Source: a virus
Taxonomy: Duplodnaviria > Heunggongvirae > Uroviricota > Caudoviricetes
Virus record (IMG/VR): IMGVR_UViG_3300037424_001372
Coordinates: 32,001-96,000 of that record
DNA: 64,000 nucleotides
Direction: 5' to 3' (one strand)
Shown: positions 1-64,000 of the stretch, one piece after another
Layout of the letters: each line of letters starts with the position of its first letter
How positions within the stretch are numbered: position 1 is the stretch's first letter
Position numbers and translations under genes: made by a program
Notes under the pieces: generated by a model
Database searches by the model: none
Told to the model about the DNA's origin: nothing
What the model saw: only the letters and a program-made list of their open reading frames with translations

Positions 1-445
<445 letters not shown>

Positions 446-515
446 GTTATTAACTTTTAACAAAAGTAATGTTTGATAATTAATTTATCGAGATTTTTAA
501 AAAATTTATAAATTG

Positions 516-587
516 CACGCCTGAGAGGACTCGAACCCCTAACGTCTGGTTTTGGAGACCAGCATTCTACCATTGAATTACAGACGT
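516..587 (-). tRNA. tRNA-Trp(CCA)
   Basis: Cloverleaf; anticodon arm CTGGT-CTCCAAA-ACCAG; T-loop TTCGAGT. Confidence 0.93.
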
Positions 588-592
588 ATATG

Positions 593-667
593 TAGCACAC
601 ATGGGATTCGAACCCATACCTGTATAGTTTTTGAAACTACTCCCTCTACCCGTTGGGGCACTGTGCT
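593..667 (-). tRNA. tRNA-Leu(CAA), short variable region
   Basis: GTAGT-TTCAAAA-ACTAT; T-arm ATGGG-TTCGAAT-CCCAT; A73. Confidence 0.85.
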
Positions 668-670
668 ATA

Positions 671-1456
671 TTAATTATATTTATTATTCCAATTTTCAAT
701 TCTAATTAATAATTCTTCTAAAGTTATTGAACATCTGAAATTTTTACTAATGTTATCATTATGAATCATTAATCTACAATTTGCAGGATGATTAATTATA
801 TCTGAACTAATACCATTTTCAAAACCAAATTTTATTGAAATCATATGGTCACGACTAATACCATTTAAATTATCGCCTCTATTTTTAGCTTTATACTAAC
901 CATATTTTTCAACTAATGTAAAATCGAATTCATTTGGATAATCAGCTAAATTAAATTTACATTCATTATAATATTTCTGATATTCATTAATATTTTTACT
1001 ATCATAAATTCGTTTACAATCTAAAGAACAAAAAACCCGTTTTCGATTCTTATAATTTAATACAGCATTACAATGTTTACAATAATTAGGCGATAAACCA
1101 TATTTGTACATATTTTCTTTAATATTTAACCTTTTTATTATTGCATCATTAATATTTTTTTTAGCTATATCGCTAAAATTTCTTTTACTATTAACTCTAA
1201 TACTATTATTAAATATTGCAGAACATGATTTTGAACAAAATTTTGCATTTTTTTCTGAAGAATAGAAAATATTATTACATTGTGAACAATATTTAGCATT
1301 TTTTTTCTTAAATTCATTATTACATTTTATCGAACAAAAATGTTTTCTTCCTAACTTTTCAGAACGATTATATTCACTCAATGTTTTTTCAAATTCTTTA
1401 TCACAATTTTCACAAGAAATTATAATTAATTTTCTATTATCTTTCCAACTATTCAT
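671..1456 (-). pseudogene. Zn-finger/HNH-like homing endonuclease with in-frame TAG at 896-898
   Basis: CxxC-rich N-terminus; frame continues past EKYG* as YKAKNRGDNLNGISRDHMISIKFGF...HPANCRLM to TAA at 671. Confidence 0.75.
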
Positions 1457-1529
1457 ATTTATAATTTACTATAAATACGTAAATATTTGAAAAATGTGGA
1501 ATACTTCGAATTCGAACTTGTATTATTAG

Positions 1530-1603
1530 TGGAGTCGATGGAGTATGATTCCACAACCTTCTGCTTGCAAAGCAGATGCTCTATCCATTTGAGCTACGAC
1601 CCC
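1530..1603 (-). tRNA. tRNA-Ala(UGC), atypical T-loop
   Basis: GGGGTCG/CGACTCC acceptor with G3:U70; TCTGC-TTTGCAA-GCAGA; T-loop ATCATAC. Confidence 0.85.
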
Positions 1604-1612
1604 ATGTTATTG

Positions 1613-1699
1613 TATCTTAGGTCGGATTCGAACCGACACGGGCATTCCTGCCCAAGGGATTTTAAGTCCCTCATGTGCTACCAATTTCATCACTAAGAC
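1613..1699 (-). tRNA. tRNA-Leu(UAA), long variable arm
   Basis: AGGGA-CTTAAAA-TCCCT; variable arm GGGCA-GGAA-TGCCC. Confidence 0.92.
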
Positions 1700-1705
1700 A
1701 TTTAG

Positions 1706-1780
1706 TACGAGTGGTGGGAGTCGAACCCACAAATTTCAGTTTCTAAGACTGTTGCCTCTTAACCGTTCGGCTACACTCGC
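1706..1780 (-). tRNA. tRNA-Leu(UAG), short variable region
   Basis: CAGT-CTTAGAA-ACTG; T-arm GTGGG-TTCGACT-CCCAC. Confidence 0.88.
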
Positions 1781-2214
1781 ATTTCTTTTTCAAGTATTGA
1801 ATGACAATTAGAACAAACAATAATTAAATTATTAAATTCATTATTAAAATGATTTCCATCAATATGATGTAGTTCGATTGGTATTTCTTGTCCTAACCAA
1901 GTATCATTACCACATTTTTCACATTTATGTTTTTTATAACCATCCCTAATTAATTTTAATTTTAATTTATGTGAACTAACATTACTTCCATTATAACAAT
2001 ATTCAAGAGCATTTTTTTTATTAAATGTTCTACCTTTATTAAAAGCACTACCTACAAAATGTGTAAATGAAATATTAAAATCAATTGCTCTTTTTTTTAT
2101 ATGAGTTTGTGAACCTGTCATTGGTTTAACTCCCAATATTCTACAAACATCAGCCCATGTTGTCGAACATTTAATAGCATTTTCTAATTGCTCATTAGTA
2201 TATTTATTTCTCAT
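1771..2214 (-). CDS. HNH homing endonuclease
   Basis: CEKC...IELHHIDGNHFNNEFNNLIIVCSNCH; likely start MRNKY at 2214; stop overlaps 5' end of tRNA-Leu(UAG). Confidence 0.85.
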   Translation of the reverse strand: MRNKYTNEQLENAIKCSTTWADVCRILGVKPMTGSQTHIKKRAIDFNISFTHFVGSAFNKGRTFNKKNALEYCYNGSNVSSHKLKLKLIRDGYKKHKCEKCGNDTWLGQEIPIELHHIDGNHFNNEFNNLIIVCSNCHSILEKEMRV

Positions 2215-2297
2215 TAGTATATATGTTTTTATATAAATAGTAATGTGTATACTAAAAAGATTAAATTTCAATATAATTACACAATATTATAATTAAG

Positions 2298-2371
2298 TAC
2301 CCCTAATCAGATTCGAACTGATACATTATACGGTCTTAACGTATTGCCTCTGCCAATTGGACTATAGGGGC
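2298..2371 (-). tRNA. tRNA-Leu(AAG), short variable region
   Basis: ATACG-TTAAGAC-CGTAT; acceptor GCCCCTA/TAGGGGT; A73. Confidence 0.85.
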
Positions 2372-2385
2372 GTATTATAAATTAG

Positions 2386-2475
2386 CATGAGCAGGGGGAT
2401 TCGAACCTAATTGCTATAGTCATCCCATTTTTCCTCTCGGACGAGGAACGTCTTACCACGTTAGACGATGCCCAT
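2386..2475 (-). ncRNA. tRNA-like RNA / pseudo-tRNA with 8-nt anticodon loop and T-stem insertion
   Basis: Acceptor ATGGGCA/TGCTCAT; D-arm GTCT..AGAC; TTCCT-CGTCCGAG-AGGAA; GGG[16 nt]GG-TTCGAAT-CCCCC. Confidence 0.6.
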
Positions 2476-2482
2476 ATTTTAG

Positions 2483-2557
2483 TGCTTTCTATTGGAGTCG
2501 AACCAATGACTTCCACATTGTAAGAGCGACACTCTAAACCAACTGAGTTAAGAAAGC
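2483..2557 (-). tRNA. tRNA-Val(UAC)
   Basis: Loop CTTACAA; acceptor GCTTTCT/AGAAAGC; weak anticodon stem. Confidence 0.8.
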
Positions 2558-2566
2558 AAATAATAG

Positions 2567-2639
2567 TACATCTGATAGGACTCGAACCTATGGTGTCTTG
2601 TTTGTAATACAAGTGCTTTTGCCACTAAGCTACAGATGC
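2567..2639 (-). tRNA. tRNA-Val(UAC)
   Basis: CTTGT-ATTACAA-ACAAG. Confidence 0.88.
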
Positions 2640-2642
2640 ATG

Positions 2643-2706
2643 TAGGGTGGTGTAGTAGCGAACATCACCACCCTAGATAGCCGAAGCTATAACGGTCCTA
2701 AACCGT
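2643..2706 (-). ncRNA. Candidate three-hairpin small RNA inside the tRNA operon
   Basis: ACGGT/ACCGT, ATAGC-TTCG-GCTAT and a perfect 10-bp TAGGGTGGTG/CACCACCCTA stem in tandem. Confidence 0.55.
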
Positions 2707-2709
2707 ATG

Positions 2710-2781
2710 TATTCGGACGGGGAATCGAACCCCGATTTTTGGGATGAAAACCCAACTTCCTTGCCGTTAGAAGACCCGAAC
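2710..2781 (-). tRNA. tRNA-Glu(UUC)
   Basis: TTGGG-TTTTCAT-CCCAA. Confidence 0.9.
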
Positions 2782-2784
2782 ATA

Positions 2785-3558
2785 TTATTTTTCATATCTA
2801 AATTTCCAACTTCTAATTGTATTATCACTGACCTTATATTTATAACCAGCACCTCGATATCCCAATTCACTAATATCTTTAATTAATTGCTCATAAGATG
2901 GTTTAATTTGATTTTTTACAAATCTACCTAACTTCCATCCATTATTTAAATATACATTTAAATCAATTTTATTTATTTTTTTATCTAATTCATTTTTAAA
3001 TACCCAACAAGTACCAAATTGTGAATTATTTTCTTTAATTCCTCTACCACGATGAGATATACTCATTTTATTTTTAGATTCATCAGTATGTTTTTTATTG
3101 GTGAATGTATTATATTTTAATACACCATCAATATGCATTTTTTTAAATCTATTACTTGCTCTTTTTTTATGATTTTCAATAAAATTAGGGTCTAACCAAA
3201 GTTTATTTAAAAAATTTGTTGAACCTTCTCTAATTTTTTTAATAGATTCTTCACACAACCCATTAAGACCACCTTCACCACCCAATTTCAAATTCATACA
3301 CATTGGGTCTTTTAATGTATTTTCATTAACCAATTCCTTTTCAGCCTCTTTTAATAATTTTCGTGATTCAAAATATTTAAGAATTTCAAATATGTGATTT
3401 TCTTTACCATATTTATTTATTGAATACCACAATCTTTTTCCACTTCCATAATAACCATCATTAATATTATTAGTACTATGCATGCCATAATAATAACGAT
3501 TATTTATATTATTAGTTATTTTATATAAATAATTAAATTTTCTTTCACTTCTTGCCTT
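2785..3558 (-). CDS. GIY-YIG (Seg-like) homing endonuclease with NUMOD3-like motif; start codon apparently ATG>AAG
   Basis: In-frame upstream extension KARSERKFNYLYKITNNINNRYYYGMHST...GYYGSG carries the GIY-YIG motif before the first ATG (3483). Confidence 0.8.
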   Translation of the reverse strand, partial: KARSERKFNYLYKITNNINNRYYYGMHSTNNINDGYYGSGKRLWYSINKYGKENHIFEILKYFESRKLLKEAEKELVNENTLKDPMCMNLKLGGEGGLNGLCEESIKKIREGSTNFLNKLWLDPNFIENHKKRASNRFKKMHIDGVLKYNTFTNKKHTDESKNKMSISHRGRGIKENNSQFGTCWVFKNELDKKINKIDLNVYLNNGWKLGRFVKNQIKPSYEQLIKDISELGYRGAGYKYKVSDNTIRSWKFRYEK

Positions 3559-3603
3559 CTTAATATTTTTTATAAATACTAAGATGGTACAAAAAGTTCA
3601 AGG

Positions 3604-3678
3604 TAGTGCCAACGGGGTTCGAACCCGCACATGACCAGTTTGAAGGACTGGTGACTTAACCAGTTTGCCAATAGCACC
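3604..3678 (-). tRNA. tRNA-Glu(UUC) with C33
   Basis: CCAGT-CCTTCAA-ACTGG. Confidence 0.82.
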
Positions 3679-3680
3679 AT

Positions 3681-4277
3681 TTATATTGTTTTTAAATTAA
3701 TGAAAAGTTCATAACCTAAAACATTTAAAATTTTAATTAAATTATTAATAGTAACATTTGATTTATTTAATTCAATTGTTTTTATTGTTCGTAAACTAAC
3801 TTCTGAAATATTAGATAGTTGTTGTTGTGTAATATTTAATATTTTACGTCTTCTTTTTATTAAAGAACCAATATCAGATTCATTTCCAAATTTCATTAAT
3901 GAATTATTTAATTGTTCCATTAATATTTTTTCTCTATATTCTATTTGTTGTTTTAATTTTTCATTATAATTATTCAAATTATTATTATATGAATCAGTAA
4001 TTAAGTAATTAAATAAATCATGATTATCATTTAATAATTTTCCAACCCAATATTTTTCTTTATCAACTAATTGTGTCCAATCAGAAACATTTTCTAATAC
4101 AATAACAGTTGGTGTATAATCATTCATTTTAAGTTCATTAATCCAATCATTTACTAATGGATTGTGTGAATGTGTTAAATGTGATTCAGCTCTTTTAACT
4201 CCGTTAATAGATTTACCAACATATTTAAATTCATCTGTTCTAGGGTCTTTTAAACCATAAATAATATTTTCATTCAT
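3681..4277 (-). CDS. GIY-YIG nuclease fused to a C-terminal XRE/HipB-like HTH
   Basis: IIYGLKDPRTDEFKYVGKS...R; IKRRRKILNITQQQLSNISEVSLRTIKTIE. Confidence 0.8.
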   Translation of the reverse strand: MNENIIYGLKDPRTDEFKYVGKSINGVKRAESHLTHSHNPLVNDWINELKMNDYTPTVIVLENVSDWTQLVDKEKYWVGKLLNDNHDLFNYLITDSYNNNLNNYNEKLKQQIEYREKILMEQLNNSLMKFGNESDIGSLIKRRRKILNITQQQLSNISEVSLRTIKTIELNKSNVTINNLIKILNVLGYELFINLKTI

Positions 4278-4312
4278 AAACATTTTTAACATAAATACTA
4301 ATAATGTTTATT

Positions 4313-4454
4313 AAAAGTGCTATATAATATACGATTTTTTTTTTATTTAAATGACGAACTATTATTTTACTGTTAAAACAGTATTTTAATTTTTATTATA
4401 ACTAAATAATATAATATATTGCACTTTTACTTAAAAATTACTGGTTTAGCAGTA
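4313..4454. promoter_or_regulatory. Candidate operator array
   Basis: Imperfect inverted pair AAAAGTGCTATATAAT (4313) / ATAATATATTGCACTTTT (4411); two TACTG-N6-CAGTA palindromes (4368, 4439). Confidence 0.45.
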
Positions 4455-4461
4455 ATTTTAG

Positions 4462-4534
4462 CACTCCCGATGGGACTCGAACCCACATAACCCGCATAGA
4501 CAGTGCGGTCGGCAACCTTTGCCACCACAGGGGT
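4462..4534 (-). tRNA. tRNA-Asp(GUC)
   Basis: CCGCA-CTGTCTA-TGCGG; G73. Confidence 0.82.
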
Positions 4535-4549
4535 GTTTAATAACTAGGG

Positions 4550-4621
4550 CGGTCTATGCGAGACTCGAACTCGCTTCTCATGGCTGACAACCACAAAGGA
4601 TAACCCATACCCTAATAGACC
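4550..4621 (-). tRNA. tRNA-Asp(GUC)
   Basis: GTGG-TTGTCAG-CCAT; acceptor GGTCTAT/ATAGACC; G73. Confidence 0.87.
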
Positions 4622-4629
4622 AATTTTCC

Positions 4630-4645
4630 CAATATGTCAAAGAAC
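4630..4645 (-). promoter_or_regulatory. boxA-like antitermination element
   Basis: GTTCTTTGACATATTG between terminator and first tRNA; resembles rrn boxA. Confidence 0.65.
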
Positions 4646-4656
4646 GTAACTTCTAT

Positions 4657-4699
4657 AAAAAAAAAGAACCCGACTCGTTTTAGTTAGTCGGGTTCTTTT
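4657..4699 (-). terminator. Intrinsic terminator (attenuator) of tRNA operon 1
   Basis: AAAAGAACCCGACT-10 nt loop-AGTCGGGTTC followed by T9. Confidence 0.88.
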
Positions 4700-4720
4700 A
4701 TTATAAAAGAAAGGAGTGTG

Positions 4721-4831
4721 TTATTTCACATTACCCGACAAAGTATAGTAATCCTCGTCTGCCCATAAAAGAGCATCTACCACTAACATGGCTTCAAGGA
4801 CTAATGATAATATGTCTAGTAATTTTTTCAT
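4721..4831 (-). CDS. Leader peptide 1, 36 aa (MKKLLDILSLVLEAMLVVDALLWADEDYYTLSGNVK)
   Basis: ATG..TAA ORF between promoter and terminator; contains GTCGGGT complementary to terminator 5' arm. Confidence 0.8.
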   Translation of the reverse strand: MKKLLDILSLVLEAMLVVDALLWADEDYYTLSGNVK

Positions 4832-4874
4832 CTTGATTTTATTTAAATCTGTTTGTTTCTATCTAAATACGTAG

Positions 4875-4905
4875 CAAAGTTATAAAATGTTACAACAACT
4901 GCAAA
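4875..4905 (-). promoter_or_regulatory. Bacteroidota-type housekeeping promoter
   Basis: TTTG-19 nt-TAACTTTG matches the -33 TTTG / -7 TAnnTTTG consensus. Confidence 0.75.
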
Positions 4906-4912
4906 CTTTTTT

Positions 4913-5335
4913 TCAAATATTTTTATCTTTTTTTATTGTTGGTGTTATAACTATCTGATAATCATTAATTTCATATGTTTTAAATAATGACATAATGTTC
5001 ATAGTTCCGTATGGATTCATTGAATGTACCATGATATTTGTGGGTACGTCTAATTTATTATCCATACAATAATCAATAAGCCATTTAGCACAATGATAAC
5101 CAGTTTTTTCATATGTTTCATCATTGTAATCGAAATTTTGCTTTTTATAATGTATATCAGCAAGGTCATGGTCAAATGAAATAATATTTGGTAAACCTTT
5201 GCTTTGAATAATATTAATGAATGCAAAATAATTTCGTACTATATGCCATTTTTCATCCATATATATTGGAAGATGCATATACTTGAAAGCATCTTTAGGC
5301 ATTCTGTAATCGTCAAGAAATGGATTATAGCTCAT
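4913..5335 (-). CDS. Cyclic-phosphate-processing receiver-like domain protein
   Basis: FLDDYR, ISFDHDL, TGYHCAKWL and VHSMN motifs. Confidence 0.7.
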   Translation of the reverse strand: MSYNPFLDDYRMPKDAFKYMHLPIYMDEKWHIVRNYFAFINIIQSKGLPNIISFDHDLADIHYKKQNFDYNDETYEKTGYHCAKWLIDYCMDNKLDVPTNIMVHSMNPYGTMNIMSLFKTYEINDYQIVITPTIKKDKNI

Positions 5336-5470
5336 TATTATCTTTTTTAATTATTATTTTATCAACATTTCTACGAACTTTAGAAGTATATTTTTTACCT
5401 CTTTTTTTCATATGTGTACACCATTCACCATTAAGGAACGAATTTTCTTTATGTCCAACTCTTAATTTGC

Positions 5471-5704
5471 TTATAACATGATTTTATTATCTCTAGCAAA
5501 AACTTGAATATAATGTTTCAAATTTTTAATCATTTCTTCTTTAGTGAGATTTTCATCAACATCTTTTAATGATGAATAAATTTCTCGAAGAAATTCAATT
5601 AATTCTGTTTGTTTATTATAATTCAATTCAAATTGTAAATCAATTAATTTTGATTTTAAATCTTCATTTTCTTCTTGAAGTTTATCAATTAATTCTTCCG
5701 ACAT
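5471..5704 (-). CDS. Hypothetical coiled-coil protein
   Basis: 77-aa ORF with heptad-like N-terminus. Confidence 0.6.
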   Translation of the reverse strand: MSEELIDKLQEENEDLKSKLIDLQFELNYNKQTELIEFLREIYSSLKDVDENLTKEEMIKNLKHYIQVFARDNKIML

Positions 5705-5799
5705 GATTTATAATTTTTAGATGATACGTTATTTATTGAAAAATGTTTCAATTATTATTGAATTTTTCTATAAATACTTTAATTAAAAGTAATTGAGTG

Positions 5800-5882
5800 T
5801 TGTCCCCACAGGATTCGAACCTGTAAACCCTAATGGGTGTCTGCTTCAAAGACAGATGCAATAACCATTCTGCCAGAGGACA
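5800..5882 (-). tRNA. tRNA-Gln(UUG) with long variable arm
   Basis: TCTGT-CTTTGAA-GCAGA; variable hairpin ACCC-ATTA-GGGT; U1-A72. Confidence 0.85.
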
Positions 5883-5934
5883 ATTTTAAATTTTGCAATT
5901 TTAATTGAAATATAATCATTATCGCAAAATATAG

Positions 5935-6008
5935 CAGTCTCGGTAGGATTCGAACCTACATTCTTCTGATTCAGAGTCAGGGGCGTTAGCCAATTGCGCT
6001 ACGAGACT
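5935..6008 (-). tRNA. tRNA-Gln(CUG)
   Basis: CTGA-CTCTGAA-TCAG. Confidence 0.88.
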
Positions 6009-6013
6009 ATATA

Positions 6014-6132
6014 CCTTTTATGACTAGACTTTTACTAGCAATTGAGTGTATCAGAACACTACCCTCGTCCCACATTGTTTACAGTTCTCTAAGTGAACCA
6101 CGAGTGACTTCTTATATCATCCACATAAAAGG
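6014..6132 (-). ncRNA. Candidate ~120-nt structured RNA inside tRNA operon 2
   Basis: 9-bp closing stem CCTTTTATG/CATAAAAGG with internal stems CTCGT/ACGAG, GTTC/GAAC, AGTGT/ACACT. Confidence 0.5.
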
Positions 6133-6138
6133 ATTTAG

Positions 6139-6214
6139 GGTGAAAGACGGGACTCGAACCCGCAAATTCCTGATTCACAGTCAGGCAAGTCTAACCAATT
6201 CCTTTACAATCACC
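6139..6214 (-). tRNA. tRNA-His(GUG)
   Basis: CCTGA-CTGTGAA-TCAGG; G-1 and C73. Confidence 0.87.
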
Positions 6215-6224
6215 ATTTAAATAG

Positions 6225-6299
6225 TCGGGATGGCAGGATTCGAACCTGCGAGTTCTCTTGCTTCCAATGCAAGCGGGGTGACCTCTCCCCAACATCCCG
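6225..6299 (-). tRNA. tRNA-Pro(UGG)
   Basis: CGGGATG/CATCCCG; CTTGC-ATTGGAA-GCAAG. Confidence 0.9.
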
Positions 6300-6331
6300 A
6301 AATATTGTCCCTAATATACATATTTGAGACA

Positions 6332-6408
6332 TGGGGTGAACGATGGGACTCGAACCCACAACTATCAGAACCACAATCTGACGTTCTACCAATTGAACTA
6401 CGTCCACC
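6332..6408 (-). tRNA. tRNA-His(GUG), CCA encoded
   Basis: TCAGA-TTGTGGT-TCTGA; G-1, C73, CCA. Confidence 0.93.
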
Positions 6409-6426
6409 ATTTGTTATAAAACCAAC

Positions 6427-6439
6427 TTTTCAAAGAACA
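6427..6439 (-). promoter_or_regulatory. boxA-like antitermination element
   Basis: TGTTCTTTGAAAA. Confidence 0.6.
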
Positions 6440-6447
6440 TTATTTTG

Positions 6448-6543
6448 TCAGGAATGTGGGATTCGAACCCACGGATGACAACGCCTTTGTGTCATCGCTG
6501 GTTTCCAAGACCAGCAGCTTAAACATTACTCGACCGCTTCCTG
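6448..6543 (-). tRNA. tRNA-Pro(UGG) with long variable arm
   Basis: CTGGT-CTTGGAA-ACCAG; 7-bp variable stem GATGACA/TGTCATC; C1-G72, A73. Confidence 0.8.
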
Positions 6544-6553
6544 TTATTTGTTG

Positions 6554-6629
6554 TAGGGATGACGAGGCTCGAACTCGCATAATTCCCGCTTCCAATGCGG
6601 GTCGTCTCCCAATTGACTTCACCACTCTA
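6554..6629 (-). tRNA. tRNA-Pro(UGG), imperfect acceptor stem
   Basis: CCCGC-ATTGGAA-GCGGG; T-arm GCGAG-TTCGAGC-CTCGT. Confidence 0.75.
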
Positions 6630-6638
6630 TATTTTTTG

Positions 6639-6709
6639 TTGTCCTCAGAGGATTCGGACCTCTACGCCAACAGTCAAAGTGTTGTGTGCTACCATTACAC
6701 TAGAGGACA
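6639..6709 (-). tRNA. tRNA-Gln(UUG)
   Basis: TGTCCTC/GAGGACA; CAACA-CTTTGAC-TGTTG. Confidence 0.88.
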
Positions 6710-6711
6710 AT

Positions 6712-6743
6712 AAAAAACCCACTCTTTTCAGAATGGGTTTTTT
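6712..6743 (-). terminator. Intrinsic terminator (attenuator) of tRNA operon 2
   Basis: AAAAAACCCATTC-TGAAAA-GAGTGGGTTTTTT ending 2 nt before tRNA-Gln. Confidence 0.85.
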
Positions 6744-6764
6744 ATTGTTTTTCAAGTGAGGTAT

Positions 6765-6893
6765 TTATCCCCAAGATTCTTCATGATTAACAATAGGATT
6801 CCCATTCACCATCCTTTGTGGATGTTGTGGTTGTTGGGGCTGATGCATTACTACTATTTCCATTGTTTCTTTTTTTAAAAATCGTTTCTTCAT
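6765..6893 (-). CDS. Leader peptide 2, 42 aa (MKKRFLKKETMEIVVMHQPQQPQHPQRMVNGNPIVNHEESWG)
   Basis: ATG..TAA ORF between promoter and terminator; GAATGGG complementary to terminator 5' arm. Confidence 0.85.
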   Translation of the reverse strand: MKKRFLKKETMEIVVMHQPQQPQHPQRMVNGNPIVNHEESWG

Positions 6894-6941
6894 TTTTTAA
6901 GTTTTAGATAAATTTATTACCCTTGACTTATAAATACGATG

Positions 6942-6972
6942 CAAATATACTAATTGCTATCATAATAGCAAA
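6942..6972 (-). promoter_or_regulatory. Bacteroidota-type housekeeping promoter
   Basis: TTTG-19 nt-TATATTTG. Confidence 0.75.
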
Positions 6973-7153
6973 TTTTTTTAAAAAATTATTTATTATTTAA
7001 CACATTGTATTTATCTGGCTCAAATGTTTGTCAAAATCAATATTTTATATTCTTCTTACTGGCATGACAATTATATTACATTCAATAACTAAAAATATTT
7101 TGGAATTATTGTAATAAAGAATAAGAAATTACATTTCAAACTTTTATGTTGAT

Positions 7154-7345
7154 TCATGTATTGATTCTACTTTTTAAATCGTTAATATATTCTTCAGCTT
7201 CTCTAGCTAATCTGGCATCAACATTCCATAGTGTTTCTAACCATGCAGGTTCATTATTTTCAACGAATATTTCTTCATTTATTGTCATACTGCCTACTTT
7301 ATGCATCATTTCAAAAAGCATTTTTTTATTATTAATAGATTTCAT
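7154..7345 (-). CDS. Hypothetical protein, possibly truncated
   Basis: N-terminus NKKMLFEMM resembles SKQRLFEVM of ORF 10430. Confidence 0.5.
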   Translation of the reverse strand: MKSINNKKMLFEMMHKVGSMTINEEIFVENNEPAWLETLWNVDARLAREAEEYINDLKSRINT

Positions 7346-7435
7346 ATTTAATAATTAATTTTTCCAATATTATTTTTATATTAAATTTTGTATTACATTC
7401 TCTATAATTGTTTGGACTTTATTTCTCTACTCGTT

Positions 7436-8023
7436 TTAGCAATATGAAATATTACGAATATTATCTTTCATTTCACTTGTTCTAATTGGAAGGCTTTCAG
7501 ATTCAATATAATTTTGAATAAAATGACGAATGAGCAATGTTTGAATTCTTGATGGAGCATTATCAAATGCAATAAATTTAATTTCATCACCTTCCATGTT
7601 CCACATACTTACAAAAATATCATTCCATTCAAACGAATCGAACCATTTATCTGTTTGAGGTTCATTGTGATAATTACCAACATCTTCTTTACCATCAACA
7701 TTAGCATATATATTATCGCCTTTAAAAAGTATGTTAAATTTTACAGGTTCTTTTGTCGAATCATATAAATAAGCAATATCGATGGCATATTCTAAAGATA
7801 TATTATTGTTATCACCAATTTCCCAATTACCTGAAACATATGATTCTGTTTTTTTTAGAACTTTAACATTATTTTTATTCAAAAGTGAATCACAAATAAA
7901 TTGTTTTTGCAAATCTTCATTTAACAACAATTCATTAGCTTCTTGTTCTTTAAGAAATCTATCGTTACTAAGAAAATCAAATTTAGATACTTCTTCTTTA
8001 ACTATTTTAAGTATGTTTATCAT
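7436..8023 (-). CDS. Hypothetical protein
   Basis: 195-aa ORF with upstream GTATTTAT motif. Confidence 0.7.
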   Translation of the reverse strand: MINILKIVKEEVSKFDFLSNDRFLKEQEANELLLNEDLQKQFICDSLLNKNNVKVLKKTESYVSGNWEIGDNNNISLEYAIDIAYLYDSTKEPVKFNILFKGDNIYANVDGKEDVGNYHNEPQTDKWFDSFEWNDIFVSMWNMEGDEIKFIAFDNAPSRIQTLLIRHFIQNYIESESLPIRTSEMKDNIRNISYC

Positions 8024-8085
8024 AAATTTAAATAAGAATTTCGATCATAAATACTATTAAAAAAGTATTGTAAATAATAATATAA

Positions 8086-8289
8086 TCACCATTTACCTAA
8101 ATAACATACAGATTTAAGACTTCTTACTTTTGCGGGCATAAAGCATCCACACAATGCACATGTATTAGTCTTAGTTAATTTAGGACACTCGACACATATT
8201 GTAATACGTTTTTTTGCAGTTTCCTCTACTTCAGGACTTGGAAATGTGTAATTTTTCCAACCATTATATATTTCATTTAATTTGCTCAT
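8086..8289 (-). CDS. Small Cys-rich Zn-binding protein
   Basis: CVECP...CALCGC...CYLGKW. Confidence 0.7.
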   Translation of the reverse strand: MSKLNEIYNGWKNYTFPSPEVEETAKKRITICVECPKLTKTNTCALCGCFMPAKVRSLKSVCYLGKW

Positions 8290-8476
8290 ATATTTTTAAA
8301 CTTTTTACTTAAGATCGTAAGTCGTCAATTTGTTGACCTGAATCATTAAGAATTAATTTTTGTTGTTCATCATACGGATAATTTTTAATAAAATCAACAT
8401 TAACAGGAAAAAAACTTCCATTTAATATGATTATTATTAGCATTATCGTCATTTTTTTTCAAAAATATTATTCATG

Positions 8477-10357
8477 TTATCTATAAATTATTCTTCCTCC
8501 TTTAGAAACCTTAATATTCTTATTAAGATCATTCCTACTTTCAATAATTGCATTATGCAATATTTCTGATGAATTTAATGCTTTATCATATAGTCTAAGT
8601 TTTTGAATTCCTCCAATAAAATTAGAATCAAAATTTTGTTCAATCAATAAACCAGATTTACTTTCGTCCCGAACTAAAATATCTGATGCAACATATTCAA
8701 AATCTTTAACATAAATAGTACCTCCACTAATAAGTTCATCATCAGTTTCAATCAATAATCCCAAAAATACGTAATTTTGACCAGAATTATCAGGCGTTCT
8801 AAATATATTATTTAATGTAATCCAATTTTGTTCACCAGTCAATATTGAACCAGTTAACAGATAATTATATTCAATATCGTTAACTATGTTAATATCAACA
8901 TCGTCCGAATAAACAATAAGACAGATTTCATTATTTGTTTCAGAATTAAATAAACCATCCACATATATTGAAGTACTGCCAGTATAATCTCTATTACTTA
9001 TCACTGAAATTGGTTGATTAAATTTAATAAAAAATGAATTTCCTGTTGTTCCAGTATATTCAATACTCATAACAGTTAAAGGTATTTCAACATCAGGATT
9101 ACAATTATTATTAGTATGAAATTTAGTATCATTAACACTTAATAACAAACCATCAATAGTAGTATCACCAGTTAATGGTATGTAACAATCTGTTGGAATT
9201 GGATTAACATTGACAGAAAAATAATTGTTAACATATAAATCATCTTGACCATTATAAATAACATATGTTTGATAATCATAGTGATAAGAATGTTTTAAAC
9301 CAAAACTACCACCGCCCCAGCTAATTGAAAACGGTTCACCGATTTGTTTTTCTCTATCATTATTAAATAATTTAAAATAAAATTCTGGAAATTCTTTTAC
9401 CATCCAAACTGCTCTACCATTAACATAGAATATTAATTTACCTGTTCTACGTTCAGCACATTCTAATAATGATTTATCTGATATAATTTCATCAGGGGTA
9501 TATGTAATATTGATGAGAGTCCAACCAGTTAAAGGTATTACATTTATTGATGAACAATTGGTTATTATAATGCCGTTATCATCGATATATTTATAACCAA
9601 TTTTTTTATCTTCAGTAATTTCAAAAGCAATTACATTATTTTTTATATTGGTAATTGGTGTTGCTTCTTTATATTGAGTTTTATACATGTTTGATTCAGG
9701 AGAACTAAATCCTAAATTTAATGATTCATAAGCCTCTAAAGCATTTAAATAATTATTTTCGCTAGTGTCAACACCACCAGAAATTTCATTATTGATAATA
9801 AATGTTTCACCACTAAAATATGTATTATACTTATCTTCAGAACGAGCACCCATCATATAAAATATACCTTGTGATTCAGGAACTAAGTTTATAAGAGTTT
9901 CGATAGTAATACCATTATTATATCTCGAAGGAAATAATTCATAATCATATTTATCGAGTTTAAAAAATCCTTGTAAATATCCACCATTTAAATCAAAATA
10001 ATTACCAGTATTACCCGTAGTTACAGCAGACATTGATAAATATTCTGTAGTGGCAGTTACGCCACTATAATCATAAATTGTTGGGTTAATAACATTATTA
10101 TATCCAATTCGATACATTGAAAATAAATTATCTTTTGGGGTCAATGTAATTCCACTCCACATAATATTAGTCCTACCATTATCAAATTCAGTTAAACCAA
10201 AATCATGTAAATTAATATTGTCTGTAATAGCTCCCGACCATTTAGTTAAACTTAACGCTGTTAAACCAGTATTTAAATCCCATGATTTTAAATTTGTTAG
10301 GTCGATCTGTATTGCTAAATTTTGTGTGATAATATCATTTAAACATTCTAAACTCAT
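8477..10357 (-). CDS. Probable virion structural protein with LamG/ConA-like beta domain
   Basis: WTLINITY, LIFYVNG, FIGGIQKLRLYDKALNSSEI; T/G-rich. Confidence 0.6.
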   Translation of the reverse strand: MSLECLNDIITQNLAIQIDLTNLKSWDLNTGLTALSLTKWSGAITDNINLHDFGLTEFDNGRTNIMWSGITLTPKDNLFSMYRIGYNNVINPTIYDYSGVTATTEYLSMSAVTTGNTGNYFDLNGGYLQGFFKLDKYDYELFPSRYNNGITIETLINLVPESQGIFYMMGARSEDKYNTYFSGETFIINNEISGGVDTSENNYLNALEAYESLNLGFSSPESNMYKTQYKEATPITNIKNNVIAFEITEDKKIGYKYIDDNGIIITNCSSINVIPLTGWTLINITYTPDEIISDKSLLECAERRTGKLIFYVNGRAVWMVKEFPEFYFKLFNNDREKQIGEPFSISWGGGSFGLKHSYHYDYQTYVIYNGQDDLYVNNYFSVNVNPIPTDCYIPLTGDTTIDGLLLSVNDTKFHTNNNCNPDVEIPLTVMSIEYTGTTGNSFFIKFNQPISVISNRDYTGSTSIYVDGLFNSETNNEICLIVYSDDVDINIVNDIEYNYLLTGSILTGEQNWITLNNIFRTPDNSGQNYVFLGLLIETDDELISGGTIYVKDFEYVASDILVRDESKSGLLIEQNFDSNFIGGIQKLRLYDKALNSSEILHNAIIESRNDLNKNIKVSKGGRIIYR

Positions 10358-10429
10358 TTTATATAAGAATTTAATAATAAATACTAAAGCTAAATAAATA
10401 TCATTTAGTATTTATGTGAAAATTAAATT

Positions 10430-10789
10430 ATGAAAACAAATAGTAAACAAAGACTTTTTGAAGTTATGGGTAGATTAGATAAAACATTTAAAACAAAATT
10501 AAATGAAGAATTTGAATCAGAAGTAGAAGAAATTGAAACAACTAATGATGCTATGATAACTCCTGAAGCAAATGAACCTAAAGAACTTAGTACTGATGAA
10601 AAACTTGCGGCATTAACTGCAAAAATTGATAGTTTATATGCTATGGTTCATGGTGATGAAAATGGTGAAGAAGAAGCAGAAGAAAAAGAAGAAAATATTG
10701 AAGGAGAATCTTCTGAAGATGAAATTGAAATTTCTGAAGTAAAGAAACCAAAAATTCCTGTTGCAAATATTGCTAAAGTCGGAAAATAA
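10430..10789 (+). CDS. Acidic hypothetical protein, probable internal head protein
   Basis: E-rich; LNE motif; upstream GTATTTAT. Confidence 0.6.
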   Translation: MKTNSKQRLFEVMGRLDKTFKTKLNEEFESEVEEIETTNDAMITPEANEPKELSTDEKLAALTAKIDSLYAMVHGDENGEEEAEEKEENIEGESSEDEIEISEVKKPKIPVANIAKVGK

Positions 10790-10807
10790 TTTTTCAATTA
10801 AACATGA

Positions 10808-11621
10808 TATGAACGAAATTAAGAAAAATCCAAGATATTGGTCAAGTAAATATTGGAGAACACATAATATTTCAGATGTTTTGAAAGAAACTATTGAGCC
10901 GAATAATGTTGATGTATCATCAATTCAATTACATGATACGTTAAATCCTCTTATATGGGAATCAGATGACATAATTAAATCTGATATTAGAAAAATATTA
11001 TTATTAAATGCCAAAAGATTTATTGAATTTTCTGGTGTTGGGAATTTAAAGTTCAAAGATGTTATTTTAACTGGTAGTCTTGCTAATTATAATTATAATG
11101 AAAATTCTGATTTAGATGTTCATATTATTCTTGATTTCAATCAAATATCAAGCAATAAAGATTTCATAGGCGATTATTTTAAATTAAAAAAACAATTGTG
11201 GTCGGAAGAATTACCGATACAAGTTAAAGGATATGATGTTGAAACATATTTTCAAGATAGTTCTGAGCCACATCATTCATCAGGGACTTATTCGTTAGTA
11301 AAAAATGAATGGTTGAAAAAACCAACAAAAAAAATCATTAATATCAATACAGCAAATATTCAATTAAAATCTGCTGACATTATGAATACCATCGATGATT
11401 TAGAATCAAATCAAAACGAAAAAAACTTCTTGAGAAAACATGATGAATTAAAGAAAAAAATAAAAAAATATAGACAATCTGGCTTAGATAAAAATGGCGA
11501 ATTTTCTGTAGAAAATTTAGTATTTAAAGTTCTTCGAAATACTGGTTATTTAGAGAAAATGGTAAAAATGAAAAATAATTATTTAAGCAAAGAACTAAGT
11601 CTCAATGAGTTCATTAATTAG
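10808..11621 (+). CDS. Pol-beta superfamily nucleotidyltransferase
   Basis: LTGSLANYNY...SDLDVH (GS..DxD) motif; likely start MNEIKK at 10808. Confidence 0.75.
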
Positions 11622-11624
11622 GTT

Positions 11625-11876
11625 ATGAAAAAAACATTTATTGTTCGAAAAAAACAACTAAAAGAATATCTCGAAAGAAAAAAATCAGATAAAATCTTTT
11701 ATAATATAATGGAATCTTTACATTATAATATAAAATTTCTTAATGAAAATGTGTCTCATTTAAATGCAAATCAATCTGTAATAGATGATTATAAAAGAAA
11801 AAATCTAATAACCCCAATTGTTTATAAAATGCTGATAAGAAATAAAATCATTGATGAAAATTATGAAATTATTTAA
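11625..11876 (+). CDS. Hypothetical protein
   Basis: 83-aa ORF in operon. Confidence 0.55.
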   Translation: MKKTFIVRKKQLKEYLERKKSDKIFYNIMESLHYNIKFLNENVSHLNANQSVIDDYKRKNLITPIVYKMLIRNKIIDENYEII

Positions 11877-11953
11877 GATAATCATTTTTTTAATTAAAAT
11901 TAAGTATTTATAAAAAAATATAAACAAATAATTCGGAATAAAAATATCTTGAA

Positions 11954-14539
11954 ATGAAAAAAAACATATCGGAAGAAGCACTATATGCAAGAATGAGAAA
12001 TCTTGCCAACATTGGTCACGTTTCAATAAAAGAATCTCATACTCGTAATATAGGCACTTTAATAGATTACAAGAGAGCAATTAATGGTGTTGCATATGGT
12101 ATTATTAAGGAAAATCACCACTATTATATTAAAAAGGGTGGTATAAATGAAAGTTTATCTGCAGCAGATTTTACTTATATTGGTGGTTTATCAAATATCA
12201 CAGAATATCAATATAGTAAATTATCTGAAGCAGAAAAACAACTTCCATTAGTATTACAAACAATTTCAGAAGGTTATGCGACTAAAATATCTAAAAACGG
12301 TGGTAAATTAAATGAAGATGCCGCTGGTGAAGAAATTGATATGGCTACCGATAAATTATCTGATTTAGATACTGCTACCGATGCAGCAAACGCATCAACA
12401 ATAGAACCTGAAGGTGATGATGAAATGAATGCTGGTCTCGATGCCATGCCTACGGATGATACTGCTCCCGAAGAGGATATCGATTTACCTGTTGGTGATG
12501 AAGAAATTAGTGTTGATAATGAAGAAGCTCCTGAAGGCGATGTTAATTTACCTGATGATAATCAAGAGAGTGATGTAAATAAAGAAATTGAAAAAAATTT
12601 AGGTAAATTAACAAACACTTTAAGAAAAACAGAATTAACCGATTCACAAACAAAATCATATGTAAACACATTTCTTTCGGCATTTAAAGATAAATTTCCT
12701 GATATTGAGATTGAGGATAGAAAGAAAATGGCTGAAAAAATTACTAAAGTAGTACCACCAGAAGATATTGAAGATTTAGGTACTAATGTTGAAGATACTG
12801 AAAGTACTCCAGTAGAAGAAGGCGAATGTTCAGAATGTGGTGGTTTTGCACAATATGCTGAATCTCGTGGATATAATGGTCAATCAATTCAAGAATGTGA
12901 TGATGAAGAAATGACTAATTTAATTAGTGGTTATGCCAATTCTAAAGAAGATGATGATAATGAAATTGGTGAACATGATTTTAAAGCTATTGCATTATTC
13001 ATAACACCAGAAATCATCGAAAAATTAAAAGGTGATTATGGTCACGATGATTTAGCAAATAATGTACAACCTTTTTCAACAGAAATGAATGAAGAAGATA
13101 AAAGTATGCAAATTGCCGAACTTTTTGGTGGATTGAAGAATGCCTTTAATAAAGTTGGTAGTGATGTTAAAAATGTTGCTCAAAAAGGTGCGCAAGCAGT
13201 TAATCAATATGCACAAGGAGTTAAACAATCATATCATGCCGGTGAAGTTCCTGCTGAAGTTAAAAAACTTGAAGGCATTGCTGCCAATTTGGGCCAACAA
13301 ATTAACTCATTGAATCAAAGATTACAAAAAGCTGGTAAACAACCAGTTAATACTAGTAGTATTTTAACAACAATAAAAAATCAGATTGTCGCAGGTAAAA
13401 CCGCAAATATTGGTAAATATGCTAATGAGGGTGAAATGCCAATTGATAACACTCAAGTTCAATCGGTGGAAGAAGATGTTAATATCGATTCATTTAATGT
13501 TGATGACGAAGAAGGTAGTACTGAAGAGACGCCTAATATTTCAGGAGGTTTTCAATCATTAGGTGGTGGGGTTGTTAAACCTGATGGTGCTCAAACAACA
13601 ACTGTTGAAGTAACTAAAGGTGCTGTTAATGTAACAATGAATGAAAGTGAAATTAAACTTAGAAAATACATTCACAATAGACTTAAAGAACATGCTGGTA
13701 TTAGAAAACCAAGTTTAAACGAGGTCGCAAAATCAAGCACATTAAAAAAACTTGATAAAATGATTGATGAACAATTTAAGAATCATAAACCTAATGTTGA
13801 TGAAGGTTTAGGTGATTTTTTAGGTAAGGTTGGTAGAAATATTGGTTCAACTATGGGTATTGATGCAGCAATTCAACCCAAAATAAAAGCAGATTTACCG
13901 AAATATATTCAAAGTAATGATTTAAATGGAATCGATAAATTGTTTAAGACGGCATTTCCTTCAATAAGCGGTGCCGTGAAACAAAGGATACCAAATATGA
14001 GCGTAAATCAAAAAGCTAATTTATTGAATCAAGCAGCAAACGACCCAGATGGCATTGGTAATGTTGGAATTAAGCGAAGTGAGGTTGGTTTTGAGCCCAT
14101 ATATATTCCAGCAAATAAAGCAGGATTATCTGCTGGTTATCAAGTAGCTGAACAGTTTCCTAAAGTAGATGAAGGTTTAGGTGATATGATTAATAAGATG
14201 GGTAGAAATATTGGTTCTAGTATGGGTCTTGATGTCGCCATTCAACCCAAAATAAAAGCAGATTTACCGAAATATGTTCAAAATAATGATTTAAACGGAA
14301 TCGATAAATTGTTTAAAACAGCATTCCCTTCAATAAGTGGCGGTGTGAAACAAAGAATTGCAAATATAAGTGGAAGTCAAAAAGTTGGTTTATTAAATCA
14401 AGCAGCAAATGATCCCGATGGTATTGGTAATGTTGGAGTTAAACGAAGCGAGGTTGGTTTTGAGCCAACATATATTCCGGCAAATAAAGCAGGATTATCT
14501 GCTGGTTATCAAGTAGCTGAACGAAAAAATAATGTATAA
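11954..14539 (+). CDS. Large acidic protein, probable protease-processed internal head protein, C-terminal duplication
   Basis: Many L/I/V/M-x-E motifs; acidic low-complexity tracts; 123-aa tandem repeat. Confidence 0.6.
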   Translation: MKKNISEEALYARMRNLANIGHVSIKESHTRNIGTLIDYKRAINGVAYGIIKENHHYYIKKGGINESLSAADFTYIGGLSNITEYQYSKLSEAEKQLPLVLQTISEGYATKISKNGGKLNEDAAGEEIDMATDKLSDLDTATDAANASTIEPEGDDEMNAGLDAMPTDDTAPEEDIDLPVGDEEISVDNEEAPEGDVNLPDDNQESDVNKEIEKNLGKLTNTLRKTELTDSQTKSYVNTFLSAFKDKFPDIEIEDRKKMAEKITKVVPPEDIEDLGTNVEDTESTPVEEGECSECGGFAQYAESRGYNGQSIQECDDEEMTNLISGYANSKEDDDNEIGEHDFKAIALFITPEIIEKLKGDYGHDDLANNVQPFSTEMNEEDKSMQIAELFGGLKNAFNKVGSDVKNVAQKGAQAVNQYAQGVKQSYHAGEVPAEVKKLEGIAANLGQQINSLNQRLQKAGKQPVNTSSILTTIKNQIVAGKTANIGKYANEGEMPIDNTQVQSVEEDVNIDSFNVDDEEGSTEETPNISGGFQSLGGGVVKPDGAQTTTVEVTKGAVNVTMNESEIKLRKYIHNRLKEHAGIRKPSLNEVAKSSTLKKLDKMIDEQFKNHKPNVDEGLGDFLGKVGRNIGSTMGIDAAIQPKIKADLPKYIQSNDLNGIDKLFKTAFPSISGAVKQRIPNMSVNQKANLLNQAANDPDGIGNVGIKRSEVGFEPIYIPANKAGLSAGYQVAEQFPKVDEGLGDMINKMGRNIGSSMGLDVAIQPKIKADLPKYVQNNDLNGIDKLFKTAFPSISGGVKQRIANISGSQKVGLLNQAANDPDGIGNVGVKRSEVGFEPTYIPANKAGLSAGYQVAERKNNV
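13796..14522 (+). repeat. 369-bp in-frame tandem duplication
   Basis: Units start at 13796 and 14165 (VDEGLGD...AGLSAGYQVAE). Confidence 0.9.
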
Positions 14540-14550
14540 TAAATGACAAT

Positions 14551-14580
14551 AAAAAAACCTGAAGGAATTCAGGTTTTTTT
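14551..14580 (+). terminator. Intrinsic terminator, probably bidirectional
   Basis: AAAAAAACCTGAA-GGAA-TTCAGGTTTTTTT. Confidence 0.85.
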
Positions 14581-14635
14581 ATATTGTAACTAATTTTAAA
14601 ATTTTTCGTATTATCAATGAACAAACATTGATTTT

Positions 14636-15031
14636 ATGAAGAAGTATAATAAAATATTTGATGGTTATAAATTATTTTATAACCCAAAACTAAGTAAAGA
14701 GTTTAAGAGAATTTCAACATTAGATGAATATTTTTCAGATTTAAATAAGACTCGAAATAAATGTGTTATTGAATATAATGATAAAATTCATGTCACATTA
14801 AGCAGGAAATTAATTTCAGAAAAAATTTCAATTATTCTATTATTATTCTCATTACTTTTATTTCAATATAATCAAACATCATTCACAATATTAATAATAA
14901 CATCATTAATATCGATATTATTATCATTCCACTGGAATAATTCATTAAAATTATACATTAAATCGTTTAATATGTGTATAACGATCATCAATATGGATAT
15001 TGAAGAATATGGACAAAAAAACTTCAAATAA
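14636..15031 (+). CDS. Hypothetical membrane protein
   Basis: Two hydrophobic segments. Confidence 0.55.
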   Translation: MKKYNKIFDGYKLFYNPKLSKEFKRISTLDEYFSDLNKTRNKCVIEYNDKIHVTLSRKLISEKISIILLLFSLLLFQYNQTSFTILIITSLISILLSFHWNNSLKLYIKSFNMCITIINMDIEEYGQKNFK

Positions 15032-15065
15032 CAATATTTTCAAGTATTTATTATAAACTATAATT

Positions 15066-15542
15066 ATGTCTTACGATGAAAAGAAATTAAAATTAATCTA
15101 TGTTTTAAAAATAGGTTATAACACTAAAGACGAAGGATTATATGAATTTATTTTTTCATTAGACCATACTAATATTGATGTAGAAGGATGGTGTTGGGAT
15201 TTATCTCCGGCATGTGATAACGCATTGCCTCCAACAAAAGATTATTATAATACCATAATTAATTTAAAAACAAGCTCATTTGACTTGTTTTGTTTACATG
15301 AAGCGGTTGATAGAGAATATATGCATGGTTACCACACAATACATGCATTGGCTTTTGAAACTGAAAGGAATTCGGGAAATAATGGTTTTAATGATTATGA
15401 TAAAATGTTTGGTGATGAAGATAAACCATTATTGGTATTTCATTATGGAATGTCATTAGAAAAAATTAGAGAAATGTTAAATGATAGAAATATTATTTTA
15501 AAAAATAATGAATTTATTGAAGCATCTTCGGTTGAATTTTAA
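15066..15542 (+). CDS. Hypothetical protein upstream of terminase
   Basis: 158-aa ORF with upstream GTATTTAT. Confidence 0.7.
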   Translation: MSYDEKKLKLIYVLKIGYNTKDEGLYEFIFSLDHTNIDVEGWCWDLSPACDNALPPTKDYYNTIINLKTSSFDLFCLHEAVDREYMHGYHTIHALAFETERNSGNNGFNDYDKMFGDEDKPLLVFHYGMSLEKIREMLNDRNIILKNNEFIEASSVEF

Positions 15543-15576
15543 TAAAAAGTTGATTGTCATGAGGTAAAACTGTTAA

Positions 15577-15671
15577 GAAAACGTAGTGATGCGTTTTCAG
15601 CACTTAAGGTTCATCTTACCGTTCGGAAGAAGGAAATCGAAGCACGCAACGTCTGGAAATGTTGTGTGCTT
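15577..15671 (+). ncRNA. Candidate structured RNA upstream of terminase
   Basis: Three hairpins; GTGA (GNRA) tetraloop; G-U pairs that favour the + strand. Confidence 0.45.
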
Positions 15672-15718
15672 TGCTATTTTAATATTATTATAAGTATTTA
15701 TGAAAAAAAATACTTATA

Positions 15719-18661
15719 ATGAGCGATGAATTTGATTTAGAATTAGATAATACATCAAAAGAAAAGGGATTTGATATAAATCCTAATTTGAATGATGAGA
15801 GTGATAAATTTCCAGACCACGTTCCTTTAGTTCCAATAGATACGCAAAGAGAAAAAGAAAAAGAAGAAACTCGTAAATTAGCAAAAAAACTTCGCAATAA
15901 AAGTGGTAATGCTGAACCTATTATTATTACTAAGGCAGGTGTAATAAAAAAAGCTAGTGAATTAACTGTATTTGAACAAGAAGATGAAATTGTTCAATGT
16001 GTTACAGACCCAATATATTTTATTGAGACTTATTTAACAATATTTGACCAAACTCAAGGTATTGCCGGTATGATAGTGCCTTTTAAGCTATTTGATTATC
16101 AAAAAGATTTAATAAGAACATATTTAGATGAAAGATTTGTTGTGGCCAACAAATATCGTCAGGCAGGTATTTCAACCACCACATGTGCATATATCGCTTG
16201 GTATGTAATGTTTAACAAAAACAGACAAGTTGCAATTGTAGCAGATAAACTTGAAACTGCTATGGGTGAGTTAATGTCGGATGTTGTTGATTTTATTGAA
16301 AGTTGTCCCAAATGGTTAAAACCTAAAACAGGTAAAGCAAGTGAAAAGAATTTAAAAGATACTCAAAAACTAAAAATCTACGATAATGAATCTAAATTAG
16401 GTGCATTTGCATCAAAATCATTACGTGGTTATACACCTACGTTATTATTTTGGGATGAGACAGCTTGGGCTGAAAAAGGAGATAAATTCTGGACAGCAGC
16501 ATTACCCTCTCTAGTAACTGGAGGTAGGGCAATTATGGTTTCTTGTGTTACTAAAGATACTTACATATATACTAATAAAGGCATTAAACAAATTAAAGAT
16601 TTTATTCCAAATGAAGCATTGGGTGCATATATAATCGATGAATATGAAATATTGGGTAAAGATAAATTAAGGAAAGGAACGTTATTTTTTAATAATGGTT
16701 ATGTCGATACATTGAAAATTAAAACAACTTTTTCTGAGTTGGAATCTAGTTATAACCATAAATATTGGGCATATAAAACAAGCGAAAACAAATATGGTAT
16801 ATATAAAACAAATGAACTGGAAGTTGGTGATTATATATCAATACAATATGGGATGAATATTTGGGGTAATAATGATAGTTGTTCGGATTTTAAACCTACG
16901 ATAACACATCATAATAGAAATATTTTTAACACAACAAAAATAACCAAAGATATTGCATATCTTATCGGTTTATATATTTCAGAAGGTTCTGCAATAAAAA
17001 AAAGTAAAAAAAATTATGATTATTATGGTATTACAATTACATGTGGTGACAATATTTCAGGAATATTGAATGCCTTAAATCTTAATTATTCTTGTACAGA
17101 TTCATTACATTATGTAATATCATCATTAAACTTAGTAGAATATTTAAAATATTTGGGATTTGATTTATCAAAAAAAGCACCACAAAAAATAATACCGCCA
17201 AGATTATTCGAAATGAGCCGAGACAATATTATTGCAATGATTCAAGGCATAATGGATGGTGATGGTTGGGTTAGTTATAAAAAAACAAATAAATTATCCG
17301 TTGGCATTGGGCTATCATCAAAAGAACTAATTCAACAATTAAGGATATTATTTGGAAATTTTGGAATATTGACTTATTATAACGAATCATTAACATCACC
17401 AACAAAAATAGTTAATGTTAGTTCTAATAAATATACTATTGAAGCATCGAATTCATATGCATTAAAATATTTTGATGAAATCGGTTTTAGGTTCAATAGA
17501 AAACAGATAAAAAAAGATTTATTTAATATTAATAAATTAAAACATTTGGGTGTTGTCGATAATATACCAAATGGGAAAGAAATCGCATATAAAATTTATA
17601 ATGAAATAAAAAAATATGGTAAATTACAAGAATTAAAAACACATGATATAAAAATTGATGGCTGGATCAGTAGAAAAAAACAAAAATCTAATTCATGTTC
17701 AAGAAAAATGTTATTAAATTTTTTTAATTTAGAAAAAAATAATTTATCGAATAATATACTAAACGAAATAAATCCAATATTATCTAATAATCAATATTGG
17801 ACAAAAATTAAATTAATTGAACGATCTAAGAATTATACATATGATTTTTCATTACCAAATGAACCTGAAGAACCAAATGATTTTCATCATTCTGTAATAT
17901 ATAATCAAATAATTGGCTACCAAACACCATCAGGTCTTGATGCTGTATTCTACAAAACATTTGATGGAGCAAAAAATAAAAAAAATGAAAATAATTTCTA
18001 TGCGGTTGAACTTTGGTGGTATAATGATCCTCGATATAATAAAAATCTATACTGGGTAAAAAACAAAAATAGGGAAAATGAAATTAGAATCGAGGATAAT
18101 GGTCGAACTAAGGAACAACGAATGCAATTGGTTGAAGATGGGTGGGTAGCATCAAATGAATGGTTCGAATCACAAATTAGAAACGCAAATGGTGATATGC
18201 GTAAGGTTGCACAAGAATTATTGTGTGTTTATGGTGATGCATTGTTGACTATAAGAAATAAATCTACAATGAAAATTGAATTTATTTCTATTAGAGATTT
18301 ATATAATAAATTAAAAGAACAAAATAATTCTTCAAAGTTTTTATATGAAAATAAATCAATAAATAAAATGAAATTATTAAATAAAATACTTGCAATTAAT
18401 ATTGAAAAATATAAAACTAGTAGGGCAACATCTATATTTAAAAAAGACTATCCTGAATTAATTAAATTAGTTAATCATCACACCATTGATATGCAGATTT
18501 GTCGGTCAAATAAGATAATGTATGCAAAATTATTGTTTTTAAAAAAATATTATGGTAATATTAACAACATTATTATTAATAATAATGTTATGATATTTAA
18601 TAATAAGACTAGTGATTTTATTGAAAAAGCAAGTAATGCAACAAAAAACATCAATATTTAA
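15719..18661 (+). CDS. terL: Terminase large subunit, N-terminal (ATPase) part, with one cis intein and the N-half of a split intein
   Basis: ANKYRQAGIST Walker A, LFWDETAW Walker B, IMVS|intein|TPSG, VAQELL|CVYGD. Confidence 0.92.
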   Translation: MSDEFDLELDNTSKEKGFDINPNLNDESDKFPDHVPLVPIDTQREKEKEETRKLAKKLRNKSGNAEPIIITKAGVIKKASELTVFEQEDEIVQCVTDPIYFIETYLTIFDQTQGIAGMIVPFKLFDYQKDLIRTYLDERFVVANKYRQAGISTTTCAYIAWYVMFNKNRQVAIVADKLETAMGELMSDVVDFIESCPKWLKPKTGKASEKNLKDTQKLKIYDNESKLGAFASKSLRGYTPTLLFWDETAWAEKGDKFWTAALPSLVTGGRAIMVSCVTKDTYIYTNKGIKQIKDFIPNEALGAYIIDEYEILGKDKLRKGTLFFNNGYVDTLKIKTTFSELESSYNHKYWAYKTSENKYGIYKTNELEVGDYISIQYGMNIWGNNDSCSDFKPTITHHNRNIFNTTKITKDIAYLIGLYISEGSAIKKSKKNYDYYGITITCGDNISGILNALNLNYSCTDSLHYVISSLNLVEYLKYLGFDLSKKAPQKIIPPRLFEMSRDNIIAMIQGIMDGDGWVSYKKTNKLSVGIGLSSKELIQQLRILFGNFGILTYYNESLTSPTKIVNVSSNKYTIEASNSYALKYFDEIGFRFNRKQIKKDLFNINKLKHLGVVDNIPNGKEIAYKIYNEIKKYGKLQELKTHDIKIDGWISRKKQKSNSCSRKMLLNFFNLEKNNLSNNILNEINPILSNNQYWTKIKLIERSKNYTYDFSLPNEPEEPNDFHHSVIYNQIIGYQTPSGLDAVFYKTFDGAKNKKNENNFYAVELWWYNDPRYNKNLYWVKNKNRENEIRIEDNGRTKEQRMQLVEDGWVASNEWFESQIRNANGDMRKVAQELLCVYGDALLTIRNKSTMKIEFISIRDLYNKLKEQNNSSKFLYENKSINKMKLLNKILAINIEKYKTSRATSIFKKDYPELIKLVNHHTIDMQICRSNKIMYAKLLFLKKYYGNINNIIINNNVMIFNNKTSDFIEKASNATKNINI
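16544..17923 (+). mobile_element. Intein with LAGLIDADG endonuclease, ends in Gln
   Basis: CVTKDT...YLIGLYISEG...IQGIMDGDG...IIGYQ|T; removal restores the S-T-P-x-G motif. Confidence 0.88.
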
Positions 18662-19035
18662 TCGAAATAAAAAATCAAATAATATAATTTAAAATATGTT
18701 AAATTTTTATAATGTACATAAATACTGAATATGAAATCTTAAATTCGTCAGGTAATTTTGTTGATTTTGCCGGAATAAGTATGTCTGAAAATAATGTCGG
18801 TTATAAAATAACTCTTGAGAATGGTGATACTATTACCGTAAGTGAAAATCACATATTCATTGCAGGTAATATAAATGTTTTTGTTAAATCAATAATACCC
18901 AATGTGTCATATTTAACAACAATTGATGGAGATTTTTTTGTAACAAATGTTACTAAAATCGATAATTGTGATTTTTATGATATTGTTGATAGTGAAAATG
19001 CAGAATATTTTGCAAATAATATATTAAATCATAAT
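18224..19035 (+). mobile_element. Naturally split intein (short IntN, 108-aa IntC), AceL-TerL type
   Basis: IntN CVYGDALL...IRDLYNKL; separate ORF MYINTEYEIL...TVSENH...ILNHN|CSFLGSG. Confidence 0.85.
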
Positions 19036-20013
19036 TGTTCTTTTCTTGGTTCTGGTGATAACTTTATTGCTGAAGAATATCTTAAACGTATTCAAGAACA
19101 TGAAGTTAGACCACCAATTCGTCAAGAATATCTCGATGGTAACATGTGGATATTTGAAGACTCTATTATTGGCGAAACATACATTATGGCGTTGGATGCA
19201 TCCCCGGGTCATGGTGAAGATAATTCAACGATTAATATTTTAAAAACGTGTGAAATTATTGAAGAAAAGATCGTTACAAAAAATGGTAAAACTAAAAAAA
19301 TAAAAATCAAACGTCATAAAGTTGAGCAAGTTGCAGAATATTATGGTAAAATAAGTCCACAAATATTAGCCGAAATAGCATATCAATATGGTAAACGTTA
19401 TAATGATGCTTATTGTGTCGTTGATGTAACCGGTGGTCATGGTGTTCACACTGTTGAAAAAATGTTAGAAATTGGGTATGAAAATATTCACTATGCCGAA
19501 GTAATTCATAAACCAACCAGAGATAGATTACAAGGTTACATAAAAAAAGGTCAAAAAGTCATGTCTGATGGAGCTATTTCAAACGTAGATTTAATTCCCG
19601 GATTCTTCATTGGTAATAATAGACCTTCGGTACTTCTTGAAATGCAAAGAGCTATTCATTTGGAAGATATTGTTATTAGGTCTAATAGATTATTAAGCGA
19701 ATTAAAGACATTTGTAACTGTCCCCGGAAACAGAGTGGCAGATCATAAGCGTACTTTTCATGATGACAGTATTATGGGACTTTCGATAGGTTTATTCGTA
19801 TTAAATTTTGACATGGCCAGATTTAAACAAAGTAAAGGTGTTGCTGAAAAAATGATTAATGCAATTATTACTAATAACGATATTTCTACCATGAAAATAA
19901 ATAAAGAAATGAAAAATAAACCAACTATTTCACCAAACAGTTCATCACCTTTAAATCCTTATGGAGTTAACTCATGGTTATTTCAAGGAATGAAAAATCT
20001 AAATGAAAGATGA
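18712..20013 (+). CDS. terL: Terminase large subunit, C-terminal nuclease part, preceded by IntC
   Basis: CSFLGSG, MALDASPG, HDDSIM RNase H-like acidic motifs. Confidence 0.9.
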   Translation: MYINTEYEILNSSGNFVDFAGISMSENNVGYKITLENGDTITVSENHIFIAGNINVFVKSIIPNVSYLTTIDGDFFVTNVTKIDNCDFYDIVDSENAEYFANNILNHNCSFLGSGDNFIAEEYLKRIQEHEVRPPIRQEYLDGNMWIFEDSIIGETYIMALDASPGHGEDNSTINILKTCEIIEEKIVTKNGKTKKIKIKRHKVEQVAEYYGKISPQILAEIAYQYGKRYNDAYCVVDVTGGHGVHTVEKMLEIGYENIHYAEVIHKPTRDRLQGYIKKGQKVMSDGAISNVDLIPGFFIGNNRPSVLLEMQRAIHLEDIVIRSNRLLSELKTFVTVPGNRVADHKRTFHDDSIMGLSIGLFVLNFDMARFKQSKGVAEKMINAIITNNDISTMKINKEMKNKPTISPNSSSPLNPYGVNSWLFQGMKNLNER

Positions 20014-20084
20014 AATGTATTTATATATAATCGACTTTTCAATAAAATCTTAGTATTTATAAAAAAATATAAATTATTATAATA

Positions 20085-23000
20085 ATGGCAAACGAAAATA
20101 ATAGTAAGAATACTATATATCAAGAACTAAATAAGTTGTTAAATCTTGATGGCTTTGGGTTTCAGGAATCAAATGCGACAATACATTCTCAAATTCCTGA
20201 AGAATCTAAAATAATTATTAAAGGTAATTCACCAGAAGAAATACATAGAAAAGGACTTGAAATTGAACAAAAAAATAAAATTAAAAACAAGTTCTTTAGA
20301 ACCACTGATAGAAGTTTTCAAAAAGCACTTCAATATGAAGCAGCAAGACTTCCGGCATATATGGATTATGAGGGAATGGAATATTATCCTATCATTTCAT
20401 CCGCTTTAGATTTATTTATGGAGGAAGCAACTACAATAGGTATTAATGGTAAAATGTTAAATGTTCATTCAAACAAAGAAAGAATAAAAACATTATTAGA
20501 AGATTTTTTTTATAATACTGTAAATGTTAATGTTAATCTGCCATTTTGGACGAGGAACGTGGTAAAATATGGTGATGATTTTGTATTATTATACGGTGAA
20601 AGAAAAAAAGGGATTACACATGTCAAACAATTGGTAAATTATGAAATTGAACGTTTTGAACGTATTCAAAATGGTAAATCAATAGTCAAGTTTAAAGAAA
20701 GAATGACTGGTGATGAATTTAATGTTTTTGAAATAGCGCATTTTCGTTTGCTTGGCGATGACAAATATTTACCATATGGAAGTTGTTTATTATCAGATAC
20801 TTATGTAAAAACAAATAAAGGAACCAAACAAATTAAAAATATTGTAAAAGATGATATTGTAATTGGATTTGATATTAAGACACAGAAAAAAATTGAGACA
20901 ACAGTATTAGACACAATTAAAAGTGGTAAAAAGGAAGTATTTAAAATATCAACAAAACATAATTATATAGATTCCTCTAAAGAACATAAATTTTTAATAT
21001 ATGATGATAATATTAATAATTTTAGGTATGAATTTGTTGAAAATTTAAAAATTGGTGATAAATTAATAATTAATGATTCTGATAAGAATGACACAATAAA
21101 AAATATTAATAAAGAAGAAAAGGTTACTATTGATAGATTAAAAAGAAAGTTTCGTTATTATCAAAATATTGATAATATTCCTAATACTATAACAACTGAG
21201 TTCGCCCAATTTATTGGATTTATGTTTGGGGATGGATGGATATCACATAATAAAGACATATCATTTGCACTTGGTGAATATGAAACACAAAATTTAAAAT
21301 ATATAAATTTATTAGAAAAATTTTCTGGTGTTAAACCCAAACTAATTAAACCCAATATTAAAGTTAATTACAATTATTCACAAGTAAATGTTGGTTCTAA
21401 AATGCTGGCAACAATATTGATTGAATTGGGTTTTCATGGTAAGTTTAATGAAAAAAGAATACCTGATTGGATTTTTGATTCGCCTAAAGAAATTAGAGAG
21501 GCATTTTTAGATGGATTTGTTGATGCGGATGGGTCAATATTTATTGATAAATGGGATTGTGTGAGATATTCGATTGAATTGGGAAATAATGAACTTATAA
21601 AAGATTTAAAATATTTGGTTCAATCATTGGGATATAAATCTGGAAAAATTTCTACCAGAAAAAGAATCGATGATAAATTTATTAAAGGAAGAAAAATCAA
21701 TTCAAACACATCACACTATTTTTATTTTTTCAAAACAATAAATAAACAAATAAAAAAGTATGATGTAAATAATAGATTTTCAAATGAATTTATTGTTGAA
21801 CCAATAATTTCAATTGAAAATATTGGAGTACATGATGTTTACGATATACACGTTGATAATGAAAATCATAATTTTTTCGCCAATAATATCGTTGTCCATA
21901 ATTCTGTATTAAATAAAGTTCGTAGAGTTTTCAGACAATTAATAATGGCTGAAGATGCTATGTTAACATATAGAATCATTCGTGCCGGTGAGAAAAAAGT
22001 GTTTAAAATTGATGTGGGTAATATTGATGAGGATGATATTGAAGAATATATTTATAAAGTAGCGACTACATTTAAAAAAGTAAGTCAAGTAAATCCTAAT
22101 GATGGTCAAATTGATTATCGTTTTAATATTTTAGGTAATGATGAAGATTATTTTATACCAGTAAGAAATGCAAATACTCAAACAGGTATTGATACCTTAC
22201 CGGGTGCATGTTTATCTTTAGAAACTAAAATTGAATTACTTGATGGTCGTAGTTTAGAATTAAGCGAAATTATCACAGAATTTAATTCAGGAAAGGAACT
22301 TTGGTCATATTCGATTAATCCTAAATCAGGGCAAATCGTTCCGGGTAAGATTACTTGGGCAGGTGTGACTAGAAAAAATACTGATGTAATTAAAATTACA
22401 TTAGATAATGGAGAATCAATTATATGTACACCTGACCATAAATTCCCAACTAAATTTAATGGTACTAAAGAAGCCAAAGATTTAATTGTTGGTGAATCTA
22501 TGTGGGCTTTTAATAAAAAGAAAAGTATTATAAAGGGCGGTAGTGGAATTGATAATACATATGAAATGATTTACGATCATTCAACGAATGATTGGAGATA
22601 TACTCATAGAATGGTGGCACATTACTTGAAAGAAAATGATTTATGTGAAGTTTTTGCATATAAAATATATGATAATAACATGCAAACAATTCATCATAAA
22701 GATTTTAACAGATATAATAATAGTCCACAGAATATATGTTATATGAATTCTAAAGACCATTTTTACTATCATCACGATTTTGCTAAAGAAATGTATGAAA
22801 CATATTCAGACGAAACAAAATTAATTCATAAAAATCTTAGAAAAACTGGTGTTAAGAATTATTGGGATAATATTACAACTGAAGAATTGCAACAAAAAAA
22901 GGTTGTTGCTAAGAATAATTCGATAAAATCAAGAGATAAGGCGAATAAAACCTTTAATAATAATCCCAATAAAATTAATATTATTAAATTAAGGGGAGAA

Positions 23001-24482
23001 TCAATTAGCAAAATTAAATCACTTGACGATAATAAGACGAAACAATCAGAGATAGCTAAATCTCGATGGAAAAATACTAATTTAAGAGAAATTATTATTG
23101 AGAAACAATCGATAAAATATTCACAAAAATTATTAGATTTATTAATTGGTTATTATAATGAATATGGAAGAATTGATTTAATCCTTGAAAAGAATATTAA
23201 TGTCAATAATTCCGAATGGTTAAATGAATTTAAATCATTGAATTCAAATAATAAACAATTGAATAAAATGACTGAAATTACTCGCAATAACATTGATAAA
23301 ATGTTGAAATATTTCGGTTATTCTAATTGGAATGATTTTAAACATAAAATGCCTTATTATAATCACAAAATAAAGTTAATCGAGTGGTTAGATGAAAAAC
23401 AAAATACTGGTACAATTACTATTGATGGTCAAGAGGAACTACATGATTATCACACATTTGCACTTTCGTGTGGCATTTTTACAAAGAATTCTAATCTTGA
23501 CCAGATTCAAGATATTGAATATCTTCGTGATAATCTATTTATTGGACTTGGTGTGCCTAAACCATTTTTAAGTTTTCAAGATGCTGCTGGTGGTGGTAAA
23601 AACTTAGCACAATATGACATACGTTTTGCTAAAAAAATAAATCGTATTCAACAAGCTATGGTTCAGGAATTAAATAAAATGGCTATAATACATTTATATT
23701 TATTAGGTTATAGTGGTGAAGATTTAAATAGTTTTCAAATAACATTAACCAATCCAAGTACTCAACAAGAATTATTAAAATCTGAATTGTTGAGAGAGAA
23801 AGCACAAACGTATACCGAATTAACTCGTGGCGAAAATGGTATTGCTGCTATGTCACATACAGCAGCAAAGCGATTGGTTTTCAATATGAGTGATAAAGAA
23901 ATTGTTGAAGACTTGAAACAACAAAAAATGGAAAAAGTTGTTATGCAAGAACTTGCAGACTCACCAGTATCAATTAAAAAGAGTGGATTATTTACTGACA
24001 TAGATAAAAGATTTGGTGAGCCTATTGAAGGGATGGCGATTTCGAATGATAATGAAGGTGGAATACAGCCCACTGGAAGTAATGCTGGTTCTCCTATGGG
24101 AGGTGCACCTCAAGGTGATAAACTTGGCGGTACCAATACTTCTCCAATGGGAGGTGAAGCTGGTTCACCTGTGGGGAGTGTTCCACCTAGCGGTGAAATG
24201 GGGGGTACTCCTATGATGGAAAATAGAATGTTGAATAATAGTTATGATAGTCATGTTGAAAAATTAGTATATGGTGACGATAAAGAAATTGAATATGATA
24301 AAAATAAACAAAAAGAAATTATTCAAGAAAATAATCAGATTAATATTAATTTAAATAAAAATGCATTTGAAATGATTAATGAAATTGATCAACTATTAAA
24401 AAATTCTGAAACTATTAATAAAAAATATGGTTCGACTGAAAATGTTGAAGATATTGATTTTGATAATTTAGATGACATTTAA
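20085..24482 (+). CDS. Portal protein (T4 gp20-like) with two inteins
   Basis: AHFRL..PYG, EDAMLTYRIIRAGEKKVFKIDVGN, IDTLPG, DIRFAKKINRIQ. Confidence 0.93.
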   Translation: MANENNSKNTIYQELNKLLNLDGFGFQESNATIHSQIPEESKIIIKGNSPEEIHRKGLEIEQKNKIKNKFFRTTDRSFQKALQYEAARLPAYMDYEGMEYYPIISSALDLFMEEATTIGINGKMLNVHSNKERIKTLLEDFFYNTVNVNVNLPFWTRNVVKYGDDFVLLYGERKKGITHVKQLVNYEIERFERIQNGKSIVKFKERMTGDEFNVFEIAHFRLLGDDKYLPYGSCLLSDTYVKTNKGTKQIKNIVKDDIVIGFDIKTQKKIETTVLDTIKSGKKEVFKISTKHNYIDSSKEHKFLIYDDNINNFRYEFVENLKIGDKLIINDSDKNDTIKNINKEEKVTIDRLKRKFRYYQNIDNIPNTITTEFAQFIGFMFGDGWISHNKDISFALGEYETQNLKYINLLEKFSGVKPKLIKPNIKVNYNYSQVNVGSKMLATILIELGFHGKFNEKRIPDWIFDSPKEIREAFLDGFVDADGSIFIDKWDCVRYSIELGNNELIKDLKYLVQSLGYKSGKISTRKRIDDKFIKGRKINSNTSHYFYFFKTINKQIKKYDVNNRFSNEFIVEPIISIENIGVHDVYDIHVDNENHNFFANNIVVHNSVLNKVRRVFRQLIMAEDAMLTYRIIRAGEKKVFKIDVGNIDEDDIEEYIYKVATTFKKVSQVNPNDGQIDYRFNILGNDEDYFIPVRNANTQTGIDTLPGACLSLETKIELLDGRSLELSEIITEFNSGKELWSYSINPKSGQIVPGKITWAGVTRKNTDVIKITLDNGESIICTPDHKFPTKFNGTKEAKDLIVGESMWAFNKKKSIIKGGSGIDNTYEMIYDHSTNDWRYTHRMVAHYLKENDLCEVFAYKIYDNNMQTIHHKDFNRYNNSPQNICYMNSKDHFYYHHDFAKEMYETYSDETKLIHKNLRKTGVKNYWDNITTEELQQKKVVAKNNSIKSRDKANKTFNNNPNKINIIKLRGESISKIKSLDDNKTKQSEIAKSRWKNTNLREIIIEKQSIKYSQKLLDLLIGYYNEYGRIDLILEKNINVNNSEWLNEFKSLNSNNKQLNKMTEITRNNIDKMLKYFGYSNWNDFKHKMPYYNHKIKLIEWLDEKQNTGTITIDGQEELHDYHTFALSCGIFTKNSNLDQIQDIEYLRDNLFIGLGVPKPFLSFQDAAGGGKNLAQYDIRFAKKINRIQQAMVQELNKMAIIHLYLLGYSGEDLNSFQITLTNPSTQQELLKSELLREKAQTYTELTRGENGIAAMSHTAAKRLVFNMSDKEIVEDLKQQKMEKVVMQELADSPVSIKKSGLFTDIDKRFGEPIEGMAISNDNEGGIQPTGSNAGSPMGGAPQGDKLGGTNTSPMGGEAGSPVGSVPPSGEMGGTPMMENRMLNNSYDSHVEKLVYGDDKEIEYDKNKQKEIIQENNQININLNKNAFEMINEIDQLLKNSETINKKYGSTENVEDIDFDNLDDI
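20784..21902 (+). mobile_element. Intein with LAGLIDADG endonuclease in portal
   Basis: CLLSDT...FIGFMFGDG...FLDGFVDADG...VVHN|S. Confidence 0.9.
22209..23489 (+). mobile_element. Intein with HNH endonuclease in portal
   Basis: CLSLET...CTPDHKF...THRMVA...IHHKDFNRYNN...FTKN|S. Confidence 0.88.
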
Positions 24483-24527
24483 GTTAATTGATAATAATTT
24501 CAGTATTTATAATTAAAATAATTAAAC

Positions 24528-25325
24528 ATGAAAAACATTAATATTGGAATAGCAAATCTAATTTTGTCAAAAAAATTAACCGATTCAACAATTAACAATA
24601 ACCTAATTGTTGAATCTAAAAATAATTTAAGTGATTACATTAACATAATTAAAAATTCTCCAATACTACAATTAGAATTTAAAGTTTATGATAATATTGA
24701 ACATAAACACATTGATAATGATATGTTTATTAAGGAGTATATTAATAATAACATTAAACTATTTGAAGTATATACCATTGAAGAAATTAATATTGAACAT
24801 GCTAAATTACAAAATTTTATCACTGAAGATATCATAAAAAATTTAAATAACGAAAATTATAATTTAGAAAAAGTTAATTTATTTAATTCGATCAATAGTT
24901 TAATAGTTGAATCACTAAAGATTGGTAATGATGTTAATGTTAATGAAATGGTAGAATCTTTCATAGTTGTTTTTAATCACATAAAAAATAATAAACAATC
25001 ATTGGTTGAAAATATTAATGAGAATGTTGTTAATGAAGATGTTATTGAAATTGCCGTGGATAAATTTAATAAAAAATATAAATTACTTGATGAATCTGAT
25101 AAATATTTATTAAATAATTTAATTAAATCATCTGAATCTAATAAAAAAACGATATTTGAAGCATATAAAACCGAAACTTTATCATTATTAGAACAAGCAG
25201 ATAGTGATGATATTCATAATGAAATTACAAGTGCAATAAAAAAGATTAATGAAATGAAATATGATGAAAAAACCATAATAGATACAATCATTAATCTTCA
25301 TGAATTCAAAAAAGAATTACTTTAA
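24528..25325 (+). CDS. Hypothetical head-region protein
   Basis: 265-aa ORF after portal; IVE/ITE/INE motifs. Confidence 0.65.
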   Translation: MKNINIGIANLILSKKLTDSTINNNLIVESKNNLSDYINIIKNSPILQLEFKVYDNIEHKHIDNDMFIKEYINNNIKLFEVYTIEEINIEHAKLQNFITEDIIKNLNNENYNLEKVNLFNSINSLIVESLKIGNDVNVNEMVESFIVVFNHIKNNKQSLVENINENVVNEDVIEIAVDKFNKKYKLLDESDKYLLNNLIKSSESNKKTIFEAYKTETLSLLEQADSDDIHNEITSAIKKINEMKYDEKTIIDTIINLHEFKKELL

Positions 25326-26164
25326 GCTAAATTAGAATTATGTTGTTTAGAATTAGGGCTGCTAAAATTTTTAGCAGCTACTTCTGTTATATCTAATTCT
25401 GAATAACCAAAATTTTCAAACAAATTTTTAAATATTTTATAAACATAATCAATCCCTTCTTTTTCATACCCACCACCTTTTTTAGTAGCATTATTAATAC
25501 TTTCAACATATGATGATGATTGGACATACCCCGGACCTCTATTATAACCAAATAATGCACAACTTGCTAATTTATCGCATCTTTCTGAAATATAATTCAT
25601 GTAAACAAATTGTGCTTTAATCATAATTTCAGGATTATCGATAATATTTTGATGTATAATAGCTCTGTTTTCACGACCAAGGGCATTATCAACAATAAAA
25701 GGGTTTTTAGGTGGTGTTCCATTTGGTGCGAAAGTATATCCATTAACATTTCTACTGATAGCTTTTCTTTCATCATCAGTAAATTTTCCATAAAGACCTC
25801 TCATTATCACATCAAAAACAGTAACTGATATAAATTGGCAAATTCCAGAGGCGGTGCTTGTTTTGGCATAATTCCAAACTTTAAATAATGATTCTTGATA
25901 TGCTTGAGCTGCCAAAATATTAACATCAAGTTGATAAATATTAGCATATTTATTATACCATTTAATTAATGCTTCCCCTAATTCGGAATTCGTTTTAATA
26001 CCACCATTAATATCAGGATTTGATGTCCATATAACATCTATCGATTGTGGTGAACAATACGGTAGAACGTATTTATTTTTACCACTAAGTAATGAATTAC
26101 CATTACCATTACATATTGTACGAATATATTTTTCGGCTTCTGGTTTAAGTTTTACGGCTCCCAT
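25322..26164 (-). CDS. Lytic transglycosylase (SLT/lysozyme-like)
   Basis: QAYQES, ASGICQF and GYNRG motifs. Confidence 0.8.
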   Translation of the reverse strand: MGAVKLKPEAEKYIRTICNGNGNSLLSGKNKYVLPYCSPQSIDVIWTSNPDINGGIKTNSELGEALIKWYNKYANIYQLDVNILAAQAYQESLFKVWNYAKTSTASGICQFISVTVFDVIMRGLYGKFTDDERKAISRNVNGYTFAPNGTPPKNPFIVDNALGRENRAIIHQNIIDNPEIMIKAQFVYMNYISERCDKLASCALFGYNRGPGYVQSSSYVESINNATKKGGGYEKEGIDYVYKIFKNLFENFGYSELDITEVAAKNFSSPNSKQHNSNLA

Positions 26165-26190
26165 AATATTTTATTTTAAATAATTTATTT

Positions 26191-29100
26191 TTAACCAATT
26201 CTTAATGAATTTGATGTGTTATTATACATAGCACTATGATTAACATTATTATCATTACTTATTGATAACGGTGTTGTTTGATTGTTTTCGATTAAACTTA
26301 AATCAATATCTAATCCAGTAAATGCTAATGGGCTAGTTACTCGTGGTATTGGATATTGTAATAATTTAGTACCTGAAAATGTTGTTGTCATTTTATTAGC
26401 AGTAATGTTATGTTCAACAGTTAAAATAATATAAGCACCATTAAACATTGGAATATTTTCTAATTGAAAATATTGTGTTGGTTGAATCATGGCATTACCC
26501 AATCCAGTAATACTTGCTTTATAAGACCTATTTTCATATAAATTATATAAGTTTTGTCCTTTAGGTACTTGAGCAGTTGGATTATTGTCACCAGCTAATC
26601 GAGATAATATTTGAATACTTTCATTAGTTTCGGGATATTCTTTACTGTCAATTTTAATATCAGTAAACATTGATTGATTTTGTTCACCAAATTTAACCCT
26701 AAAAGCGCGAACTTGTCTCCAAGGAAAATCAGATAAATTATTTTCTTGAGTGTCATTTTCAGTGTCTTGAGCCTCAGTTGGTTTGGTTGTATTAAAATCG
26801 CCAATACTCATTGTTCCCATATCGATAATCGAATCTGGTTCAAAACCATTGCCATGAATGGATGGGTAACTAGAAGTACCACCAACATACATACATACAA
26901 AATATGTGTTTTGAGCATCATCATATCCACCGGTATGTATTTTAAATGTGTCCATCCAACTATTGACATCATTGAATTTTAAAAAATTTTGAAGTGGGAA
27001 AAATTCAAAGCCATTTGCACTTAATAATTGTGATAATACTGAATATAAGCTTACATTAGGGTCTTCATATAAATCAACCAACATTTCAGCATTTATCATC
27101 GTATCACCAATAGGATTCATACCTCTATCAACAAAAGCAAACATATCGATTAATTTTTTACCTTGACCATTAAATGGGAATCCTGTTGGATTTAAATTAC
27201 CTCCTGTTAACCATTTATCATTAATATTTTTAAACGAATAATATAATTGATTTATAACATCCTTGTCACCCTTACTTTTTTTAGCTGCCTCATCCTTTTC
27301 TTTTAAATCTTTTAAATATATTTTACAATATGAATCTAATGCAATGAAAAATTTTTGAAAAAAATTATCATTAATATTTTTTTTCTGATTATTATCATTT
27401 TGTGTTTTTAACGATATATAATTAATCGGATATGTATCATTAGTTTTAAATGTTATGTCAGATAAATTAAGTAATGTTGTTCTTTCCATTAAACTTGTAA
27501 TAATATTACTTCTACTACCTTTACCAATAGCATTATCATTAACTAATGTATCATTTGAACCAGTATTTGGATCAAGGTAATATCTTATGCCAACAGAAAT
27601 ATTTTGAAACATTCTAGTACTGCCAATTGAATAATTTTTTGCTTGTTCGTATACGTGATTGATGTCGGATGCTAAATCATCATAATCACCATTAATAAAC
27701 TCACTATAATAATTTTGAAAAAAATCTTTATCTTTTACCGATAAAAAATGATTAACATCATGTAAATCGGCCAATATATAATAACCACCATTTGATAGAT
27801 TAGCTGCTGTCGAACCAGTACAAAAGTCAATAATATCGTTTTCCCAATTATTTCTAACTGCATCAACTAATAAACCTATATACGATATATAGAAAAAAGG
27901 TACTTCAATTGCTGAAGGAGTATCAAAAACTAGACTACTTAAATTATTGGGATAAGTATTAAAAGGGCTTGCGGTTGTACCAAAATTAGATAATATTAAC
28001 AACGAACCCATGTGACGATTTTCGTTAATTTTTTCAATTGTTTCATCGTTTAACGAATCCATCCAAACATCTAAAATATTTTTACCTTGTTTTAATAACG
28101 ATCTATCTCTACTGTTATTGGTTGTGAAAGCAGAATTACCACTATAATATGGGATCATAATTGTTTCACCATAATTATAAACATATTCATCAGCAGATTT
28201 TTTGGGAAAATTGGAATTATAGCGAGTTATACTAACACCATTATTTGTTGAAGTATGTGTTGAGTAATCTCCCACCAAATATCTTGTATTCGTAATAATA
28301 CCGTTAATATTATCATCATAACCATCATCACTATTATGATCTCTTAAATATAATACATTTTCGTTTGTGAATTGATAAATCAATTCTTCTGCTGATTTAC
28401 CTCTTCCAAATATAGTTTTATACCAATTTCTAGTTGCATCATAACGAAATTTTTTAACTATGTCTTGAGAATTTGAATCTGAATCTTCAACAGGTTGTAA
28501 ATCAATATTTTTATCAGTTAATAATACGCCTTTAAAATTAATATCATTTTTATTAACATAAATATTGCCTTCAGTCGGTGTTAATGAAAAACTTAATGGA
28601 TTATCATTATTAAAATTATATAAATTACCCGCATCACCATCTGTCAATTTATTTAAATAATTATCATAAAAACTTTGAATATTATTTTTATATTTATTCG
28701 AAAAATCAATTAACATATCACCATCTCTTTTTTTTACAATACCTTTCACAATATTAAGAGCTTCTGATTTTGAATATAATTCGAGATACGCCTTAGATTT
28801 TTCATTTTCATTACTATAGAAATTAGTAGATAAAAATCCTTGGCTCAACATATAAAATCTCTTGATAAATGTTTTAAAAATATCGTCAACAACATTATCA
28901 CTCATATTAGTATATGGTGTTTCAGGTGAAATATTGCTCAAACTTGAATCATATGGTGAAATAGGTATCCATTCATATGTTCCGTCATCATTTTGATTTT
29001 CTCTAGCATTAAATCTAAATAAATTATTTTTTTGTAGTTGGAATGTATCAATAAAATCATAAATTAAATTCATTTCAGGGAATTCTACGACTTTTGACAA

Positions 29101-30804
29101 TTCTATTGGTGCAACTCTTTCATTTTTTCTACCTCCGAAAACAGGACTGTCTTCAATAATCAATGGAAATGAATATATTTTATCTGGAATTCCATTGGCA
29201 GATATATTACCATCAACGCCATTATTATATCCGATAATAGCTTGTTTATTTTCTGAAATATTATGTGAATTAAATGCTTTTTCGGAAGTATTTCTCATTA
29301 TTGTAAATAAGTCATCAACATCATTTAAAATGATTTTAAATATGTTATAAATGGTAGGTTTCATACCTAATCCAGTTGTGATCATATTATTAATCTTATT
29401 ATTTAAATTATTTGCTAATTTTATTTTATTTTCTTCCAACTCATGTTTTTTCTTATAAAGTTTTTGATAATATTTACTAATATCAACAACATAATATTCG
29501 GTTTCCACATTTTCATTTGTTTCAACATTATAACCATTTAATATTGAAGTTGCTTTAATTATATCTTCTTGTTTAAATTCAATTGAAGATATTTTATAAT
29601 TCAATAATTTATCTCTAAAAGAATTTAATGTGATTTCAAAAGAGCTAAGATTTTTGGTAGAATATTGGTATGGGTTTGCAACAGGTAATATTTTATTCAT
29701 ATAATCAGGAAATACATAATCTTCCGATGTTAATGCAATATTTGTTGATGATATGAATCCTAATAATAATTTATCGTTTATAGTTGTTTTTAATCCACCA
29801 GTTTTTTCATCTGAAATTAATTTTTTATATTCATTAACATTATTAGTAATTTTAATTTGATTATTTTCACCTGCACGAGTAGCTGTTGTAGTTGTACTGG
29901 TATTGCTTTCGGGTGATTGGATTAATAAATAAGGAGTATTAACACTATTTAAATCATCATTTTCTTTAATTGCAGTATGATTAAAATTATATAATATTTG
30001 ATTAATATTATCAATATCATTTACAGCATGTTGATATTCTTTATTTTCAATATCAGTTTCTAATTTTTCCGATAATGAAGAATATAAATTTTTTAATTTT
30101 AATATTAAAGCATAAGTGTTTTGAGGTTCAGTACCTGCTTTAGCATCGACTGATTCTGGGTTTGTTATTAATGGGAAATTAATGGCATATCTAAACAAAA
30201 TGTCGGCCAACGGTGCAAAAGTCAGTGCAACAAATTTAGCATCAATAATAAAATTACCATTATTTGAATTAAATTCTGATGTATATTTAACTAAATGTAG
30301 TTTATATGTCAAAGGTTTTCCATAATAACCTTTAAAAGTTAATGTGAAAATTGGTGGTGGAAAATCAAATAACATTCTATACGGTGAATCTTTTTCATTA
30401 AAAAATGACAAACCACGAATATCAACAAATTTTATGTCAATTTGAGGGACGAATGAAGAATTTATGGTAATTTTAATATTATCAATACCAAATCCTTCAT
30501 AATTCATTCCATTACCAGTACTCCCGTCATAATAATTTGTAGTAAAATTTAAATAATTAGGATTATTTTTATCATCATCTTGATTATTACCTAAAAAATT
30601 AATTTTTTTAGGACTTGTACTTGAAGTATCTTGACCTTTAATAATAGTTGTTCTCCCTTTACTTTCCGCAGTAAGTTCTGCAAAAATATACATATCTTCA
30701 TATTTTGGTATACCATAATACAAATTAGTGTTTATGTTAATGCAATTAGGGTCTATTAATATTACATTGCCATTAGTAATTGGGTTACAATCAATAATAC
30801 TCAT
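26191..30804 (-). CDS. Large virion protein, probable baseplate hub
   Basis: 1537 aa; C-terminal GNAMIQP..FNGAYIILTVEHNI hub-like motif; next to SLT. Confidence 0.55.
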   Translation of the reverse strand: MSIIDCNPITNGNVILIDPNCININTNLYYGIPKYEDMYIFAELTAESKGRTTIIKGQDTSSTSPKKINFLGNNQDDDKNNPNYLNFTTNYYDGSTGNGMNYEGFGIDNIKITINSSFVPQIDIKFVDIRGLSFFNEKDSPYRMLFDFPPPIFTLTFKGYYGKPLTYKLHLVKYTSEFNSNNGNFIIDAKFVALTFAPLADILFRYAINFPLITNPESVDAKAGTEPQNTYALILKLKNLYSSLSEKLETDIENKEYQHAVNDIDNINQILYNFNHTAIKENDDLNSVNTPYLLIQSPESNTSTTTTATRAGENNQIKITNNVNEYKKLISDEKTGGLKTTINDKLLLGFISSTNIALTSEDYVFPDYMNKILPVANPYQYSTKNLSSFEITLNSFRDKLLNYKISSIEFKQEDIIKATSILNGYNVETNENVETEYYVVDISKYYQKLYKKKHELEENKIKLANNLNNKINNMITTGLGMKPTIYNIFKIILNDVDDLFTIMRNTSEKAFNSHNISENKQAIIGYNNGVDGNISANGIPDKIYSFPLIIEDSPVFGGRKNERVAPIELSKVVEFPEMNLIYDFIDTFQLQKNNLFRFNARENQNDDGTYEWIPISPYDSSLSNISPETPYTNMSDNVVDDIFKTFIKRFYMLSQGFLSTNFYSNENEKSKAYLELYSKSEALNIVKGIVKKRDGDMLIDFSNKYKNNIQSFYDNYLNKLTDGDAGNLYNFNNDNPLSFSLTPTEGNIYVNKNDINFKGVLLTDKNIDLQPVEDSDSNSQDIVKKFRYDATRNWYKTIFGRGKSAEELIYQFTNENVLYLRDHNSDDGYDDNINGIITNTRYLVGDYSTHTSTNNGVSITRYNSNFPKKSADEYVYNYGETIMIPYYSGNSAFTTNNSRDRSLLKQGKNILDVWMDSLNDETIEKINENRHMGSLLILSNFGTTASPFNTYPNNLSSLVFDTPSAIEVPFFYISYIGLLVDAVRNNWENDIIDFCTGSTAANLSNGGYYILADLHDVNHFLSVKDKDFFQNYYSEFINGDYDDLASDINHVYEQAKNYSIGSTRMFQNISVGIRYYLDPNTGSNDTLVNDNAIGKGSRSNIITSLMERTTLLNLSDITFKTNDTYPINYISLKTQNDNNQKKNINDNFFQKFFIALDSYCKIYLKDLKEKDEAAKKSKGDKDVINQLYYSFKNINDKWLTGGNLNPTGFPFNGQGKKLIDMFAFVDRGMNPIGDTMINAEMLVDLYEDPNVSLYSVLSQLLSANGFEFFPLQNFLKFNDVNSWMDTFKIHTGGYDDAQNTYFVCMYVGGTSSYPSIHGNGFEPDSIIDMGTMSIGDFNTTKPTEAQDTENDTQENNLSDFPWRQVRAFRVKFGEQNQSMFTDIKIDSKEYPETNESIQILSRLAGDNNPTAQVPKGQNLYNLYENRSYKASITGLGNAMIQPTQYFQLENIPMFNGAYIILTVEHNITANKMTTTFSGTKLLQYPIPRVTSPLAFTGLDIDLSLIENNQTTPLSISNDNNVNHSAMYNNTSNSLRIG

Positions 30805-31001
30805 ATTTTTTTCTCATAAATACATAAATAAAATTTGTGTATTAGATATTGAACGAAACTAATTTATTTTTATAAATAAAAATATAATAAAATTACAAAT
30901 GACATGGGAGTTATTATATTTTTTTATAGATATGAATATTATAATATTATCCAAATAATAAAATTAATATTTCAACTATTTATATCAAAAGAATTTAATT
31001 C

Positions 31002-32846
31002 ATGTTAAATAAACAATTAAGTAAAATATTACAAAAAGGTGACACGGGTTTTGGGATTTTAATTGAAAGTGATGCAGGGTATATTAATTATGATACAAAT
31101 AAAGATATTTTAAATGAAGCATTTGAATTAAAACCTAATGAACCAGTATTAATAAATTGTATTTTACAAAAATGGGGAGTTAAAAACAAAAACGGTAGGA
31201 TTTATCCTAAAGATGTTTTATTGTCACAAGCTAATTTATATCAAGATTTAGTCAATACAAACAGTGCTGTTTCCGAAGCTGATCATCCTGATTGTGTAAA
31301 TGCTTCTGAATCAATGATATGTACTAAAGACGGGTGGAAATCATTTGATGAAATTTCTGATGATGAGGAAATTTTAACATTAAATACCACTACCAATAAA
31401 ATTGAAATACAAAGAATTGAAAAGAAAATATATGAACCTTATAAAGGTAAGATGTATAAATTCAAAAATAAAAACACTCTTGAGCTAACAGTAACACCAA
31501 ATCATAGATTTTTGGTTGAAGATTCGAAAGGTGATAAAAAATATTATTTTGCTAAAGAAATTTATGATGATAAAAATGGTGTTTTATCTAATGGAAAGAA
31601 TAAATTACTTAAAACAGCAGAATGGAATGGTGAATATAATGATTTTTTCACACTTAAAGGTATTGATTTAAATGATTTGGTTGTTAGGAAAAAAGATTTA
31701 AGAGAAAAATATTCTTCAGACATTCAAATAAAATCACAAGATTGGTTCGCTTTTTTAGGAATTTATCTGGCTGATGGTCATTCATGTGGAACAATATCTG
31801 GGAAAGAAAAATCACGAGGATATAATGTGGTTATAACACAAAAAAAACCAAAAACCCAAATAGCTATCGAAGAATTATTAGATAAATTACCTTTTGAATA
31901 TTATATAATTGAATATGTTGATGGTAAAAAACAATATCATATTCATGATGCAAGACTATATAAATATTTATCTGTTTTGGGGTCTTCAGCTACTAAATAT
32001 ATACCAACCGAAATAAAACAAGCAAATAAAGAACTACTTGAAATATTATTTAAATGGTTTATGATTGGTGACGGTAGATCGGTAATTTCTAAAAATCCTA
32101 CTTGGAGTAAGAAGGAATCAGTATTCTCAACATCAAAAAAATTAATTTATGACTTGAAAGAAATTTTATTGAAGATTGGTGGGTCTGGGGATATTACCAA
32201 ATATCAACCTAAAGATAGAATATTTGCGGGGAGACTGATCAAAGCAGAGAATAGTCAATTATTATATAATTTAAATATTGCAAAAACTAAGCACATTTAT
32301 TTAGATAAAAGAAATGTTGAAATAACAGAAATTGATTTTGATGATTATATTGGGTGTGTTAGAGTTCCTAATGGAAATTTTTATGTTATGGTAAATGGTA
32401 AATCTCATTGGACCGGTAATTCTTCAATTATTTCACTACAAAACATATCACATATGATCACTAAAATGTGGTGGGGTAAGGGTCAACAAGAAAATGTTTT
32501 ATTTGGGCAATTAAAACTCATAGTATCTCCCGGATTTATAAAATATGGTGTGGTTTCAGTTATTGGTGATAAAATAGTTTTGTATTTACAAAATAAAATA
32601 AGATTAGGTATTTCATCACGTGGTGTTGGAACATTAAAAGAAATTAATGGTGAGAATTTGGTTCAAGATGATTTTGAATTAATTGGATTTGATTTAGTTG
32701 CGACACCAAGTACTCCCGGGGCATTTTTATTTCCTGAAAAAAACGTAAATATCAGTTTTGGTGAGAATTACGTTAATAAAAATAGTGTGTTAATTAAAGA
32801 AGATGATAATAAAATAATTAAGGCGATTAACAAATTTATTTTATAA
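31002..32846 (+). CDS. Prohead protease (T4 gp21-like) with intein
   Basis: NKNGRIYP, EADHP, GISSRGVG, FDLVATPSTPGA. Confidence 0.93.
   Translation: MLNKQLSKILQKGDTGFGILIESDAGYINYDTNKDILNEAFELKPNEPVLINCILQKWGVKNKNGRIYPKDVLLSQANLYQDLVNTNSAVSEADHPDCVNASESMICTKDGWKSFDEISDDEEILTLNTTTNKIEIQRIEKKIYEPYKGKMYKFKNKNTLELTVTPNHRFLVEDSKGDKKYYFAKEIYDDKNGVLSNGKNKLLKTAEWNGEYNDFFTLKGIDLNDLVVRKKDLREKYSSDIQIKSQDWFAFLGIYLADGHSCGTISGKEKSRGYNVVITQKKPKTQIAIEELLDKLPFEYYIIEYVDGKKQYHIHDARLYKYLSVLGSSATKYIPTEIKQANKELLEILFKWFMIGDGRSVISKNPTWSKKESVFSTSKKLIYDLKEILLKIGGSGDITKYQPKDRIFAGRLIKAENSQLLYNLNIAKTKHIYLDKRNVEITEIDFDDYIGCVRVPNGNFYVMVNGKSHWTGNSSIISLQNISHMITKMWWGKGQQENVLFGQLKLIVSPGFIKYGVVSVIGDKIVLYLQNKIRLGISSRGVGTLKEINGENLVQDDFELIGFDLVATPSTPGAFLFPEKNVNISFGENYVNKNSVLIKEDDNKIIKAINKFIL
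31293..32420 (+). mobile_element. Intein with LAGLIDADG endonuclease in prohead protease
   Basis: CVNASE...VTPNHRF...FLGIYLADG...WTGN|S. Confidence 0.88.
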
Positions 32847-32977
32847 ATGATCTGTTTTTTTTTATAAAAACATTAATAATAAGAAAATTAGCATTGTTTT
32901 TATAAAAAATAACACTTTTTCATAAAAACAATGTATTTATAATAAAATTATTTTCTAATTGATAAGATTTTTTAAAA

Positions 32978-34513
32978 ATGAGTAACGATAATAAGACATC
33001 AATCATAAAAGAAGCTCTTCTTGAGTATTCTCAAATTCAGGAAGCTGCTGTTGCAAATGCAAAAAAAAATTTAGCTGATAATTATCCAGATAAATTTAAT
33101 GAACTATTAAAGGAAGAAATGAATAAAAATAAAAGGTCATATAAAAAAATTGACGAACCTAAAGATAATGATATTTCAAATAATGAACCAGATATGAAAA
33201 ATCAAAACGATGTTTCAAAAAAAGTTGTGAAAGAAAATGCTGGCAAAGACGGTGTTTTTACAGACAAACCGAAAATGCCTGATATGGTTAAAGAAGAACG
33301 TGAAAAAGAATTTATGGGTGATGTTGAGAATGACACTCCTAATCAGGGTAAAGGTGATGCTGAGAAAGGTAACGTTTTTACTGATAAAATTAAAACAAAG
33401 AAAGACACTCTTGCCAATAAAACATCAATCAAAGAAGAATTTAACATAACTGAACTTAATGAAGAAGATTTTAATAATGCTTTAGATAGTGCCGAAGAAG
33501 ATGATGAAATTATCACAATGAATGAAATTGAAGAAGAAATCCAAGGAATGGAAAATCTTGGTGAGGAACTAGATGGTATGGGTAATTTACCCCGTCCAGA
33601 ACTTGAAGATTTTGGTGTTCCTAAAGGTCAGAGTGGTGATGCATATTCCCAATTAATTAAAATGAGAAAACAACTTGATGAAATGATTAATTCAATGGGA
33701 GGTGTTGTTGAACAAAAAAATCATGGAGGTGCAGGTGCTAATAATGTAAATCTTGGAGGACCTTCACGATCAATGATTGATGAAATTGGTGATGACGAAA
33801 CAATTACAGATGCTGATATTGAAGCAGCTCTAGGGGAAGCATATGAATTATATGACGAAAAAGGTAATGAAGTTTCAAGTTTACCCGATGAAATTGAAAT
33901 GGATGAGGCACATGGTGTAACATATGGTAATAGAAGAAACACAATCGGTAGACATACTCCATCACCAGACTATTTAAGTAAAGGTGAATTAGATCAATCA
34001 CCCGAATATGTACAAGAATCTCAAAAAAAGATTAGTGGTTTAATTAAAGAGAACAAGAGTTTGACAAAAAAATTAAACGAAACTAAAAAATATAAGCAGT
34101 CAGTGACTACGTTAGTAGAACAATACAAGTCTGCGCTTGAAAAGTATCGCAATCAATTAAAAGAGATGGCGACTTTTAACACCAATTTAGCTCATGTTAA
34201 CAATTTACTTGTAAATGAAAGTCTAAATTTGACTCAAGAAGATAAAATTAAGATTATCAATGAGTTTAAAAAAGTAAACACAATTGCCGAATCGCAGGAA
34301 AAGTATAAAACTATGTTATCAGAAATGACGATAAGTAAAAAGACTTTAACTGAAAGTATTGAAGGTAGGGTAAGTGCTTCCGTATCACCATCTTCAAAAC
34401 AAAAATTGGATGAAGCAAAAGAAGTAACTGCATATACAAATGATAATCATCTTAATAAGATGAAAAAAATAATTGAATATGTGGAACATAGAGGAAGTAA
34501 AAAAATAATTTAA
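32978..34513 (+). CDS. Prohead scaffolding/core protein
   Basis: Acidic with coiled-coil C-terminus; between protease and capsid genes. Confidence 0.75.
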   Translation: MSNDNKTSIIKEALLEYSQIQEAAVANAKKNLADNYPDKFNELLKEEMNKNKRSYKKIDEPKDNDISNNEPDMKNQNDVSKKVVKENAGKDGVFTDKPKMPDMVKEEREKEFMGDVENDTPNQGKGDAEKGNVFTDKIKTKKDTLANKTSIKEEFNITELNEEDFNNALDSAEEDDEIITMNEIEEEIQGMENLGEELDGMGNLPRPELEDFGVPKGQSGDAYSQLIKMRKQLDEMINSMGGVVEQKNHGGAGANNVNLGGPSRSMIDEIGDDETITDADIEAALGEAYELYDEKGNEVSSLPDEIEMDEAHGVTYGNRRNTIGRHTPSPDYLSKGELDQSPEYVQESQKKISGLIKENKSLTKKLNETKKYKQSVTTLVEQYKSALEKYRNQLKEMATFNTNLAHVNNLLVNESLNLTQEDKIKIINEFKKVNTIAESQEKYKTMLSEMTISKKTLTESIEGRVSASVSPSSKQKLDEAKEVTAYTNDNHLNKMKKIIEYVEHRGSKKII

Positions 34514-34537
34514 TAAAAAAATAAAATAAATAATAAT

Positions 34538-36226
34538 ATGGGATTTTTAATGGAAAGTGCCGAAGTTGGTAATATTGGATTAAAACAACTTCGTGAACAA
34601 AGAGAAATCACTACAAACCGTTGGGAAAAGATTGGTTTGTTAGAAGGTTTGGAAGGTAATGTTAGAGAAAACTGTGCTCAATTATTTGAGAATCAGTTGA
34701 CACATATGATTAACGAATCGTCAGATTCATCTAATAGCGGTCAATTTGAAACAGTTGCGTTTCCTGTAATCCGTAGGGTTTTTGCCAAATTATTGGCAAA
34801 TGATATTGTATCTGTACAAGCACTTAACTTACCTATTGGTAAATTATATTTTATTAACCCTAAAACTTCTGTAAGGGTTGATTCAACTACTGCTCCTTGG
34901 GCTGAACAAGCTAACGGTTATCATACTTCACCTGACGGTGCTTATGGTAATGCTGCTGATAAAGTTGCCAATCAAAAAACTATGTTCGAATCTCGTTCAT
35001 TATATGATGCATTTTATGCTACTAAATATGATGACGAAGGAACTTCATTGTTTGATAATTCAAAAGGTGATATTACTACAGTAACTGCCAGTACCACTGC
35101 TTCAACATATGTACTTGGTACTGATAAATATGTCACATTAAATGTTGGCGGTATTTATAGTACTTCTGAAGGTAAATTAGTTGGTCCTACAGGTGTCCCA
35201 ATGGATACTGAATCGTTTCTTGCCGGCTTAAAGGTTGTTGCAAATATCGATTTAACTGCTCCATCTCCCTACGCTGCTGAAGGTATTACTGCTGGTGAAA
35301 ATATTCCTTGTAATGTAAAGTATCAAAAATATGGTCAAGCCATTGTTAGTAAAGAAGGTGTTTTAACAATTCTTGCTGACTTAACTTATGCTGGTGCTGA
35401 TGGTTATCAGCCATTATCAGGTACAACCGGACTTACTTTTACCGTAACATATAAAACTTATTCAGACCTTGAAGAAGATTCAAGAATGGCTGAAGTAACG
35501 TTCCAATTAGATCAAGTTACTGTTTCAGTAGAAACTCGTAAAATGCGTGCTATGTGGACACCAGAATTAGCGCAAGATGTTTCTGCATTCCATAACATAG
35601 ATGCCGAAGCAGAATTAACTGCTTTATTGTCAGAACAAATGGCTGCTGAAATTGACCGTGAAATTCTTCGTGACCTTCGTAAAGGTGCTGCTTGGACTGC
35701 TCGTTGGGATTATAATGGTTTGCGTAAAGGAACTAACACTTATTATGGTGTGCAGAAAGACTGGAATCAGACTTTGGTAACTAAAATTAACCAAATCTCT
35801 GCTCAAATCCACAAAGCCACTCTTCGTGGTGGTGCATCTTGGATTGTAGTTTCTCCTGAAGTAAGTGCCGTATTTGATGATCTCGAATATTTCCATGTAT
35901 CAAATGCTGCTCCTGAACAAGATAAATATAACATGGGTATTGAGAAAATCGGTACTTTAAGTGGTCGTTATCTTGTATATCGTGACCCATATTCACCGGC
36001 AAACACGGTTCTTATTGGCCATAAAGGTACTAGCATCCTTGAGACCGGTTACATATATGCACCATTCGTGCCAATGCAATTAACTCCTGTAATGTATAAC
36101 CCATTTGATTTCACACCTATTCGTGGTATCATGACCAGATACGCTAAGAAAATGGTGCTTAACCGTTACTATGGACGTATTTATTGCGATGGTCTCCAAA
36201 CTTTTGGTATTGGTGATTTACAATAA
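34538..36226 (+). CDS. Major capsid protein (T4 gp23-like)
   Basis: WTPELAQDV.AFH.IDAEAEL...EIDREIL; YIYAPFVPM; RGIMTRY. Confidence 0.96.
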   Translation: MGFLMESAEVGNIGLKQLREQREITTNRWEKIGLLEGLEGNVRENCAQLFENQLTHMINESSDSSNSGQFETVAFPVIRRVFAKLLANDIVSVQALNLPIGKLYFINPKTSVRVDSTTAPWAEQANGYHTSPDGAYGNAADKVANQKTMFESRSLYDAFYATKYDDEGTSLFDNSKGDITTVTASTTASTYVLGTDKYVTLNVGGIYSTSEGKLVGPTGVPMDTESFLAGLKVVANIDLTAPSPYAAEGITAGENIPCNVKYQKYGQAIVSKEGVLTILADLTYAGADGYQPLSGTTGLTFTVTYKTYSDLEEDSRMAEVTFQLDQVTVSVETRKMRAMWTPELAQDVSAFHNIDAEAELTALLSEQMAAEIDREILRDLRKGAAWTARWDYNGLRKGTNTYYGVQKDWNQTLVTKINQISAQIHKATLRGGASWIVVSPEVSAVFDDLEYFHVSNAAPEQDKYNMGIEKIGTLSGRYLVYRDPYSPANTVLIGHKGTSILETGYIYAPFVPMQLTPVMYNPFDFTPIRGIMTRYAKKMVLNRYYGRIYCDGLQTFGIGDLQ

Positions 36227-36249
36227 CAGATATTGTAACATGAATTTTG

Positions 36250-36280
36250 AAAGACTCACTAAACTAGTGAGTCTTTTTTT
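36250..36280 (+). terminator. Intrinsic terminator
   Basis: AAAGACTCACT-AAACT-AGTGAGTC followed by T7. Confidence 0.85.
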
Positions 36281-36381
36281 GTTATAATAACTTAAAATAA
36301 TTTTACCCCTTTTTATGGTTTATTATCCAATCTCTAGTATTTATTTAAAAGATTAATTATATTTGCATTATATTTTTTTTT

Positions 36382-38010
36382 ATGAAAAAACTAGAAATAT
36401 CTGAAGGGAGTAGAACCGAGATTTATAATAAATATTGTTCGGGAATTTCAATGAATAAAATCGTAAATGATTCGGGTTATTCATTCACTGTAGTTCAAAA
36501 ATTAATTAATTCATTCGATTATGAAAATCAACTAAAAACTAATTATCCACAAAAAGACGGATATTATATAATTGCAGTTTGTAATCAAACACAAAAAGAA
36601 ATAAGTGATTATAAAAATGAATCTGGAGCAATTACTGAACATATTTTTAGATTATATTCAGAAGAAGCGAAAAATAGTAAATATATTCGTAAATCAAAAG
36701 AATATAAAACGGGCAAGTTTTGGTATGACCAATATTTCACATTTAAATACGAAAGAATAAGAGAAGTAAAAAAATGTTACTATTGTGATTGGACTACCGA
36801 AGATATTAATAACTTATCTGGTGCGTATGAAAAACATTTATTATTAATTCACAATAAAACCATTGAAAATTATTTAATTGATAATATTACAGATGCTACT
36901 TATTTTAAACATTTAACTCCTGACGATGCAATTACGTGTGCTATTTGTGGAGAAAAATTACGAATATTAAATGATAAGCATTTAAGTAGGCATAATATAA
37001 CTGTTGATAATTATAAATTAAAATATTCTGATTTAATCGTTTCGCCAAGTACTCATATAAAATTAAGTTCTTCGGTTAAGATAACTAATCAAAACATGAC
37101 ATTTTCAAAAACATCTAAAGGTGAAAATGAGGTAAAGGATTTTTTATTTAATAATGGTGTTATTGTAAAACAATCAACAAGAAAATTATTAGATGGCATT
37201 GAAATCGATTTATTTCTTCCTGATTATAACATAGGCATTGAATATAATGGTAATTTATATCATACGGAAAATTATGGGAAAAAGGGTTTTAATTATCATC
37301 TAAATAAAACAAAAGTAGCGACAGATAAGAAGATTAAATTATTTCACATTTTCGAGGATGAATGGCATTTAAGAAATGAGATTGTAAAAAATAAATTATT
37401 ACACATTTTAAATAAAAATTATTCAACAAAACTACATGCGAGAAAATGTAACATAACTGAAATTAATAAAGATATTAAATCCAAGTTTTTAGAAAAGTAT
37501 CATATTCAAGGGGATGACCGTTCAAATTATTTTTTGGGAGCATATTATAATGAAACACTTATTGCTGTAATGTCATTTAATAATAATAGAAATTTAAATA
37601 AAGAAAAAAATCATTCAGATGACACATATGAACTTACAAGATACTGTACAAATAGTGATTATATTATCAATGGCATTGCTTCTAAACTATTAAAATTTTT
37701 TATTTTAAATAAAAAACCAAAAAAAATAATAAGTTTTGCAGATAGACGATGGACACCATTATTTAATAATAATTTATACACTAATTTGGGATTTGATTTA
37801 ACTAAAATATTAAAACCCGATTACACATATTTCAATAAAAAAGCACATCGAAGCAAAAGATTACATAAGTTTGGATTCGGGAAAAATGCGATTAAAAAAA
37901 GATTTCCTGAAATATATAACGAAAACAAAACTGAATGGGAGATGATGCAAGAATTGGGGTATGATAGAATATGGGATTGTGGAAAATTTAAGTATGAATT
38001 AAATTTATAA
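36382..38010 (+). CDS. Free-standing nuclease: Zn fingers, PD-(D/E)XK-like domain, GNAT-like domain (Hef-like)
   Basis: EIDLFLPDYNIGIEYNG; YELTRYC...ASKLL...ISFADRR...RIWDCG. Confidence 0.75.
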   Translation: MKKLEISEGSRTEIYNKYCSGISMNKIVNDSGYSFTVVQKLINSFDYENQLKTNYPQKDGYYIIAVCNQTQKEISDYKNESGAITEHIFRLYSEEAKNSKYIRKSKEYKTGKFWYDQYFTFKYERIREVKKCYYCDWTTEDINNLSGAYEKHLLLIHNKTIENYLIDNITDATYFKHLTPDDAITCAICGEKLRILNDKHLSRHNITVDNYKLKYSDLIVSPSTHIKLSSSVKITNQNMTFSKTSKGENEVKDFLFNNGVIVKQSTRKLLDGIEIDLFLPDYNIGIEYNGNLYHTENYGKKGFNYHLNKTKVATDKKIKLFHIFEDEWHLRNEIVKNKLLHILNKNYSTKLHARKCNITEINKDIKSKFLEKYHIQGDDRSNYFLGAYYNETLIAVMSFNNNRNLNKEKNHSDDTYELTRYCTNSDYIINGIASKLLKFFILNKKPKKIISFADRRWTPLFNNNLYTNLGFDLTKILKPDYTYFNKKAHRSKRLHKFGFGKNAIKKRFPEIYNENKTEWEMMQELGYDRIWDCGKFKYELNL

Positions 38011-38066
38011 AAAGTTGAAATATTCTAACATCTTTTTATATGTTATATAATATTAATAATCAATAA

Positions 38067-39569
38067 ATGAAAAAAATAATAATTAATGATACAATTTTAT
38101 TGTTTTTAGGAATTAATGATTTTGAAAAAATCACTAAGAATGATTTAATTAATCTTAAGAAGAAATATTTAATTAAATATGATAATTGTATAATATATAA
38201 TTATTATGATTTATGTAATAAAAAGAAAATCATTAGAGATAAAATTAATAAAATAAAGTTTAATAATCAAATAAAAATTGGTGCACGTAATTGTAACATA
38301 CAATTAGTTGATAATAAAATAAAAAATGATTTTCTAAATGAATATCATATTCAGGGAACAGATAAATCTCAAATTTATTTTGCTGCATATTATAATAACG
38401 AAATAATTTCAATAATGTCATTTAATACATCAAATAAATTTATTGGAGGATTAAATGAAAATGAATATGAATTATCAAGATTTGCGATTAAATCTGGTTA
38501 TATTATTAATGGATTATTTGAAAAAATGTTAAAAAAATTTATTAACGTTTATTCGCCAAAAAAAATATTATCATTTGCTGACTTAAATATGTCAAATGGT
38601 GTATCAAATATATATGTAAATAATGGCTTTATTTTAAATAAAATTATTCGTCCTGATTATAGATATTATTCAAAAATCGATAATAGAATATATCATAAAT
38701 TTACATTTGGTACAAAATATGATAAAAATGAATCAATCTCAAATCATATTAAAATAGATAGAAAAAATCAATTAATTAAGGTTTGGAATTGTGGTAAATT
38801 AAAATATGAATTATTTATTGATAATAACAATCAAATTGTTTTTGGTTTTATTTATATGATAACCAATAAAATTAATAATAAAATATATATTGGGCAAACA
38901 ACTCGCAATATTCAAAAAAGAATTTATGAATATAAATCTGCATTTAATTTAAAAAATCATAATAATCCTCATCTATATAATGCATTTAATAAATATGGAT
39001 GGGATAATTTTGAATTTAAAATAATTGATACTGCACAAACGATTGAGGAATTAAATGATAAAGAAATTAATTATATTCAAAAATATAACACAACCAATAA
39101 AGAATTTGGTTACAATATCGAATCAGGTGGTAAAAATGCAATTCCTAATATTGAAACACTTGAAAAGATGTCCAAATCTCATTTAGGATTAAAACAAACA
39201 GAGAATTGGGTTTCTAAAAGAATTGCCATTGCTGGTAGTGACGGAGCAAAGAAATATGGAAAAGTAAAGAGTGAAGAAGAAAAAAATAATATTAGTATTA
39301 AATCACCCAAATATTGGCTAGGCAAGAATAGGGACGTTAAAACTAAATTAAAAATAAGTGAAACAAAAATGATGAATGGTTTATCTGATAGACAAAAGGA
39401 AGTGATCTGTAAGAAAGTATATAAAACTGATTTAATTAACAATGTGACAACAACATTTGAATCAGCAACAGATGCTGCAAAGTTTGAAATGGTCAATCAA
39501 TCAACAATTTCAAGATGGTGTCAAAAAAATAAGATAATTAATAACATTTCTTGGGGATATTTATTATAA
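38067..39569 (+). CDS. GNAT-like domain fused to GIY-YIG endonuclease
   Basis: YELSRFA...LSFAD...VWNCG, then GFIYMITNKINNKIYIGQT. Confidence 0.75.
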   Translation: MKKIIINDTILLFLGINDFEKITKNDLINLKKKYLIKYDNCIIYNYYDLCNKKKIIRDKINKIKFNNQIKIGARNCNIQLVDNKIKNDFLNEYHIQGTDKSQIYFAAYYNNEIISIMSFNTSNKFIGGLNENEYELSRFAIKSGYIINGLFEKMLKKFINVYSPKKILSFADLNMSNGVSNIYVNNGFILNKIIRPDYRYYSKIDNRIYHKFTFGTKYDKNESISNHIKIDRKNQLIKVWNCGKLKYELFIDNNNQIVFGFIYMITNKINNKIYIGQTTRNIQKRIYEYKSAFNLKNHNNPHLYNAFNKYGWDNFEFKIIDTAQTIEELNDKEINYIQKYNTTNKEFGYNIESGGKNAIPNIETLEKMSKSHLGLKQTENWVSKRIAIAGSDGAKKYGKVKSEEEKNNISIKSPKYWLGKNRDVKTKLKISETKMMNGLSDRQKEVICKKVYKTDLINNVTTTFESATDAAKFEMVNQSTISRWCQKNKIINNISWGYLL

Positions 39570-39683
39570 CAATGTATTAATAAAATACTATTTATTAAAT
39601 TTCGTATTGTTGACCAATTATTTATAATTATAATTAATTAGTTAAATGATGTGATATGCAATAGTTATAACATTTAAAGAAGC

Positions 39684-39911
39684 CTATCCACGTTTAATCC
39701 AGTAATTGTAAATTCCCATTCCCCATGAATATGTATAGAAAGCAGTTAACGCAACTATACCCCATTGTTCATTCGTGATTGATGTATAAAACCAAAATGG
39801 CTGCCCAATAAGTCCGATAATATAACCCCATCGCTTCCATTCTTCTTTTCGCGCAACTAACCAAATCGCAGTACATCCGAATATTAAAATCATTATTTGC
39901 GAAAAATCCAT
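39684..39911 (-). CDS. Small 3-TM membrane protein (PnuC/SemiSWEET-like half transporter?)
   Basis: Three hydrophobic helices; GIYNYW C-terminus. Confidence 0.5.
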   Translation of the reverse strand: MDFSQIMILIFGCTAIWLVARKEEWKRWGYIIGLIGQPFWFYTSITNEQWGIVALTAFYTYSWGMGIYNYWIKRG

Positions 39912-40035
39912 GGAAATAAATGTTGCCTAACACACGTAGTAGTAATACGGGTGTTAGTTGTTATTAGAATATACTACATTTTATTAAGTTCACTATTAAT
40001 TGATAGCGTATCAATCTATGTGCTATTGTCAACAG

Positions 40036-40278
40036 TTATGTGATATTAGCCAACGTCTGTAACATTTTTACACATTTATCCAAAGTATCATCAATGTCAA
40101 CATTAGCAGATGAACTTAATCCCCATATAAAATCACCAAGATACGTTATTAAATCATCATCATCTAAATGTCTTTTAATCATTTTCATGGCATCATGAAT
40201 ATGTTCGGCAGGGTCAATATAACTATACAGTTTTTCTTCTAAGATGTTTAATACATCAATTACTGTTTGTCTTATCAT
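40036..40278 (-). CDS. Hypothetical protein
   Basis: 80-aa ORF. Confidence 0.55.
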   Translation of the reverse strand: MIRQTVIDVLNILEEKLYSYIDPAEHIHDAMKMIKRHLDDDDLITYLGDFIWGLSSSANVDIDDTLDKCVKMLQTLANIT

Positions 40279-40325
40279 ATAAGAGTCTTTTTTTGTTAAT
40301 TAACATTTATACTTGTCTGTTATGA

Positions 40326-40589
40326 TTAATTAAACACATACCATTCACCATCTTCTAACAATTCTAATTGTAAATAAGGTATTTTATCAATATCTTCAAT
40401 ACTTAATTTATAATTAACATTCGGTATTAATGGTTTAAATGAATTAGAGTTATGATCATCATTATACCCATTTTCATATAAATAAAAAACTACATCCGAA
40501 TCCACCTTCTCTAGTGTTGTTTTATCCGCAATTTCATATCGATATTTATCAAATATTTCGCATATTTTTTCTTTATATTCGCTATTCAT
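40326..40589 (-). CDS. Hypothetical protein
   Basis: 87-aa ORF. Confidence 0.55.
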   Translation of the reverse strand: MNSEYKEKICEIFDKYRYEIADKTTLEKVDSDVVFYLYENGYNDDHNSNSFKPLIPNVNYKLSIEDIDKIPYLQLELLEDGEWYVFN

Positions 40590-40614
40590 ATTTATTAAAA
40601 TTAACTAATTATCT

Positions 40615-40962
40615 TTAATTTGTGGTCGATAGATATAATATTTGAGGAAAATTACCAAAAACGAACTTCGTAACATCACAAAGCCAAATTTCAAGACCTA
40701 TTCTAATTCCTCGATATTTTTCAAGTTTGTAAAATGCTCCGTTTTCAATTTCGGTAGCAAGTCGCAAAAATTCTAACTTATCACAGTTTTTAAATTTTTG
40801 TTCTGATAACATTATTAAAACTTGAGATTCACCGTCTGCAATATATTCTAGCATAGTATCTGCACCAGCAACCATTTCAAGATCAGTTTTGCTACCAGTC
40901 CATTCAGCTAAATCAATGTACCATCTATTATCACTTTCTTTGTAAAATCTTAATTTTTTCAT
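40615..40962 (-). CDS. Conserved hypothetical protein (DUF6717-like)
   Basis: WYIDL.EW...MVAGADT...WLCDV; family recalled, not searched. Confidence 0.55.
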   Translation of the reverse strand: MKKLRFYKESDNRWYIDLAEWTGSKTDLEMVAGADTMLEYIADGESQVLIMLSEQKFKNCDKLEFLRLATEIENGAFYKLEKYRGIRIGLEIWLCDVTKFVFGNFPQILYLSTTN

Positions 40963-40980
40963 ATTTTCAATTTCATTAAA

Positions 40981-41361
40981 TCAATATTCGCTAATTAAAT
41001 TAGATGAATTATCAATTAAATGCGATAATTGGCTTTCAAACATATGACCAACATTATTATCACTTAATTCACGAATTACCATCATTTTTTGAGCTAAAAC
41101 CCATGTACCTCCTTGTGATTCTGGTCGTTTATAATATTCAAAATCTTGAATTTCAACTTCAATCCACACACGATTTTTAGTTGATAAATGAGGTGCAATT
41201 GGTTTTAAAGTACAATGCCAACCTTTACGATATGCAAATCCTTTTGTTGGGTGAGATTCAGCTTCTAACCATTCACCAATAGGTATTCTACTTTGTTTAT
41301 TAATAAATAATGGAGATAAACTACCATCATTTAATTTACGTATTAATTTATATGCAATCAT
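40981..41361 (-). CDS. Hypothetical protein
   Basis: 126-aa ORF. Confidence 0.65.
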   Translation of the reverse strand: MIAYKLIRKLNDGSLSPLFINKQSRIPIGEWLEAESHPTKGFAYRKGWHCTLKPIAPHLSTKNRVWIEVEIQDFEYYKRPESQGGTWVLAQKMMVIRELSDNNVGHMFESQLSHLIDNSSNLISEY

Positions 41362-41380
41362 TTTTTATTCATTTAAATTA

Positions 41381-43930
41381 TTACTCATCTTTCCAATTAT
41401 GGTCATATATCAATTCTAAACGACTTCTTGTTATCGCAACATATTCTAAATTTTTTTCTTGGGCAAATTGCCAAGGTTTAGGTGTTTGCATAGGTAATAA
41501 ATCAGGTCTGATTATAAATACTCTATCAGCTTCCAATCCCTTAACCTTATGAACAGTACTCAAAACAATTCCTTGAATCTCATCAGTAAAAATAGAATTA
41601 ATTTTAAATTTCAAATCAACAATACTATTAGATAATCTTGCTAAAAATAATAATGTATTTACTTTATCTTCAAGAATAGCATAACCACTATGGTCATTAG
41701 GATTTAAAATACCGTCTTTTTTTAAACTATTGCGATATTGCAACAATTCATCGTTCCAAAAACTAACTAAATTCTCAACACTATTTATTTTTCCAATTAG
41801 TTCAATTAAATGCACTCCAATATCACTACCTTTAATTATGGCTTTTTTTCTTTGAACTAAAAATTCGAAGAAAAGTTTTACCAATGGCATGGTTGTTCGA
41901 CAAATAACAAAGTCACCACTTTGTGCTTCATCAACAACACTACCTTCTCGAACACATCCTTCAGGAGCATCTGGTAATGCTTTGATGTCGGGTACTATTT
42001 CCTGTGCTTTACGAATAACTGCTTTGGAGCATCTGAAAGAAGTGGTTAATGGTAATACTTTTGTATTTTCAAATTTTTCAAACCATTGAAAAGATTTATC
42101 ATCAACGGCATTGAAACCGTAAATACTTTGTGTTTCATCTCCGAAAGAAAATAATCTACCCTCAAGTTTTTTCGTAGTTCTATTACGTTTTAAAACCTTT
42201 TCAATAATTTTTATTTGACATCTATTAATATCCTGACAATTATGGGTAATAATGCCATAATTTTCAGCATTTCCTTTAAACATTGATGTCGATGTAGTTA
42301 TAAAATTATGATTATCTTCAACTGTCATATCATATGTTTTCTCTTTTTTATGAAATGTGTGTTCTTTAGTAACAACCATACAACCTATTTCATGAGTATT
42401 TATTTTCCAATAATCATTATTATAATAACCCCTATCCTCTAAACATAATTTATAATCCATTGATGGATGAATATATTCTCTCAATAAAAATGAGAGTTTA
42501 CGTGTGTTTTCTGCATTAAATTCTAACCAATAATATTTTTTATTTGAAGAAGAACTTTTGCCTGTACAAACTTTTGATTCAATATTCCAATTATTTTTTA
42601 TTTTATTTGAAAATTTAATTGAATTATCGTAACTTTTTGCAGTTGAATACAATCTGGAATAACTATTTCCTAAATTACCATCATCCATCCATGATATAGC
42701 CAATGATTGTAGTGATATGTTATCAATATAATCAATGGTATTATCCCAATAAAAAGTATTACTACAAAAAACAAATGCATTTTTATTTGAATATCCGTTA
42801 TTATAATTTTCATTTATTTCTTCATTAAAAAATTTTGCTTTCCATTGAATATATTCCTTCTGATTCTTACCGTGAATTACCCTTAATCTATATATAAAAT
42901 CTGAAATTTTATTAATATTACCATCACCTAATTTAGAACCAATAACTATGTTTTTTTGTGTATTATTTAATAATAAATGATATGGTTGTTCGTAATAATT
43001 AGATAAAACACAATCACCAATTATTAATTCATCTAATCGTTTCCAACCATTAGATGTTAAAAATTTATGATTAACTGTCGATTTTAATTTTCTTTTTCCG
43101 TTTAACATAACATAATATACATCTTTTTCACCAGTACACCAAACATCAAGAATTTTTTTATTTTCAAATATTTTCTTATTTTCATTATATGTAATAACAT
43201 TAGGTAATTTTCTTTTTTTCTCGTTCAAATTAAAAAGACTACCAATTTGTTTTTTACCATCAATAGTTGATATATATGTTTTATAAGGCAAACATTCATC
43301 GACAAACACATAATCCTGCGGAAAAAACCATATTGTATTATCTATTGCTGGTAAAAAAATCATATCAGTGTAATCATAAGTATTTCTATCAATAGTCATT
43401 GTATCTAATACTTTCAACACTCGTTTAATATCATTGGGTTTTGTTAACGGTATATCATATCTATCAGCAACAAATGGTATATAATCTGCTTTAGTGGTTA
43501 AAGTAAGTCTACATAAATTACAGAGTTTCTTAATATTATCTAAATATATTAAAACCTCTTCTTCAGATTTAAATTCATCATTTAACTTCCAAGATTTGGC
43601 TTTCTTTTGAATAATTTTATCTGACTTAAATTCATCAAAAACAATTTTATCACCATATTTTCGTTTAATCGCAGAATTACCTAAACCATATGTTGTGTAA
43701 CATCTAACATGTTCAGGTAATTTAGTTTCAAGTTCATCTTTAATATGTTTATTAAATGCTAAAAAAGTAATTGACTTATCCTTAGGTAATAATTTAACAC
43801 ATTCTACAGCAGTACTGGTTTTACCACTACCTGCTCGTGCTTTAATTAAAATATTTTCAGGTCTGTTTTTAGTAAATAAAAAAATTCTTTCTTGTTCAGC
43901 AGTTGGTTTAAAATTCATAATTTTACCCAA
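41381..43930 (-). CDS. UvrD/Rep-like SF1 helicase with intein
   Basis: ARAGSGKT, VDE|intein|CQD, GDETQSIYGF, STVHKVKGLE, YVAITR. Confidence 0.92.
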   Translation of the reverse strand: MGKIMNFKPTAEQERIFLFTKNRPENILIKARAGSGKTSTAVECVKLLPKDKSITFLAFNKHIKDELETKLPEHVRCYTTYGLGNSAIKRKYGDKIVFDEFKSDKIIQKKAKSWKLNDEFKSEEEVLIYLDNIKKLCNLCRLTLTTKADYIPFVADRYDIPLTKPNDIKRVLKVLDTMTIDRNTYDYTDMIFLPAIDNTIWFFPQDYVFVDECLPYKTYISTIDGKKQIGSLFNLNEKKRKLPNVITYNENKKIFENKKILDVWCTGEKDVYYVMLNGKRKLKSTVNHKFLTSNGWKRLDELIIGDCVLSNYYEQPYHLLLNNTQKNIVIGSKLGDGNINKISDFIYRLRVIHGKNQKEYIQWKAKFFNEEINENYNNGYSNKNAFVFCSNTFYWDNTIDYIDNISLQSLAISWMDDGNLGNSYSRLYSTAKSYDNSIKFSNKIKNNWNIESKVCTGKSSSSNKKYYWLEFNAENTRKLSFLLREYIHPSMDYKLCLEDRGYYNNDYWKINTHEIGCMVVTKEHTFHKKEKTYDMTVEDNHNFITTSTSMFKGNAENYGIITHNCQDINRCQIKIIEKVLKRNRTTKKLEGRLFSFGDETQSIYGFNAVDDKSFQWFEKFENTKVLPLTTSFRCSKAVIRKAQEIVPDIKALPDAPEGCVREGSVVDEAQSGDFVICRTTMPLVKLFFEFLVQRKKAIIKGSDIGVHLIELIGKINSVENLVSFWNDELLQYRNSLKKDGILNPNDHSGYAILEDKVNTLLFLARLSNSIVDLKFKINSIFTDEIQGIVLSTVHKVKGLEADRVFIIRPDLLPMQTPKPWQFAQEKNLEYVAITRSRLELIYDHNWKDE
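42239..43294 (-). mobile_element. Intein with LAGLIDADG endonuclease in helicase Walker B
   Basis: CLPYKT...TVNHKF...GSKLGDG...WMDDG...ITHN|C. Confidence 0.9.
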
Positions 43931-44400
43931 TTTTCGTTATTAATTCCGTTAATTAACTCATAAATTTCATATGCTGGTTCAAAATTAAATAGATTATAGG
44001 TAAGTACTTGAACTTTTAATTCTTCAATTCTATCGAATATTTTATCATTAAATAAAATATCTTTATATGGCAATGCATCACGTTTTTCAATACTATTAAC
44101 TGAAATATGATACGGTACATTCATAAACATTATCATATCGCCAACACCTTTCATATTATCGTGAAGTATGTGAGCAACCTCATCACCTAATTGACCTAAT
44201 AGTCTTTCTGAATCTATCATTAACTGAGTAGTGTTATTATCTAATCTATCATCATTTCTTTTTAATAAATCTTGAAGTATATATCTGGTGATTTCAAGTG
44301 CGAAGAAACGATCTTCTGATCTCTGTTCATAATCATCAGGTAGTTTGATGTAAGGTCTACCAAACTCATTTAAATCAATTTCATATTCAATATTAAACAT
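43915..44400 (-). CDS. Hypothetical protein
   Basis: 161-aa ORF; upstream TATATTTG box. Confidence 0.65.
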   Translation of the reverse strand: MFNIEYEIDLNEFGRPYIKLPDDYEQRSEDRFFALEITRYILQDLLKRNDDRLDNNTTQLMIDSERLLGQLGDEVAHILHDNMKGVGDMIMFMNVPYHISVNSIEKRDALPYKDILFNDKIFDRIEELKVQVLTYNLFNFEPAYEIYELINGINNENWVKL

Positions 44401-44488
44401 AGCATAATCAATTAAGTTTAACTACAAATATACTGTAATCTTTTTAATATTAAAATTTTTTTAGTATTTATATGAAAATATTCTTGTA

Positions 44489-45607
44489 ATGGCATTAATT
44501 AGTGTAGCAGATAGAAATAAATTGTATCTCCATGTTAAACATGAATTGGGTTATCCTATGAGGCCGTTTGAAATTCCTGATGAAAACATGGATTCTTATT
44601 TAGAAATGGTTATTGAGGATTATTCATCATTAGTAAACAATTGGTTAATATATCAACAATGGATTGGTTTAGAAGGTATGAATAAAGAAACTGGTGATTT
44701 CCTTGCAGCATTTACTACTAAACCAAATACTTATATGGAAAGTTTTACTTATGCATATTCACGTCAAGTAGGTTTAGGTACTAATGCCCCTGCTGCGACA
44801 GGTTGGGAGTTAAAAAGGGATTTTATTATTTGTTCGGCAAATACACAACATTATATTATACCCGCAGGAAGAGAAGTTAATGAAGTTTTGTGGGAAACCC
44901 CTCCTGAAATTGATGGTGGTTTGGTCGATCCATTTGCATTAAATGCATGGAGTGCTGGAATGATGGGAATGTCGTATCTTGGGCGACCTGCACAATATGT
45001 GCAACCAACATATTCAACATTATTGGCTGCACAAGACCGTAGAATGAAACAAAGAGTATTGCAATCGACATTAACATATCGTATTACAGGTCTTGCTACT
45101 GGTGAAAAAATGTTACATCTATATCCAAACCCGGGAGATAGGCATGAAATTGCTGGGTCATGGGGAAAACATTATGAAGGAAGAAAGGTGTGGTATTGGT
45201 ATTACGATACGATAAATAAGGATAGGAATAAATGTTTAGAAGAAAATAGTGACATCATTAAATTACCATCAGACCCACCAACAAAAACATTAGAATGGGC
45301 GAAAATGAACGATGTTGCTCGTCAACAGATTCGTAATTTCTTAATAGCTAAAATTAAAATGGTAATTGGCGGTGTTCGTGGTTTTTATTCTGGTGAATTA
45401 GGTGTCGCTGAAAAGCAATTAACTATGGATTATCGTCATTTACTTGATGAAGGACAAAAATTAAAAGAAGATACTGAAAAAATAATATTAGAACAATTAA
45501 ATAAATTAAGTCAAGTTAATTTAACAGAAGAACGTGCTAAAATTGCTGAGAACGTGAACCGCGAAAGAGGATTTATGCCTCCTATGTACCCCATCATCGC
45601 AATCTAA
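44489..45607 (+). CDS. Neck/head-completion protein (T4 gp13-like)
   Basis: ELGYP..FEI, LHLYP, IG.VRG, LLDEG pattern; virion gene context. Confidence 0.7.
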   Translation: MALISVADRNKLYLHVKHELGYPMRPFEIPDENMDSYLEMVIEDYSSLVNNWLIYQQWIGLEGMNKETGDFLAAFTTKPNTYMESFTYAYSRQVGLGTNAPAATGWELKRDFIICSANTQHYIIPAGREVNEVLWETPPEIDGGLVDPFALNAWSAGMMGMSYLGRPAQYVQPTYSTLLAAQDRRMKQRVLQSTLTYRITGLATGEKMLHLYPNPGDRHEIAGSWGKHYEGRKVWYWYYDTINKDRNKCLEENSDIIKLPSDPPTKTLEWAKMNDVARQQIRNFLIAKIKMVIGGVRGFYSGELGVAEKQLTMDYRHLLDEGQKLKEDTEKIILEQLNKLSQVNLTEERAKIAENVNRERGFMPPMYPIIAI

Positions 45608-45627
45608 TTAAATTCGAGATGATTAAA

Positions 45628-47298
45628 TTATAATATCATCTCGAATTTCATATTCCCACAATCATATACACAATGATAACCCCTTTCCATCATAATTTGA
45701 TGTTCTGTTTTATTTTTATCAAATCCTTGCTCAACCAAAACATTCTTTCTAAATTTAAATCTATGATAACGAATCAACGTATTTTTTATAAAATACCAAT
45801 AATTGATATCTGAATTACCAATGAACTTAAATCCTAATTTTAAATATAAACCACCATTACTGTAACGTCTATCTGCATATGTTAAAATAGATTTGGGTTG
45901 GTATGTTTTAACGAAATAACTAAGTAATTTACTTGCACCGCCTATTACTGTTGTGTTAAGTTTATTACAAAACCTCAGCATTTCATATTCACCATCAATA
46001 CTTATTTTATTGCCCATTGCTAATCTTTTTTTACCAAATGTCATGATTGATACTAATTCATCATCATAATATAAACCTAATTTAATTTTACCTCCTATAA
46101 ATCCTTGTATATGATTATTATTTAAAAAATTACGAATTGAATTATTATTGTTAATTTCTTTAATTTCACATTTTCTAGCAAATATTTTATTTTCAATAAT
46201 TCCTAGTTTGGATTTTATTATTGATTTAACAATATCTCTTTTATTTGCCCATTCATCTTCAAAAATATGTAGCAATTGAATACCTCGTTTTTTGCATAAA
46301 TTAGTTTTATTTAAATGAAAATCTATATTTTTAAATTTTGTTGAATGATAATAAATTCCATTAAATTCAATACCTATTTTATGCTCAGGTAAATAAATAT
46401 CTATTTCACATTTATCAATTTTTATTTTTGATGCGTTAAGGTTTAATTCATTTATTATAAAATCAAGCACCTCAAGTTCATTTATTGATGATTGTTGTGA
46501 TATTGGATAACATTCCGTACATAAATTAGTATTACTTCTTAATCTCGAAAAATAATTATTTTTTATTATTGTAAATGTTTTATGATATTTACAATAATTG
46601 CTTATTATCAATTCATTATCATGAATATTAACATCACAGTTATTTAAGTTTAAAGTATTTGAAACATTTTCAATCATTTTAATTTTAGCATTTAATTTTA
46701 TTTTATTCTTAATTGAATTAATATGATTTTTATCATATGATAAATGTTCAACACCATATTTTATTACATTAGTTTTCTTTATTTTCTCTTTAATGACTTC
46801 AGATTTAAATACATTATCAACACCATATTTATTGAATGTCGTTTTTTTTTGCTTATCTCTAATTTTCTGTACCTTCATTGGGTTATCAACACCATAATTA
46901 TTCCTACACGTTATTTCTATTTTTCTTCTAATGTCTTTTTTTTTCGATATGTGTTCATCTGAATAATATGTGATTTTTTTCTTATTTAACGTTGATTCAG
47001 ATTTATTACTACATGTAGATGAACAAAATGTCGAAAACCCCCTATTAACACTACCCAAAAATGTACAATTTTTACCACAAATAGGACATTTAGGTATTTC
47101 GTTTATATTATTAAGATATAGAAGAATTTTCTCTTTGAATAAACAACTATTTGCAGAATTATTTATTATTTTCTCATATAGTTTCGGAAGATGTTTACTC
47201 AACCATTTCTCTGTTGACTTATATCCAGACACGTTATCTGTGGTAAACCATATCTTTAATTCTTCCTCAGTGTAATTATTAACATCATTCTCAATCAT
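45628..47298 (-). CDS. Free-standing nuclease: YGVDN repeats, PD-(D/E)XK-like and GNAT-like domains
   Basis: EIDIYLPEHKIGIEFNG; EMLRFC..GGASKLL..TYADRR..VYDCG. Confidence 0.75.
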   Translation of the reverse strand: MIENDVNNYTEEELKIWFTTDNVSGYKSTEKWLSKHLPKLYEKIINNSANSCLFKEKILLYLNNINEIPKCPICGKNCTFLGSVNRGFSTFCSSTCSNKSESTLNKKKITYYSDEHISKKKDIRRKIEITCRNNYGVDNPMKVQKIRDKQKKTTFNKYGVDNVFKSEVIKEKIKKTNVIKYGVEHLSYDKNHINSIKNKIKLNAKIKMIENVSNTLNLNNCDVNIHDNELIISNYCKYHKTFTIIKNNYFSRLRSNTNLCTECYPISQQSSINELEVLDFIINELNLNASKIKIDKCEIDIYLPEHKIGIEFNGIYYHSTKFKNIDFHLNKTNLCKKRGIQLLHIFEDEWANKRDIVKSIIKSKLGIIENKIFARKCEIKEINNNNSIRNFLNNNHIQGFIGGKIKLGLYYDDELVSIMTFGKKRLAMGNKISIDGEYEMLRFCNKLNTTVIGGASKLLSYFVKTYQPKSILTYADRRYSNGGLYLKLGFKFIGNSDINYWYFIKNTLIRYHRFKFRKNVLVEQGFDKNKTEHQIMMERGYHCVYDCGNMKFEMIL

Positions 47299-47443
47299 TT
47301 TTCATATCATTTTCTAACAACACTCTTATTTTTTCAGATAATGAATACCTCTTATCTTTACAATATTTTTGATATTGATTCTTTAACTCTGGACTTATTC
47401 TAATTTTAAGTTCAGTTGTTTTATCTTTTAAATATTTTTCCAT
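47291..47443 (-). CDS. Ribbon-helix-helix DNA-binding protein, 50 aa
   Basis: Manual translation MEKYLKDKTTELKIRISPELKNQYQKYCKDKRYSLSEKIRVLLENDMKND; overlaps start of the nuclease gene. Confidence 0.65.
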   Translation of the reverse strand: MEKYLKDKTTELKIRISPELKNQYQKYCKDKRYSLSEKIRVLLENDMKND

Positions 47444-47545
47444 TTTAATTTTGAATTAGTTCCCACAAATATAAATACTATAAACTTATAAAACAACAGT
47501 ATTTATATTAAATATATTTTATGTGTAATATTTAATTGAACTTAA

Positions 47546-48106
47546 ATGAAAAAAAATAAACAAATAATTGATTTAGAAACAAATCGAATGGGTATGTTTA
47601 TGACAAACAATTCATTTAATTTGGATATAATGTATGGCAGAAATTTTCTTCAAACAGATAATGCTCAAACAGTAAAAATACATAAAATAAATATTATTGA
47701 AACTAAATCACATTCATTATATGGTCAAACAAAATCTAAAGATAAAAAATTCTTACCTCCTGTTGAATTAAGTGTTATGGTTAATATTGCTGGAGGTAAA
47801 CAAGAATATTATGGAAGTAATCAAGGTGGCATCGCTCGTGATGATAGTGGTAATATTAGTTTTGGTGTTTATTTAAAGGAATTAGAAGAAAAACAAATTG
47901 AAATTGATAGGGGTGATATTATTGAATATAATATGAGTGGTGAAAAAAATCGTTATTATGAAGTTGAAAATGCTAATAATGTTACTGATGAAACAAGTAA
48001 AACTATTGGGGGATTCAAAAATTACTGGAAAAAGATAACTGGTGTCCCCGTAAAATCTGACGTATTTAATTTTAATGATGGTGAAAAGGGCGATTTTTTA
48101 GTTTAA
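47546..48106 (+). CDS. Neck/head-closure protein (gp14-like)
   Basis: LYG...F.PPVE...GDIIEY...YYEV; position after neck gene. Confidence 0.6.
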   Translation: MKKNKQIIDLETNRMGMFMTNNSFNLDIMYGRNFLQTDNAQTVKIHKINIIETKSHSLYGQTKSKDKKFLPPVELSVMVNIAGGKQEYYGSNQGGIARDDSGNISFGVYLKELEEKQIEIDRGDIIEYNMSGEKNRYYEVENANNVTDETSKTIGGFKNYWKKITGVPVKSDVFNFNDGEKGDFLV

Positions 48107-48125
48107 ATATTTATAATTTTTAAAT

Positions 48126-48368
48126 TTATTCATCTTTCAAATATTTTGTTTTTATTTTATTTAATTCTTCTACAATCTTTTTATGTTGTTCTTTCGATTG
48201 TATTCCTAAATCATCGGCATATTCAATATAGATATCAATAACAAAGTTTAAAAACTCTTTCTCTTTATCTCTTAAATATACCGATGATTTAATGATCTTA
48301 AACAATGTCAGTGCTAATAGCAGTATAATTACCACCAATAATAATATTATAATATATAACACTAACAT
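48126..48368 (-). CDS. Small single-TM protein
   Basis: Hydrophobic N-terminus. Confidence 0.6.
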   Translation of the reverse strand: MLVLYIIILLLVVIILLLALTLFKIIKSSVYLRDKEKEFLNFVIDIYIEYADDLGIQSKEQHKKIVEELNKIKTKYLKDE

Positions 48369-48385
48369 TCAATATTTATTTTTAA

Positions 48386-49216
48386 TTAGATTGCAATTTC
48401 CAATGTTTTGCTTAATTTTTGAATACCTTCAATATTTTTTATTTCAAAATCATCAATAGTATATTCATAAAAGTTTTTCATTTCTTTTAAAACTAATATT
48501 GGTTGTTCTTCTAATGGTTCACGTTTTAATAATTCATCGACAGAATCAAAATGTTTATCATATATATGTAAGTTTTGTGTCAAATGACAAAATTTACCAA
48601 TATTATATCCTAAATGACCAGCAATCATCATTTGCAATGCAACATATTGAATTTTATTAATGTAACCAGCCATAATATAATCATTACTTCTCTGTATAAG
48701 TGTTAAATCTAAATAAAAAATATTATTAACTTTTCTAACTGACCAAATAGTTTCATAAGCACATGGGTCTAAACCAATTGTAGAATTAATATCTTCATAT
48801 TGATACATGTTTATAATGTGTCTACGCGCAAATGGATTATATTCTAAAGAATATAAAAGTTTATTAATTAAATCATGTTTCTTAACTGTTGCACCATATC
48901 TTTGTCCAATAGTCCCATCACCAACATTCCATTCATCCCACCAATTAATACCTAATTTGTGTGCATCTGATAAAATATTAGATTGTTTCTGATAAATCCA
49001 AAACATTTCTTTAATTCCAGTTTTTATTGCAGTATTTCTTAAAGTAGTTATTGGAAATTCCCCTTTAGATAAATCATATTCTTCAAATATTTGAGTAATA
49101 AATTTACTATGTGCTGGTTGACCATCTTTCCATTTTGGTCTTGGGTTTTCATCCCACTGTCCATCATTTAAAATTTTATTTAAATTTTGAATGTAATAAT
49201 TATCTGCTTTTATCAT
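48386..49216 (-). CDS. thyA: Thymidylate synthase
   Basis: YDLSKGEFPITT, RRHI, LDPC, QRSND, NLHIY. Confidence 0.93.
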   Translation of the reverse strand: MIKADNYYIQNLNKILNDGQWDENPRPKWKDGQPAHSKFITQIFEEYDLSKGEFPITTLRNTAIKTGIKEMFWIYQKQSNILSDAHKLGINWWDEWNVGDGTIGQRYGATVKKHDLINKLLYSLEYNPFARRHIINMYQYEDINSTIGLDPCAYETIWSVRKVNNIFYLDLTLIQRSNDYIMAGYINKIQYVALQMMIAGHLGYNIGKFCHLTQNLHIYDKHFDSVDELLKREPLEEQPILVLKEMKNFYEYTIDDFEIKNIEGIQKLSKTLEIAI

Positions 49217-50195
49217 AATAAAATTGATTAAATTTTTTTATATTATTAGTTAAATCTTCAATTAATATAGATGAATGTCTTGATTTTCTTATATTATCAC
49301 TCCATAATATTAATTCTAAATTAGATGGATGTGAAATTATATCAACCTCAATATTATTAATAAATCCTTCAAACACACTGAATTTATGGTCAAGTTGATA
49401 TCCATCATTACCATTTGTAACTCTTTTTAAATTTTCTGGATTAATAAATTCATTATATTTAAGATAGTTTTTTCTGGTTAAATTTCTCACACTCTTACTA
49501 TATTTTTTAAAATCACTTAAAAATTCATCTGGAATAATCAATCCTCTTAAAATTTTAGTATTCCTTTGTTTTTTCACATTTTCTTCATTATTAATTAAAA
49601 AGGAATTGGTTACACCATATTTTGTTTCAATAATGGTTTTTATTTTATGAATTATTTCGGAAGATTTAAATGGATTATCAACGCCATAATTAATTAGCCA
49701 AGTTTTCTTTGCTTTATTTTTTATTTCTTCAGAATGAAATGAATGAAATACACCAAAATTTTGAAACATTTTTTCCTTAACCTTATCATTAAGTGATTTT
49801 ACTTGAAATGTATATCCCCCGTATTTAATATTAAATGTTTCGGTTCTTTTTTTAATTCTAATTTTCTTTTCATCATCACTTAAATTCAAATAACATTCTC
49901 TAAATTTATTTTTAGTTTCGTCCGAATTGTTATTACATTTATGGGAACAATATTTATTTTGAATATTTAACATATTTTTACCACATTGTGCACATTTATT
50001 AATACTATATTTATTATATAGTATATAATTTATTCTTACACTCAACGAAGGATTCATTTCATTTAAAAATGATGTTTCTTTTTGAATTTCAAAAATAAAA
50101 TTCTCGTTCAAATGTGACATTTTTTTTGATGAAATAAGTGGTTTACTATTTCGTATAAAACAAACTTCATTAATTATTTTTTCTTTTATATTCAT
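49200..50195 (-). CDS. Homing endonuclease-like protein (YGVDN repeats, HNH-like C-terminus)
   Basis: YQLDHKFS...HPSNLEL...NIRK, similar to C-terminus of 671-1456. Confidence 0.7.
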   Translation of the reverse strand: MNIKEKIINEVCFIRNSKPLISSKKMSHLNENFIFEIQKETSFLNEMNPSLSVRINYILYNKYSINKCAQCGKNMLNIQNKYCSHKCNNNSDETKNKFRECYLNLSDDEKKIRIKKRTETFNIKYGGYTFQVKSLNDKVKEKMFQNFGVFHSFHSEEIKNKAKKTWLINYGVDNPFKSSEIIHKIKTIIETKYGVTNSFLINNEENVKKQRNTKILRGLIIPDEFLSDFKKYSKSVRNLTRKNYLKYNEFINPENLKRVTNGNDGYQLDHKFSVFEGFINNIEVDIISHPSNLELILWSDNIRKSRHSSILIEDLTNNIKKFNQFYYDKSR

Positions 50196-50306
50196 GTTTG
50201 ATTGCTTTTCTCATAAATACTAAGAAACCATAAAAAATCATAATTTATTTTGAAATATGTTTACTTTCTTTTTCAACACCATTATTTATGATGTTTTGTA
50301 ATAAGT

Positions 50307-50654
50307 CTAAAGATTGTTTACGTGTTTATTAATTAATGTTTCAAATTTTTCATTAATTTCTTTTGTTTTTTCAGATGACAATGGGAATATTGCTGGTTTT
50401 ATTATTTCAATAATTTTATTTATTTCTTTATTTTTATAAGCATTTTCAGTTATAAATATATCTCTAACTGTTATTCCACATAAATGCATTGCTTTTGAAA
50501 TACAATGATATGTAAATTTATCAGTATTAATAAACTTCCCATATCTTGATGTTTTTATATTAAAATTATCACCTACTAATGAATCAACATAATTTTGAAA
50601 ATCTTCAGTTGTTTCAGCGATAACTCCAATAGTTATTTTTTCTTTTATATTCAT
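50307..50654 (-). CDS. Hypothetical protein
   Basis: 115-aa ORF. Confidence 0.55.
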   Translation of the reverse strand: MNIKEKITIGVIAETTEDFQNYVDSLVGDNFNIKTSRYGKFINTDKFTYHCISKAMHLCGITVRDIFITENAYKNKEINKIIEIIKPAIFPLSSEKTKEINEKFETLINKHVNNL

Positions 50655-50689
50655 ATTTAATTAGTTTCTATTTGGTTATAAATATTTTT

Positions 50690-50944
50690 GAATCACTATA
50701 AATAGTTCTTGGAAGATTGTACACCGAAAATAATAGTTAAATCATCAAGGTCTTTCAAAATACTATTTTTAGTGTTTTAAATACTTCATAAAGTATCGTC
50801 ATGTTGTTCACCACGCATTGTAATAAATATAATTTAATGACTTTCAGAATGTAATTTAATTATCATTTCTTTAGCCTCTTCAAATCATTCATTTGTATGA
50901 TATTTTACGATAGTATTATCAATATCGGAAAAATGTACTCCCAT
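50690..50944 (-). pseudogene. Degraded HAD-like hydrolase
   Basis: MGVHFSDIDNTIV...E*FEE...SH*IIFITMRG...L*SI*; four in-frame stops. Confidence 0.6.
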
Positions 50945-50950
50945 ATTTAT

Positions 50951-51391
50951 TTAATTATTACCTGTTGAACCAAAACCATTGGTACTTCTAACAGTAATTT
51001 TATTAAAACTGCTGACTTCAATTAGACTAATTTTAGAATATTTAGCAATAACCATTTGTGCAATTCTTTCATCATTATTTATAATAAATGATTCTGCGCC
51101 AAGATTGATCAAAATAACCTTAATTTCGCCTAAATAATCTGTATCAATTGTACCCGGAGAATTAAGAACAGTAATTCCATGCTTGGCTGCTAATCCACTT
51201 CTTGGTCTAATCTGTGCTTCATGACCTTCAGGTAATTCAATAAAAATACCTGTTGGGACTATTGCTCTTTCTAACGGTTTTATTTCAATAGGTTTTTCAA
51301 TAAAAGCCCTTAAATCCATTCCAGAAGAACCTACTGTTGCATAGTTAGGTAGTTCATTGTTAGATTTATTAATAATTTTTATATTTTTCAT
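50951..51391 (-). CDS. dut: dUTPase
   Basis: [30 protein letters not shown]. Confidence 0.95.
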
Positions 51392-51392
51392 A

Positions 51393-51674
51393 CTAGCGAT
51401 TTTTCAAATTATTTAAAATATCATTAATTGTTTCTGGATAATCAGTTGTTTTTTCAATATCATTAATGAATTTTTGATAATCATCTTCAATTTTCTGACT
51501 ATTTTCACGAAATTCATTAATTTTTTTTAATGCAAATCTTGCTTGATAACCTTGTTCATCACAATCAATCCCAGCTAGATTACCCATAGCACAACTATAA
51601 TTTTTTTCATTAGCATAAAATTTCAATGCTTGTTCGAGCAAAGTAATTAAATTTTCATAATCATTATTCGTCAT
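51393..51674 (-). CDS. Hypothetical protein
   Basis: 93-aa ORF. Confidence 0.6.
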
Positions 51675-51999
51675 CTTTTAATTCATTTTCTTGTATGATA
51701 TTCTTTAAATCTTGGACTTCTTTAGGATATAAAGAAAATTCTCTTCGGTATGGATATTCATTTTTTTTGTTTATTTTACTATAAAAGAATTTTCCATGAG
51801 ATTCAGATTCTTCAAATTGTTTATAAAATTCCGGATTAATATTACTATAAGAATATGTGTCACCACGACTAAATGCAATATATAATCTCCGAATATTAGG
51901 AAAATACGTTGTTTTTAATATATTATCTGATTTAAAAACAGATTCAACGTATCCAATACTCTTATCTTCGTTTAATATTTCTTTTCTTTCAACTAACAT
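51664..51999 (-). CDS. KTSC-domain protein
   Basis: SDNI...LYIAF..G.TYSY.NI....F..SESHGKFF. Confidence 0.7.
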   Translation of the reverse strand: MLVERKEILNEDKSIGYVESVFKSDNILKTTYFPNIRRLYIAFSRGDTYSYSNINPEFYKQFEESESHGKFFYSKINKKNEYPYRREFSLYPKEVQDLKNIIQENELKDDE

Positions 52000-52070
52000 A
52001 GTTTGGTCATTTTGGCAAATGTAAACATTTAATATTTAATCTCAAAGAGTATTTATATTTAAAGTAGTAT

Positions 52071-52838
52071 ATGTCGCTTCCAAAAAAAAATACCAAGTTA
52101 ACATTAGATATTAATCCGCCTGAAATAGGGACTAAATATCTTGAATACGGTTTTGATAGGATTGAAGAACTTATGAGGTTAACAGATGAGAAAACTAAAT
52201 ATCTTCCAAGAACCATATTATTAGAGGATATTGACCAATCAGTATTTGATTATATTAATATCGATAAAATGAAAATTGCTTTAGATGGTAAAGTAGTTCC
52301 GACATTTTATTTAGATAATGACCGTTGGGGGGAATTTAGTAAAACATGGAAATTTATGGACAACGATAAAAATGTACCTACTCCGTATATTACGATTAGA
52401 AGAATTGATAAGCAAGCGGGTACTCGTTTGGGCAGTAAATATAGAATTCCCGCACCACGTAGTTTTAGATACGTAAACGTTCCTATTTTAGATGAAGGTC
52501 AAGTAATTTATTTACAATTTAAAATGCCAGAACCAGTTAATGTTGACATGACATATGAAGTGGCTTTATTTACTAAATATCGTGTTGACGTGAATCAATA
52601 TGATGAACTAATTTTAAAAAATTTCGCATCCAGACAAGATTATATTTGGATTAAAGGTAATCCAATGCCTTTATTATTTGAAGGTTTTGCTGAAAGCAAT
52701 ACTATTGAAAATATTGATGGTGATCGTTTCTTTGTATCTAAATATGCGCTAAAAACACTTGGTTTTATTCAAGATGAAAAAGAATTTGAAATAGTTAAAA
52801 CAATTAGAAAAACAAGATTAGGTTTTTCAATAGAATAA
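52071..52838 (+). CDS. Tail completion/terminator protein (gp15-like)
   Basis: PTPYITIRR, PEPVNVDMTYEV pattern; virion context. Confidence 0.6.
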   Translation: MSLPKKNTKLTLDINPPEIGTKYLEYGFDRIEELMRLTDEKTKYLPRTILLEDIDQSVFDYINIDKMKIALDGKVVPTFYLDNDRWGEFSKTWKFMDNDKNVPTPYITIRRIDKQAGTRLGSKYRIPAPRSFRYVNVPILDEGQVIYLQFKMPEPVNVDMTYEVALFTKYRVDVNQYDELILKNFASRQDYIWIKGNPMPLLFEGFAESNTIENIDGDRFFVSKYALKTLGFIQDEKEFEIVKTIRKTRLGFSIE

Positions 52839-53729
52839 TCACACATTAATATTTGTCGAACCATTATCATAATTACCGTCATTTGATTGAAAAGTATTTC
52901 CTGAAGGGAACACTGGTTTTAAATTAGTAATATTTTCAACACCATTATTAATTTTCTTATGATAAGCATTATTCGATAATACTTGATATGGTTTAATTGT
53001 GATTGGTGTTGTTAAATCATTATAATTAAAAAAATTATATTTCCAAGTCATATCACTTATATTAATTTCAATTTTGAAGTACATTTTTTCAGGCGTTGTG
53101 AAATTTTCTATGGTTTTATTATAAAATAAATTCACGACACCTGTTTTTGAATTATAGAAACTATATTTACAATAAACATTAACAATATTATCTGTTTGAC
53201 CATCAATAAATTTTTTTGGAATTGTTATATAATAAAATGGATTTATTGAATTGAATGATATAAAGTATTTAGGTATTGAAGTATTATTAACTAACACACT
53301 ATTTAATATATTTGTATTATAATTTGATGATATTTTATTTTGAGTATAGCTATCGTAACTATCATATAAATCAACAATATAAAAACTATTTTTTACATTA
53401 ACAGTTCCATTTTGTATTTCATGTGTAGTAAAATTTGCCCCACCAGTTGGTCTGCCTAAAAGTACATCCCAAATTGTTTTAGTAAAAGAATTGGAATATG
53501 TAGAGTTATCTGAAGTAAAATAAAATTCAATATAAGTGCTTTCAAAAGGTGGGTTATATTTAAATCTATAAACCTCATTATCTGTAATTGGGTTTATTAA
53601 ATTTATTTTAGTTTTTTCAACAAGATTATCTATTTCTTGTTGAAGACCTAATATTTTATTATTTCCACCAAGATTAATTAACATTACTTTATCTTGTGAG
53701 TTAAATTTTATAGTTTCTTTAATTAACAT
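52839..53729 (-). CDS. Putative virion structural protein
   Basis: 296-aa ORF in tail/baseplate block. Confidence 0.55.
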   Translation of the reverse strand: MLIKETIKFNSQDKVMLINLGGNNKILGLQQEIDNLVEKTKINLINPITDNEVYRFKYNPPFESTYIEFYFTSDNSTYSNSFTKTIWDVLLGRPTGGANFTTHEIQNGTVNVKNSFYIVDLYDSYDSYTQNKISSNYNTNILNSVLVNNTSIPKYFISFNSINPFYYITIPKKFIDGQTDNIVNVYCKYSFYNSKTGVVNLFYNKTIENFTTPEKMYFKIEINISDMTWKYNFFNYNDLTTPITIKPYQVLSNNAYHKKINNGVENITNLKPVFPSGNTFQSNDGNYDNGSTNINV

Positions 53730-55333
53730 GGTTTTCCAATATTATTTAAATCGGTCAAAGGTTTATTGTTTAATATTATTGAATTGTTCAGGTAAGATAT
53801 TTCTGAAAATACTTTAATCGTATTGTCGTGTATTTCAAATGATTCTATACTTAAATTGGGTTCAATACTAAGTATAATTTGATTATACACGTATCTTCTT
53901 CCATTAATAAAGGGATAATCTACTCCAACGCCAGTTAATGGTTCTACATAACCTTGTGGTAAAATATCTCGCCAAACATAAATACCAGACTCTTTTATCA
54001 TTGTTGCGTAATTAGGTATTTCACCATAAGCTTGGCCATTTGGGTTTGGGGTTAATTCGACTCTTATTCGTAATTCATCTCCAATTTTATAATGTTTATT
54101 AAATTTAGTTACGCCGATATATTCTGAATCATTATATATTCTAGTAGTACCATTAACTAAAACATAATCAGTCCCATTCGTATTTTCTTCGATATATGTT
54201 TTTACTAAATAAAAATCGTTTTCATAATTTAACCACATTTGTGATATAAATTCAAAATCATAGTTTGCATTTGTTTTAAATATTATCACACCTGTTGATG
54301 TATTCCAATAGTATTCATCGGTAATTTGATTATCCCAATTTTCGACATTGCTAGGATTATTAACAATACTTTGCCAAATTGATTTATTAAAAACAATATT
54401 TAAATTTGAATTATCTGGTGAAGATATTTTAAGTTTGGTAATATTTTCACGAATAATATCTAATTTAGCAGTATTAACAATATTATTTAAATATCTTAAT
54501 CTAATTGGAATAAGTGGATTATATGACCATTCTAACCAATAATTAATACCTTCTTTAATATATTTTGTTCTAATATAAAATTTTTGATTATCGATAACTT
54601 CTTGATAGAAATTATTTTTATCATAAACAACAATATCTTGAATATATTCGTTATTATTGGTTTTTACAATACTACCAATAGTTAAATCGGTTGTATTTAA
54701 AATATTTTTGATTGGATTAATACTGTCCCATTTTTTAAATGACATTTCTTCATTAAGACTATTGTTTCTTCTATATTGAATGAATATAAACACTTCGGTA
54801 ATTGGAAAACCAAAATAATCAAACATTTCACTTATATCAATGTCACAAGTAAAATTAAACGAATAGATTTGTTCACCATAAACATTATTACTAAAACCAG
54901 CATTATAAATTTCAAAAGATTTGTTTGTGGCAATTACTTGAAAATTCCTACCATAAAAATCATTACCTAAATCATTATAACTAGTTCCAGATGCAGGAGT
55001 AACTAAATAAAAATCAAATGAATTGAAAATGTTTTTTATATCGTTACTTGATTTAGGATTAAAGAAGTTATTTAAACCACTATAATTAGCAGATAATCCG
55101 TTTAACAATGATAAATATTCAATTCTACCATATATTCTATAAATAGCGTTTTTTTCTCTTTCTTCATCAAATACTTCCGTTGAGTTTACGGCATCATTAA
55201 CAGTAAATTCAGTGTTTTCAGACAAACTATTAAATAATTCGATTTTAATGATATTATCTTTATTAACACTATTAATGTTTTTTTGACTTCCTAATAATAT
55301 ATCGTATTGATTATCCATATCCATAAATACCAA
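53723..55333 (-). CDS. Putative virion structural protein
   Basis: 536 aa; WRDILPQG..GVDYPFING. Confidence 0.55.
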   Translation of the reverse strand: MVFMDMDNQYDILLGSQKNINSVNKDNIIKIELFNSLSENTEFTVNDAVNSTEVFDEEREKNAIYRIYGRIEYLSLLNGLSANYSGLNNFFNPKSSNDIKNIFNSFDFYLVTPASGTSYNDLGNDFYGRNFQVIATNKSFEIYNAGFSNNVYGEQIYSFNFTCDIDISEMFDYFGFPITEVFIFIQYRRNNSLNEEMSFKKWDSINPIKNILNTTDLTIGSIVKTNNNEYIQDIVVYDKNNFYQEVIDNQKFYIRTKYIKEGINYWLEWSYNPLIPIRLRYLNNIVNTAKLDIIRENITKLKISSPDNSNLNIVFNKSIWQSIVNNPSNVENWDNQITDEYYWNTSTGVIIFKTNANYDFEFISQMWLNYENDFYLVKTYIEENTNGTDYVLVNGTTRIYNDSEYIGVTKFNKHYKIGDELRIRVELTPNPNGQAYGEIPNYATMIKESGIYVWRDILPQGYVEPLTGVGVDYPFINGRRYVYNQIILSIEPNLSIESFEIHDNTIKVFSEISYLNNSIILNNKPLTDLNNIGKPC

Positions 55334-55407
55334 TATTTTTTAATAATTTGTAACAATTAGAATATTTTATCGTAATAATTGACATATTCTAACTAAATTT
55401 TTATAAT

Positions 55408-55875
55408 ATGAAAACATTAAATTATTTACCAATTATCTTATTCTTAACAACAATTTCAATGACAAGCTGTAGTAAAGAAAATGATCAGATTAACGATGGA
55501 CTTATTAACAAAGATCAGATTAATGATGAACCTATTGACACAAGTACTCTCGAACAAAAACATCTTGATTGGAAAAATCTGACTTATGTTCGTACTGAAA
55601 GAGATGGTGTTGTTCTCGATGTTGTTTATGTACATCCATATTCGATTAAAATTGTTGGTAATGATATAATTATTAAAGATCAAGAACATGATAAAATTTT
55701 TGAAGAAACATGTAATGATATTGAACTTATTTCGAATGAAGTTTATTTTTATCAACCGGATTTAACAAATGTATCTTATCCAAGATACATTTGGAATTAT
55801 GAAAAAAATAGTGGTTATATTTTATTAAGCACCACAGGTGCTTCCAATTATAAACATTGGATGAAGATAAACTAA
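55408..55875 (+). CDS. Lipoprotein, Bacteroidota type
   Basis: Signal peptide II MKTLNYLPIILFLTTISMTS-C followed by SKEND. Confidence 0.75.
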   Translation: MKTLNYLPIILFLTTISMTSCSKENDQINDGLINKDQINDEPIDTSTLEQKHLDWKNLTYVRTERDGVVLDVVYVHPYSIKIVGNDIIIKDQEHDKIFEETCNDIELISNEVYFYQPDLTNVSYPRYIWNYEKNSGYILLSTTGASNYKHWMKIN

Positions 55876-55885
55876 AATAATAATG

Positions 55886-55904
55886 GGGACTTAATTTAAG
55901 TCCC
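55886..55904. terminator. Hairpin between convergent genes
   Basis: GGGACTTA-ATT-TAAGTCCC. Confidence 0.55.
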
Positions 55905-55910
55905 TATTTA

Positions 55911-58376
55911 TCATACTATTCTAAATTCCTTAACCAAAGCAATTATATCATTTTCATACATCCCCTTAAAAATATAAGCACTTGCATGGTCTTCGACAGC
56001 ATAAATACTTGCATATTCATCCCATCCATATTCAGTATATTCTTGTCCATTTGTGGTAGAACCACTACCAATTCCACCATATAATGGTCTTGGTTTAAGA
56101 TATTTATATAAACTTAAATTTAATGAGGTGTCAATACCTGTTTTAGCAAATATATCGCCTCTAGTATCACCAGTATATTTAATACTATCTGCTTCTTTAA
56201 ACATACGTGTATCGCCTTTTCTATTCCATAAACCTGCATTAATACCTTTATATGGAATATTTGCCAATTTATTTAATTCATTAGATGGTAATTGTATGAA
56301 AGTCGTTTGAAACGCATCGCCCCTTAATAAATTACGAGTATTGGTGATGTATGCAAAAATTTTTTGATTATTTTGTGTGACAAAGTGTTCAGAACCATTA
56401 GTGGTATCCCAATGATAGACATCTGCGAAACTATAGTTACGATCTTTACCTGAATCATAGGCCCAAACATATTGTGGGAATATTAAACTGAAGTTTAACC
56501 ATTGTCCGCCGAAATATCTATTAAATCGAAATTTATTGGTTGTTGAATATATACTATTTTCTTGACTACTATTTTTAATGAATTTAACATTATATGGAAA
56601 ATCATATCTATAAAATAAATCATTTACATCATTAGAATATGTTGAACCAGATGTGGTTGGAACCAAATAATTTAAATCATCGGTTGAATCTGATTGTGTA
56701 ATACTATCATATCCAGATGTTTTAAACCATAAACCTGCGGTGAATTTAGTATCGTAATAACTAATATCATTTGGAAATACACCAGTAGTGCCCATAGGAT
56801 CATAGAACATATTTTCGGTATTATCTTTACCAATACCATTATTATTAGTTGTTGATTTAACTGGCATAAATTGTGCTACTGCATAAACACTTCCACCGGT
56901 AAATGCAAAATATTCTCTTCTCCATTTATTATTATATTCGTTAAATGTTAATCCGTCAGTATAGCTATCGCTATTAGTTGTACTATCACTAGCTCTCAAT
57001 CCAGTACTTTGTGGAAGTTTTAACCAACCTCTAGCTTTATGTGCCAGATTAGGACCATTAAATTTTTTATCCCATGAATTATTAATTGGCAATTCTTCAA
57101 GGTTTGGATATTTAATCAACATCATACCATAAAATCTTGAAAAAATCCCCAATTCATAATCATCGTCAACAACGATCTCTTCACCCTCTTCATTAATATA
57201 TGATTTTCGTCTATTACATTGTAGATTAATTAAAAAACTGCCATCTTTTTGAACTATAAAATATTCTGATTTATCAACTTCATATATATCTTTATCATAA
57301 TCAAAATCATTTGGGAATATTAATTGATCATTTATGTCTATTGGAATTCTATTAGAAAACGTAAATATTCTGATTTCAGGATTACTTACCCTATAAGTCC
57401 TTATATCAAGATTATTTCCAAAACCACCTGATTGTGTGTGCAAAGAATAAAAACCCCTGTCTTCATCATTTGCATCAGGATTACCATATATACCATAACT
57501 ACCCATTGTCATTGTATTGCCAATAATTATGGTATTGGAAGTCAATACTGTTTTACTTGTTCTAAAATCTTGTCGGGTTATACCAATTTCAAAATTATCA
57601 ACATCCCCCCAAAATGGTCTAATATCAACACTAATTTCCTGAGTTTCGATATTTGGTAAATTATTTAAATCATCACTGGGTTTAATTGAGGTATTATTAT
57701 CAGTAAAAAGATTTTCGGAATAACCTGCAATAATCATACTACTGGGATTCATACTATATTCACCAATATCTGTAATATCCACACTCATATGAATTAATTG
57801 TGTTCCAATTGGCAATCCAAAAATCATATAATCACCAAATTTATTTGTTAATGCAGTATATTTATAATATTTCTTATATACATTAATCAATAAATTATTT
57901 CCAAGGACCTCTTCTTTTATTGGAAATGAACCAAACGGTTGACTTGGTTTATATGAACCGGTTTCATTGTTTATTTTAGCAACTCGTGGTAATAAATTAT
58001 ATCTCTTACCATTAAGATTTTTATCTCTTGGAGTTTTATATGGGTAAACACTATAAATTTCAGCATCATTTGCATCTTCATCAGTTAAAGGTATAAAAAC
58101 ACTAATTTTTGTATTAGGAATACCAACACCACCATTAGCTACAACCCTACCAACTAACACACCATAATCTGAATTAAAATTTTGATAAGCATCCTCTGTT
58201 GATATATTCATAGTTAAAAACTCAATTGTCTCAATATTTTGTTCGAGCTTAACAACAATATATTTATCTTGATTTTCATTACCAGTACTACCACTATTAA
58301 AATAAATTCTTTGTGATTTATTCATATTTAAATATTTATTATAAATACTAATATCTAAAAACCGTTTTTTTTTCAT
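55911..58376 (-). CDS. Putative baseplate/tail structural protein; likely start near 58325
   Basis: GVLVGRV..GIPNTKISVF..TNKFGDYMIFGLP beta-sandwich-like N-terminus. Confidence 0.6.
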   Translation of the reverse strand: MKKKRFLDISIYNKYLNMNKSQRIYFNSGSTGNENQDKYIVVKLEQNIETIEFLTMNISTEDAYQNFNSDYGVLVGRVVANGGVGIPNTKISVFIPLTDEDANDAEIYSVYPYKTPRDKNLNGKRYNLLPRVAKINNETGSYKPSQPFGSFPIKEEVLGNNLLINVYKKYYKYTALTNKFGDYMIFGLPIGTQLIHMSVDITDIGEYSMNPSSMIIAGYSENLFTDNNTSIKPSDDLNNLPNIETQEISVDIRPFWGDVDNFEIGITRQDFRTSKTVLTSNTIIIGNTMTMGSYGIYGNPDANDEDRGFYSLHTQSGGFGNNLDIRTYRVSNPEIRIFTFSNRIPIDINDQLIFPNDFDYDKDIYEVDKSEYFIVQKDGSFLINLQCNRRKSYINEEGEEIVVDDDYELGIFSRFYGMMLIKYPNLEELPINNSWDKKFNGPNLAHKARGWLKLPQSTGLRASDSTTNSDSYTDGLTFNEYNNKWRREYFAFTGGSVYAVAQFMPVKSTTNNNGIGKDNTENMFYDPMGTTGVFPNDISYYDTKFTAGLWFKTSGYDSITQSDSTDDLNYLVPTTSGSTYSNDVNDLFYRYDFPYNVKFIKNSSQENSIYSTTNKFRFNRYFGGQWLNFSLIFPQYVWAYDSGKDRNYSFADVYHWDTTNGSEHFVTQNNQKIFAYITNTRNLLRGDAFQTTFIQLPSNELNKLANIPYKGINAGLWNRKGDTRMFKEADSIKYTGDTRGDIFAKTGIDTSLNLSLYKYLKPRPLYGGIGSGSTTNGQEYTEYGWDEYASIYAVEDHASAYIFKGMYENDIIALVKEFRIV

Positions 58377-60370
58377 TAATATAGTTTTAATGAAAATTTT
58401 ATCGTTCCACAGTTATAGATTTTATAAATATTATGTTCGATTAATATTTCGTCAATAGTTTTATTATCATCATACCAACCCAATTCAATAATTCTTTTTT
58501 TTCTAAAATTAAATCTATGATATCTCTGTTTTTGATTGTTAGCAATATAATAATATGATGGTTTGTTAACATGAACTTCGTTAAAACCAATTTGTTTGTA
58601 TAAATTACCTTGACTAAATCTTAAATCTGCATATGTTATAATTTCATGTGGGTTGTATGTTTTAATAAAATATTTTAATAATTTACTCGCACCACCAATA
58701 ACATGTGTATTAATTTTATTACAAAATCTTGATAAATTAAAAAATTTATCAGAATTTTTAGCATTACCCAATCCTTTTCTTGCCGTATCAAAACACATAA
58801 TTGAAACTAAATCATTATTATAATATAAACCAATTGAAATTTCAGAAGGAACTGCTCCTTGGACATGATTTAACATTAAGAAATCACTTGTAGTCGATTT
58901 ATCAATTTCTTTTATGACTGTGTTTCTACCATAAATATTATTTTCAATAATATTTAGTTTTGACTTAATTATTGACTTTATTATTTCTTTTTTATAAATC
59001 CATTCATCTTCATAAACATGTAATAATTGAATACCTTTATTATTACATAAATTTGTTTTATTCAGATGATAATTTTTATCTTTAAATAATTCAGAATGCC
59101 AATAAAGACCATTAAATTCAATAGCTAATTTATATTCTGGAAGATAAAAATCTAATTCTTGTTTGTTATCTAAAATAGATTTATCATTATTAACCAATTT
59201 AATATTTAATGACATTAAAAATGATTTTAATTCTAATTCAATTATTGATTTATTTTCAGAAACGGGATTACATTTAGTACAAATATTTTCATGTTTATTC
59301 CAAATTAATCTACTATATAACAATGATTTGGAAATATTAAAATTATCATGTTTTTTACAATAATTATTAATAGTTACATAATCCCCAATAATATCAATAT
59401 CATTTTGATTTACATTTAATAAATTAGAATATTTTTTTATAAAATTTAAAATATTGGTTTTTTTAATTTTTAATATTATTTCAGGTGATTTTGAAATATT
59501 ATCGACACCATATTTTTTTATTGTTGTTTCTTTTGATTTTATTCTATTATTAAAATTTTCATCACCATATTTTTCTAATTTTATTTTTTTTACACTTTCT
59601 TTAATAACATCGCTCTTCATTGGGTTGTCGACACCATATTCTTTTATTAATGTTCTATTTTTTTTTAAACTAAATTCATTAGAATTAAAATAATGTTCAA
59701 CATCATACTTTTCTTTAACAGTCTTTCTGATTTTGTTTTTAATCTCATCAGATTTATTAGGATTGTCGACGCCATATTTTTTTAAATTAGTATTTTTGAC
59801 TATTTCTTTAATAACTTCACTCTTCATTGGATTGTCGACACCATATTTTTTTAAAAGAGTTTCTTTTTTTTTGTTTTTAACTTCATCTAATTGATTATGA
59901 CTTTCAACATTGTATTTCAATAAATTAGTTTGTCTTGTTTTTTCTTTAATAGTTGTAAGTTTTTGAGGGTGCTCAATACCATATCGTCTAATATTGGTTA
60001 ATTTAATTTTTTCTTTTATTTCATTAGATTGTAAAGCATATTTTACCCCATTTTTTATTATTGAAGTTTGTTCTCTTTTTCCTTGAACAGTTTTATCTAA
60101 ACCAAGACATTTCATTGAACAATATGACGAATAACCTTCACTAAATTTTTTAAATCGAACATCATTTTCACAAATAATACATTTGGGTGGATTAATCATG
60201 TCATGAGTAATTAAATATAACATTTCTGAAAATGAAATGTTGTTATCTAAAAACGTTTTAATTATCTCGTTATATAAATTAGTATAATATTTTTGAAAAT
60301 ATTCTTTTGTCATTCTTTTTCTATTGATTTTACCTTCAACAAAAATAATACTATAAATCTTTTCTTTCAT
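58376..60370 (-). CDS. Free-standing nuclease: many KYGVDNP repeats, PD-(D/E)XK-like and GNAT-like domains
   Basis: ELDFYLPEYKLAIEFNG; SRFC..GGASKLL..TYAD; likely start MKEKI. Confidence 0.75.
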   Translation of the reverse strand: MKEKIYSIIFVEGKINRKRMTKEYFQKYYTNLYNEIIKTFLDNNISFSEMLYLITHDMINPPKCIICENDVRFKKFSEGYSSYCSMKCLGLDKTVQGKREQTSIIKNGVKYALQSNEIKEKIKLTNIRRYGIEHPQKLTTIKEKTRQTNLLKYNVESHNQLDEVKNKKKETLLKKYGVDNPMKSEVIKEIVKNTNLKKYGVDNPNKSDEIKNKIRKTVKEKYDVEHYFNSNEFSLKKNRTLIKEYGVDNPMKSDVIKESVKKIKLEKYGDENFNNRIKSKETTIKKYGVDNISKSPEIILKIKKTNILNFIKKYSNLLNVNQNDIDIIGDYVTINNYCKKHDNFNISKSLLYSRLIWNKHENICTKCNPVSENKSIIELELKSFLMSLNIKLVNNDKSILDNKQELDFYLPEYKLAIEFNGLYWHSELFKDKNYHLNKTNLCNNKGIQLLHVYEDEWIYKKEIIKSIIKSKLNIIENNIYGRNTVIKEIDKSTTSDFLMLNHVQGAVPSEISIGLYYNNDLVSIMCFDTARKGLGNAKNSDKFFNLSRFCNKINTHVIGGASKLLKYFIKTYNPHEIITYADLRFSQGNLYKQIGFNEVHVNKPSYYYIANNQKQRYHRFNFRKKRIIELGWYDDNKTIDEILIEHNIYKIYNCGTIKFSLKLY

Positions 60371-60618
60371 AATACAATTAATTAGGTTACAAAGATAAAT
60401 ACTTAATCTTTTAATTTCAAATAATTTTTTAATTAAATTAGAATAATAATTTGAAATTCGATTAAAAATGAAATAAAAAAATATAAAAATTGGATGATTA
60501 TTGTGGCGGAATCTGAATTGTATCAAATAATTAGTCTTTTGAATATTTTTCTAGTATTTATTTGAAATAGAAATGAATTTTTCAATAAAAAATAAATATA
60601 TTAAATAAAAAAAATAAG

Positions 60619-63384
60619 ATGGCAGATTTCGTATTTACATCTCCGGGTGTTAAATTTAAAGAAAGAGATATTACTTTTGTAACACGTAATGTTGGTATCA
60701 CGACATTAGGATTAGCTGGTGAAACATTAAAAGGACCTGCTTTTGAACCGGTTTATATTCAAGACCAAACCCAATTTTTAAATAGATTTGGTGGACAAAG
60801 TATAAAAAGGTTTCAAAACGGTGAAAAAACATTACAATATCAATTACCTTATGTTGCAAATGCTTTTTTGGAAGAAGCTCAACAACTTTGGGTAACTAGA
60901 GTACTTGGACTTAGTGGATATAAGGCAGGTAAATCATGGAATATTTTATTAGATGCAGGTGTTGATTTATCTACATCAGGTGTTACAGGTTCTCCGGTAA
61001 CAACAACAGATATTCCATTTACCGGAGCAGCTTATTTAGGCGTTTCACTTAATGGTATTGGGGTTACTGGTTCAACCGCCACAGGATACACAAAAAATAA
61101 TAGTATTTTCTATCAAACAGTTCATGAATTCACTGCTACGACATATACTTCAGGTACTGGTACTGTTACTGATATAACAACAACATATTCAGCAAATTCA
61201 TTAACAGAATATGAAAATATGGTATTGGCCGTTATTAGAAGTAGGGCGGTTTCAAATATTCCGATAGATTCAATTGCAGTAACAACACCCATTACAACTG
61301 ATGTTGAAATTACTCAAAATGATACTTTAATTGATGCAGGTGATTTATTTGCGACAATTAAATTAGATGTTAATAATACTGATAATAGTTCGATATATTT
61401 TGGTACTAATGCAACATATTATGTATCATTAAATCCAAACGATTCCAACTATTTACCAAATGTTATAGGTCGTGAACCTAAAGATAAGAATACCATGATT
61501 TGGGTTCAAGCAATCTATCCAGATTTAATTAGAAAACTTGATGCCGATAGCATTGCATATGGTATTAAATCAGAAATGATTGAAACTGATGAAAATAATA
61601 CATATTTTGCGGATTATGAAGTTGGTTATCAAACACCTGAAACTCCTTGGGTAGTATCTCAATTAAAAGGTAATAGTGTTGATAAATTATTTAAATTTAT
61701 AAGTATTTCGGATGGAGATTCTGCTAATCAAGAAATCAAAATTAGTATTGCAAATATTGACCCATATTCATTAGAATTTGATGTGGTTATTCGTGATTTT
61801 TATGATACCGATGCAAATGTTTCTGTTTTAGAAACCTATACAAGATGTAATTTAACCAAAGGTAGTTCAAATTATATTGGTCAACGTATTGGTACTAGTG
61901 ATGGCGAATATAGTTTAATTAGTAAGTATATAATGGTAGAAGTTTCCGAAGAATTGGCTAATGATGTATACCCTGCCGGATTTGAGGGTTATTTGTTTAA
62001 CAATTATTCGACTGAAGTGACCGGTAGTGCTACTGAAGGTATTTGTCCCGAAATATTTTATAAAACTTCTTATGCCGATACTGATAAGTTAGTGAAAACA
62101 TATTTAGGTATTTCTGAATTAGCATATACTGGTAATGGTATTAATCAAAATTTTTTTAATTTTAATAACTATTATAATGGTCAAACCGCTAGTGGATTTA
62201 CTAAAACAAAAGGTTTTCACTTAGATTCTGGAGTAACTATTATTACTGGAAATACCGAATTTGTTGGTGGTGCAGCAGCATTTAATACTACTGTTGATAG
62301 TAATACCACTGGTCCATATTATAACATTAAATCAAGAAAATTTACATTAGTTCCAGCAGGTGGTTTCGATGGTTGGGATGTAAATAGAACTGAACGTTCT
62401 TATGGAGATGATTATGTTCAAGGTGGAAGGAGAAGTGGACACCCCGGTGAACCATTAGTTGTTCCGACAAATGATTTTCAGGCATGGGAAACAGCTATAG
62501 ATACTTTTGCTAATCCAGAGGATATTACTATTAACCTTTTCGCAACCCCCGGAATTGAGTGGGCTAATCAAACAACTTTAGTTCAAAATACTATTGATAT
62601 GATTGAACAACAAAGAACAGATACTCTATATGTTATTGATGCGCCTCAATTAAGCGAAGATTTTCTTTCAACAGTTGGTGATAGTGGTAAGGCAGATGTT
62701 TTAGCTGCCACAGAAATTGCCAATTTATTAGAAGATACATCGATAGATAGTAGTTATGCATGTACATACTATCCTTGGATTCAAATGCGCGATACTCAAA
62801 ACAATGTTAATGTTTATATTCCACCAACTGGTGAAGTGGTTAAAGCAATGGCATATACTGATAACGTATCATTCCCTTGGTTTGCAGTAGCTGGTCTTAA
62901 TCGTGGTGTTACTAACGCAAGAAAATCACAATTTAAACTTTCTTTGGATGCTCGTGATATTCTTTATGCCGGTCGTGTAAATCCTATGGCAGATTTTGCA
63001 AATACTGGAACTGCTATTTTTGGCCAGAAAACACTTCAAGTTAAAGAAACTGCACTTGATAGGATCAATGTTCGTAGATTATTATTGCAAATCAAAGTGT
63101 TGATTTCAAATATTGCAGTTAGATTGTTATTCGAACAAAATGACCAAGCGACTATCGACCAATTCTTAAATAAAGCAAATCCTATTCTTGATAGTATTAA
63201 ACGTGAGAGAGGTTTAACTGATTTTAGAATAAAAATGGATAGTAGTAATAACACCCCTGAAACTCGCGATAGAAACGAATTGTATGGTGAAATCTTCTTA
63301 AAACCAACTCGTTCGGTAGAATTTATTGGAATTACATTCACGATAACGCCATCAGGAGCAAATTTTGCTGATGCAGGTGCTTAA
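60619..63384 (+). CDS. Tail sheath protein (T4 gp18-like)
   Basis: SPGV..ERD, YYPW, PWFAVAGLNRG, FGQKTL, RINVRRL, KPTRSVEFI. Confidence 0.95.
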   Translation: MADFVFTSPGVKFKERDITFVTRNVGITTLGLAGETLKGPAFEPVYIQDQTQFLNRFGGQSIKRFQNGEKTLQYQLPYVANAFLEEAQQLWVTRVLGLSGYKAGKSWNILLDAGVDLSTSGVTGSPVTTTDIPFTGAAYLGVSLNGIGVTGSTATGYTKNNSIFYQTVHEFTATTYTSGTGTVTDITTTYSANSLTEYENMVLAVIRSRAVSNIPIDSIAVTTPITTDVEITQNDTLIDAGDLFATIKLDVNNTDNSSIYFGTNATYYVSLNPNDSNYLPNVIGREPKDKNTMIWVQAIYPDLIRKLDADSIAYGIKSEMIETDENNTYFADYEVGYQTPETPWVVSQLKGNSVDKLFKFISISDGDSANQEIKISIANIDPYSLEFDVVIRDFYDTDANVSVLETYTRCNLTKGSSNYIGQRIGTSDGEYSLISKYIMVEVSEELANDVYPAGFEGYLFNNYSTEVTGSATEGICPEIFYKTSYADTDKLVKTYLGISELAYTGNGINQNFFNFNNYYNGQTASGFTKTKGFHLDSGVTIITGNTEFVGGAAAFNTTVDSNTTGPYYNIKSRKFTLVPAGGFDGWDVNRTERSYGDDYVQGGRRSGHPGEPLVVPTNDFQAWETAIDTFANPEDITINLFATPGIEWANQTTLVQNTIDMIEQQRTDTLYVIDAPQLSEDFLSTVGDSGKADVLAATEIANLLEDTSIDSSYACTYYPWIQMRDTQNNVNVYIPPTGEVVKAMAYTDNVSFPWFAVAGLNRGVTNARKSQFKLSLDARDILYAGRVNPMADFANTGTAIFGQKTLQVKETALDRINVRRLLLQIKVLISNIAVRLLFEQNDQATIDQFLNKANPILDSIKRERGLTDFRIKMDSSNNTPETRDRNELYGEIFLKPTRSVEFIGITFTITPSGANFADAGA

Positions 63385-63392
63385 CATAAAAC

Positions 63393-63429
63393 AAAAAAAA
63401 TGCGATATATTTAATATCGCATTTTTTTT
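63393..63429. terminator. Bidirectional intrinsic terminator
   Basis: A8-TGCGATAT-ATTTA-ATATCGCA-T8. Confidence 0.85.
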
Positions 63430-63431
63430 AT

Positions 63432-64000
63432 CTATAATATTAATTCATATTTAAAATTACCACAATCATAAATTCTAGGTATTTTTCTATCTAACATTAT
63501 TTCATGTTCGGATTTATTTAAATCAAAGCCCTCTTGAATTAAGTTACTTTTTCTAAAATTAAATCGATGTTTACGTTGTTTATTTATTACATAAAAATAA
63601 TTTGGTGGTGTAATCTTTGTTTGTTTAAAATTTAATTTTTCATATAAATTACCGTTTGAATATCTTCTATTCGCATATGTAATAATTTTATTTGGTTTAT
63701 TTTTTTTTATAAAAAAATCTAATAATTTAGATGCTCCTCCAATAACAGAAGTATTTAACTTATTACAAAATCTCAATAATTCATAATCATTTAAATTTGA
63801 TTTTGAGCCTAAAATATTTCTTAAATTACCGAAAGTCATTATCGAAACTAATTCATTATTATATAATAATCCAATATTATATTTACCATTAACATTTCCT
63901 TGAATATGATTTTTTTCTAAAAAATCTTTGGTAGTAATATTATCGATATAAGTGATTTCACATTTTCGGGCAAATATTTTAATTTTTGTTAAATTTAATT
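63432..64000 (-). CDS. C-terminal GNAT-like part of another Hef-like nuclease; start lies beyond window
   Basis: KIFARKC..NHIQG..YELLRFC..GGASKLL..RIYDCG. Confidence 0.75.
   Translation of the reverse strand, partial: LNLTKIKIFARKCEITYIDNITTKDFLEKNHIQGNVNGKYNIGLLYNNELVSIMTFGNLRNILGSKSNLNDYELLRFCNKLNTSVIGGASKLLDFFIKKNKPNKIITYANRRYSNGNLYEKLNFKQTKITPPNYFYVINKQRKHRFNFRKSNLIQEGFDLNKSEHEIMLDRKIPRIYDCGNFKYELIL

Follow-up and report, generated by a model that had tools for sequence, protein, structure and literature searches.

Leader-peptide attenuators are represented in enterobacteria by trpL, hisL, pheL and leuL, and by the multivalent thrL (Thr and Ile) and ilvGMEDA (Ile, Leu and Val) leaders. 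The E. coli phenylalanyl-tRNA synthetase operon pheST is attenuated via the Phe-rich pheM leader, and the boxA elements of the E. coli rrn leader and spacer are involved in Nus-factor antitermination. The tRNA sets of T4, T5 and huge phages have been proposed to compensate for mismatched codon usage or for depletion of host tRNAs. To our knowledge, no demand-sensing transcriptional control of such arrays is known, and none was found in a literature search.

The DNA analysed here (the window, 64 kb) is part of the 325-kb genome of an uncultured phage of Bacteroidota. Blocks of tRNA genes are each preceded by a tiny leader gene, whose codons are matched to the downstream tRNAs, and by a switchable transcription stop. 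As in the enterobacterial attenuators, a promoter-proximal short ORF carries the sensing codons in a run, there are three competing pairings (1:2, 2:3 and 3:4, the last being the intrinsic terminator located just ahead of the regulated genes) and, as in thrL and ilvGMEDA, one leader would sense several amino acids. Unlike these attenuators, the phage units regulate tRNA genes instead of biosynthetic enzymes, so that the product would feed back directly on sensing. A phage leader would also sense up to nine amino acids, and the four units of a 363-kb relative together span tRNAs for all 20. The units further differ in being phage-encoded, with a promoter of Bacteroidota type and a boxA-like element placed after the attenuator. 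The resemblance to pheST/pheM lies in the attenuation of a decoding-apparatus component for the amino acid sensed; that system is cellular and devoted to one amino acid and a synthetase, whereas the phage units control whole viral tRNA sets. T-box riboswitches also sense tRNA status and oppose a terminator to an antiterminator ahead of translation-related genes, but they work without translation, a specifier codon and the conserved T-box sequence making direct contact with uncharged tRNA, whereas a translated multi-codon ORF would be the sensor in the phage. Neither a specifier codon nor a T-box sequence was found in the phage units and no Rfam match was obtained, the best score among leader families (Thr_leader, 29.9 bits) lying below the threshold of 55. 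Large clustered tRNA repertoires with homing-endonuclease-like ORFs between the genes are shared with T4, T5 and huge phages.

The initial annotation had described two minus-strand tRNA operons of common layout, each with a TTTG-N19-TAnnTTTG promoter, a short leader ORF, a 7-nt leader segment complementary to the terminator 5' arm and a U-tailed terminator before the tRNAs. Every one of these elements was located in the window. The first unit, A1, is organized as follows.

6942..6972, minus strand: promoter of the Bacteroidota sigma-A type (TTTG, 19 nt, TAtaTTTG), an exact pattern match whose layout is conserved upstream of orthologous leaders
6765..6893, minus strand: leader ORF of 42 codons, taken from the ORF list
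6816..6845, minus strand: regulatory run HQPQQPQHPQ, ten consecutive His/Gln/Pro codons
6831..6838, minus strand: segment 1 (CCCAACAA, within the run), pairing with segment 2 in RNA folded to just before the terminator
6801..6807, minus strand: antiterminator segment 2 (GAATGGG), fully complementary to the terminator 5' arm CCCATTC
6712..6743, minus strand: intrinsic terminator with A-tract, 5' arm CCCATTC, GAAA loop, 3' arm GAGTGGG (one G-U pair) and U-tract
5799..6709, minus strand: array of eight tRNA genes
6638-6709, minus strand: tRNA Gln-TTG
6554-6626, minus strand: tRNA-like gene whose loop reads TGG, an extra gene found by Rfam
6449-6541, minus strand: tRNA Pro-TGG with a long arm
6422..6438, minus strand: boxA-like element within the array, with 2 substitutions relative to the A2 copy
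6332-6407, minus strand: tRNA His
6224-6299, minus strand: tRNA Pro
6138-6213, minus strand: tRNA His
5934-6008, minus strand: tRNA Gln-CTG
5799-5882, minus strand: long-arm tRNA Gln-TTG

The A1 array is limited to the amino acids Gln, Pro and His. The last gene was called tRNA-Phe(gaa) by ARAGORN; this assignment was corrected, the orthologous tRNA of relatives having a long arm and the Gln anticodon TTG. The terminator has a local fold of -14.9 kcal/mol and the first tRNA begins 3 nt downstream. The orthologous leaders found in 38 IMG/VR contigs are 18-25 codons long. The second unit, A2, displays the same order of elements.

4875..4905, minus strand: promoter (TTTG, 19 nt, TAacTTTG), an exact pattern match
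4721..4831, minus strand: leader ORF of 36 codons, taken from the ORF list
4751..4822, minus strand: regulatory run, codons 4-27, in which 21 of 24 codons specify Leu, Asp, Val, Glu, Ala or Trp, matching the array
4813..4821, minus strand: segment 1 (TACTAGACA, codons 4-7), pairing with segment 2 in RNA folded to just before the terminator
4733..4739, minus strand: antiterminator segment 2 (GTCGGGT), complementary to the terminator 5' arm (ACCCGAC)
4657..4699, minus strand: intrinsic terminator with 5' arm GAACCCGACT, 10-nt loop, 3' arm AGTCGGGTTC and nine U
4629..4645, minus strand: boxA-like element (GTTCTTTGACAT-A-TTGG), downstream of the terminator and ahead of the first tRNA
515..4622, minus strand: array of twelve tRNA genes (Asp x2, Glu x2, Val x2, Leu-AAG, Leu-TAG, Leu-TAA, Ala, Leu-CAA, Trp)

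The A2 terminator (local fold -18.9 kcal/mol) is separated from the first tRNA by 35 nt. The array is interspersed with four ORFs on the same strand, and no terminators were detected within it. Orthologous A2 leaders comprise 28-36 codons. The observations were extended by a third unit (A3) and a decayed fourth (A4), both in the same genome outside the window. A3, whose promoter is nearly identical to that of A2, is followed by Thr/Cys/Asn/Pro/Met/Ile/Ser/Gly tRNAs; its leader still contains Phe and Arg codons, although this genome yielded no tRNA gene for either amino acid, and its antiterminator is displaced onto the A-tract. A4, a relic ahead of tRNA-Tyr, is devoid of start codon and segment 2, the loss of its Lys tRNAs being accompanied by the loss of the leader. 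The system is thus partly eroded in this genome, a point against the attenuation model.

The proposed enrichment of each leader in the amino acids of its own array is evident in both runs. The leader/array enrichment matrix has a diagonal form, and of 6, 24 and 24 permutations the cognate assignment takes first place. Under strict wobble, the run codons are mostly readable by the anticodons of their own array: 9 of the 10 codons of the A1 run, and 20 of 35 codons of the A2 leader, with all four Leu isoacceptor codon types represented. The codon windows as observed are reached by 1 and 2 of the 1775 small ORFs, 9 readable codons out of 10 being reached in the genome by a single one, the A1 leader itself. 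Some Pro codons of the Pro/Gln/His run, those spelled CCC, fall outside what anticodon TGG can decode by the same rule, which counts against the model. The correspondence also holds in homologous arrays. A motif scan retrieved the A1 design in at least 38 IMG/VR contigs, Pro/His/Gln tRNAs coming next in each wherever the contig continues, and leaders are present in all related contigs extending as far as the arrays (24/24 loci, found via a neighbouring protein of 50-61% identity). Two complete relatives (349 and 363 kb) possess four units each, with arrays for Pro/His/Gln, for Asp/Glu/Val/Leu/Ala/Trp and, in two further units, for Lys/Tyr and for Thr/Cys/Asn/Ile/Ser/Phe/Gly/Arg. The leader run fits its own array in every unit of both genomes, as exemplified by YYYGKKSYKK ahead of Lys/Tyr/Lys. 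All residues of the 30-residue run in the A3 leader of the 349-kb genome are among the amino acids of the array, and in the 363-kb genome all 20 amino acids are covered by the tRNAs from A1 through the end of A3. No such units were found in a distantly related 484-kb huge phage record (28 tRNAs; tail-sheath match of about 29%), and the design is therefore not general.

The arrangement is best read as trp/his-type ribosome-mediated attenuation providing feedback control over the phage tRNA supply, a reading we regard as likely on the basis of the sequences. No RNA run was found to contain this DNA. The model can be briefly summarized as follows. Host RNA polymerase would initiate at the Bacteroidota-type promoter and a ribosome would start the short leader. 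With plentiful aminoacyl-tRNAs for the run, the ribosome would proceed, segment 2 would be covered or re-paired with segment 1, the terminator hairpin (3:4) would form and transcription would end ahead of the tRNAs. Under slow decoding, the ribosome would stall on the run and mask segment 1, segment 2 would pair with the 5' arm (2:3) and the polymerase would read through into the tRNA genes. In long arrays the polymerase would next meet the boxA-like element, probably with loading of host Nus factors.

In 4/4 sequence classes, every base of segment 2 is complementary to the terminator 5' arm, whereas the 3' arm usually contains one mismatch or one G-U pair. The 7-nt complementarities of this genome, taken by themselves, exceed chance only modestly (reached by 23/500 and 4/500 dinucleotide shuffles); they gain their weight from being conserved and covarying in relatives. 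The 5' extension of A2 segment 2 covaries with the arm (CAGTC/GACTG, GGAGTC/GACTCC, GTAGTC/GACTAC), and the relative L014 displays a matched change across all three segments (GAACGGG / CCCCGTTC / GAACGGGG). Cognate duplexes exceed nearly all shuffles and outrank every other duplex of their row and column, with the exceptions of A3 of this genome and A2 of the 349-kb relative (beaten within its column). Ribosome-masked folding had been suggested as a check in the initial annotation. In folds of RNA that stops short of the terminator, segment 2 is paired to a stretch of the codon run, a pairing of the A1 kind being also predicted in both complete relatives; a ribosome mask on the run lets the 5' arm pair with segment 2, and a mask over segment 2 abolishes that pairing. 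The switch is visible only in this co-transcriptional analysis of truncated RNA: for A1, A2 and A4, the terminator is the favoured structure in equilibrium folds of full-length RNA at any ribosome position, which counts against the model. The stop codon lies 23-33 nt past segment 2 in several units (33 nt for A1 in the window); a terminating ribosome would not mask the segment and the model must therefore rely on the 1:2 pairing.

The termination by default predicted in equilibrium folds means that any failure of normal translation could alter the outcome, and one architecture with an A-rich start region is common to all units. Both points are in line with genuine attenuators reporting general translation capacity or transcription-translation coupling, and hence any ribosome shortage or slow initiation, rather than specific tRNA pools, the codon composition being a historical by-product. 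This is nevertheless unlikely: four leaders carry different, non-overlapping codon runs, each matching its own array, and an untranslated leader would be predicted to form the 1:2 pairing and terminate instead of being read through. A general sensor would not need the composition that A2 orthologs keep while their sequence varies, nor an A1 run in which, across 22 distinct orthologous leaders, only synonymous changes occur.

The latter pattern points to translation of the leader. Over codons 9-15 of the 22 distinct 75-nt A1 leaders, amino acids are fixed and third positions vary (four Pro codons, CAA/CAG); in-frame 6-nt indels are present, and the codons flanking the run change non-synonymously. 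Other parts are constrained as nucleotides, namely the terminator, A1 segment 2, invariant in these leaders (GAA TGG GGA), and the N-terminal codons corresponding to A2 segment 1. Such constraint on segment 2 and the terminator, together with the preserved nucleotides of L014 and L020, where the frame ends before or inside segment 2, would suit a translation-independent RNA (a processing or stability hairpin, or a switch controlled by a protein or by a directly bound tRNA) with an incidental ORF. We hold this to be quite unlikely given the invariant start codon, the synonymous variation and in-frame indels, the four tRNA sets matched by four different codon runs, the U-tract following every hairpin and the lack of a match to T-box or other riboswitch families. 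Leader conservation, the synonymous-only run and the covariation of antiterminator and terminator all support the attenuation of the his/trp/ilv type initially proposed.

The promoter pattern occurs 3 times in the window, two of the matches being the A1 and A2 promoters, and 20 times in the whole genome, where a third precedes the A3 leader. The A2 boxA-like element is conserved in 10/10 A2 orthologs, and its exact 17-mer occurs in Bacteroidota rRNA operons, in the 16S-23S spacer between tRNA-Ala and 23S, a position corresponding to that of spacer boxA in E. coli. As in rRNA operons, it precedes long untranslated RNA genes; in contrast to them, it stands behind an attenuator and serves tRNA arrays, with putative NusB/NusE binding. 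It probably loads host antitermination factors of the rRNA type over the long untranslated stretch. Such an element acts only on polymerases coming from upstream, which supports the lack of a separate promoter after the terminator. That the leaders simply encode small proteins and end in terminators of their own, with tRNA expression driven by other promoters or by leaky read-through and a fortuitous match in composition, is most improbable: the A2 leader is hydrophobic and could pass as a membrane helix, and an extra 42-codon ORF separates the A1 terminator from the first tRNA in some relatives (e.g. L002, L004, L005), but the gaps of 3 and 35 nt leave no room for a promoter in this genome, the observed codon windows are rare, A2 orthologs preserve composition rather than sequence, the in-ORF complement covaries with the terminator arm, and A4, without its Lys tRNAs, is also without a leader.

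A literature search found no published attenuator-type control on tRNA genes, in agreement with the initial annotation, and attenuator-gated phage tRNA arrays are apparently undescribed. Under the attenuation model, the products are the tRNAs reading the sensing codons, and each unit would therefore act as a negative-feedback loop controlling how much of one tRNA group is supplied, its tRNA block probably being made only during slow ribosomal decoding of the matching codons. Any slow decoding of the run codons would trigger the design, and host tRNA cleavage by a defence nuclease would be just one among several possible causes.

Two tRNA units, designated A1 and A2, are each built as a succession of promoter, short leader ORF, terminator and tRNA array. 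The layout claimed for these two minus-strand units in the initial annotation is thus borne out, and their elements are the following:

6942-6972, minus strand: putative promoter of A1, from a pattern match
6765-6893, minus strand: leader ORF of A1, with start and stop codons, from the ORF list
~6712-6743, minus strand: predicted terminator of A1, with the first tRNA 3 nt downstream
4875-4905, minus strand: putative promoter of A2, from a pattern match
4721-4831, minus strand: leader ORF of A2, with start and stop codons, from the ORF list
~4657-4699, minus strand: predicted terminator of A2, with a 35-nt gap to the first tRNA

ARAGORN reports 19 tRNAs in the window, all of them on the minus strand and confined to positions 515-6709. 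The amino acids of the A1 array are restricted to Gln, Pro and His, and the twelve tRNAs of A2 correspond to Leu, Asp, Val, Glu, Ala and Trp. The gene labeled Phe(gaa) by ARAGORN at 5799-5882 displays 81% mean identity to tRNAs annotated as Gln(ttg) in the relatives, and TTG is also what its 7-nt anticodon loop reads. Long-arm tRNA bodies are normally those of Leu, Ser or Tyr; two tRNAs with a long variable arm are found here on the minus strand, at 6449-6541 (93 nt, Pro anticodon TGG) and at 5799-5882 (84 nt, Gln anticodon TTG), and both are conserved across the phage family, with orthologs in the related loci L001-L023. A further tRNA-like gene missed by ARAGORN (6554-6626, minus strand) matches Rfam weakly at 33 bits with a TGG anticodon loop, which reads CGG in its counterpart of locus L015.

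Relatives were retrieved by means of a neighbouring 626-aa protein, yielding 24 IMG/VR loci at 50-61% identity. The tRNA order is conserved across these loci, and both leaders are present in every related locus that reaches the arrays. A motif scan for A1 returned 38 contigs in which Pro/His/Gln tRNAs come next wherever the sequence continues. Two complete relatives, G001 (348,923 bp) and G002 (362,763 bp), contain four units apiece, the additional ones being designated A3 and A4:

A1 array of G001 and G002: Pro/His/Gln
A2 array of G001 and G002: Asp/Glu/Val/Leu/(Ala)/Trp
A3 of G001: a 30-residue leader run, all residues belonging to the array set Thr, Cys, Ile, Ser, Phe, Gly, Met, Asn, Arg
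A4 of G001 and G002: leader run YYYGKKSYKK before Lys, Tyr, Lys

From A1 to the end of A3, the tRNA genes of G002 cover all 20 amino acids, a Met tRNA being located between A2 and A4.

In the phage's own genome, the A3 unit lies upstream of the window (stretch L025, ~4650-4930, minus strand). The putative promoter of this unit is nearly the same as the A2 promoter, and Thr, Ile, Ser, Asn, Gly and Cys are abundant in its leader of 44 codons. The leader is followed by a predicted terminator and a tRNA array (Thr, Cys, Asn, Pro, Met, Ile, Ser, Gly, Met, Asn). The Lys/Tyr unit A4 is present as a relic (L025 13040-13470, i.e. 28040-28470 of the own genome, minus strand), as established by alignment with the relatives: ATT stands in place of the ATG start codon, the leader frame is cut short, the antiterminator segment has been lost by deletion, an insertion of about 200 nt is present and the 3' arm of the terminator contains a C-A mismatch. 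The own genome yielded no Lys tRNA gene, and tRNA-Tyr alone remains in A4, where this lone gene is still preceded by a terminator-like hairpin. An additional tRNA, not listed by ARAGORN, is matched by Rfam with 40 bits at L025 16329-16411 (own genome 31329-31411, minus strand).

The window contains three copies of the pattern TTTG-N19-TAnnTTTG and the whole genome 20, of which three lie upstream of leaders. Exact matches to the promoter criterion (TTTG at -33 and TAnnTTTG at -7, about 19 nt between them) stand 45-50 nt ahead of the leaders of A1, A2 and A3, and the same putative Bacteroidota sigma-A pattern also precedes the leaders of the relatives. Generic scanning was uninformative for sigma-70 promoters, with 63 promoter-like sites for 56 expected, and its restrictions on loop and stem caused it to miss the predicted leader terminators. 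These predicted terminators are GC-rich hairpins followed by 6-9 U, and in most units the first tRNA begins 3-66 nt further on; an inserted ORF widens this gap to 150-940 nt in some relatives. In L002, an ORF of 42 codons rich in Lys (14156-14284) separates the A1 terminator from the first tRNA, with counterparts in L003-L005; its position places it under control of the predicted attenuator. It is absent from the own genome.

The codon content of the leaders is matched to the arrays. Leader A1 contains ten His/Gln/Pro codons in a row, and 21 of 24 consecutive codons of leader A2 specify Leu, Asp, Val, Glu, Ala or Trp, with all four Leu isoacceptor codon types in use. Relative to the amino-acid usage of the phage, every leader over-represents the residues of its own array (binomial P from 1e-2 to 1e-8). 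The codon-level enrichment matrix, computed with strict wobble rules, is diagonal for all three genomes (own, G001 and G002), in which the cognate assignment of leaders to arrays ranks first of 6, 24 and 24 permutations, respectively. Among the 1775 small ORFs of the own genome, the best 10-codon window of A1 is reached by A1 itself only (1/1775), that of A2 by A2 and one other ORF (2/1775), and that of A3 by 35.

The pattern of substitutions provides indirect support for translation of the leaders. The ATG is invariant across the aligned A1 leaders, and a 6-nt deletion found in two of them is in frame. At codons 9-15 of A1 (Pro-Gln-Pro-Gln-Gln-His-Pro), the amino acid is kept in 21-22 of 22 distinct 75-nt leaders and third positions vary to the point that all four Pro codons and both Gln codons are used, while the flanking codons 17, 18 and 22-24 undergo non-synonymous changes. 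In the A2 orthologs, the peptide sequence drifts and its composition stays inside the amino-acid set of the array. A purely synonymous A1 run and a drifting A2 peptide of fixed composition are predicted if the codons serve for sensing, and not if the peptide itself is functional. A proline-stalling arrest peptide was considered for A1 and rejected, as the run contains no consecutive prolines.

The second component of the units is a predicted set of competing RNA pairings. Segment 1 lies within the codon run, segment 2 is the leader antiterminator, and segments 3 and 4 are the 5' and 3' arms of the terminator. Segment 2 is a perfect complement of the terminator 5' arm in all four sequence classes, and the 3' arm usually displays one mismatch or G-U pair. 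The segment 2/terminator arm sequences are:

A1: segment 2 GAATGGGG versus terminator 5' arm CCCCATTC
A2: CAGTCGGG
A3 of G001: GTGTCGGG
A3 of G002: GATACGGGTT
A4: GAATCGGG

Segment pairs were obtained by core-anchored extraction; MAFFT columns were rejected for pair counts, as they shifted the L014 3' arm and the L020 5' arm by one column. Locus L014 carries a matched change in all three segments, and in the A2 relatives the extensions of segment 2 change together with the terminator arm. Cognate leader/arm duplexes are the strongest of each genome except for A3 of the own genome, and A2 of G001 is surpassed within its column. The cognate strength was reached by 0-6 of 500 shuffles in G001 and G002, and in the window by 23 of 500 for A1 and 4 of 500 for A2. 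Segment 2 of A1 corresponds to codons 19-21, which are invariant at the nucleotide level, and the nucleotides of segment 2 persist in L014 and L020, where the frame ends before or within them. Segment 2 is therefore conserved as an RNA element.

When the RNA is folded up to a point just short of the terminator, segment 2 is predicted to pair with part of the run in A1 (Pro/Gln codons), A2 (Leu-Leu-Asp-Ile), A4 (Tyr-Gly-Lys-Lys) and A3 of G001; this 1:2 pairing was not seen in such folds for A3 of the own genome or of G002. A ribosome mask of 28 nt was then stepped along the leader in RNA truncated before the 3' arm. In these models, masking of the run leads the 5' arm to pair with segment 2, and masking of segment 2 abolishes this pairing. 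Equilibrium folds of the full RNA reproduce the expected switch for A3 of the own genome and of G002 only; in A1, A2 and A4 the terminator is favored at every ribosome position because its A/U extension stabilises the hairpin. The model consequently depends on co-transcriptional kinetics, as does trp attenuation.

A stretch of A2 located between the stop codon and the terminator (4706-4718, minus strand) is also conserved and resembles the 3' end of 16S rRNA, reading CCTCCTTTCT in several relatives and CTCCTTTCTT in the window. It is absent from L004 and L020, both of which have longer leaders.

Downstream of the terminator, a 17-nt boxA-like motif (window 4629-4645) follows A2 in 10 of 10 orthologs, and copies with 0-2 changes occur early in A3 and, in the own genome, also in A1. 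The exact 17-mer is present in at least 120 bacterial genome contigs; by title, 68 of 80 among the matches listed are Bacteroidota. It was located in the 16S-23S spacer, between tRNA-Ala and the 23S gene, in all six loci checked that have a complete rRNA operon. The spacer boxA of E. coli occupies the same position, and on this precedent we take the Bacteroidota 17-mer to be a boxA; a literature search with its sequence returned noise only. The element supports entry of transcription into the arrays from upstream, through the putative attenuator, and suggests that long untranslated arrays may receive Nus-type protection. Its matches in rRNA operons also support a Bacteroidota host. A boxA-like motif with 3 substitutions ends 4 nt upstream of a tmRNA gene in the tRNA region of G001 (stretch L036, 8010-8372, Rfam 68.6 bits); no tmRNA gene was found in the own genome.

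The window represents bases 32001-96000 of a single contig of 324,744 bp with 27.6% G+C. Among its genes are those for a large terminase, portal, head protease, helicase and tail sheath, which indicate a jumbo phage of the myovirus type. The terminase (15719-18661, plus strand, 980 aa) and portal (20085-24482, plus strand, 1465 aa) are both far longer than the PHROG profiles and the portal also matches endonuclease families, suggesting inteins or inserted homing endonucleases. Four ORFs on the same minus strand lie among the tRNAs of A2 (671-1456, 1771-2271, 2785-3483 and 3681-4292), two of which display HNH-like Cys/His motifs by eye. In-frame stops split the HNH-like ORF 671-1456 (TAG, 896-898, minus strand) and an ATPase-like ORF at 2-463 (TGA, 305-307, minus strand). 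An alternative genetic code was ruled out since 87% of the genome is already contained in ORFs of at least 100 aa under code 11, and these two stops near the arrays are thus local. ARAGORN found no suppressor tRNA in the own genome; G001 and G002 each carry a tRNA with anticodon CTA. Comparison of the DNA with the cultured members of a phage collection returned tRNA matches only, and a search with the tail-sheath protein gave no relative above ~40% partial identity and no cultured member. The full window stretch is present in one sequencing run only, a sediment metagenome from which the DNA may itself derive, and no RNA run occurs among the runs containing window DNA. The design is not universal among huge phages, as no terminator-preceded arrays were found by our detector in the uncultured 484-kb phage LR756508.1, which has 28 tRNAs.

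Known regulatory families were also considered. No Rfam T-box match was obtained in the window region, even at E up to 1, nor at gathering score in stretches L025, L036 and L037; judged from its sequence, the phage element is not a T-box. None of the Rfam leader families (His_leader, Thr_leader, Trp_leader, Leu_leader and others) reached the gathering threshold, the best match being Thr_leader over the terminator hairpin at 29.9 bits for a threshold of 55, and the remaining units gave nothing at threshold either. The proposed mechanism is that of classical leader-peptide attenuators, multivalent ones included, but those regulate genes of amino-acid biosynthesis or synthetases (to our knowledge without exception) whereas the genes of the phage units are tRNAs. 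The element would therefore work like the attenuator family without being a classical member. Full-text literature searches turned up no account of tRNA genes being controlled through a leader peptide, whether cellular or phage-borne.

We consider it likely that the units are attenuators of the trp/his type whose output is the tRNAs reading the sensing codons. Slow decoding of a codon group would stall the ribosome on segment 1, segment 2 would then capture the terminator arm and the array would be transcribed; with matching tRNAs abundant and charged, the leader would be read quickly and transcription would stop. Decoding could be slowed by a mismatch between the AT-rich phage and the host tRNAs, by late-infection demand, by starvation or, more speculatively, by cleavage of tRNAs by defence nucleases. 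A more tentative proposal is that the four units together monitor the decoding pool through one channel each, in which loss of a host tRNA group calls up the matching phage tRNAs and a hijacked rRNA-type boxA secures their transcription. Losses caused by codon-usage mismatch or by host anticodon nucleases would then be answered by replacements within the same transcript, and the system, if real, would serve both for counter-defence sensing and for the regulation of supply. A Lys/Tyr channel would be in keeping with such a role, since Lys and Tyr tRNAs are targets of known anticodon nucleases.

Phage tRNA genes are usually regarded as passive cargo correcting codon bias. Here, how fast ribosomes decode the codons read by those tRNAs appears to determine transcription of the arrays, which would constitute a direct feedback loop on tRNA supply made from a classical attenuator. 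The design also provides an annotation rule, namely a short ORF followed by a terminator and tRNAs, with codons matching anticodons. If confirmed, these units would be the first case of leader-peptide control of tRNA genes that we have found and evidence for working attenuation in Bacteroidota and their phages. They would also supply ready-made sensors for the availability of defined aminoacyl-tRNA groups, and allow a direct test of whether phages respond to tRNA depletion by host defences.

Follow-up and report, generated by a model that had tools for sequence, protein, structure and literature searches.

The window analysed here, a stretch of 64,000 nucleotides, is part of the 325 kb genome of a giant phage, probably recovered from a sediment metagenome. 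Close to its left end ARAGORN and Rfam identify 12 tRNA genes on the minus strand within 515–4622, and the set named in the earlier note (Asp ×2, Glu ×2, Val ×2, Leu ×4, Ala, and Trp) was recovered in full:

4461..4622, minus strand: two tRNA-Asp genes (GTC)
3602–3678 and 2709–2781, minus strand: two tRNA-Glu genes (TTC)
within 2709..3678: an endonuclease-like open reading frame between the two tRNA-Glu genes
2482..2639, minus strand: two tRNA-Val genes (TAC)
2297–2371, 1705–1780, and 1612–1699, minus strand: tRNA-Leu genes with the anticodons AAG, TAG, and TAA
1529..1603, minus strand: tRNA-Ala gene (TGC)
592–667 and 515–587, minus strand: tRNA-Leu (CAA) and tRNA-Trp (CCA), the last genes of the array

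Our scans found neither a terminator nor a promoter motif between 4663 and 515, and the 12 genes probably belong to one transcription unit of ∼4.1 kb that would be controlled by an attenuator at 4657–4905 (minus strand). The following elements are found upstream of the array:

4875..4905, minus strand: predicted promoter-like motif of the Bacteroidota type (TTTG, 19-nt spacer, TAnnTTTG; regex scan)
4832..4874, minus strand: untranslated 5′ leader rich in A, which spans the 43 nt between the promoter-like motif and the ATG and lacks a Shine–Dalgarno sequence
4721–4831, minus strand: leader open reading frame with an ATG start, 36 codons, and a stop; codons 4–27 form the putative regulatory run
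4814..4820, minus strand: segment 1, ACTAGAC (ACTCGAC in most relatives), pairs with segment 2
4760..4775, minus strand: conserved short hairpin surrounding the only Trp codon, covarying across phages
4733..4739, minus strand: segment 2, GTCGGGT, the putative antiterminator strand
4709..4717, minus strand: motif between stop codon and terminator, ACTCCTTTC here and CCTCCTTTC in relatives
4663..4698, minus strand: intrinsic terminator hairpin of 36 nt with 13-bp arms and a 10-nt loop, −18.6 kcal/mol
4687–4693, minus strand: segment 3, ACCCGAC, within the 5′ arm of the terminator, complement of GTCGGGT
4668–4674, minus strand: segment 4, within the terminator hairpin
4657..4662, minus strand: T-run of the terminator
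4627..4645, minus strand: 19-nt box with TTGACA between the terminator and the first tRNA, specific to this leader class

The leader open reading frame is thus flanked by a promoter motif of the Bacteroidota type on one side and by a strong intrinsic terminator on the other. Shine–Dalgarno sequences are rarely used by Bacteroidota. The arrangement of promoter motif, open reading frame, terminator, and tRNA genes is present in three copies in this genome (operons 1–3, operon 1 being the one described here) with paralogous promoters, and by alignment the same motif and its flanks are found upstream of the leaders of operon 2 and operon 3 as well as of the leaders of related phages. A search of IMG/VR with the exact promoter pattern gave 0 matches. 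A simple consensus scan returned sigma-70-like sites at chance level (47 compared to 46.6 expected) and missed all of the leader terminators; the operon 1 terminator has a loop of 10 nt, which exceeds the 8-nt limit of this tool.

The composition of the leader is exceptional. As had been noted before, 21 of the 24 residues at positions 4–27 are Leu, Val, Asp, Glu, Ala, or Trp; the others are Ile, Ser, and Met. The background frequency of this set is 0.306. In an enrichment test of the kind which the earlier note had proposed, the background was clearly exceeded: among 1188 small ATG open reading frames of the genome only the leader itself reaches this level, and none of 65,847 windows from open reading frames of at least 150 amino acids does so. 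The enrichment for the six amino acids is far beyond chance and unique in the 325 kb genome, and the caveat that the match is weak because the residues are common was too modest. The suggestion that the match extends down to the isoacceptor did not hold. The leader uses the Leu codons TTA (five times), CTT (twice), CTA, and TTG, but with the given codon usage nine Leu codons would all avoid CTC and CTG with a probability of 0.81, and 15 leader codons have an exactly cognate anticodon downstream where the codon usage table predicts ∼14.4 in sum, which is no better than chance in an AT-rich genome. The leader matches its cargo at the level of the amino acid and not demonstrably at the level of the codon or isoacceptor.

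At least 25 related giant phages, all of them uncultured, carry this unit as well. With a covariance model we detected 22 further related phage records at E < 1e-8, and 25 units could be aligned in all. The relatives that share the open reading frame, its frame, and the pairing segments have capsid proteins with 71–89% identity. Substitutions in the leader stay within the set of amino acids defined by the tRNAs and third codon positions vary; in the relatives as well as here the 5′ leader carries an open reading frame rich in codons tied to the downstream tRNAs. Two relatives with only three and six scattered tRNA genes gave no significant match to the covariance model. A DNA search of GenBank phages with 4400–7200 returned scattered tRNA matches only and no relative; a match to a Cellulophaga phage was set aside, as its gene context is unrelated.

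Within this phage family four leader classes can be distinguished, each of which matches its own tRNA array; another leader of the window, at 6765–6893, is a His/Gln/Pro leader. Across nine phages the true assignment of leaders to arrays ranks first among all permutations, and of 131 cases in which an array has a tRNA for a given amino acid, 130 also show this amino acid in the leader of that array. The distant relative G050 carries tRNA-Trp in its class 3 array; here Trp is absent from the class 1 leader and one Trp is found in the class 3 leader. The match across the classes is imperfect; for example, the class 3 leader of our phage has Arg codons without a tRNA-Arg in the array, and its class 3 array has a tRNA-Pro without Pro in the leader.

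The alternative pairing on which an attenuator would depend was examined next to the coding content. The heptamer GTCGGGT is complementary to ACCCGAC in the terminator arm and in this phage ends 9 nt upstream of the stop codon (4721–4723), both as described earlier. Taken alone the 7-nt complement is modestly unusual, being reached by 3.8% of shuffled sequences or random 111-nt stretches. Segment 2 lies immediately next to the stop codon (GTC GGG TAA) in most of the aligned relatives, and the complementarity between segment 2 and the 5′ arm of the terminator grows to 8–12 bp by flanks which differ between the phages. The pairs were counted in 24 distinct sequences of related phages, which are not independent samples, and the P values are therefore inflated. 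Helix 2:3, which was absent from the model used to build the alignment, is paired to 80.4% overall, to 91.0% in its 7-bp core and to 54.4% in a 3-bp extension; slid controls reach at most 49.6% and the observed values were attained by 1–2 of 500 shuffles. Helix 1:2 (92.8% of the cells paired, five pairs with double changes, 0 of 500 shuffles) and the hairpin around the Trp codon (85.7% paired, double changes in five of six pairs, 0 of 500 shuffles) were both part of the model to which the alignment was fitted. The hairpin is a possible pause hairpin. The terminator helix is paired to 94.0% across the phages with double changes in nine pairs. This covariation supports a four-segment attenuator with the helices 1:2, 2:3 (antiterminator), and 3:4 (terminator). 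The region comprises an intrinsic terminator, a mutually exclusive antiterminator strand that could be covered from the stop codon, and a segment 1 able to sequester this strand; the size of the ribosome footprint, on which the coverage of segment 2 is reckoned, is well established.

To mimic a stalled ribosome the sequences of 16 phages were folded in a state in which the 5′ part is masked and segment 4 has still to be transcribed. When the stall is placed at codon 20, helix 2:3 is part of the minimum-energy fold in all 16 phages. With a stall at codon 10 this holds for most phages tested but not for the phage studied here, whose minimum-energy fold pairs codons 16–18 with the 5′ arm of the terminator instead. 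In addition, its segment 1 has one mismatch with segment 2, and the minimum-energy fold still pairs both regions. With a 2:3 helix of 7 bp only, the mismatch in segment 1, and a stop codon 9 nt further away, the switch looks weaker here than in the relatives.

We suggest that 4657–4905 (minus strand) is very probably a trp/ilv-type attenuator in which the ribosome controls transcription and that the phage probably makes these tRNAs only when the leader codons are read slowly. The core of the earlier note, a multivalent attenuator whose codons list the downstream tRNAs and whose antiterminator strand is masked by a ribosome at the stop codon, is strongly supported by the homologues, the covariation, and the four matched classes. 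Transcription would begin at the promoter-like motif and a ribosome would translate the 36-codon leader with its run of set codons. When decoding is fast, the ribosome would reach the stop codon and cover segment 2, the 3:4 terminator would form, and the tRNA genes would not be transcribed. When any codon of the set is decoded slowly, because charged tRNAs of the matching kind run short (for instance through a codon-usage mismatch, host shut-off, or cleavage of host tRNAs), the ribosome would stall upstream; segment 1 would be occupied or unpaired, segments 2 and 3 would pair, no terminator would form, and the tRNAs would be made. The new tRNAs would lift the stall, which amounts to negative feedback. 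The parts, their conservation, the covariation of the helices, and the match between codons and cargo are direct results. We infer that the open reading frame is translated, that the ribosome is coupled to the RNA polymerase, and in which direction and to which natural trigger the unit responds; transcription–translation coupling in the host during infection is assumed, and a search of sequencing runs with this DNA found no RNA library containing the sequence; the sole run that covers it in full is a sediment metagenome, which may be its source. It also speaks against the model that segment 1 could be left free to re-pair with segment 2 when the ribosome stalls near the end of the run, and that amino-acid starvation would also cause read-through, where extra tRNA gives no help.

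A Tyr–Tyr pair at the end of the leader had been taken to predict a tRNA-Tyr further downstream. Such a gene does exist to the left of window position 1 (genome position 27971–28056, ∼4.46 kb past tRNA-Trp), but the pair is not its predictor. The aligned leaders of the relatives end with V-G-stop and lack the pair; only in this phage is the leader tail one base shorter, and the resulting shift of the frame gives rise to the pair. In addition, the tRNA-Tyr is preceded by two further terminator-like hairpins, one of them immediately upstream, and by a decayed copy of a Tyr/Lys leader. In the relatives tRNA-Tyr is encoded in a distinct Lys/Tyr unit, which is headed by a Tyr/Lys-rich leader of its own.

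Other explanations of the locus must be weighed against the same observations. An attenuator could sense general translation capacity or ribosome availability instead of specific codons, in which case the match in amino acids would be of secondary importance. Its structural parts would function identically, the lacking isoacceptor preference would be expected, and some leader residues are indeed without a tRNA in their array. Nevertheless, we hold this to be unlikely, since it leaves unexplained that four different, non-overlapping sets of amino acids match their own arrays and that Trp moved with tRNA-Trp to another leader. It is more unlikely still that the open reading frame encodes a functional small protein, for example, a hydrophobic or acidic micropeptide, with its own terminator and that transcription of the tRNAs relies on constitutive read-through or on a different promoter, for instance the TTGACA box. 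The length and part of the sequence are conserved, as is the box between the terminator and tRNA-Asp. However, the substitutions preserve membership in the set and not the chemistry, as Asp, Ala, and Val interchange, and the stop codon overlaps a segment for which covariation with the arm of the terminator is seen. The box itself is unlikely to be a promoter because its −10 element would be located inside tRNA-Asp and is not conserved, and in most units of the other leader classes of this genome and five relatives the terminator ends only ∼6–20 nt before the first tRNA, which leaves no space for a promoter there.

A T-box-type switch that binds uncharged tRNA and for which the open reading frame is irrelevant would likewise sense the tRNA status by a terminator/antiterminator pair. 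This is very improbable: neither a T-box nor any other Rfam family matches 4623–4905 at E up to 0.1, the variable third positions together with the kept amino-acid classes reveal a coding constraint, and one specifier codon is unable to report six amino acids. Finally, Leu, Val, Asp, Glu, and Ala are common residues and a heptamer complement is by itself no rarity, so that an accidental open reading frame before an ordinary terminator could be imagined in an AT-rich genome; yet with an enrichment unique in the genome and with open reading frame, frame, and pairing segments kept in at least 25 phages, the probability of a chance arrangement is negligible, and conservation has already led to its rejection.

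The proposed attenuator can be compared with known systems. Among the multivalent attenuators of enterobacteria, the ilvGMEDA leader contains Leu, Val, and Ile codons and the thr leader Thr and Ile codons. As in these, a short translated leader with codons for several amino acids precedes a terminator whose 5′ arm can alternatively pair upstream, and the upstream strand of this pairing would be masked once a ribosome has reached the stop codon; the logic of the helices 1:2, 2:3, and 3:4 is that of trpL, hisL, leuL, and pheL. In contrast to ilvGMEDA and thr, the cargo consists of tRNA genes and not of biosynthetic enzymes, the leader would report six amino acids at once, the unit is phage-borne with Bacteroidota-type promoter signals and without Shine–Dalgarno sequence, and it appears to be one of three or four parallel channels which jointly cover nearly all amino acids. 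The unit is no member of Trp_leader, His_leader, Leu_leader, or Thr_leader by sequence or structure, as no Rfam leader family matches 4623–4905 at the above threshold; the sole weak match to such a family was Thr_leader at the operon 2 terminator (29.9 bits compared to a gathering score of 55). The pheST attenuator of E. coli with its Phe-rich pheM leader is a case of leader-peptide attenuation that acts on a decoding component and not on a biosynthetic pathway. Like pheST the phage unit would control the decoding apparatus, but pheST is cellular, responds to one amino acid, and controls a synthetase; in the phage unit the output would feed straight back on the signal because the tRNAs themselves are the product. 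With T-boxes it would share the sensing of tRNA charging and the choice between terminator and antiterminator, whereas T-boxes bind the tRNA directly, without translation and one tRNA each; Rfam returned no T-box in 1–9000 of the window at E up to 0.1. In the literature searched, whose coverage leaves out most subscription journals, we found no published leader-peptide control of tRNA genes in the style of the trp operon.

The reasons for which phages carry tRNA genes, and the use they make of them, have been a matter of debate for decades, and codon compensation is among the proposals. More recently, it was proposed that phage tRNAs allow escape from host defences which target tRNAs (PMC10264068). 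If our reading is correct, tRNAs are made on demand in at least one large family of phages, where the ribosome serves as sensor, classical attenuation extends from amino-acid supply to decoding capacity, and a compact natural part is at hand which reports the decoding speed of chosen codons. Tentatively, the three or four leaders (four in most relatives) may act together as a multi-channel decoding sensor that covers almost the whole code, and limiting host tRNAs, including those lost to anticodon nucleases, might then switch on exactly the replacement block required. Such a sensor would provide the phages with a counter-defence that is inducible and with a supply of tRNAs that corrects itself, and the four-channel layout predicts which shortage triggers which block of tRNAs.

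Two conserved elements have no part in the attenuator model. The motif at 4709..4717, before the terminator, presumably resembles the 3′ end of the 16S rRNA (anti-SD-like). The 19-nt box after the terminator is near-invariant among the aligned phages and occurs once in this genome.

The contig to which the window belongs (bases 32001–96000) is 324,744 bp long with a G+C content of 27.6% and stems from a giant phage whose capsid protein is of T4 type (Pfam Gp23, E 2.6e-72, window 34538–36226); the contig sequence is present in a sediment metagenome. No close relatives were found among the GenBank phages, where capsid identity is at most about 40%. Nearly all tRNA genes lie on the minus strand at genome 15.4–38.7 kb. 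The operon-1 unit, a leader ORF followed by a terminator and tRNA genes, is a real, conserved element of this phage. Its parts and those of the parallel units are as follows (window coordinates unless stated; L001 is a genome stretch with its own numbering):

4721–4831, minus: leader ORF of operon 1
4814–4820: segment 1 (codons 5–6; CTCGAC in most phages)
4733–4739: segment 2, GTCGGGT, the antiterminator strand, 9 nt ahead of the leader stop
4687–4693: segment 3, ACCCGAC, within the 5′ arm of the terminator, a 36-nt hairpin of −18.6 kcal/mol with a T-run behind it
4668–4674: segment 4, within the other terminator arm
515–4622: 12 tRNAs of operon 1, ARAGORN and Rfam concordant: Asp ×2, Glu ×2, Val ×2, Leu ×4 (AAG, TAG, TAA, CAA), Ala, Trp
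6765–6893: leader ORF of operon 2, ten His/Gln/Pro codons in a row
5799–6709: Gln, Pro and His tRNAs of operon 2
genome 19702–19836 (outside the window), minus: leader of the third unit, rich in Thr, Asn, Ile, Ser, Cys and Gly
genome 19625–19950 (L001:5625–5950), minus: region of the third unit, with tRNAs Thr, Cys, Asn, Pro, Met, Ile, Ser and Gly
genome 28050–28480 (L001:14050–14480), minus: decayed Lys/Tyr unit, promoter conserved, only tRNA-Tyr remaining, behind a hairpin

The earlier note had described the operon-1 leader as rich in the amino acids of its downstream tRNAs, with the caveat that most of these residues are common and the match alone is weaker than that of operon 2. The ORF was confirmed, and 21 of the 24 residues at positions 4–27 belong to the six amino acids of these tRNAs, which make up 30.6% of long-ORF residues in the whole genome. 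Among 1188 small ATG ORFs such a window is found once, in this leader, and it is absent from 65,847 windows in ORFs of at least 150 aa. The enrichment is thus extreme compared with the whole genome, and as no other small ORF or long-ORF window matches it, the caveat was too cautious. A match down to the isoacceptor could not be upheld: the leader draws its Leu codons from just the four that are common in this genome, nine Leu codons would avoid CTC and CTG with P = 0.81, and 15 leader codons have an exactly cognate downstream anticodon versus about 14.4 expected (summed from the codon-usage table). The 7-nt complement by itself is only mildly unusual, being reached in 3.8% of shuffles.

The same layout, a Bacteroidota-type promoter-like motif, a small ORF starting Met-Lys, a terminator and tRNAs, is seen three times in the genome, and the promoter regions are clearly paralogous. 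Via the capsid protein we retrieved 128 related IMG/VR contigs (identity 71–89%), several of which are complete genomes of 320–365 kb. In the tRNA regions fetched from five complete genomes four leader classes recur, each ahead of matching tRNAs, no single genome having all four in the fetched stretches: His/Gln/Pro, Asp/Glu/Val/Leu/Ala/Trp (class 1, operon 1), Thr/Cys/Asn/Ile/Ser/Gly/Arg, and Lys/Tyr, the last with a Tyr triplet and Lys pairs. Built on five class-1 units, a covariance model detected this unit in 22 further records at E < 1e-8, and 25 units were aligned in all; two relatives with 3 and 6 scattered tRNAs (one complete, one 91% complete) gave no significant match to this model. 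The way the amino acids are divided among the classes broadly tracks the first letter of the codon: class 1 has mostly GNN codons, with Leu and Trp in addition, class 2 CAN and CCN, class 3 mostly ANN plus Cys, Gly and Phe, and class 4 AAR and TAY.

The comparison of leaders with tRNA arrays covered 29 pairs from nine phages, all taken directly from the DNA. In each of the nine phages the true assignment comes out at the top of all permutations, the P values not being independent because the phages are related. An amino acid with a tRNA in the array also occurs in its own leader in 130 of 131 cases, the visible exception being tRNA-Pro in the class-3 array of the present phage. Among the relatives examined, the most distant one (71% capsid identity) has its tRNA-Trp in the class-3 array; its class-1 leader has lost the otherwise near-invariant Trp codon and its class-3 leader has one. 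All seven arrays with tRNA-Trp have a leader with a Trp codon. A relocation of Trp like this one does carry weight despite the relatedness.

GTC GGG TAA closes the leader in the first four relatives to be aligned and in most of the remaining ones, and therefore the antiterminator strand adjoins the stop codon, the site of the terminating ribosome. In relatives this strand is complementary to the terminator 5′ arm over 8–12 bp, as the bases before GTCGGG vary between phages in step with those after CCCGAC. In some phages the pairing extends into the terminator loop, further than similarity to the 3′ arm would account for.

Pairing in 24 distinct sequences (paired cells; double-change pairs; shuffles reaching the observed value; maximum for slid controls; alignment model)
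Helix 2:3, antiterminator: 80.4% overall, 91.0% in the 7-bp core, 54.4% in the 3-bp extension; 4; 1–2 of 500; 49.6%; absent
Helix 1:2: 92.8%; 5; 0 of 500; 55.3%; included
Helix 3:4, terminator: 94.0%; 9; 0 of 500; 65.4%; included
Trp-codon hairpin: 85.7%; 5; 0 of 500; 55.7%; included

The counts for the last three lean toward the structure, since these helices are part of the alignment model. A role as a pause signal is possible for the small Trp-codon hairpin. For folding of stalled states the 5′ part was masked as by a stalled ribosome, and segment 4 was omitted as untranscribed. With a stall at codon 20, helix 2:3 belongs to the minimum-energy fold in all 16 phages, the present one included; with a stall at codon 10 this holds for most of the 16, the present phage being an exception in which codons 16–18 pair with the terminator arm instead.

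The present phage differs in further respects. Its leader tail is one base shorter than in relatives, which shifts the frame just before GTCGGG and places the stop 9 nt further on; given the usual ribosome footprint, a ribosome at the shifted stop would still cover segment 2. The regulatory run exceeds that of relatives by five codons, segment 1 carries one mismatch and helix 2:3 has just 7 bp. The computed fold of the free leader is unusually stable (z = −5.8); in it segments 1 and 2 pair and the terminator forms. Every part is present, yet the switch looks weaker than in relatives.

Judged from its sequence, the operon-1 unit is best read as ribosome-mediated attenuation of the classical type acting on tRNA genes, with translation, coupling and regulated termination as parts of the predicted mechanism. 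Fast decoding of the codons of the six amino acids would lead to termination, whereas slow decoding would permit read-through and yield more tRNA, a negative feedback loop. The element would work like the multivalent ilvGMEDA and thr leaders and has its closest counterpart by cargo in the pheST attenuator. That the unit is conserved excludes chance. A general translation sensor has a low probability, and we likewise consider a free-standing micropeptide improbable, as either would leave the four different matched sets unexplained. A T-box-like RNA switch is also unlikely: it has no Rfam support and is at odds with the coding-type substitution pattern. The element belongs to none of the Rfam leader families, and full-text literature searches turned up no account of tRNA genes controlled by a leader peptide. 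We propose a known regulatory kind, leader-peptide control, in a new form with tRNA genes as cargo. Candidates for the natural trigger are codon-usage mismatch, host shut-off and cleavage of tRNAs by host defences (PMC10264068).

The Tyr-Tyr pair of the leader had been taken to predict a tRNA-Tyr further downstream. This pair arises from the shorter tail of the present phage and is missing in the aligned relatives. A tRNA-Tyr does exist left of position 1 (genome 27971–28056); however, it lies 4.46 kb past tRNA-Trp behind two further terminator-like hairpins, one of them directly ahead of it. Upstream of this tRNA-Tyr are a promoter that shares homology with the Lys/Tyr promoters of relatives and a decayed copy of their Lys/Tyr leader with no ORF left, which fits the lack of any tRNA-Lys in the whole phage genome.

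From the terminator of operon 1 to tRNA-Trp at 515 the scans revealed neither a further terminator nor a promoter motif; it is therefore plausible that the 12 tRNAs form a single transcription unit together with the endonuclease-like ORFs interspersed with them, in which case these ORFs would be co-transcribed with the tRNAs. There are four of them (671–4292, minus); in Pfam, GIY-YIG and NUMOD3 fall under the cut-offs and HTH_3 over the cut-off, and an HNH motif is recognisable by eye in 1771–2271. The endonuclease-like frame 671–1456 (minus) contains an in-frame TAG. An AAA_28-type ATPase (2–463, minus) is open across an in-frame TGA, the Pfam match spanning the TGA read as Trp. In relatives a tRNA with anticodon CTA (amber suppressor type) ends class-3 arrays; the present phage genome shows none.

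Between leader stop and terminator a motif at 4709–4717, conserved as CCTCCTTTC in most relatives, resembles the 3′ tail of 16S rRNA. A 19-nt box with TTGACA (4627–4645), between terminator and tRNA-Asp, is nearly invariant in relatives, confined to class 1 and single-copy in the genome. Directly upstream of the operon-1 promoter a gene (4913–5335, minus) encodes a cREC_REC domain (‘cyclic-phosphate processing receiver’, Pfam E 2.5e-19). The family is associated with RNA repair systems, and such an association would be consistent with a conflict over tRNAs.

In the third unit a 9-nt leader segment is complementary to the A-run and 5′ arm of the terminator, and AGY accounts for seven of nine Ser codons, the sole tRNA-Ser there having anticodon GCT. 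Rfam alone, and not ARAGORN, calls a tRNA at 6554–6626 in operon 2 and another at genome 31329–31411 (L001:17329–17411, minus; 40.3 bits), the latter by eye with a CCA anticodon and a long variable arm. The 84-nt gene 5799–5882 of operon 2 is Phe by ARAGORN; by eye a Gln-type anticodon loop is also possible. Two spacers inside the operon-1 array (minus) are called by neither tool: by eye, 2372–2481 resembles a tRNA that has a long insertion and an anticodon loop of 8 nt, and 2640–2708 contains two strong hairpins. In relatives, the same arrays contain odd tRNAs with 2- or 4-base anticodons (ARAGORN).

Follow-up and report, generated by a model that had tools for sequence, protein, structure and literature searches.

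A putative ribosome-mediated leader-peptide attenuator upstream of a phage operon of Gln, Pro and His tRNA genes

The window, i.e. the whole stretch of 64,000 nucleotides from a virus of the Caudoviricetes analysed here, harbors on its minus strand an array of eight tRNA genes. The first is a tRNA-Gln (UUG; 6638-6709). It is followed by a tRNA-Pro (UGG; 6554-6626), which was missed by ARAGORN with default settings and found by Rfam and relaxed ARAGORN, a second tRNA-Pro (UGG; 6449-6541) of 93 nt with a long variable arm, a tRNA-His (GUG; 6332-6407), a third tRNA-Pro (UGG; 6224-6299), a second tRNA-His (GUG; 6138-6213), and a tRNA-Gln (CUG; 5934-6008). The last gene (5799-5882) is 84 nt long and carries a 13-nt insert in the variable arm. 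ARAGORN reports it as tRNA-Phe (GAA), an assignment that was rejected because its anticodon loop, when aligned to the Rfam tRNA model, is CUUUGAA, with the anticodon UUG for Gln. An earlier note, made from the letters of this DNA alone, had listed three Gln, three Pro, and two His tRNAs and no others; the present annotation agrees, the gene at 5882-5799 included.

Upstream of the array lies a leader open reading frame of 42 codons plus TAA (6765-6893, minus strand), which encodes MKKRFLKKETMEIVVMHQPQQPQHPQRMVNGNPIVNHEESWG. Three in-frame ATG codons are present, at 6893, 6863, and 6848, the one at 6863 occupying the position that aligns with the start codon of related sequences. The frame contains ten consecutive His, Gln, and Pro codons, CAT CAG CCC CAA CAA CCA CAA CAT CCA CAA (HQPQQPQHPQ; 6816-6845, minus strand); all elements described in the earlier note are found on this strand at its coordinates. 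Across the 324,744-bp genome of this uncultured phage, none of the six frames holds a longer run of this kind; the runner-up has 7 codons, and about 1e-5 runs of such length are expected by chance genome-wide.

An intrinsic terminator, CCCATTCT / GAAA / AGAGTGGG plus T6, occupies positions 6712-6737 of the minus strand between leader and array. Its 8-bp stem consists of the 5' arm CCCATTC(T) (6737-6730) and the 3' arm (A)GAGTGGG (6725-6718), which enclose the loop GAAA (6729-6726) and precede the T-tract (6717-6712); one G.U pair is present in the stem, as had been noted for GAGTGGG. The built-in terminator scan did not list this site, but dedicated hairpin-plus-T-run scans did. Only two strong sites of this type exist on the minus strand between 7000 and 4600, each placed between a leader and its tRNAs, the second being the terminator of the attenuator of another tRNA operon (operon 1). 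The T-tract and the tRNA-Gln (start 6709) are 2 nt apart, and in 41 of 65 relatives 6-56 nt lie between the terminator and the first tRNA, which leaves no room for a separate promoter; the tRNAs are thus inferred to be transcribed through the terminator. The sequence GTTCTTTGA was considered as a phage promoter between terminator and tRNAs and rejected, since few copies exist in the genome and none in the gap from terminator to tRNA-Gln in the window.

Further upstream, an exact match to the promoter-like motif TTTG-N19-TATATTTG is found at 6942-6972 (minus strand). These elements presumably represent -33/-7 boxes of the Bacteroidota type; the promoter type is inferred and was not tested, and a transcription start near 6935 is likewise an inference. 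Four matches to TTTG-N18-20-TAnnTTTG occur in the window against 3.6 expected, hence there is no overall enrichment. The promoter reading rests only on the position of the motif before both leaders (another of the four precedes that of operon 1) and on its conservation: a similar motif is present in 53 of 66 relatives, mostly with a spacer of 19 nt, and ends 24-43 nt 5' of the ATG.

Within the leader RNA, four regions are able to form alternative helices. The C-rich RNA of the codon run doubles as region 1 and is predicted to be able to pair with region 2, GAATGGG (6801-6807, minus strand), which begins 8 nt past the run. Region 2 is the perfect complement of CCCATTC, the 5' arm of the terminator (region 3, 6737-6731), a pairing that the earlier note had pointed out; region 4 (6724-6718) belongs to the 3' arm. 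A second antiterminator helix of 7 bp, between TATTGTT (6789-6795) and AACAATA (6743-6749; both minus strand), appears in the minimum-energy fold without region 4. For the window, energies of -14.6 kcal/mol (terminator), -18.2 kcal/mol (antiterminator), and -11.9 kcal/mol (1:2 helix) are predicted, and the means over 34 folded sequences amount to -15.5, -17.6, and -12.1 kcal/mol, respectively. According to these calculations, the antiterminator, composed of the GAATGGG helix and the second 7-bp helix, would exceed the terminator in stability. The predicted 1:2, 2:3, and 3:4 structures exclude one another and are obtained for the window as well as for each of the 33 relatives folded, and without region 4 the 2:3 helix is part of the minimum-energy fold in 34/34 sequences. 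For the 1:2 helix there is no support from covariation, and some relatives form it only weakly by prediction (-6.5 kcal/mol in L014).

This anatomy suggests that a ribosome-mediated leader-peptide transcription attenuator gates the tRNA operon and gauges the supply of the tRNAs encoded in it. A probability of roughly 0.78 is assigned to this reading; transcript, ribosome-profiling, and reporter data are lacking, and the host and its coupling of transcription and translation are unknown. Among sequencing runs, none of RNA is listed as containing this DNA, and the only run with all of it is a sediment metagenome, which may be its source. In the proposed course of events, transcription from the promoter-like site at 6972-6942 would yield a leader RNA carrying the ten-codon run. 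Upon rapid decoding, the ribosome would cover region 2 (GAAUGGG, 6807-6801), the terminator (6737-6712) would fold, and transcription would stop 2 nt before the tRNA-Gln. If charged Gln, Pro, or His tRNA becomes scarce, a ribosome is supposed to stall within the run, leaving GAAUGGG and UAUUGUU free to pair with CCCAUUC and AACAAUA. This antiterminator would block the terminator, and RNA polymerase could enter the eight tRNA genes. In the absence of translation, the C-rich run might pair with region 2, and termination would be expected. Such a circuit would amount to product feedback, with Gln, Pro, and His tRNAs replenished by the phage on demand.

Stalling, the structural switch in vivo, and the physiological trigger are inferred in this scheme. 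That early stalling leaves GAATGGG free had been proposed in the earlier note, and the geometry calculated from the coordinates agrees, GAATGGG remaining uncovered with the A site on run codons 1-9; the final one or two codons of the run sit too near region 2 to free it. The stop codon of the window leader lies 33 nt beyond region 2, unlike in most relatives, so that under fast translation termination would be a question of timing and would not involve a ribosome halted over region 2. The tRNAs are probably made only when ribosomes slow down at His, Gln, or Pro codons; a response to the supply of the corresponding tRNAs is inferred without expression data. Amino-acid starvation would open the switch too, though extra tRNA would be of no help then.

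The layout of leader, terminator, and tRNAs recurs in 66 distinct related sequences, and counts out of 67 refer to the window plus these relatives. Most of them were gathered with a pattern requiring a start codon and P-Q-Q-H-P, which by itself accounts for part of the run's conservation in the larger set; this pattern did not include the arrays, regions 2-4, or the Arg codons. Loci fetched via neighbouring proteins, a procedure unbiased for the leader, possess leader, terminator, and Pro/His/Gln array in every case in which they reach the region.

The conservation observed extends to the pairing. Across the 67 sequences, the 2:3 helix and the terminator helix are each 98.7% paired, and double changes are seen at 3 pairs of the latter. 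Region 2 reads GAATGGG(G) in 64/66 relatives and GAACGGGG with compensating partners in 2/66. In L014 and L113, a U-A pair of the 2:3 helix is changed to C-G, with region 4 altered too, constituting a three-way compensatory change. Compensatory evidence for the antiterminator comprises two sequences and one base pair, the helix being otherwise invariant. A G.U pair is found in the terminator where the antiterminator has A-U in 53/67 sequences. The bases of GAATGGG(G) are retained in the window, L056, L028/L116, and L136, where they fall in a different frame or are interrupted by a stop, and in L113 the Trp codon in region 2 is changed to Arg with pairing retained. The alignments thus support a constraint on region 2 at the RNA level.

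Selection on the run is observed at the level of codons. Since a first count of synonymous and nonsynonymous changes was biased by the search pattern, it was repeated on the loci obtained via neighbouring proteins and with the pattern columns left aside. When the run codons of these unbiased loci are compared in pairs, 59% of the differences are synonymous in frame, against 11% and 6% in the other frames. This supports the conclusion that the run evolves as codons, with the identity of amino acid and anticodon kept and not that of the bases. The three alternative helices could also be drawn without a ribosome, e.g. for a riboswitch, a T-box-like element, or a protein-bound RNA using the same hairpins while the ORF remains untranslated. 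An RNA-only switch of this kind is at odds with the ATG and open leader frame in 67/67 sequences and with a strong synonymous bias confined to one frame, no Rfam family was matched, and it is considered the least plausible of the alternatives.

The attenuator reading further draws on the match between leader and array. Pro, His, and Gln tRNAs occur together in 33/33 arrays for which at least 2.2 kb of downstream sequence is available, and the 65 leaders examined are followed by about 345 tRNA calls, of which 327 specify Pro, His, or Gln. The other calls stem mostly from one adjoining operon (L084), are undetermined, or are doubtful low-threshold hits. The only other tRNA type within these arrays is Arg: a tRNA-Arg (ACG) is present in exactly three arrays, namely those with CGA or CGC codons in the leader run, and these represent two lineages with different tRNA-Arg sequences. 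Leader and array are thus observed to co-vary. The idea that L010 had lost its tRNA-His together with the run's His codon was discarded, as relaxed ARAGORN finds a tRNA-His there. The same phage encodes two more tRNA operons, each with its own matched leader. The three leaders are enriched only for the amino acids of their own operon (P = 2e-5, 3e-5, and 1e-4), with off-diagonal values of at least 0.8; the leader of operon 1 is also conserved in relatives. The chance of an exact match of three amino acids is about 1 in 1140.

These observations bear on the possibility that the attenuator, while dependent on translation, reports general translation speed, coupling, or amino-acid starvation instead of the Gln/Pro/His tRNA pool, its codons merely reflecting the pairing needs of a C-rich region 1 and a G-rich region 2. 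CCC and CCG account for only 8% and 7% of Pro codons in phage genes, and those of the run supply the C's that pair with the GGGG of region 2, and a leader of this type cannot separate a lack of tRNA from a lack of amino acid. However, pairing needs alone do not predict three different leaders in one phage that each match only their own array, Arg CGN codons confined to the runs of those arrays that tRNA-Arg (ACG) has entered, or synonymous drift among CCN and CAR codons that keeps amino-acid and anticodon identity. This explanation is regarded as unlikely.

A small Gln/Pro-rich protein followed by an ordinary terminator, with the tRNAs arising from unregulated leak-through or another promoter and a coincidental amino-acid match, is very unlikely. 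Small proline-/glutamine-rich peptides do exist, and in some relatives terminator and first tRNA are separated by a basic ORF of 42 codons or by an endonuclease gene. The proximity of T-tract and tRNA-Gln in the window nevertheless argues against it, as do the conservation of the RNA despite a varying frame for the C-terminal part of the peptide, and a match of such low chance being repeated at two more operons; searches of the leader peptides against Pfam and PHROG yielded no family. Slightly less plausible still is nascent-peptide arrest of the SecM/TnaC kind, in which QPQPQQHPQ would stall the ribosome upon sensing a ligand or factor, whatever the tRNA supply. Peptide-bond formation can be slowed by prolines in the nascent chain, but the run contains no consecutive prolines, its length and order differ among relatives (6-nt deletions, Q to V, N, or R), and the leaders of operons 1 and 3, unrelated in sequence, each match their own tRNAs.

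Among the Rfam leader families (His_leader, Thr_leader, Trp_leader, and others), the best hit was Thr_leader with 29.9 bits, below the cut-off of 55 and confined to the terminator region. No T-box was matched by Rfam in positions 1-9000 of the window at E values up to 1, and a T-box upstream of tRNA-Tyr is not supported, as that stretch had no Rfam match. Querying the phages of GenBank with the region gave tRNA-to-tRNA matches only. By major capsid protein, the nearest cultured phages are Flavobacterium phage immuto (38% identity) and Microcystis phage Mel-JY01 (36%); immuto carries only four tRNAs without such a leader or terminator, and the region of Cellulophaga phage phi4:1 was uninformative.

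Attenuators responding to several amino acids are known, e.g. the ilvGMEDA leader for Leu/Val/Ile and the thr leader for Thr/Ile. As in these cases, one leader would sample several amino acids, and any stall would open the operon. The amino-acid set of ilvGMEDA and thr follows the biosynthetic pathway, whereas that of the phage leader follows the list of downstream tRNAs and is updated with it, as seen for Arg. The pheM leader attenuator (pheST) controls an aminoacyl-tRNA synthetase, and T-boxes bind uncharged tRNA directly without need of a ribosome. Like both, the phage system would make the expression of part of the decoding apparatus dependent on the state of its cognate tRNA; it differs from pheM in controlling tRNA genes instead of a synthetase, and from T-boxes in lacking any T-box match. 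The architecture resembles that of hisL of the enterobacterial his operon, trpL, and pheL (PMC3082878), which share a translated ORF with a regulatory codon run, alternative hairpins (2:3 and 3:4, with 1:2 merely predicted in the phage), and a U-tailed terminator, and in which a stall on the run reads out a shortage of charged tRNA. Of the features of the trpL/hisL class, a codon-clustered ORF, an intervening intrinsic terminator, and an antiterminator using the 5' arm of the terminator just past the regulatory codons are present. A 1:2 hairpin, which in this class sequesters region 2 of an untranslated leader and often doubles as a pause site, is merely predicted, and eight tRNA genes are controlled and not genes for amino-acid biosynthesis or synthetases. 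Unlike in these cellular biosynthesis operons, the sensed molecule and the product would be of the same kind, and no relationship by sequence or Rfam family exists. No account of tRNA genes under the control of a leader peptide turned up in literature searches.

The role of tRNA genes in phages is an old matter of debate, and the regulation of these genes has hardly been addressed. Phage tRNA genes have recently been tied to escape from tRNA-cutting host defences (PMC10264068, PMC11555353, PMC11464382), and their regulation is not mentioned in PMC10264068. A wider interpretation, held to be more likely than not though with less confidence than that of the present locus, is that tRNA supply is monitored in large phages by programmable gauges: each block of tRNA genes would be placed behind a leader listing its own codons and be transcribed only upon slow decoding of these, with the list rewritten as tRNAs join, as exemplified by Arg CGN codons and tRNA-Arg (ACG). 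Slow decoding may ensue, e.g. after the action of tRNA-cleaving host defences or phage-induced loss of host tRNAs. With about 230 nt, the leader is modular and portable and could also be employed to report whether specific tRNAs are available. If this interpretation is true, the classical attenuation logic of amino-acid operons would have been adopted for a case in which sensed molecule and product coincide, and phage tRNA arrays would represent an inducible, self-limiting replacement system and not constitutive helpers of codon usage. The phage would thereby gauge the decoding capacity of the infected cell by codon set and answer with the matching tRNAs.

The leader preceding operon 2, the minus-strand array of eight Gln, Pro and His tRNA genes, is most likely an attenuator of the trp/his type, a classical mechanism class; stalling, the switch in vivo and its trigger are inferred, and there are no expression data. 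All elements that the earlier note had ascribed to operon 2 were found at the coordinates it gave, on the minus strand. The parts are the leader ORF (6893-6765), the HQPQQPQHPQ run (6845-6816), GAATGGG 8 nt past the run (6807-6801), the terminator CCCATTCT/GAAA/AGAGTGGG with one G·U pair in its stem (6737-6718), directly followed by a T6 tract (6717-6712), and the first gene of the array, a tRNA-Gln starting at 6709. Since only 2 nt separate the T-tract from this gene, the tRNAs can be obtained only by read-through of the terminator. The minus strand between 7000 and 4600 harbors only two strong hairpin-plus-T-run sites. Each separates a leader ORF from the first tRNA behind it, a position in which a terminator that merely ends a gene would be counterproductive. 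With all six frames of the genome considered, no other stretch of His/Gln/Pro codons is as long as this 10-codon run; the runner-up has 7 codons, and ~1e-5 runs of 10 would be expected by chance. No Rfam leader family or T-box matched the leader.

The tRNA genes are arranged in the order Gln UUG, Pro UGG, Pro UGG (93 nt), His GUG, Pro UGG, His GUG, Gln CUG, and Gln UUG (84 nt). By default, ARAGORN misses the second and calls the last Phe(GAA); Rfam tRNA alignments give the anticodon loops AUUGGAA (Pro UGG) and CUUUGAA (Gln UUG), respectively, in agreement with the earlier assignment of the array to Gln, Pro and His alone. Long variable arms are normally confined to Leu, Ser, and Tyr tRNAs. Each array, including those of relatives, contains additional long-arm copies of tRNA-Pro(UGG) (here 6449-6541, minus strand) and tRNA-Gln(UUG) (5799-5882, minus strand), and long forms of further tRNAs (Trp, Glu, Thr, Met, Gly, Ile) occur in the phage and its relatives.

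Three mutually exclusive helices are predicted between the C-rich run (region 1), GAATGGG (region 2), and the 5' and 3' arms of the terminator (regions 3 and 4). The whole leader is predicted to fold into the terminator plus a hairpin pairing the run with the G-rich segment AGGAUGGUGAAUGGG; without the terminator 3' arm, the best fold pairs GAAUGGG with CCCAUUC and UAUUGUU (6795-6789) with AACAAUA (6749-6743). Predicted energies are -14.6 (terminator), -18.2 (antiterminator, 2:3), and -11.9 kcal/mol (1:2). If the run is decoded fast, the ribosome would pass over region 2 and the terminator would form; a stall at Gln, Pro or His codons would expose region 2 for pairing with region 3, allowing the polymerase to enter the tRNA genes. 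If a ribosome is assumed to cover ~12 nt past the A-site codon's first base, the geometry computed from the coordinates leaves GAATGGG uncovered for codons 1-9 in the A site, as proposed for stalling early in the run; codon 10 in the A site would bring two GAATGGG bases under the ribosome. The leader in the window is an atypical member, with an additional upstream ATG and a one-base shift that places the stop codon 33 nt beyond region 2; termination under fast translation would therefore depend on timing. Codon demand, phage-induced loss of host tRNAs, and host defences that cut tRNAs (PMC10264068, PMC11555353, PMC11464382) are candidate triggers.

Related loci were fetched via two neighbouring proteins, i.e. 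without bias as to the leader. All that reach the region possess a promoter-like box, a leader (e.g. MKNLVNIQPQPQQHPQ..EWG.Y*, GAATGGGG), a terminator of the form CCCCATTC-GNRA-GAGTGGGG-T7, and a Pro/His/Gln array. A pattern search demanding a start codon and P-Q-Q-H-P, with regions 2-4, arrays, and remaining codons left free, enlarged the set to 66 distinct leader-terminator sequences, so that conservation of the run in this enlarged set is partly by construction. A TTTG-N19-TAnnTTTG-like motif was found in 53 of the 66 relatives, mostly 24-43 nt upstream of the ATG. The first tRNA begins 6-56 nt past the T-run in 41/65 sequences. In some relatives, a conserved 42-codon Lys-rich ORF (MAKEKSK.KKLKKLNDQLKSHSQNP.MV.NL..RI.TVESGK; L004, ~9290-9420, minus strand; L005; L012) lies between the attenuator terminator and the first tRNA-Pro and is therefore under the same switch; in L015, an HNH-like endonuclease ORF separates terminator and first tRNA.

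Across 67 sequences, the 2:3 helix is paired at 98.7%, and in 53 of them the terminator has a G·U where the antiterminator has an A-U; mean predicted stability is higher for the antiterminator. Two loci (L014 and L113) show a U-A to C-G exchange in the 2:3 helix with region 4 altered too, i.e. all three partners changed jointly; these changes alone, by which a Trp codon becomes Arg, set L113 apart from its near twin L112. Near-invariance of the helices keeps the covariation evidence thin, and covariation lends no support to 1:2. The GAATGGG(G) bases are kept even out of the usual frame or with a stop codon inside (window, L056, L028/L116, L136), so region 2 is under constraint at the RNA level and not as peptide. 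The run, in contrast to region 2, is under constraint as codons: synonymous changes make up 59% of pairwise codon differences in frame versus 11% and 6% in the two shifted frames (unbiased set), and 34% versus 8% and 4% in columns outside the search pattern.

Leader content follows the array. Pro, His and Gln tRNAs are all present in 33/33 arrays where the sequence runs on for 2.2 kb or more downstream, and account for 327 of ~345 tRNA calls behind the 65 leaders having a downstream array. Most other calls stem from the adjoining Asp/Glu/Val/Leu operon of one locus (L084) or rank as undetermined or as doubtful low-threshold calls, some of which probably arise where the long-arm tRNA-Gln is read at an offset. 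The sole other type within arrays is tRNA-Arg(ACG), in L090, L098, and L135 (the latter from the same contig as L059), and exactly these three have leaders with Arg codons within the run (in CGA CCT CGA, CGC, and CGC, respectively), all of the CGN box read by the ACG anticodon. Distinct sequences of the two tRNA-Arg genes place this gain in two lineages. AGA and AGG constitute 67% of the Arg codons in the phage's genes.

The phage record (324,744 bp, G+C 27.6%; window 32001-96000) encodes at least 34 tRNAs, the majority in a single minus-strand region (genome 15.4-38.7 kb). The window codes for a gp23-type major capsid protein and a T4-type prohead protease; by capsid protein, the nearest cultured phages are Flavobacterium phage immuto (38% identity) and Microcystis phage Mel-JY01 (36%), and a Bacteroidota host is plausible, not shown. 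Two further tRNA operons have their own leaders. Operon 1 repeats the whole layout (4655-4905, minus strand): a promoter-like motif match TTTG-N19-TAACTTTG (4905-4875), the leader MKKLLDILSLVLEAMLVVDALLWADEDYYTLSGNVK (4831-4721, beginning MKKLLDILSLVLEAMLVVDALLWADEDYY), a terminator with T9 near 4665, and GTCGGGT, which pairs with ACCCGAC in an arm of that terminator, ahead of tRNAs for Asp (two), Glu (two), Val (two), Leu (four), Ala, and Trp (4622-515). Its leader is kept in seven relatives (MKNLLDIL..LVA.LLW.DAEE..VG). Operon 3, which starts at genome 19836, has a third matched attenuator (genome 19950-19640, minus strand, L144, outside the window): a promoter-like TTTG-N19-TATCTTTG, the leader MKTLFTNIISSITTTISRNGNSIFCSFNSSDRSDNGFLFSDTEV, in which Thr, Ile, Ser, Asn, Cys, and Gly abound, and the terminator AAAACCCGATTCGAAAGATTCGGGTTTTTT, followed by Thr, Cys, Asn, Pro, Met, Ile, two Ser, Gly, Met, and Asn tRNAs. 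A leader-by-operon table is significant on the diagonal only (P = 2e-5, 3e-5, and 1e-4; off-diagonal at least 0.8).

ORFs scattered among the operon-1 tRNAs (896-4292, minus strand) encode 203 aa with HTH_3, 232 aa with a borderline NUMOD3 motif, and Cys/His-rich products of 166 and 186 aa; they look like homing-endonuclease-type insertions. Between operons 1 and 2 lies a gene for a 140-aa protein (4913-5335, minus strand) with a cREC_REC domain (cyclic-phosphate processing receiver domain; Pfam E = 2.5e-19), which, by Pfam name only, may be linked to RNA end processing. As no terminator was detected between this gene and the Gln/Pro/His array, they may share a transcript. The motif GTTCTTTGA(C/A)AT.TTGGAA stands directly 5' of some tRNAs (4645-4623 and 6438-6430, minus strand) and past the operon-2 terminator in many relatives; being rare elsewhere in the genome, it was rejected as a general promoter and may be a processing signal. 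A tRNA-Tyr outside the window (genome 28440-28057, minus strand, L143) is preceded by TATATTTG and ~330 nt without an ORF, containing several stable hairpins (z = -3.3) and a terminator-like hairpin abutting the tRNA. This stretch has no Rfam match, T-box included, and may be an RNA-only control element.

In the searchable literature, attenuation with tRNA genes as the controlled genes, a phage as carrier, and a logic in which the product is the sensed molecule and the codon checklist is updated along with the array was not found. These features distinguish the proposed circuit from classical attenuators. Because its product relieves the stall, it would be a homeostat for Gln, Pro, and His tRNAs, and the contribution made here is family-wide evidence for this one operon.
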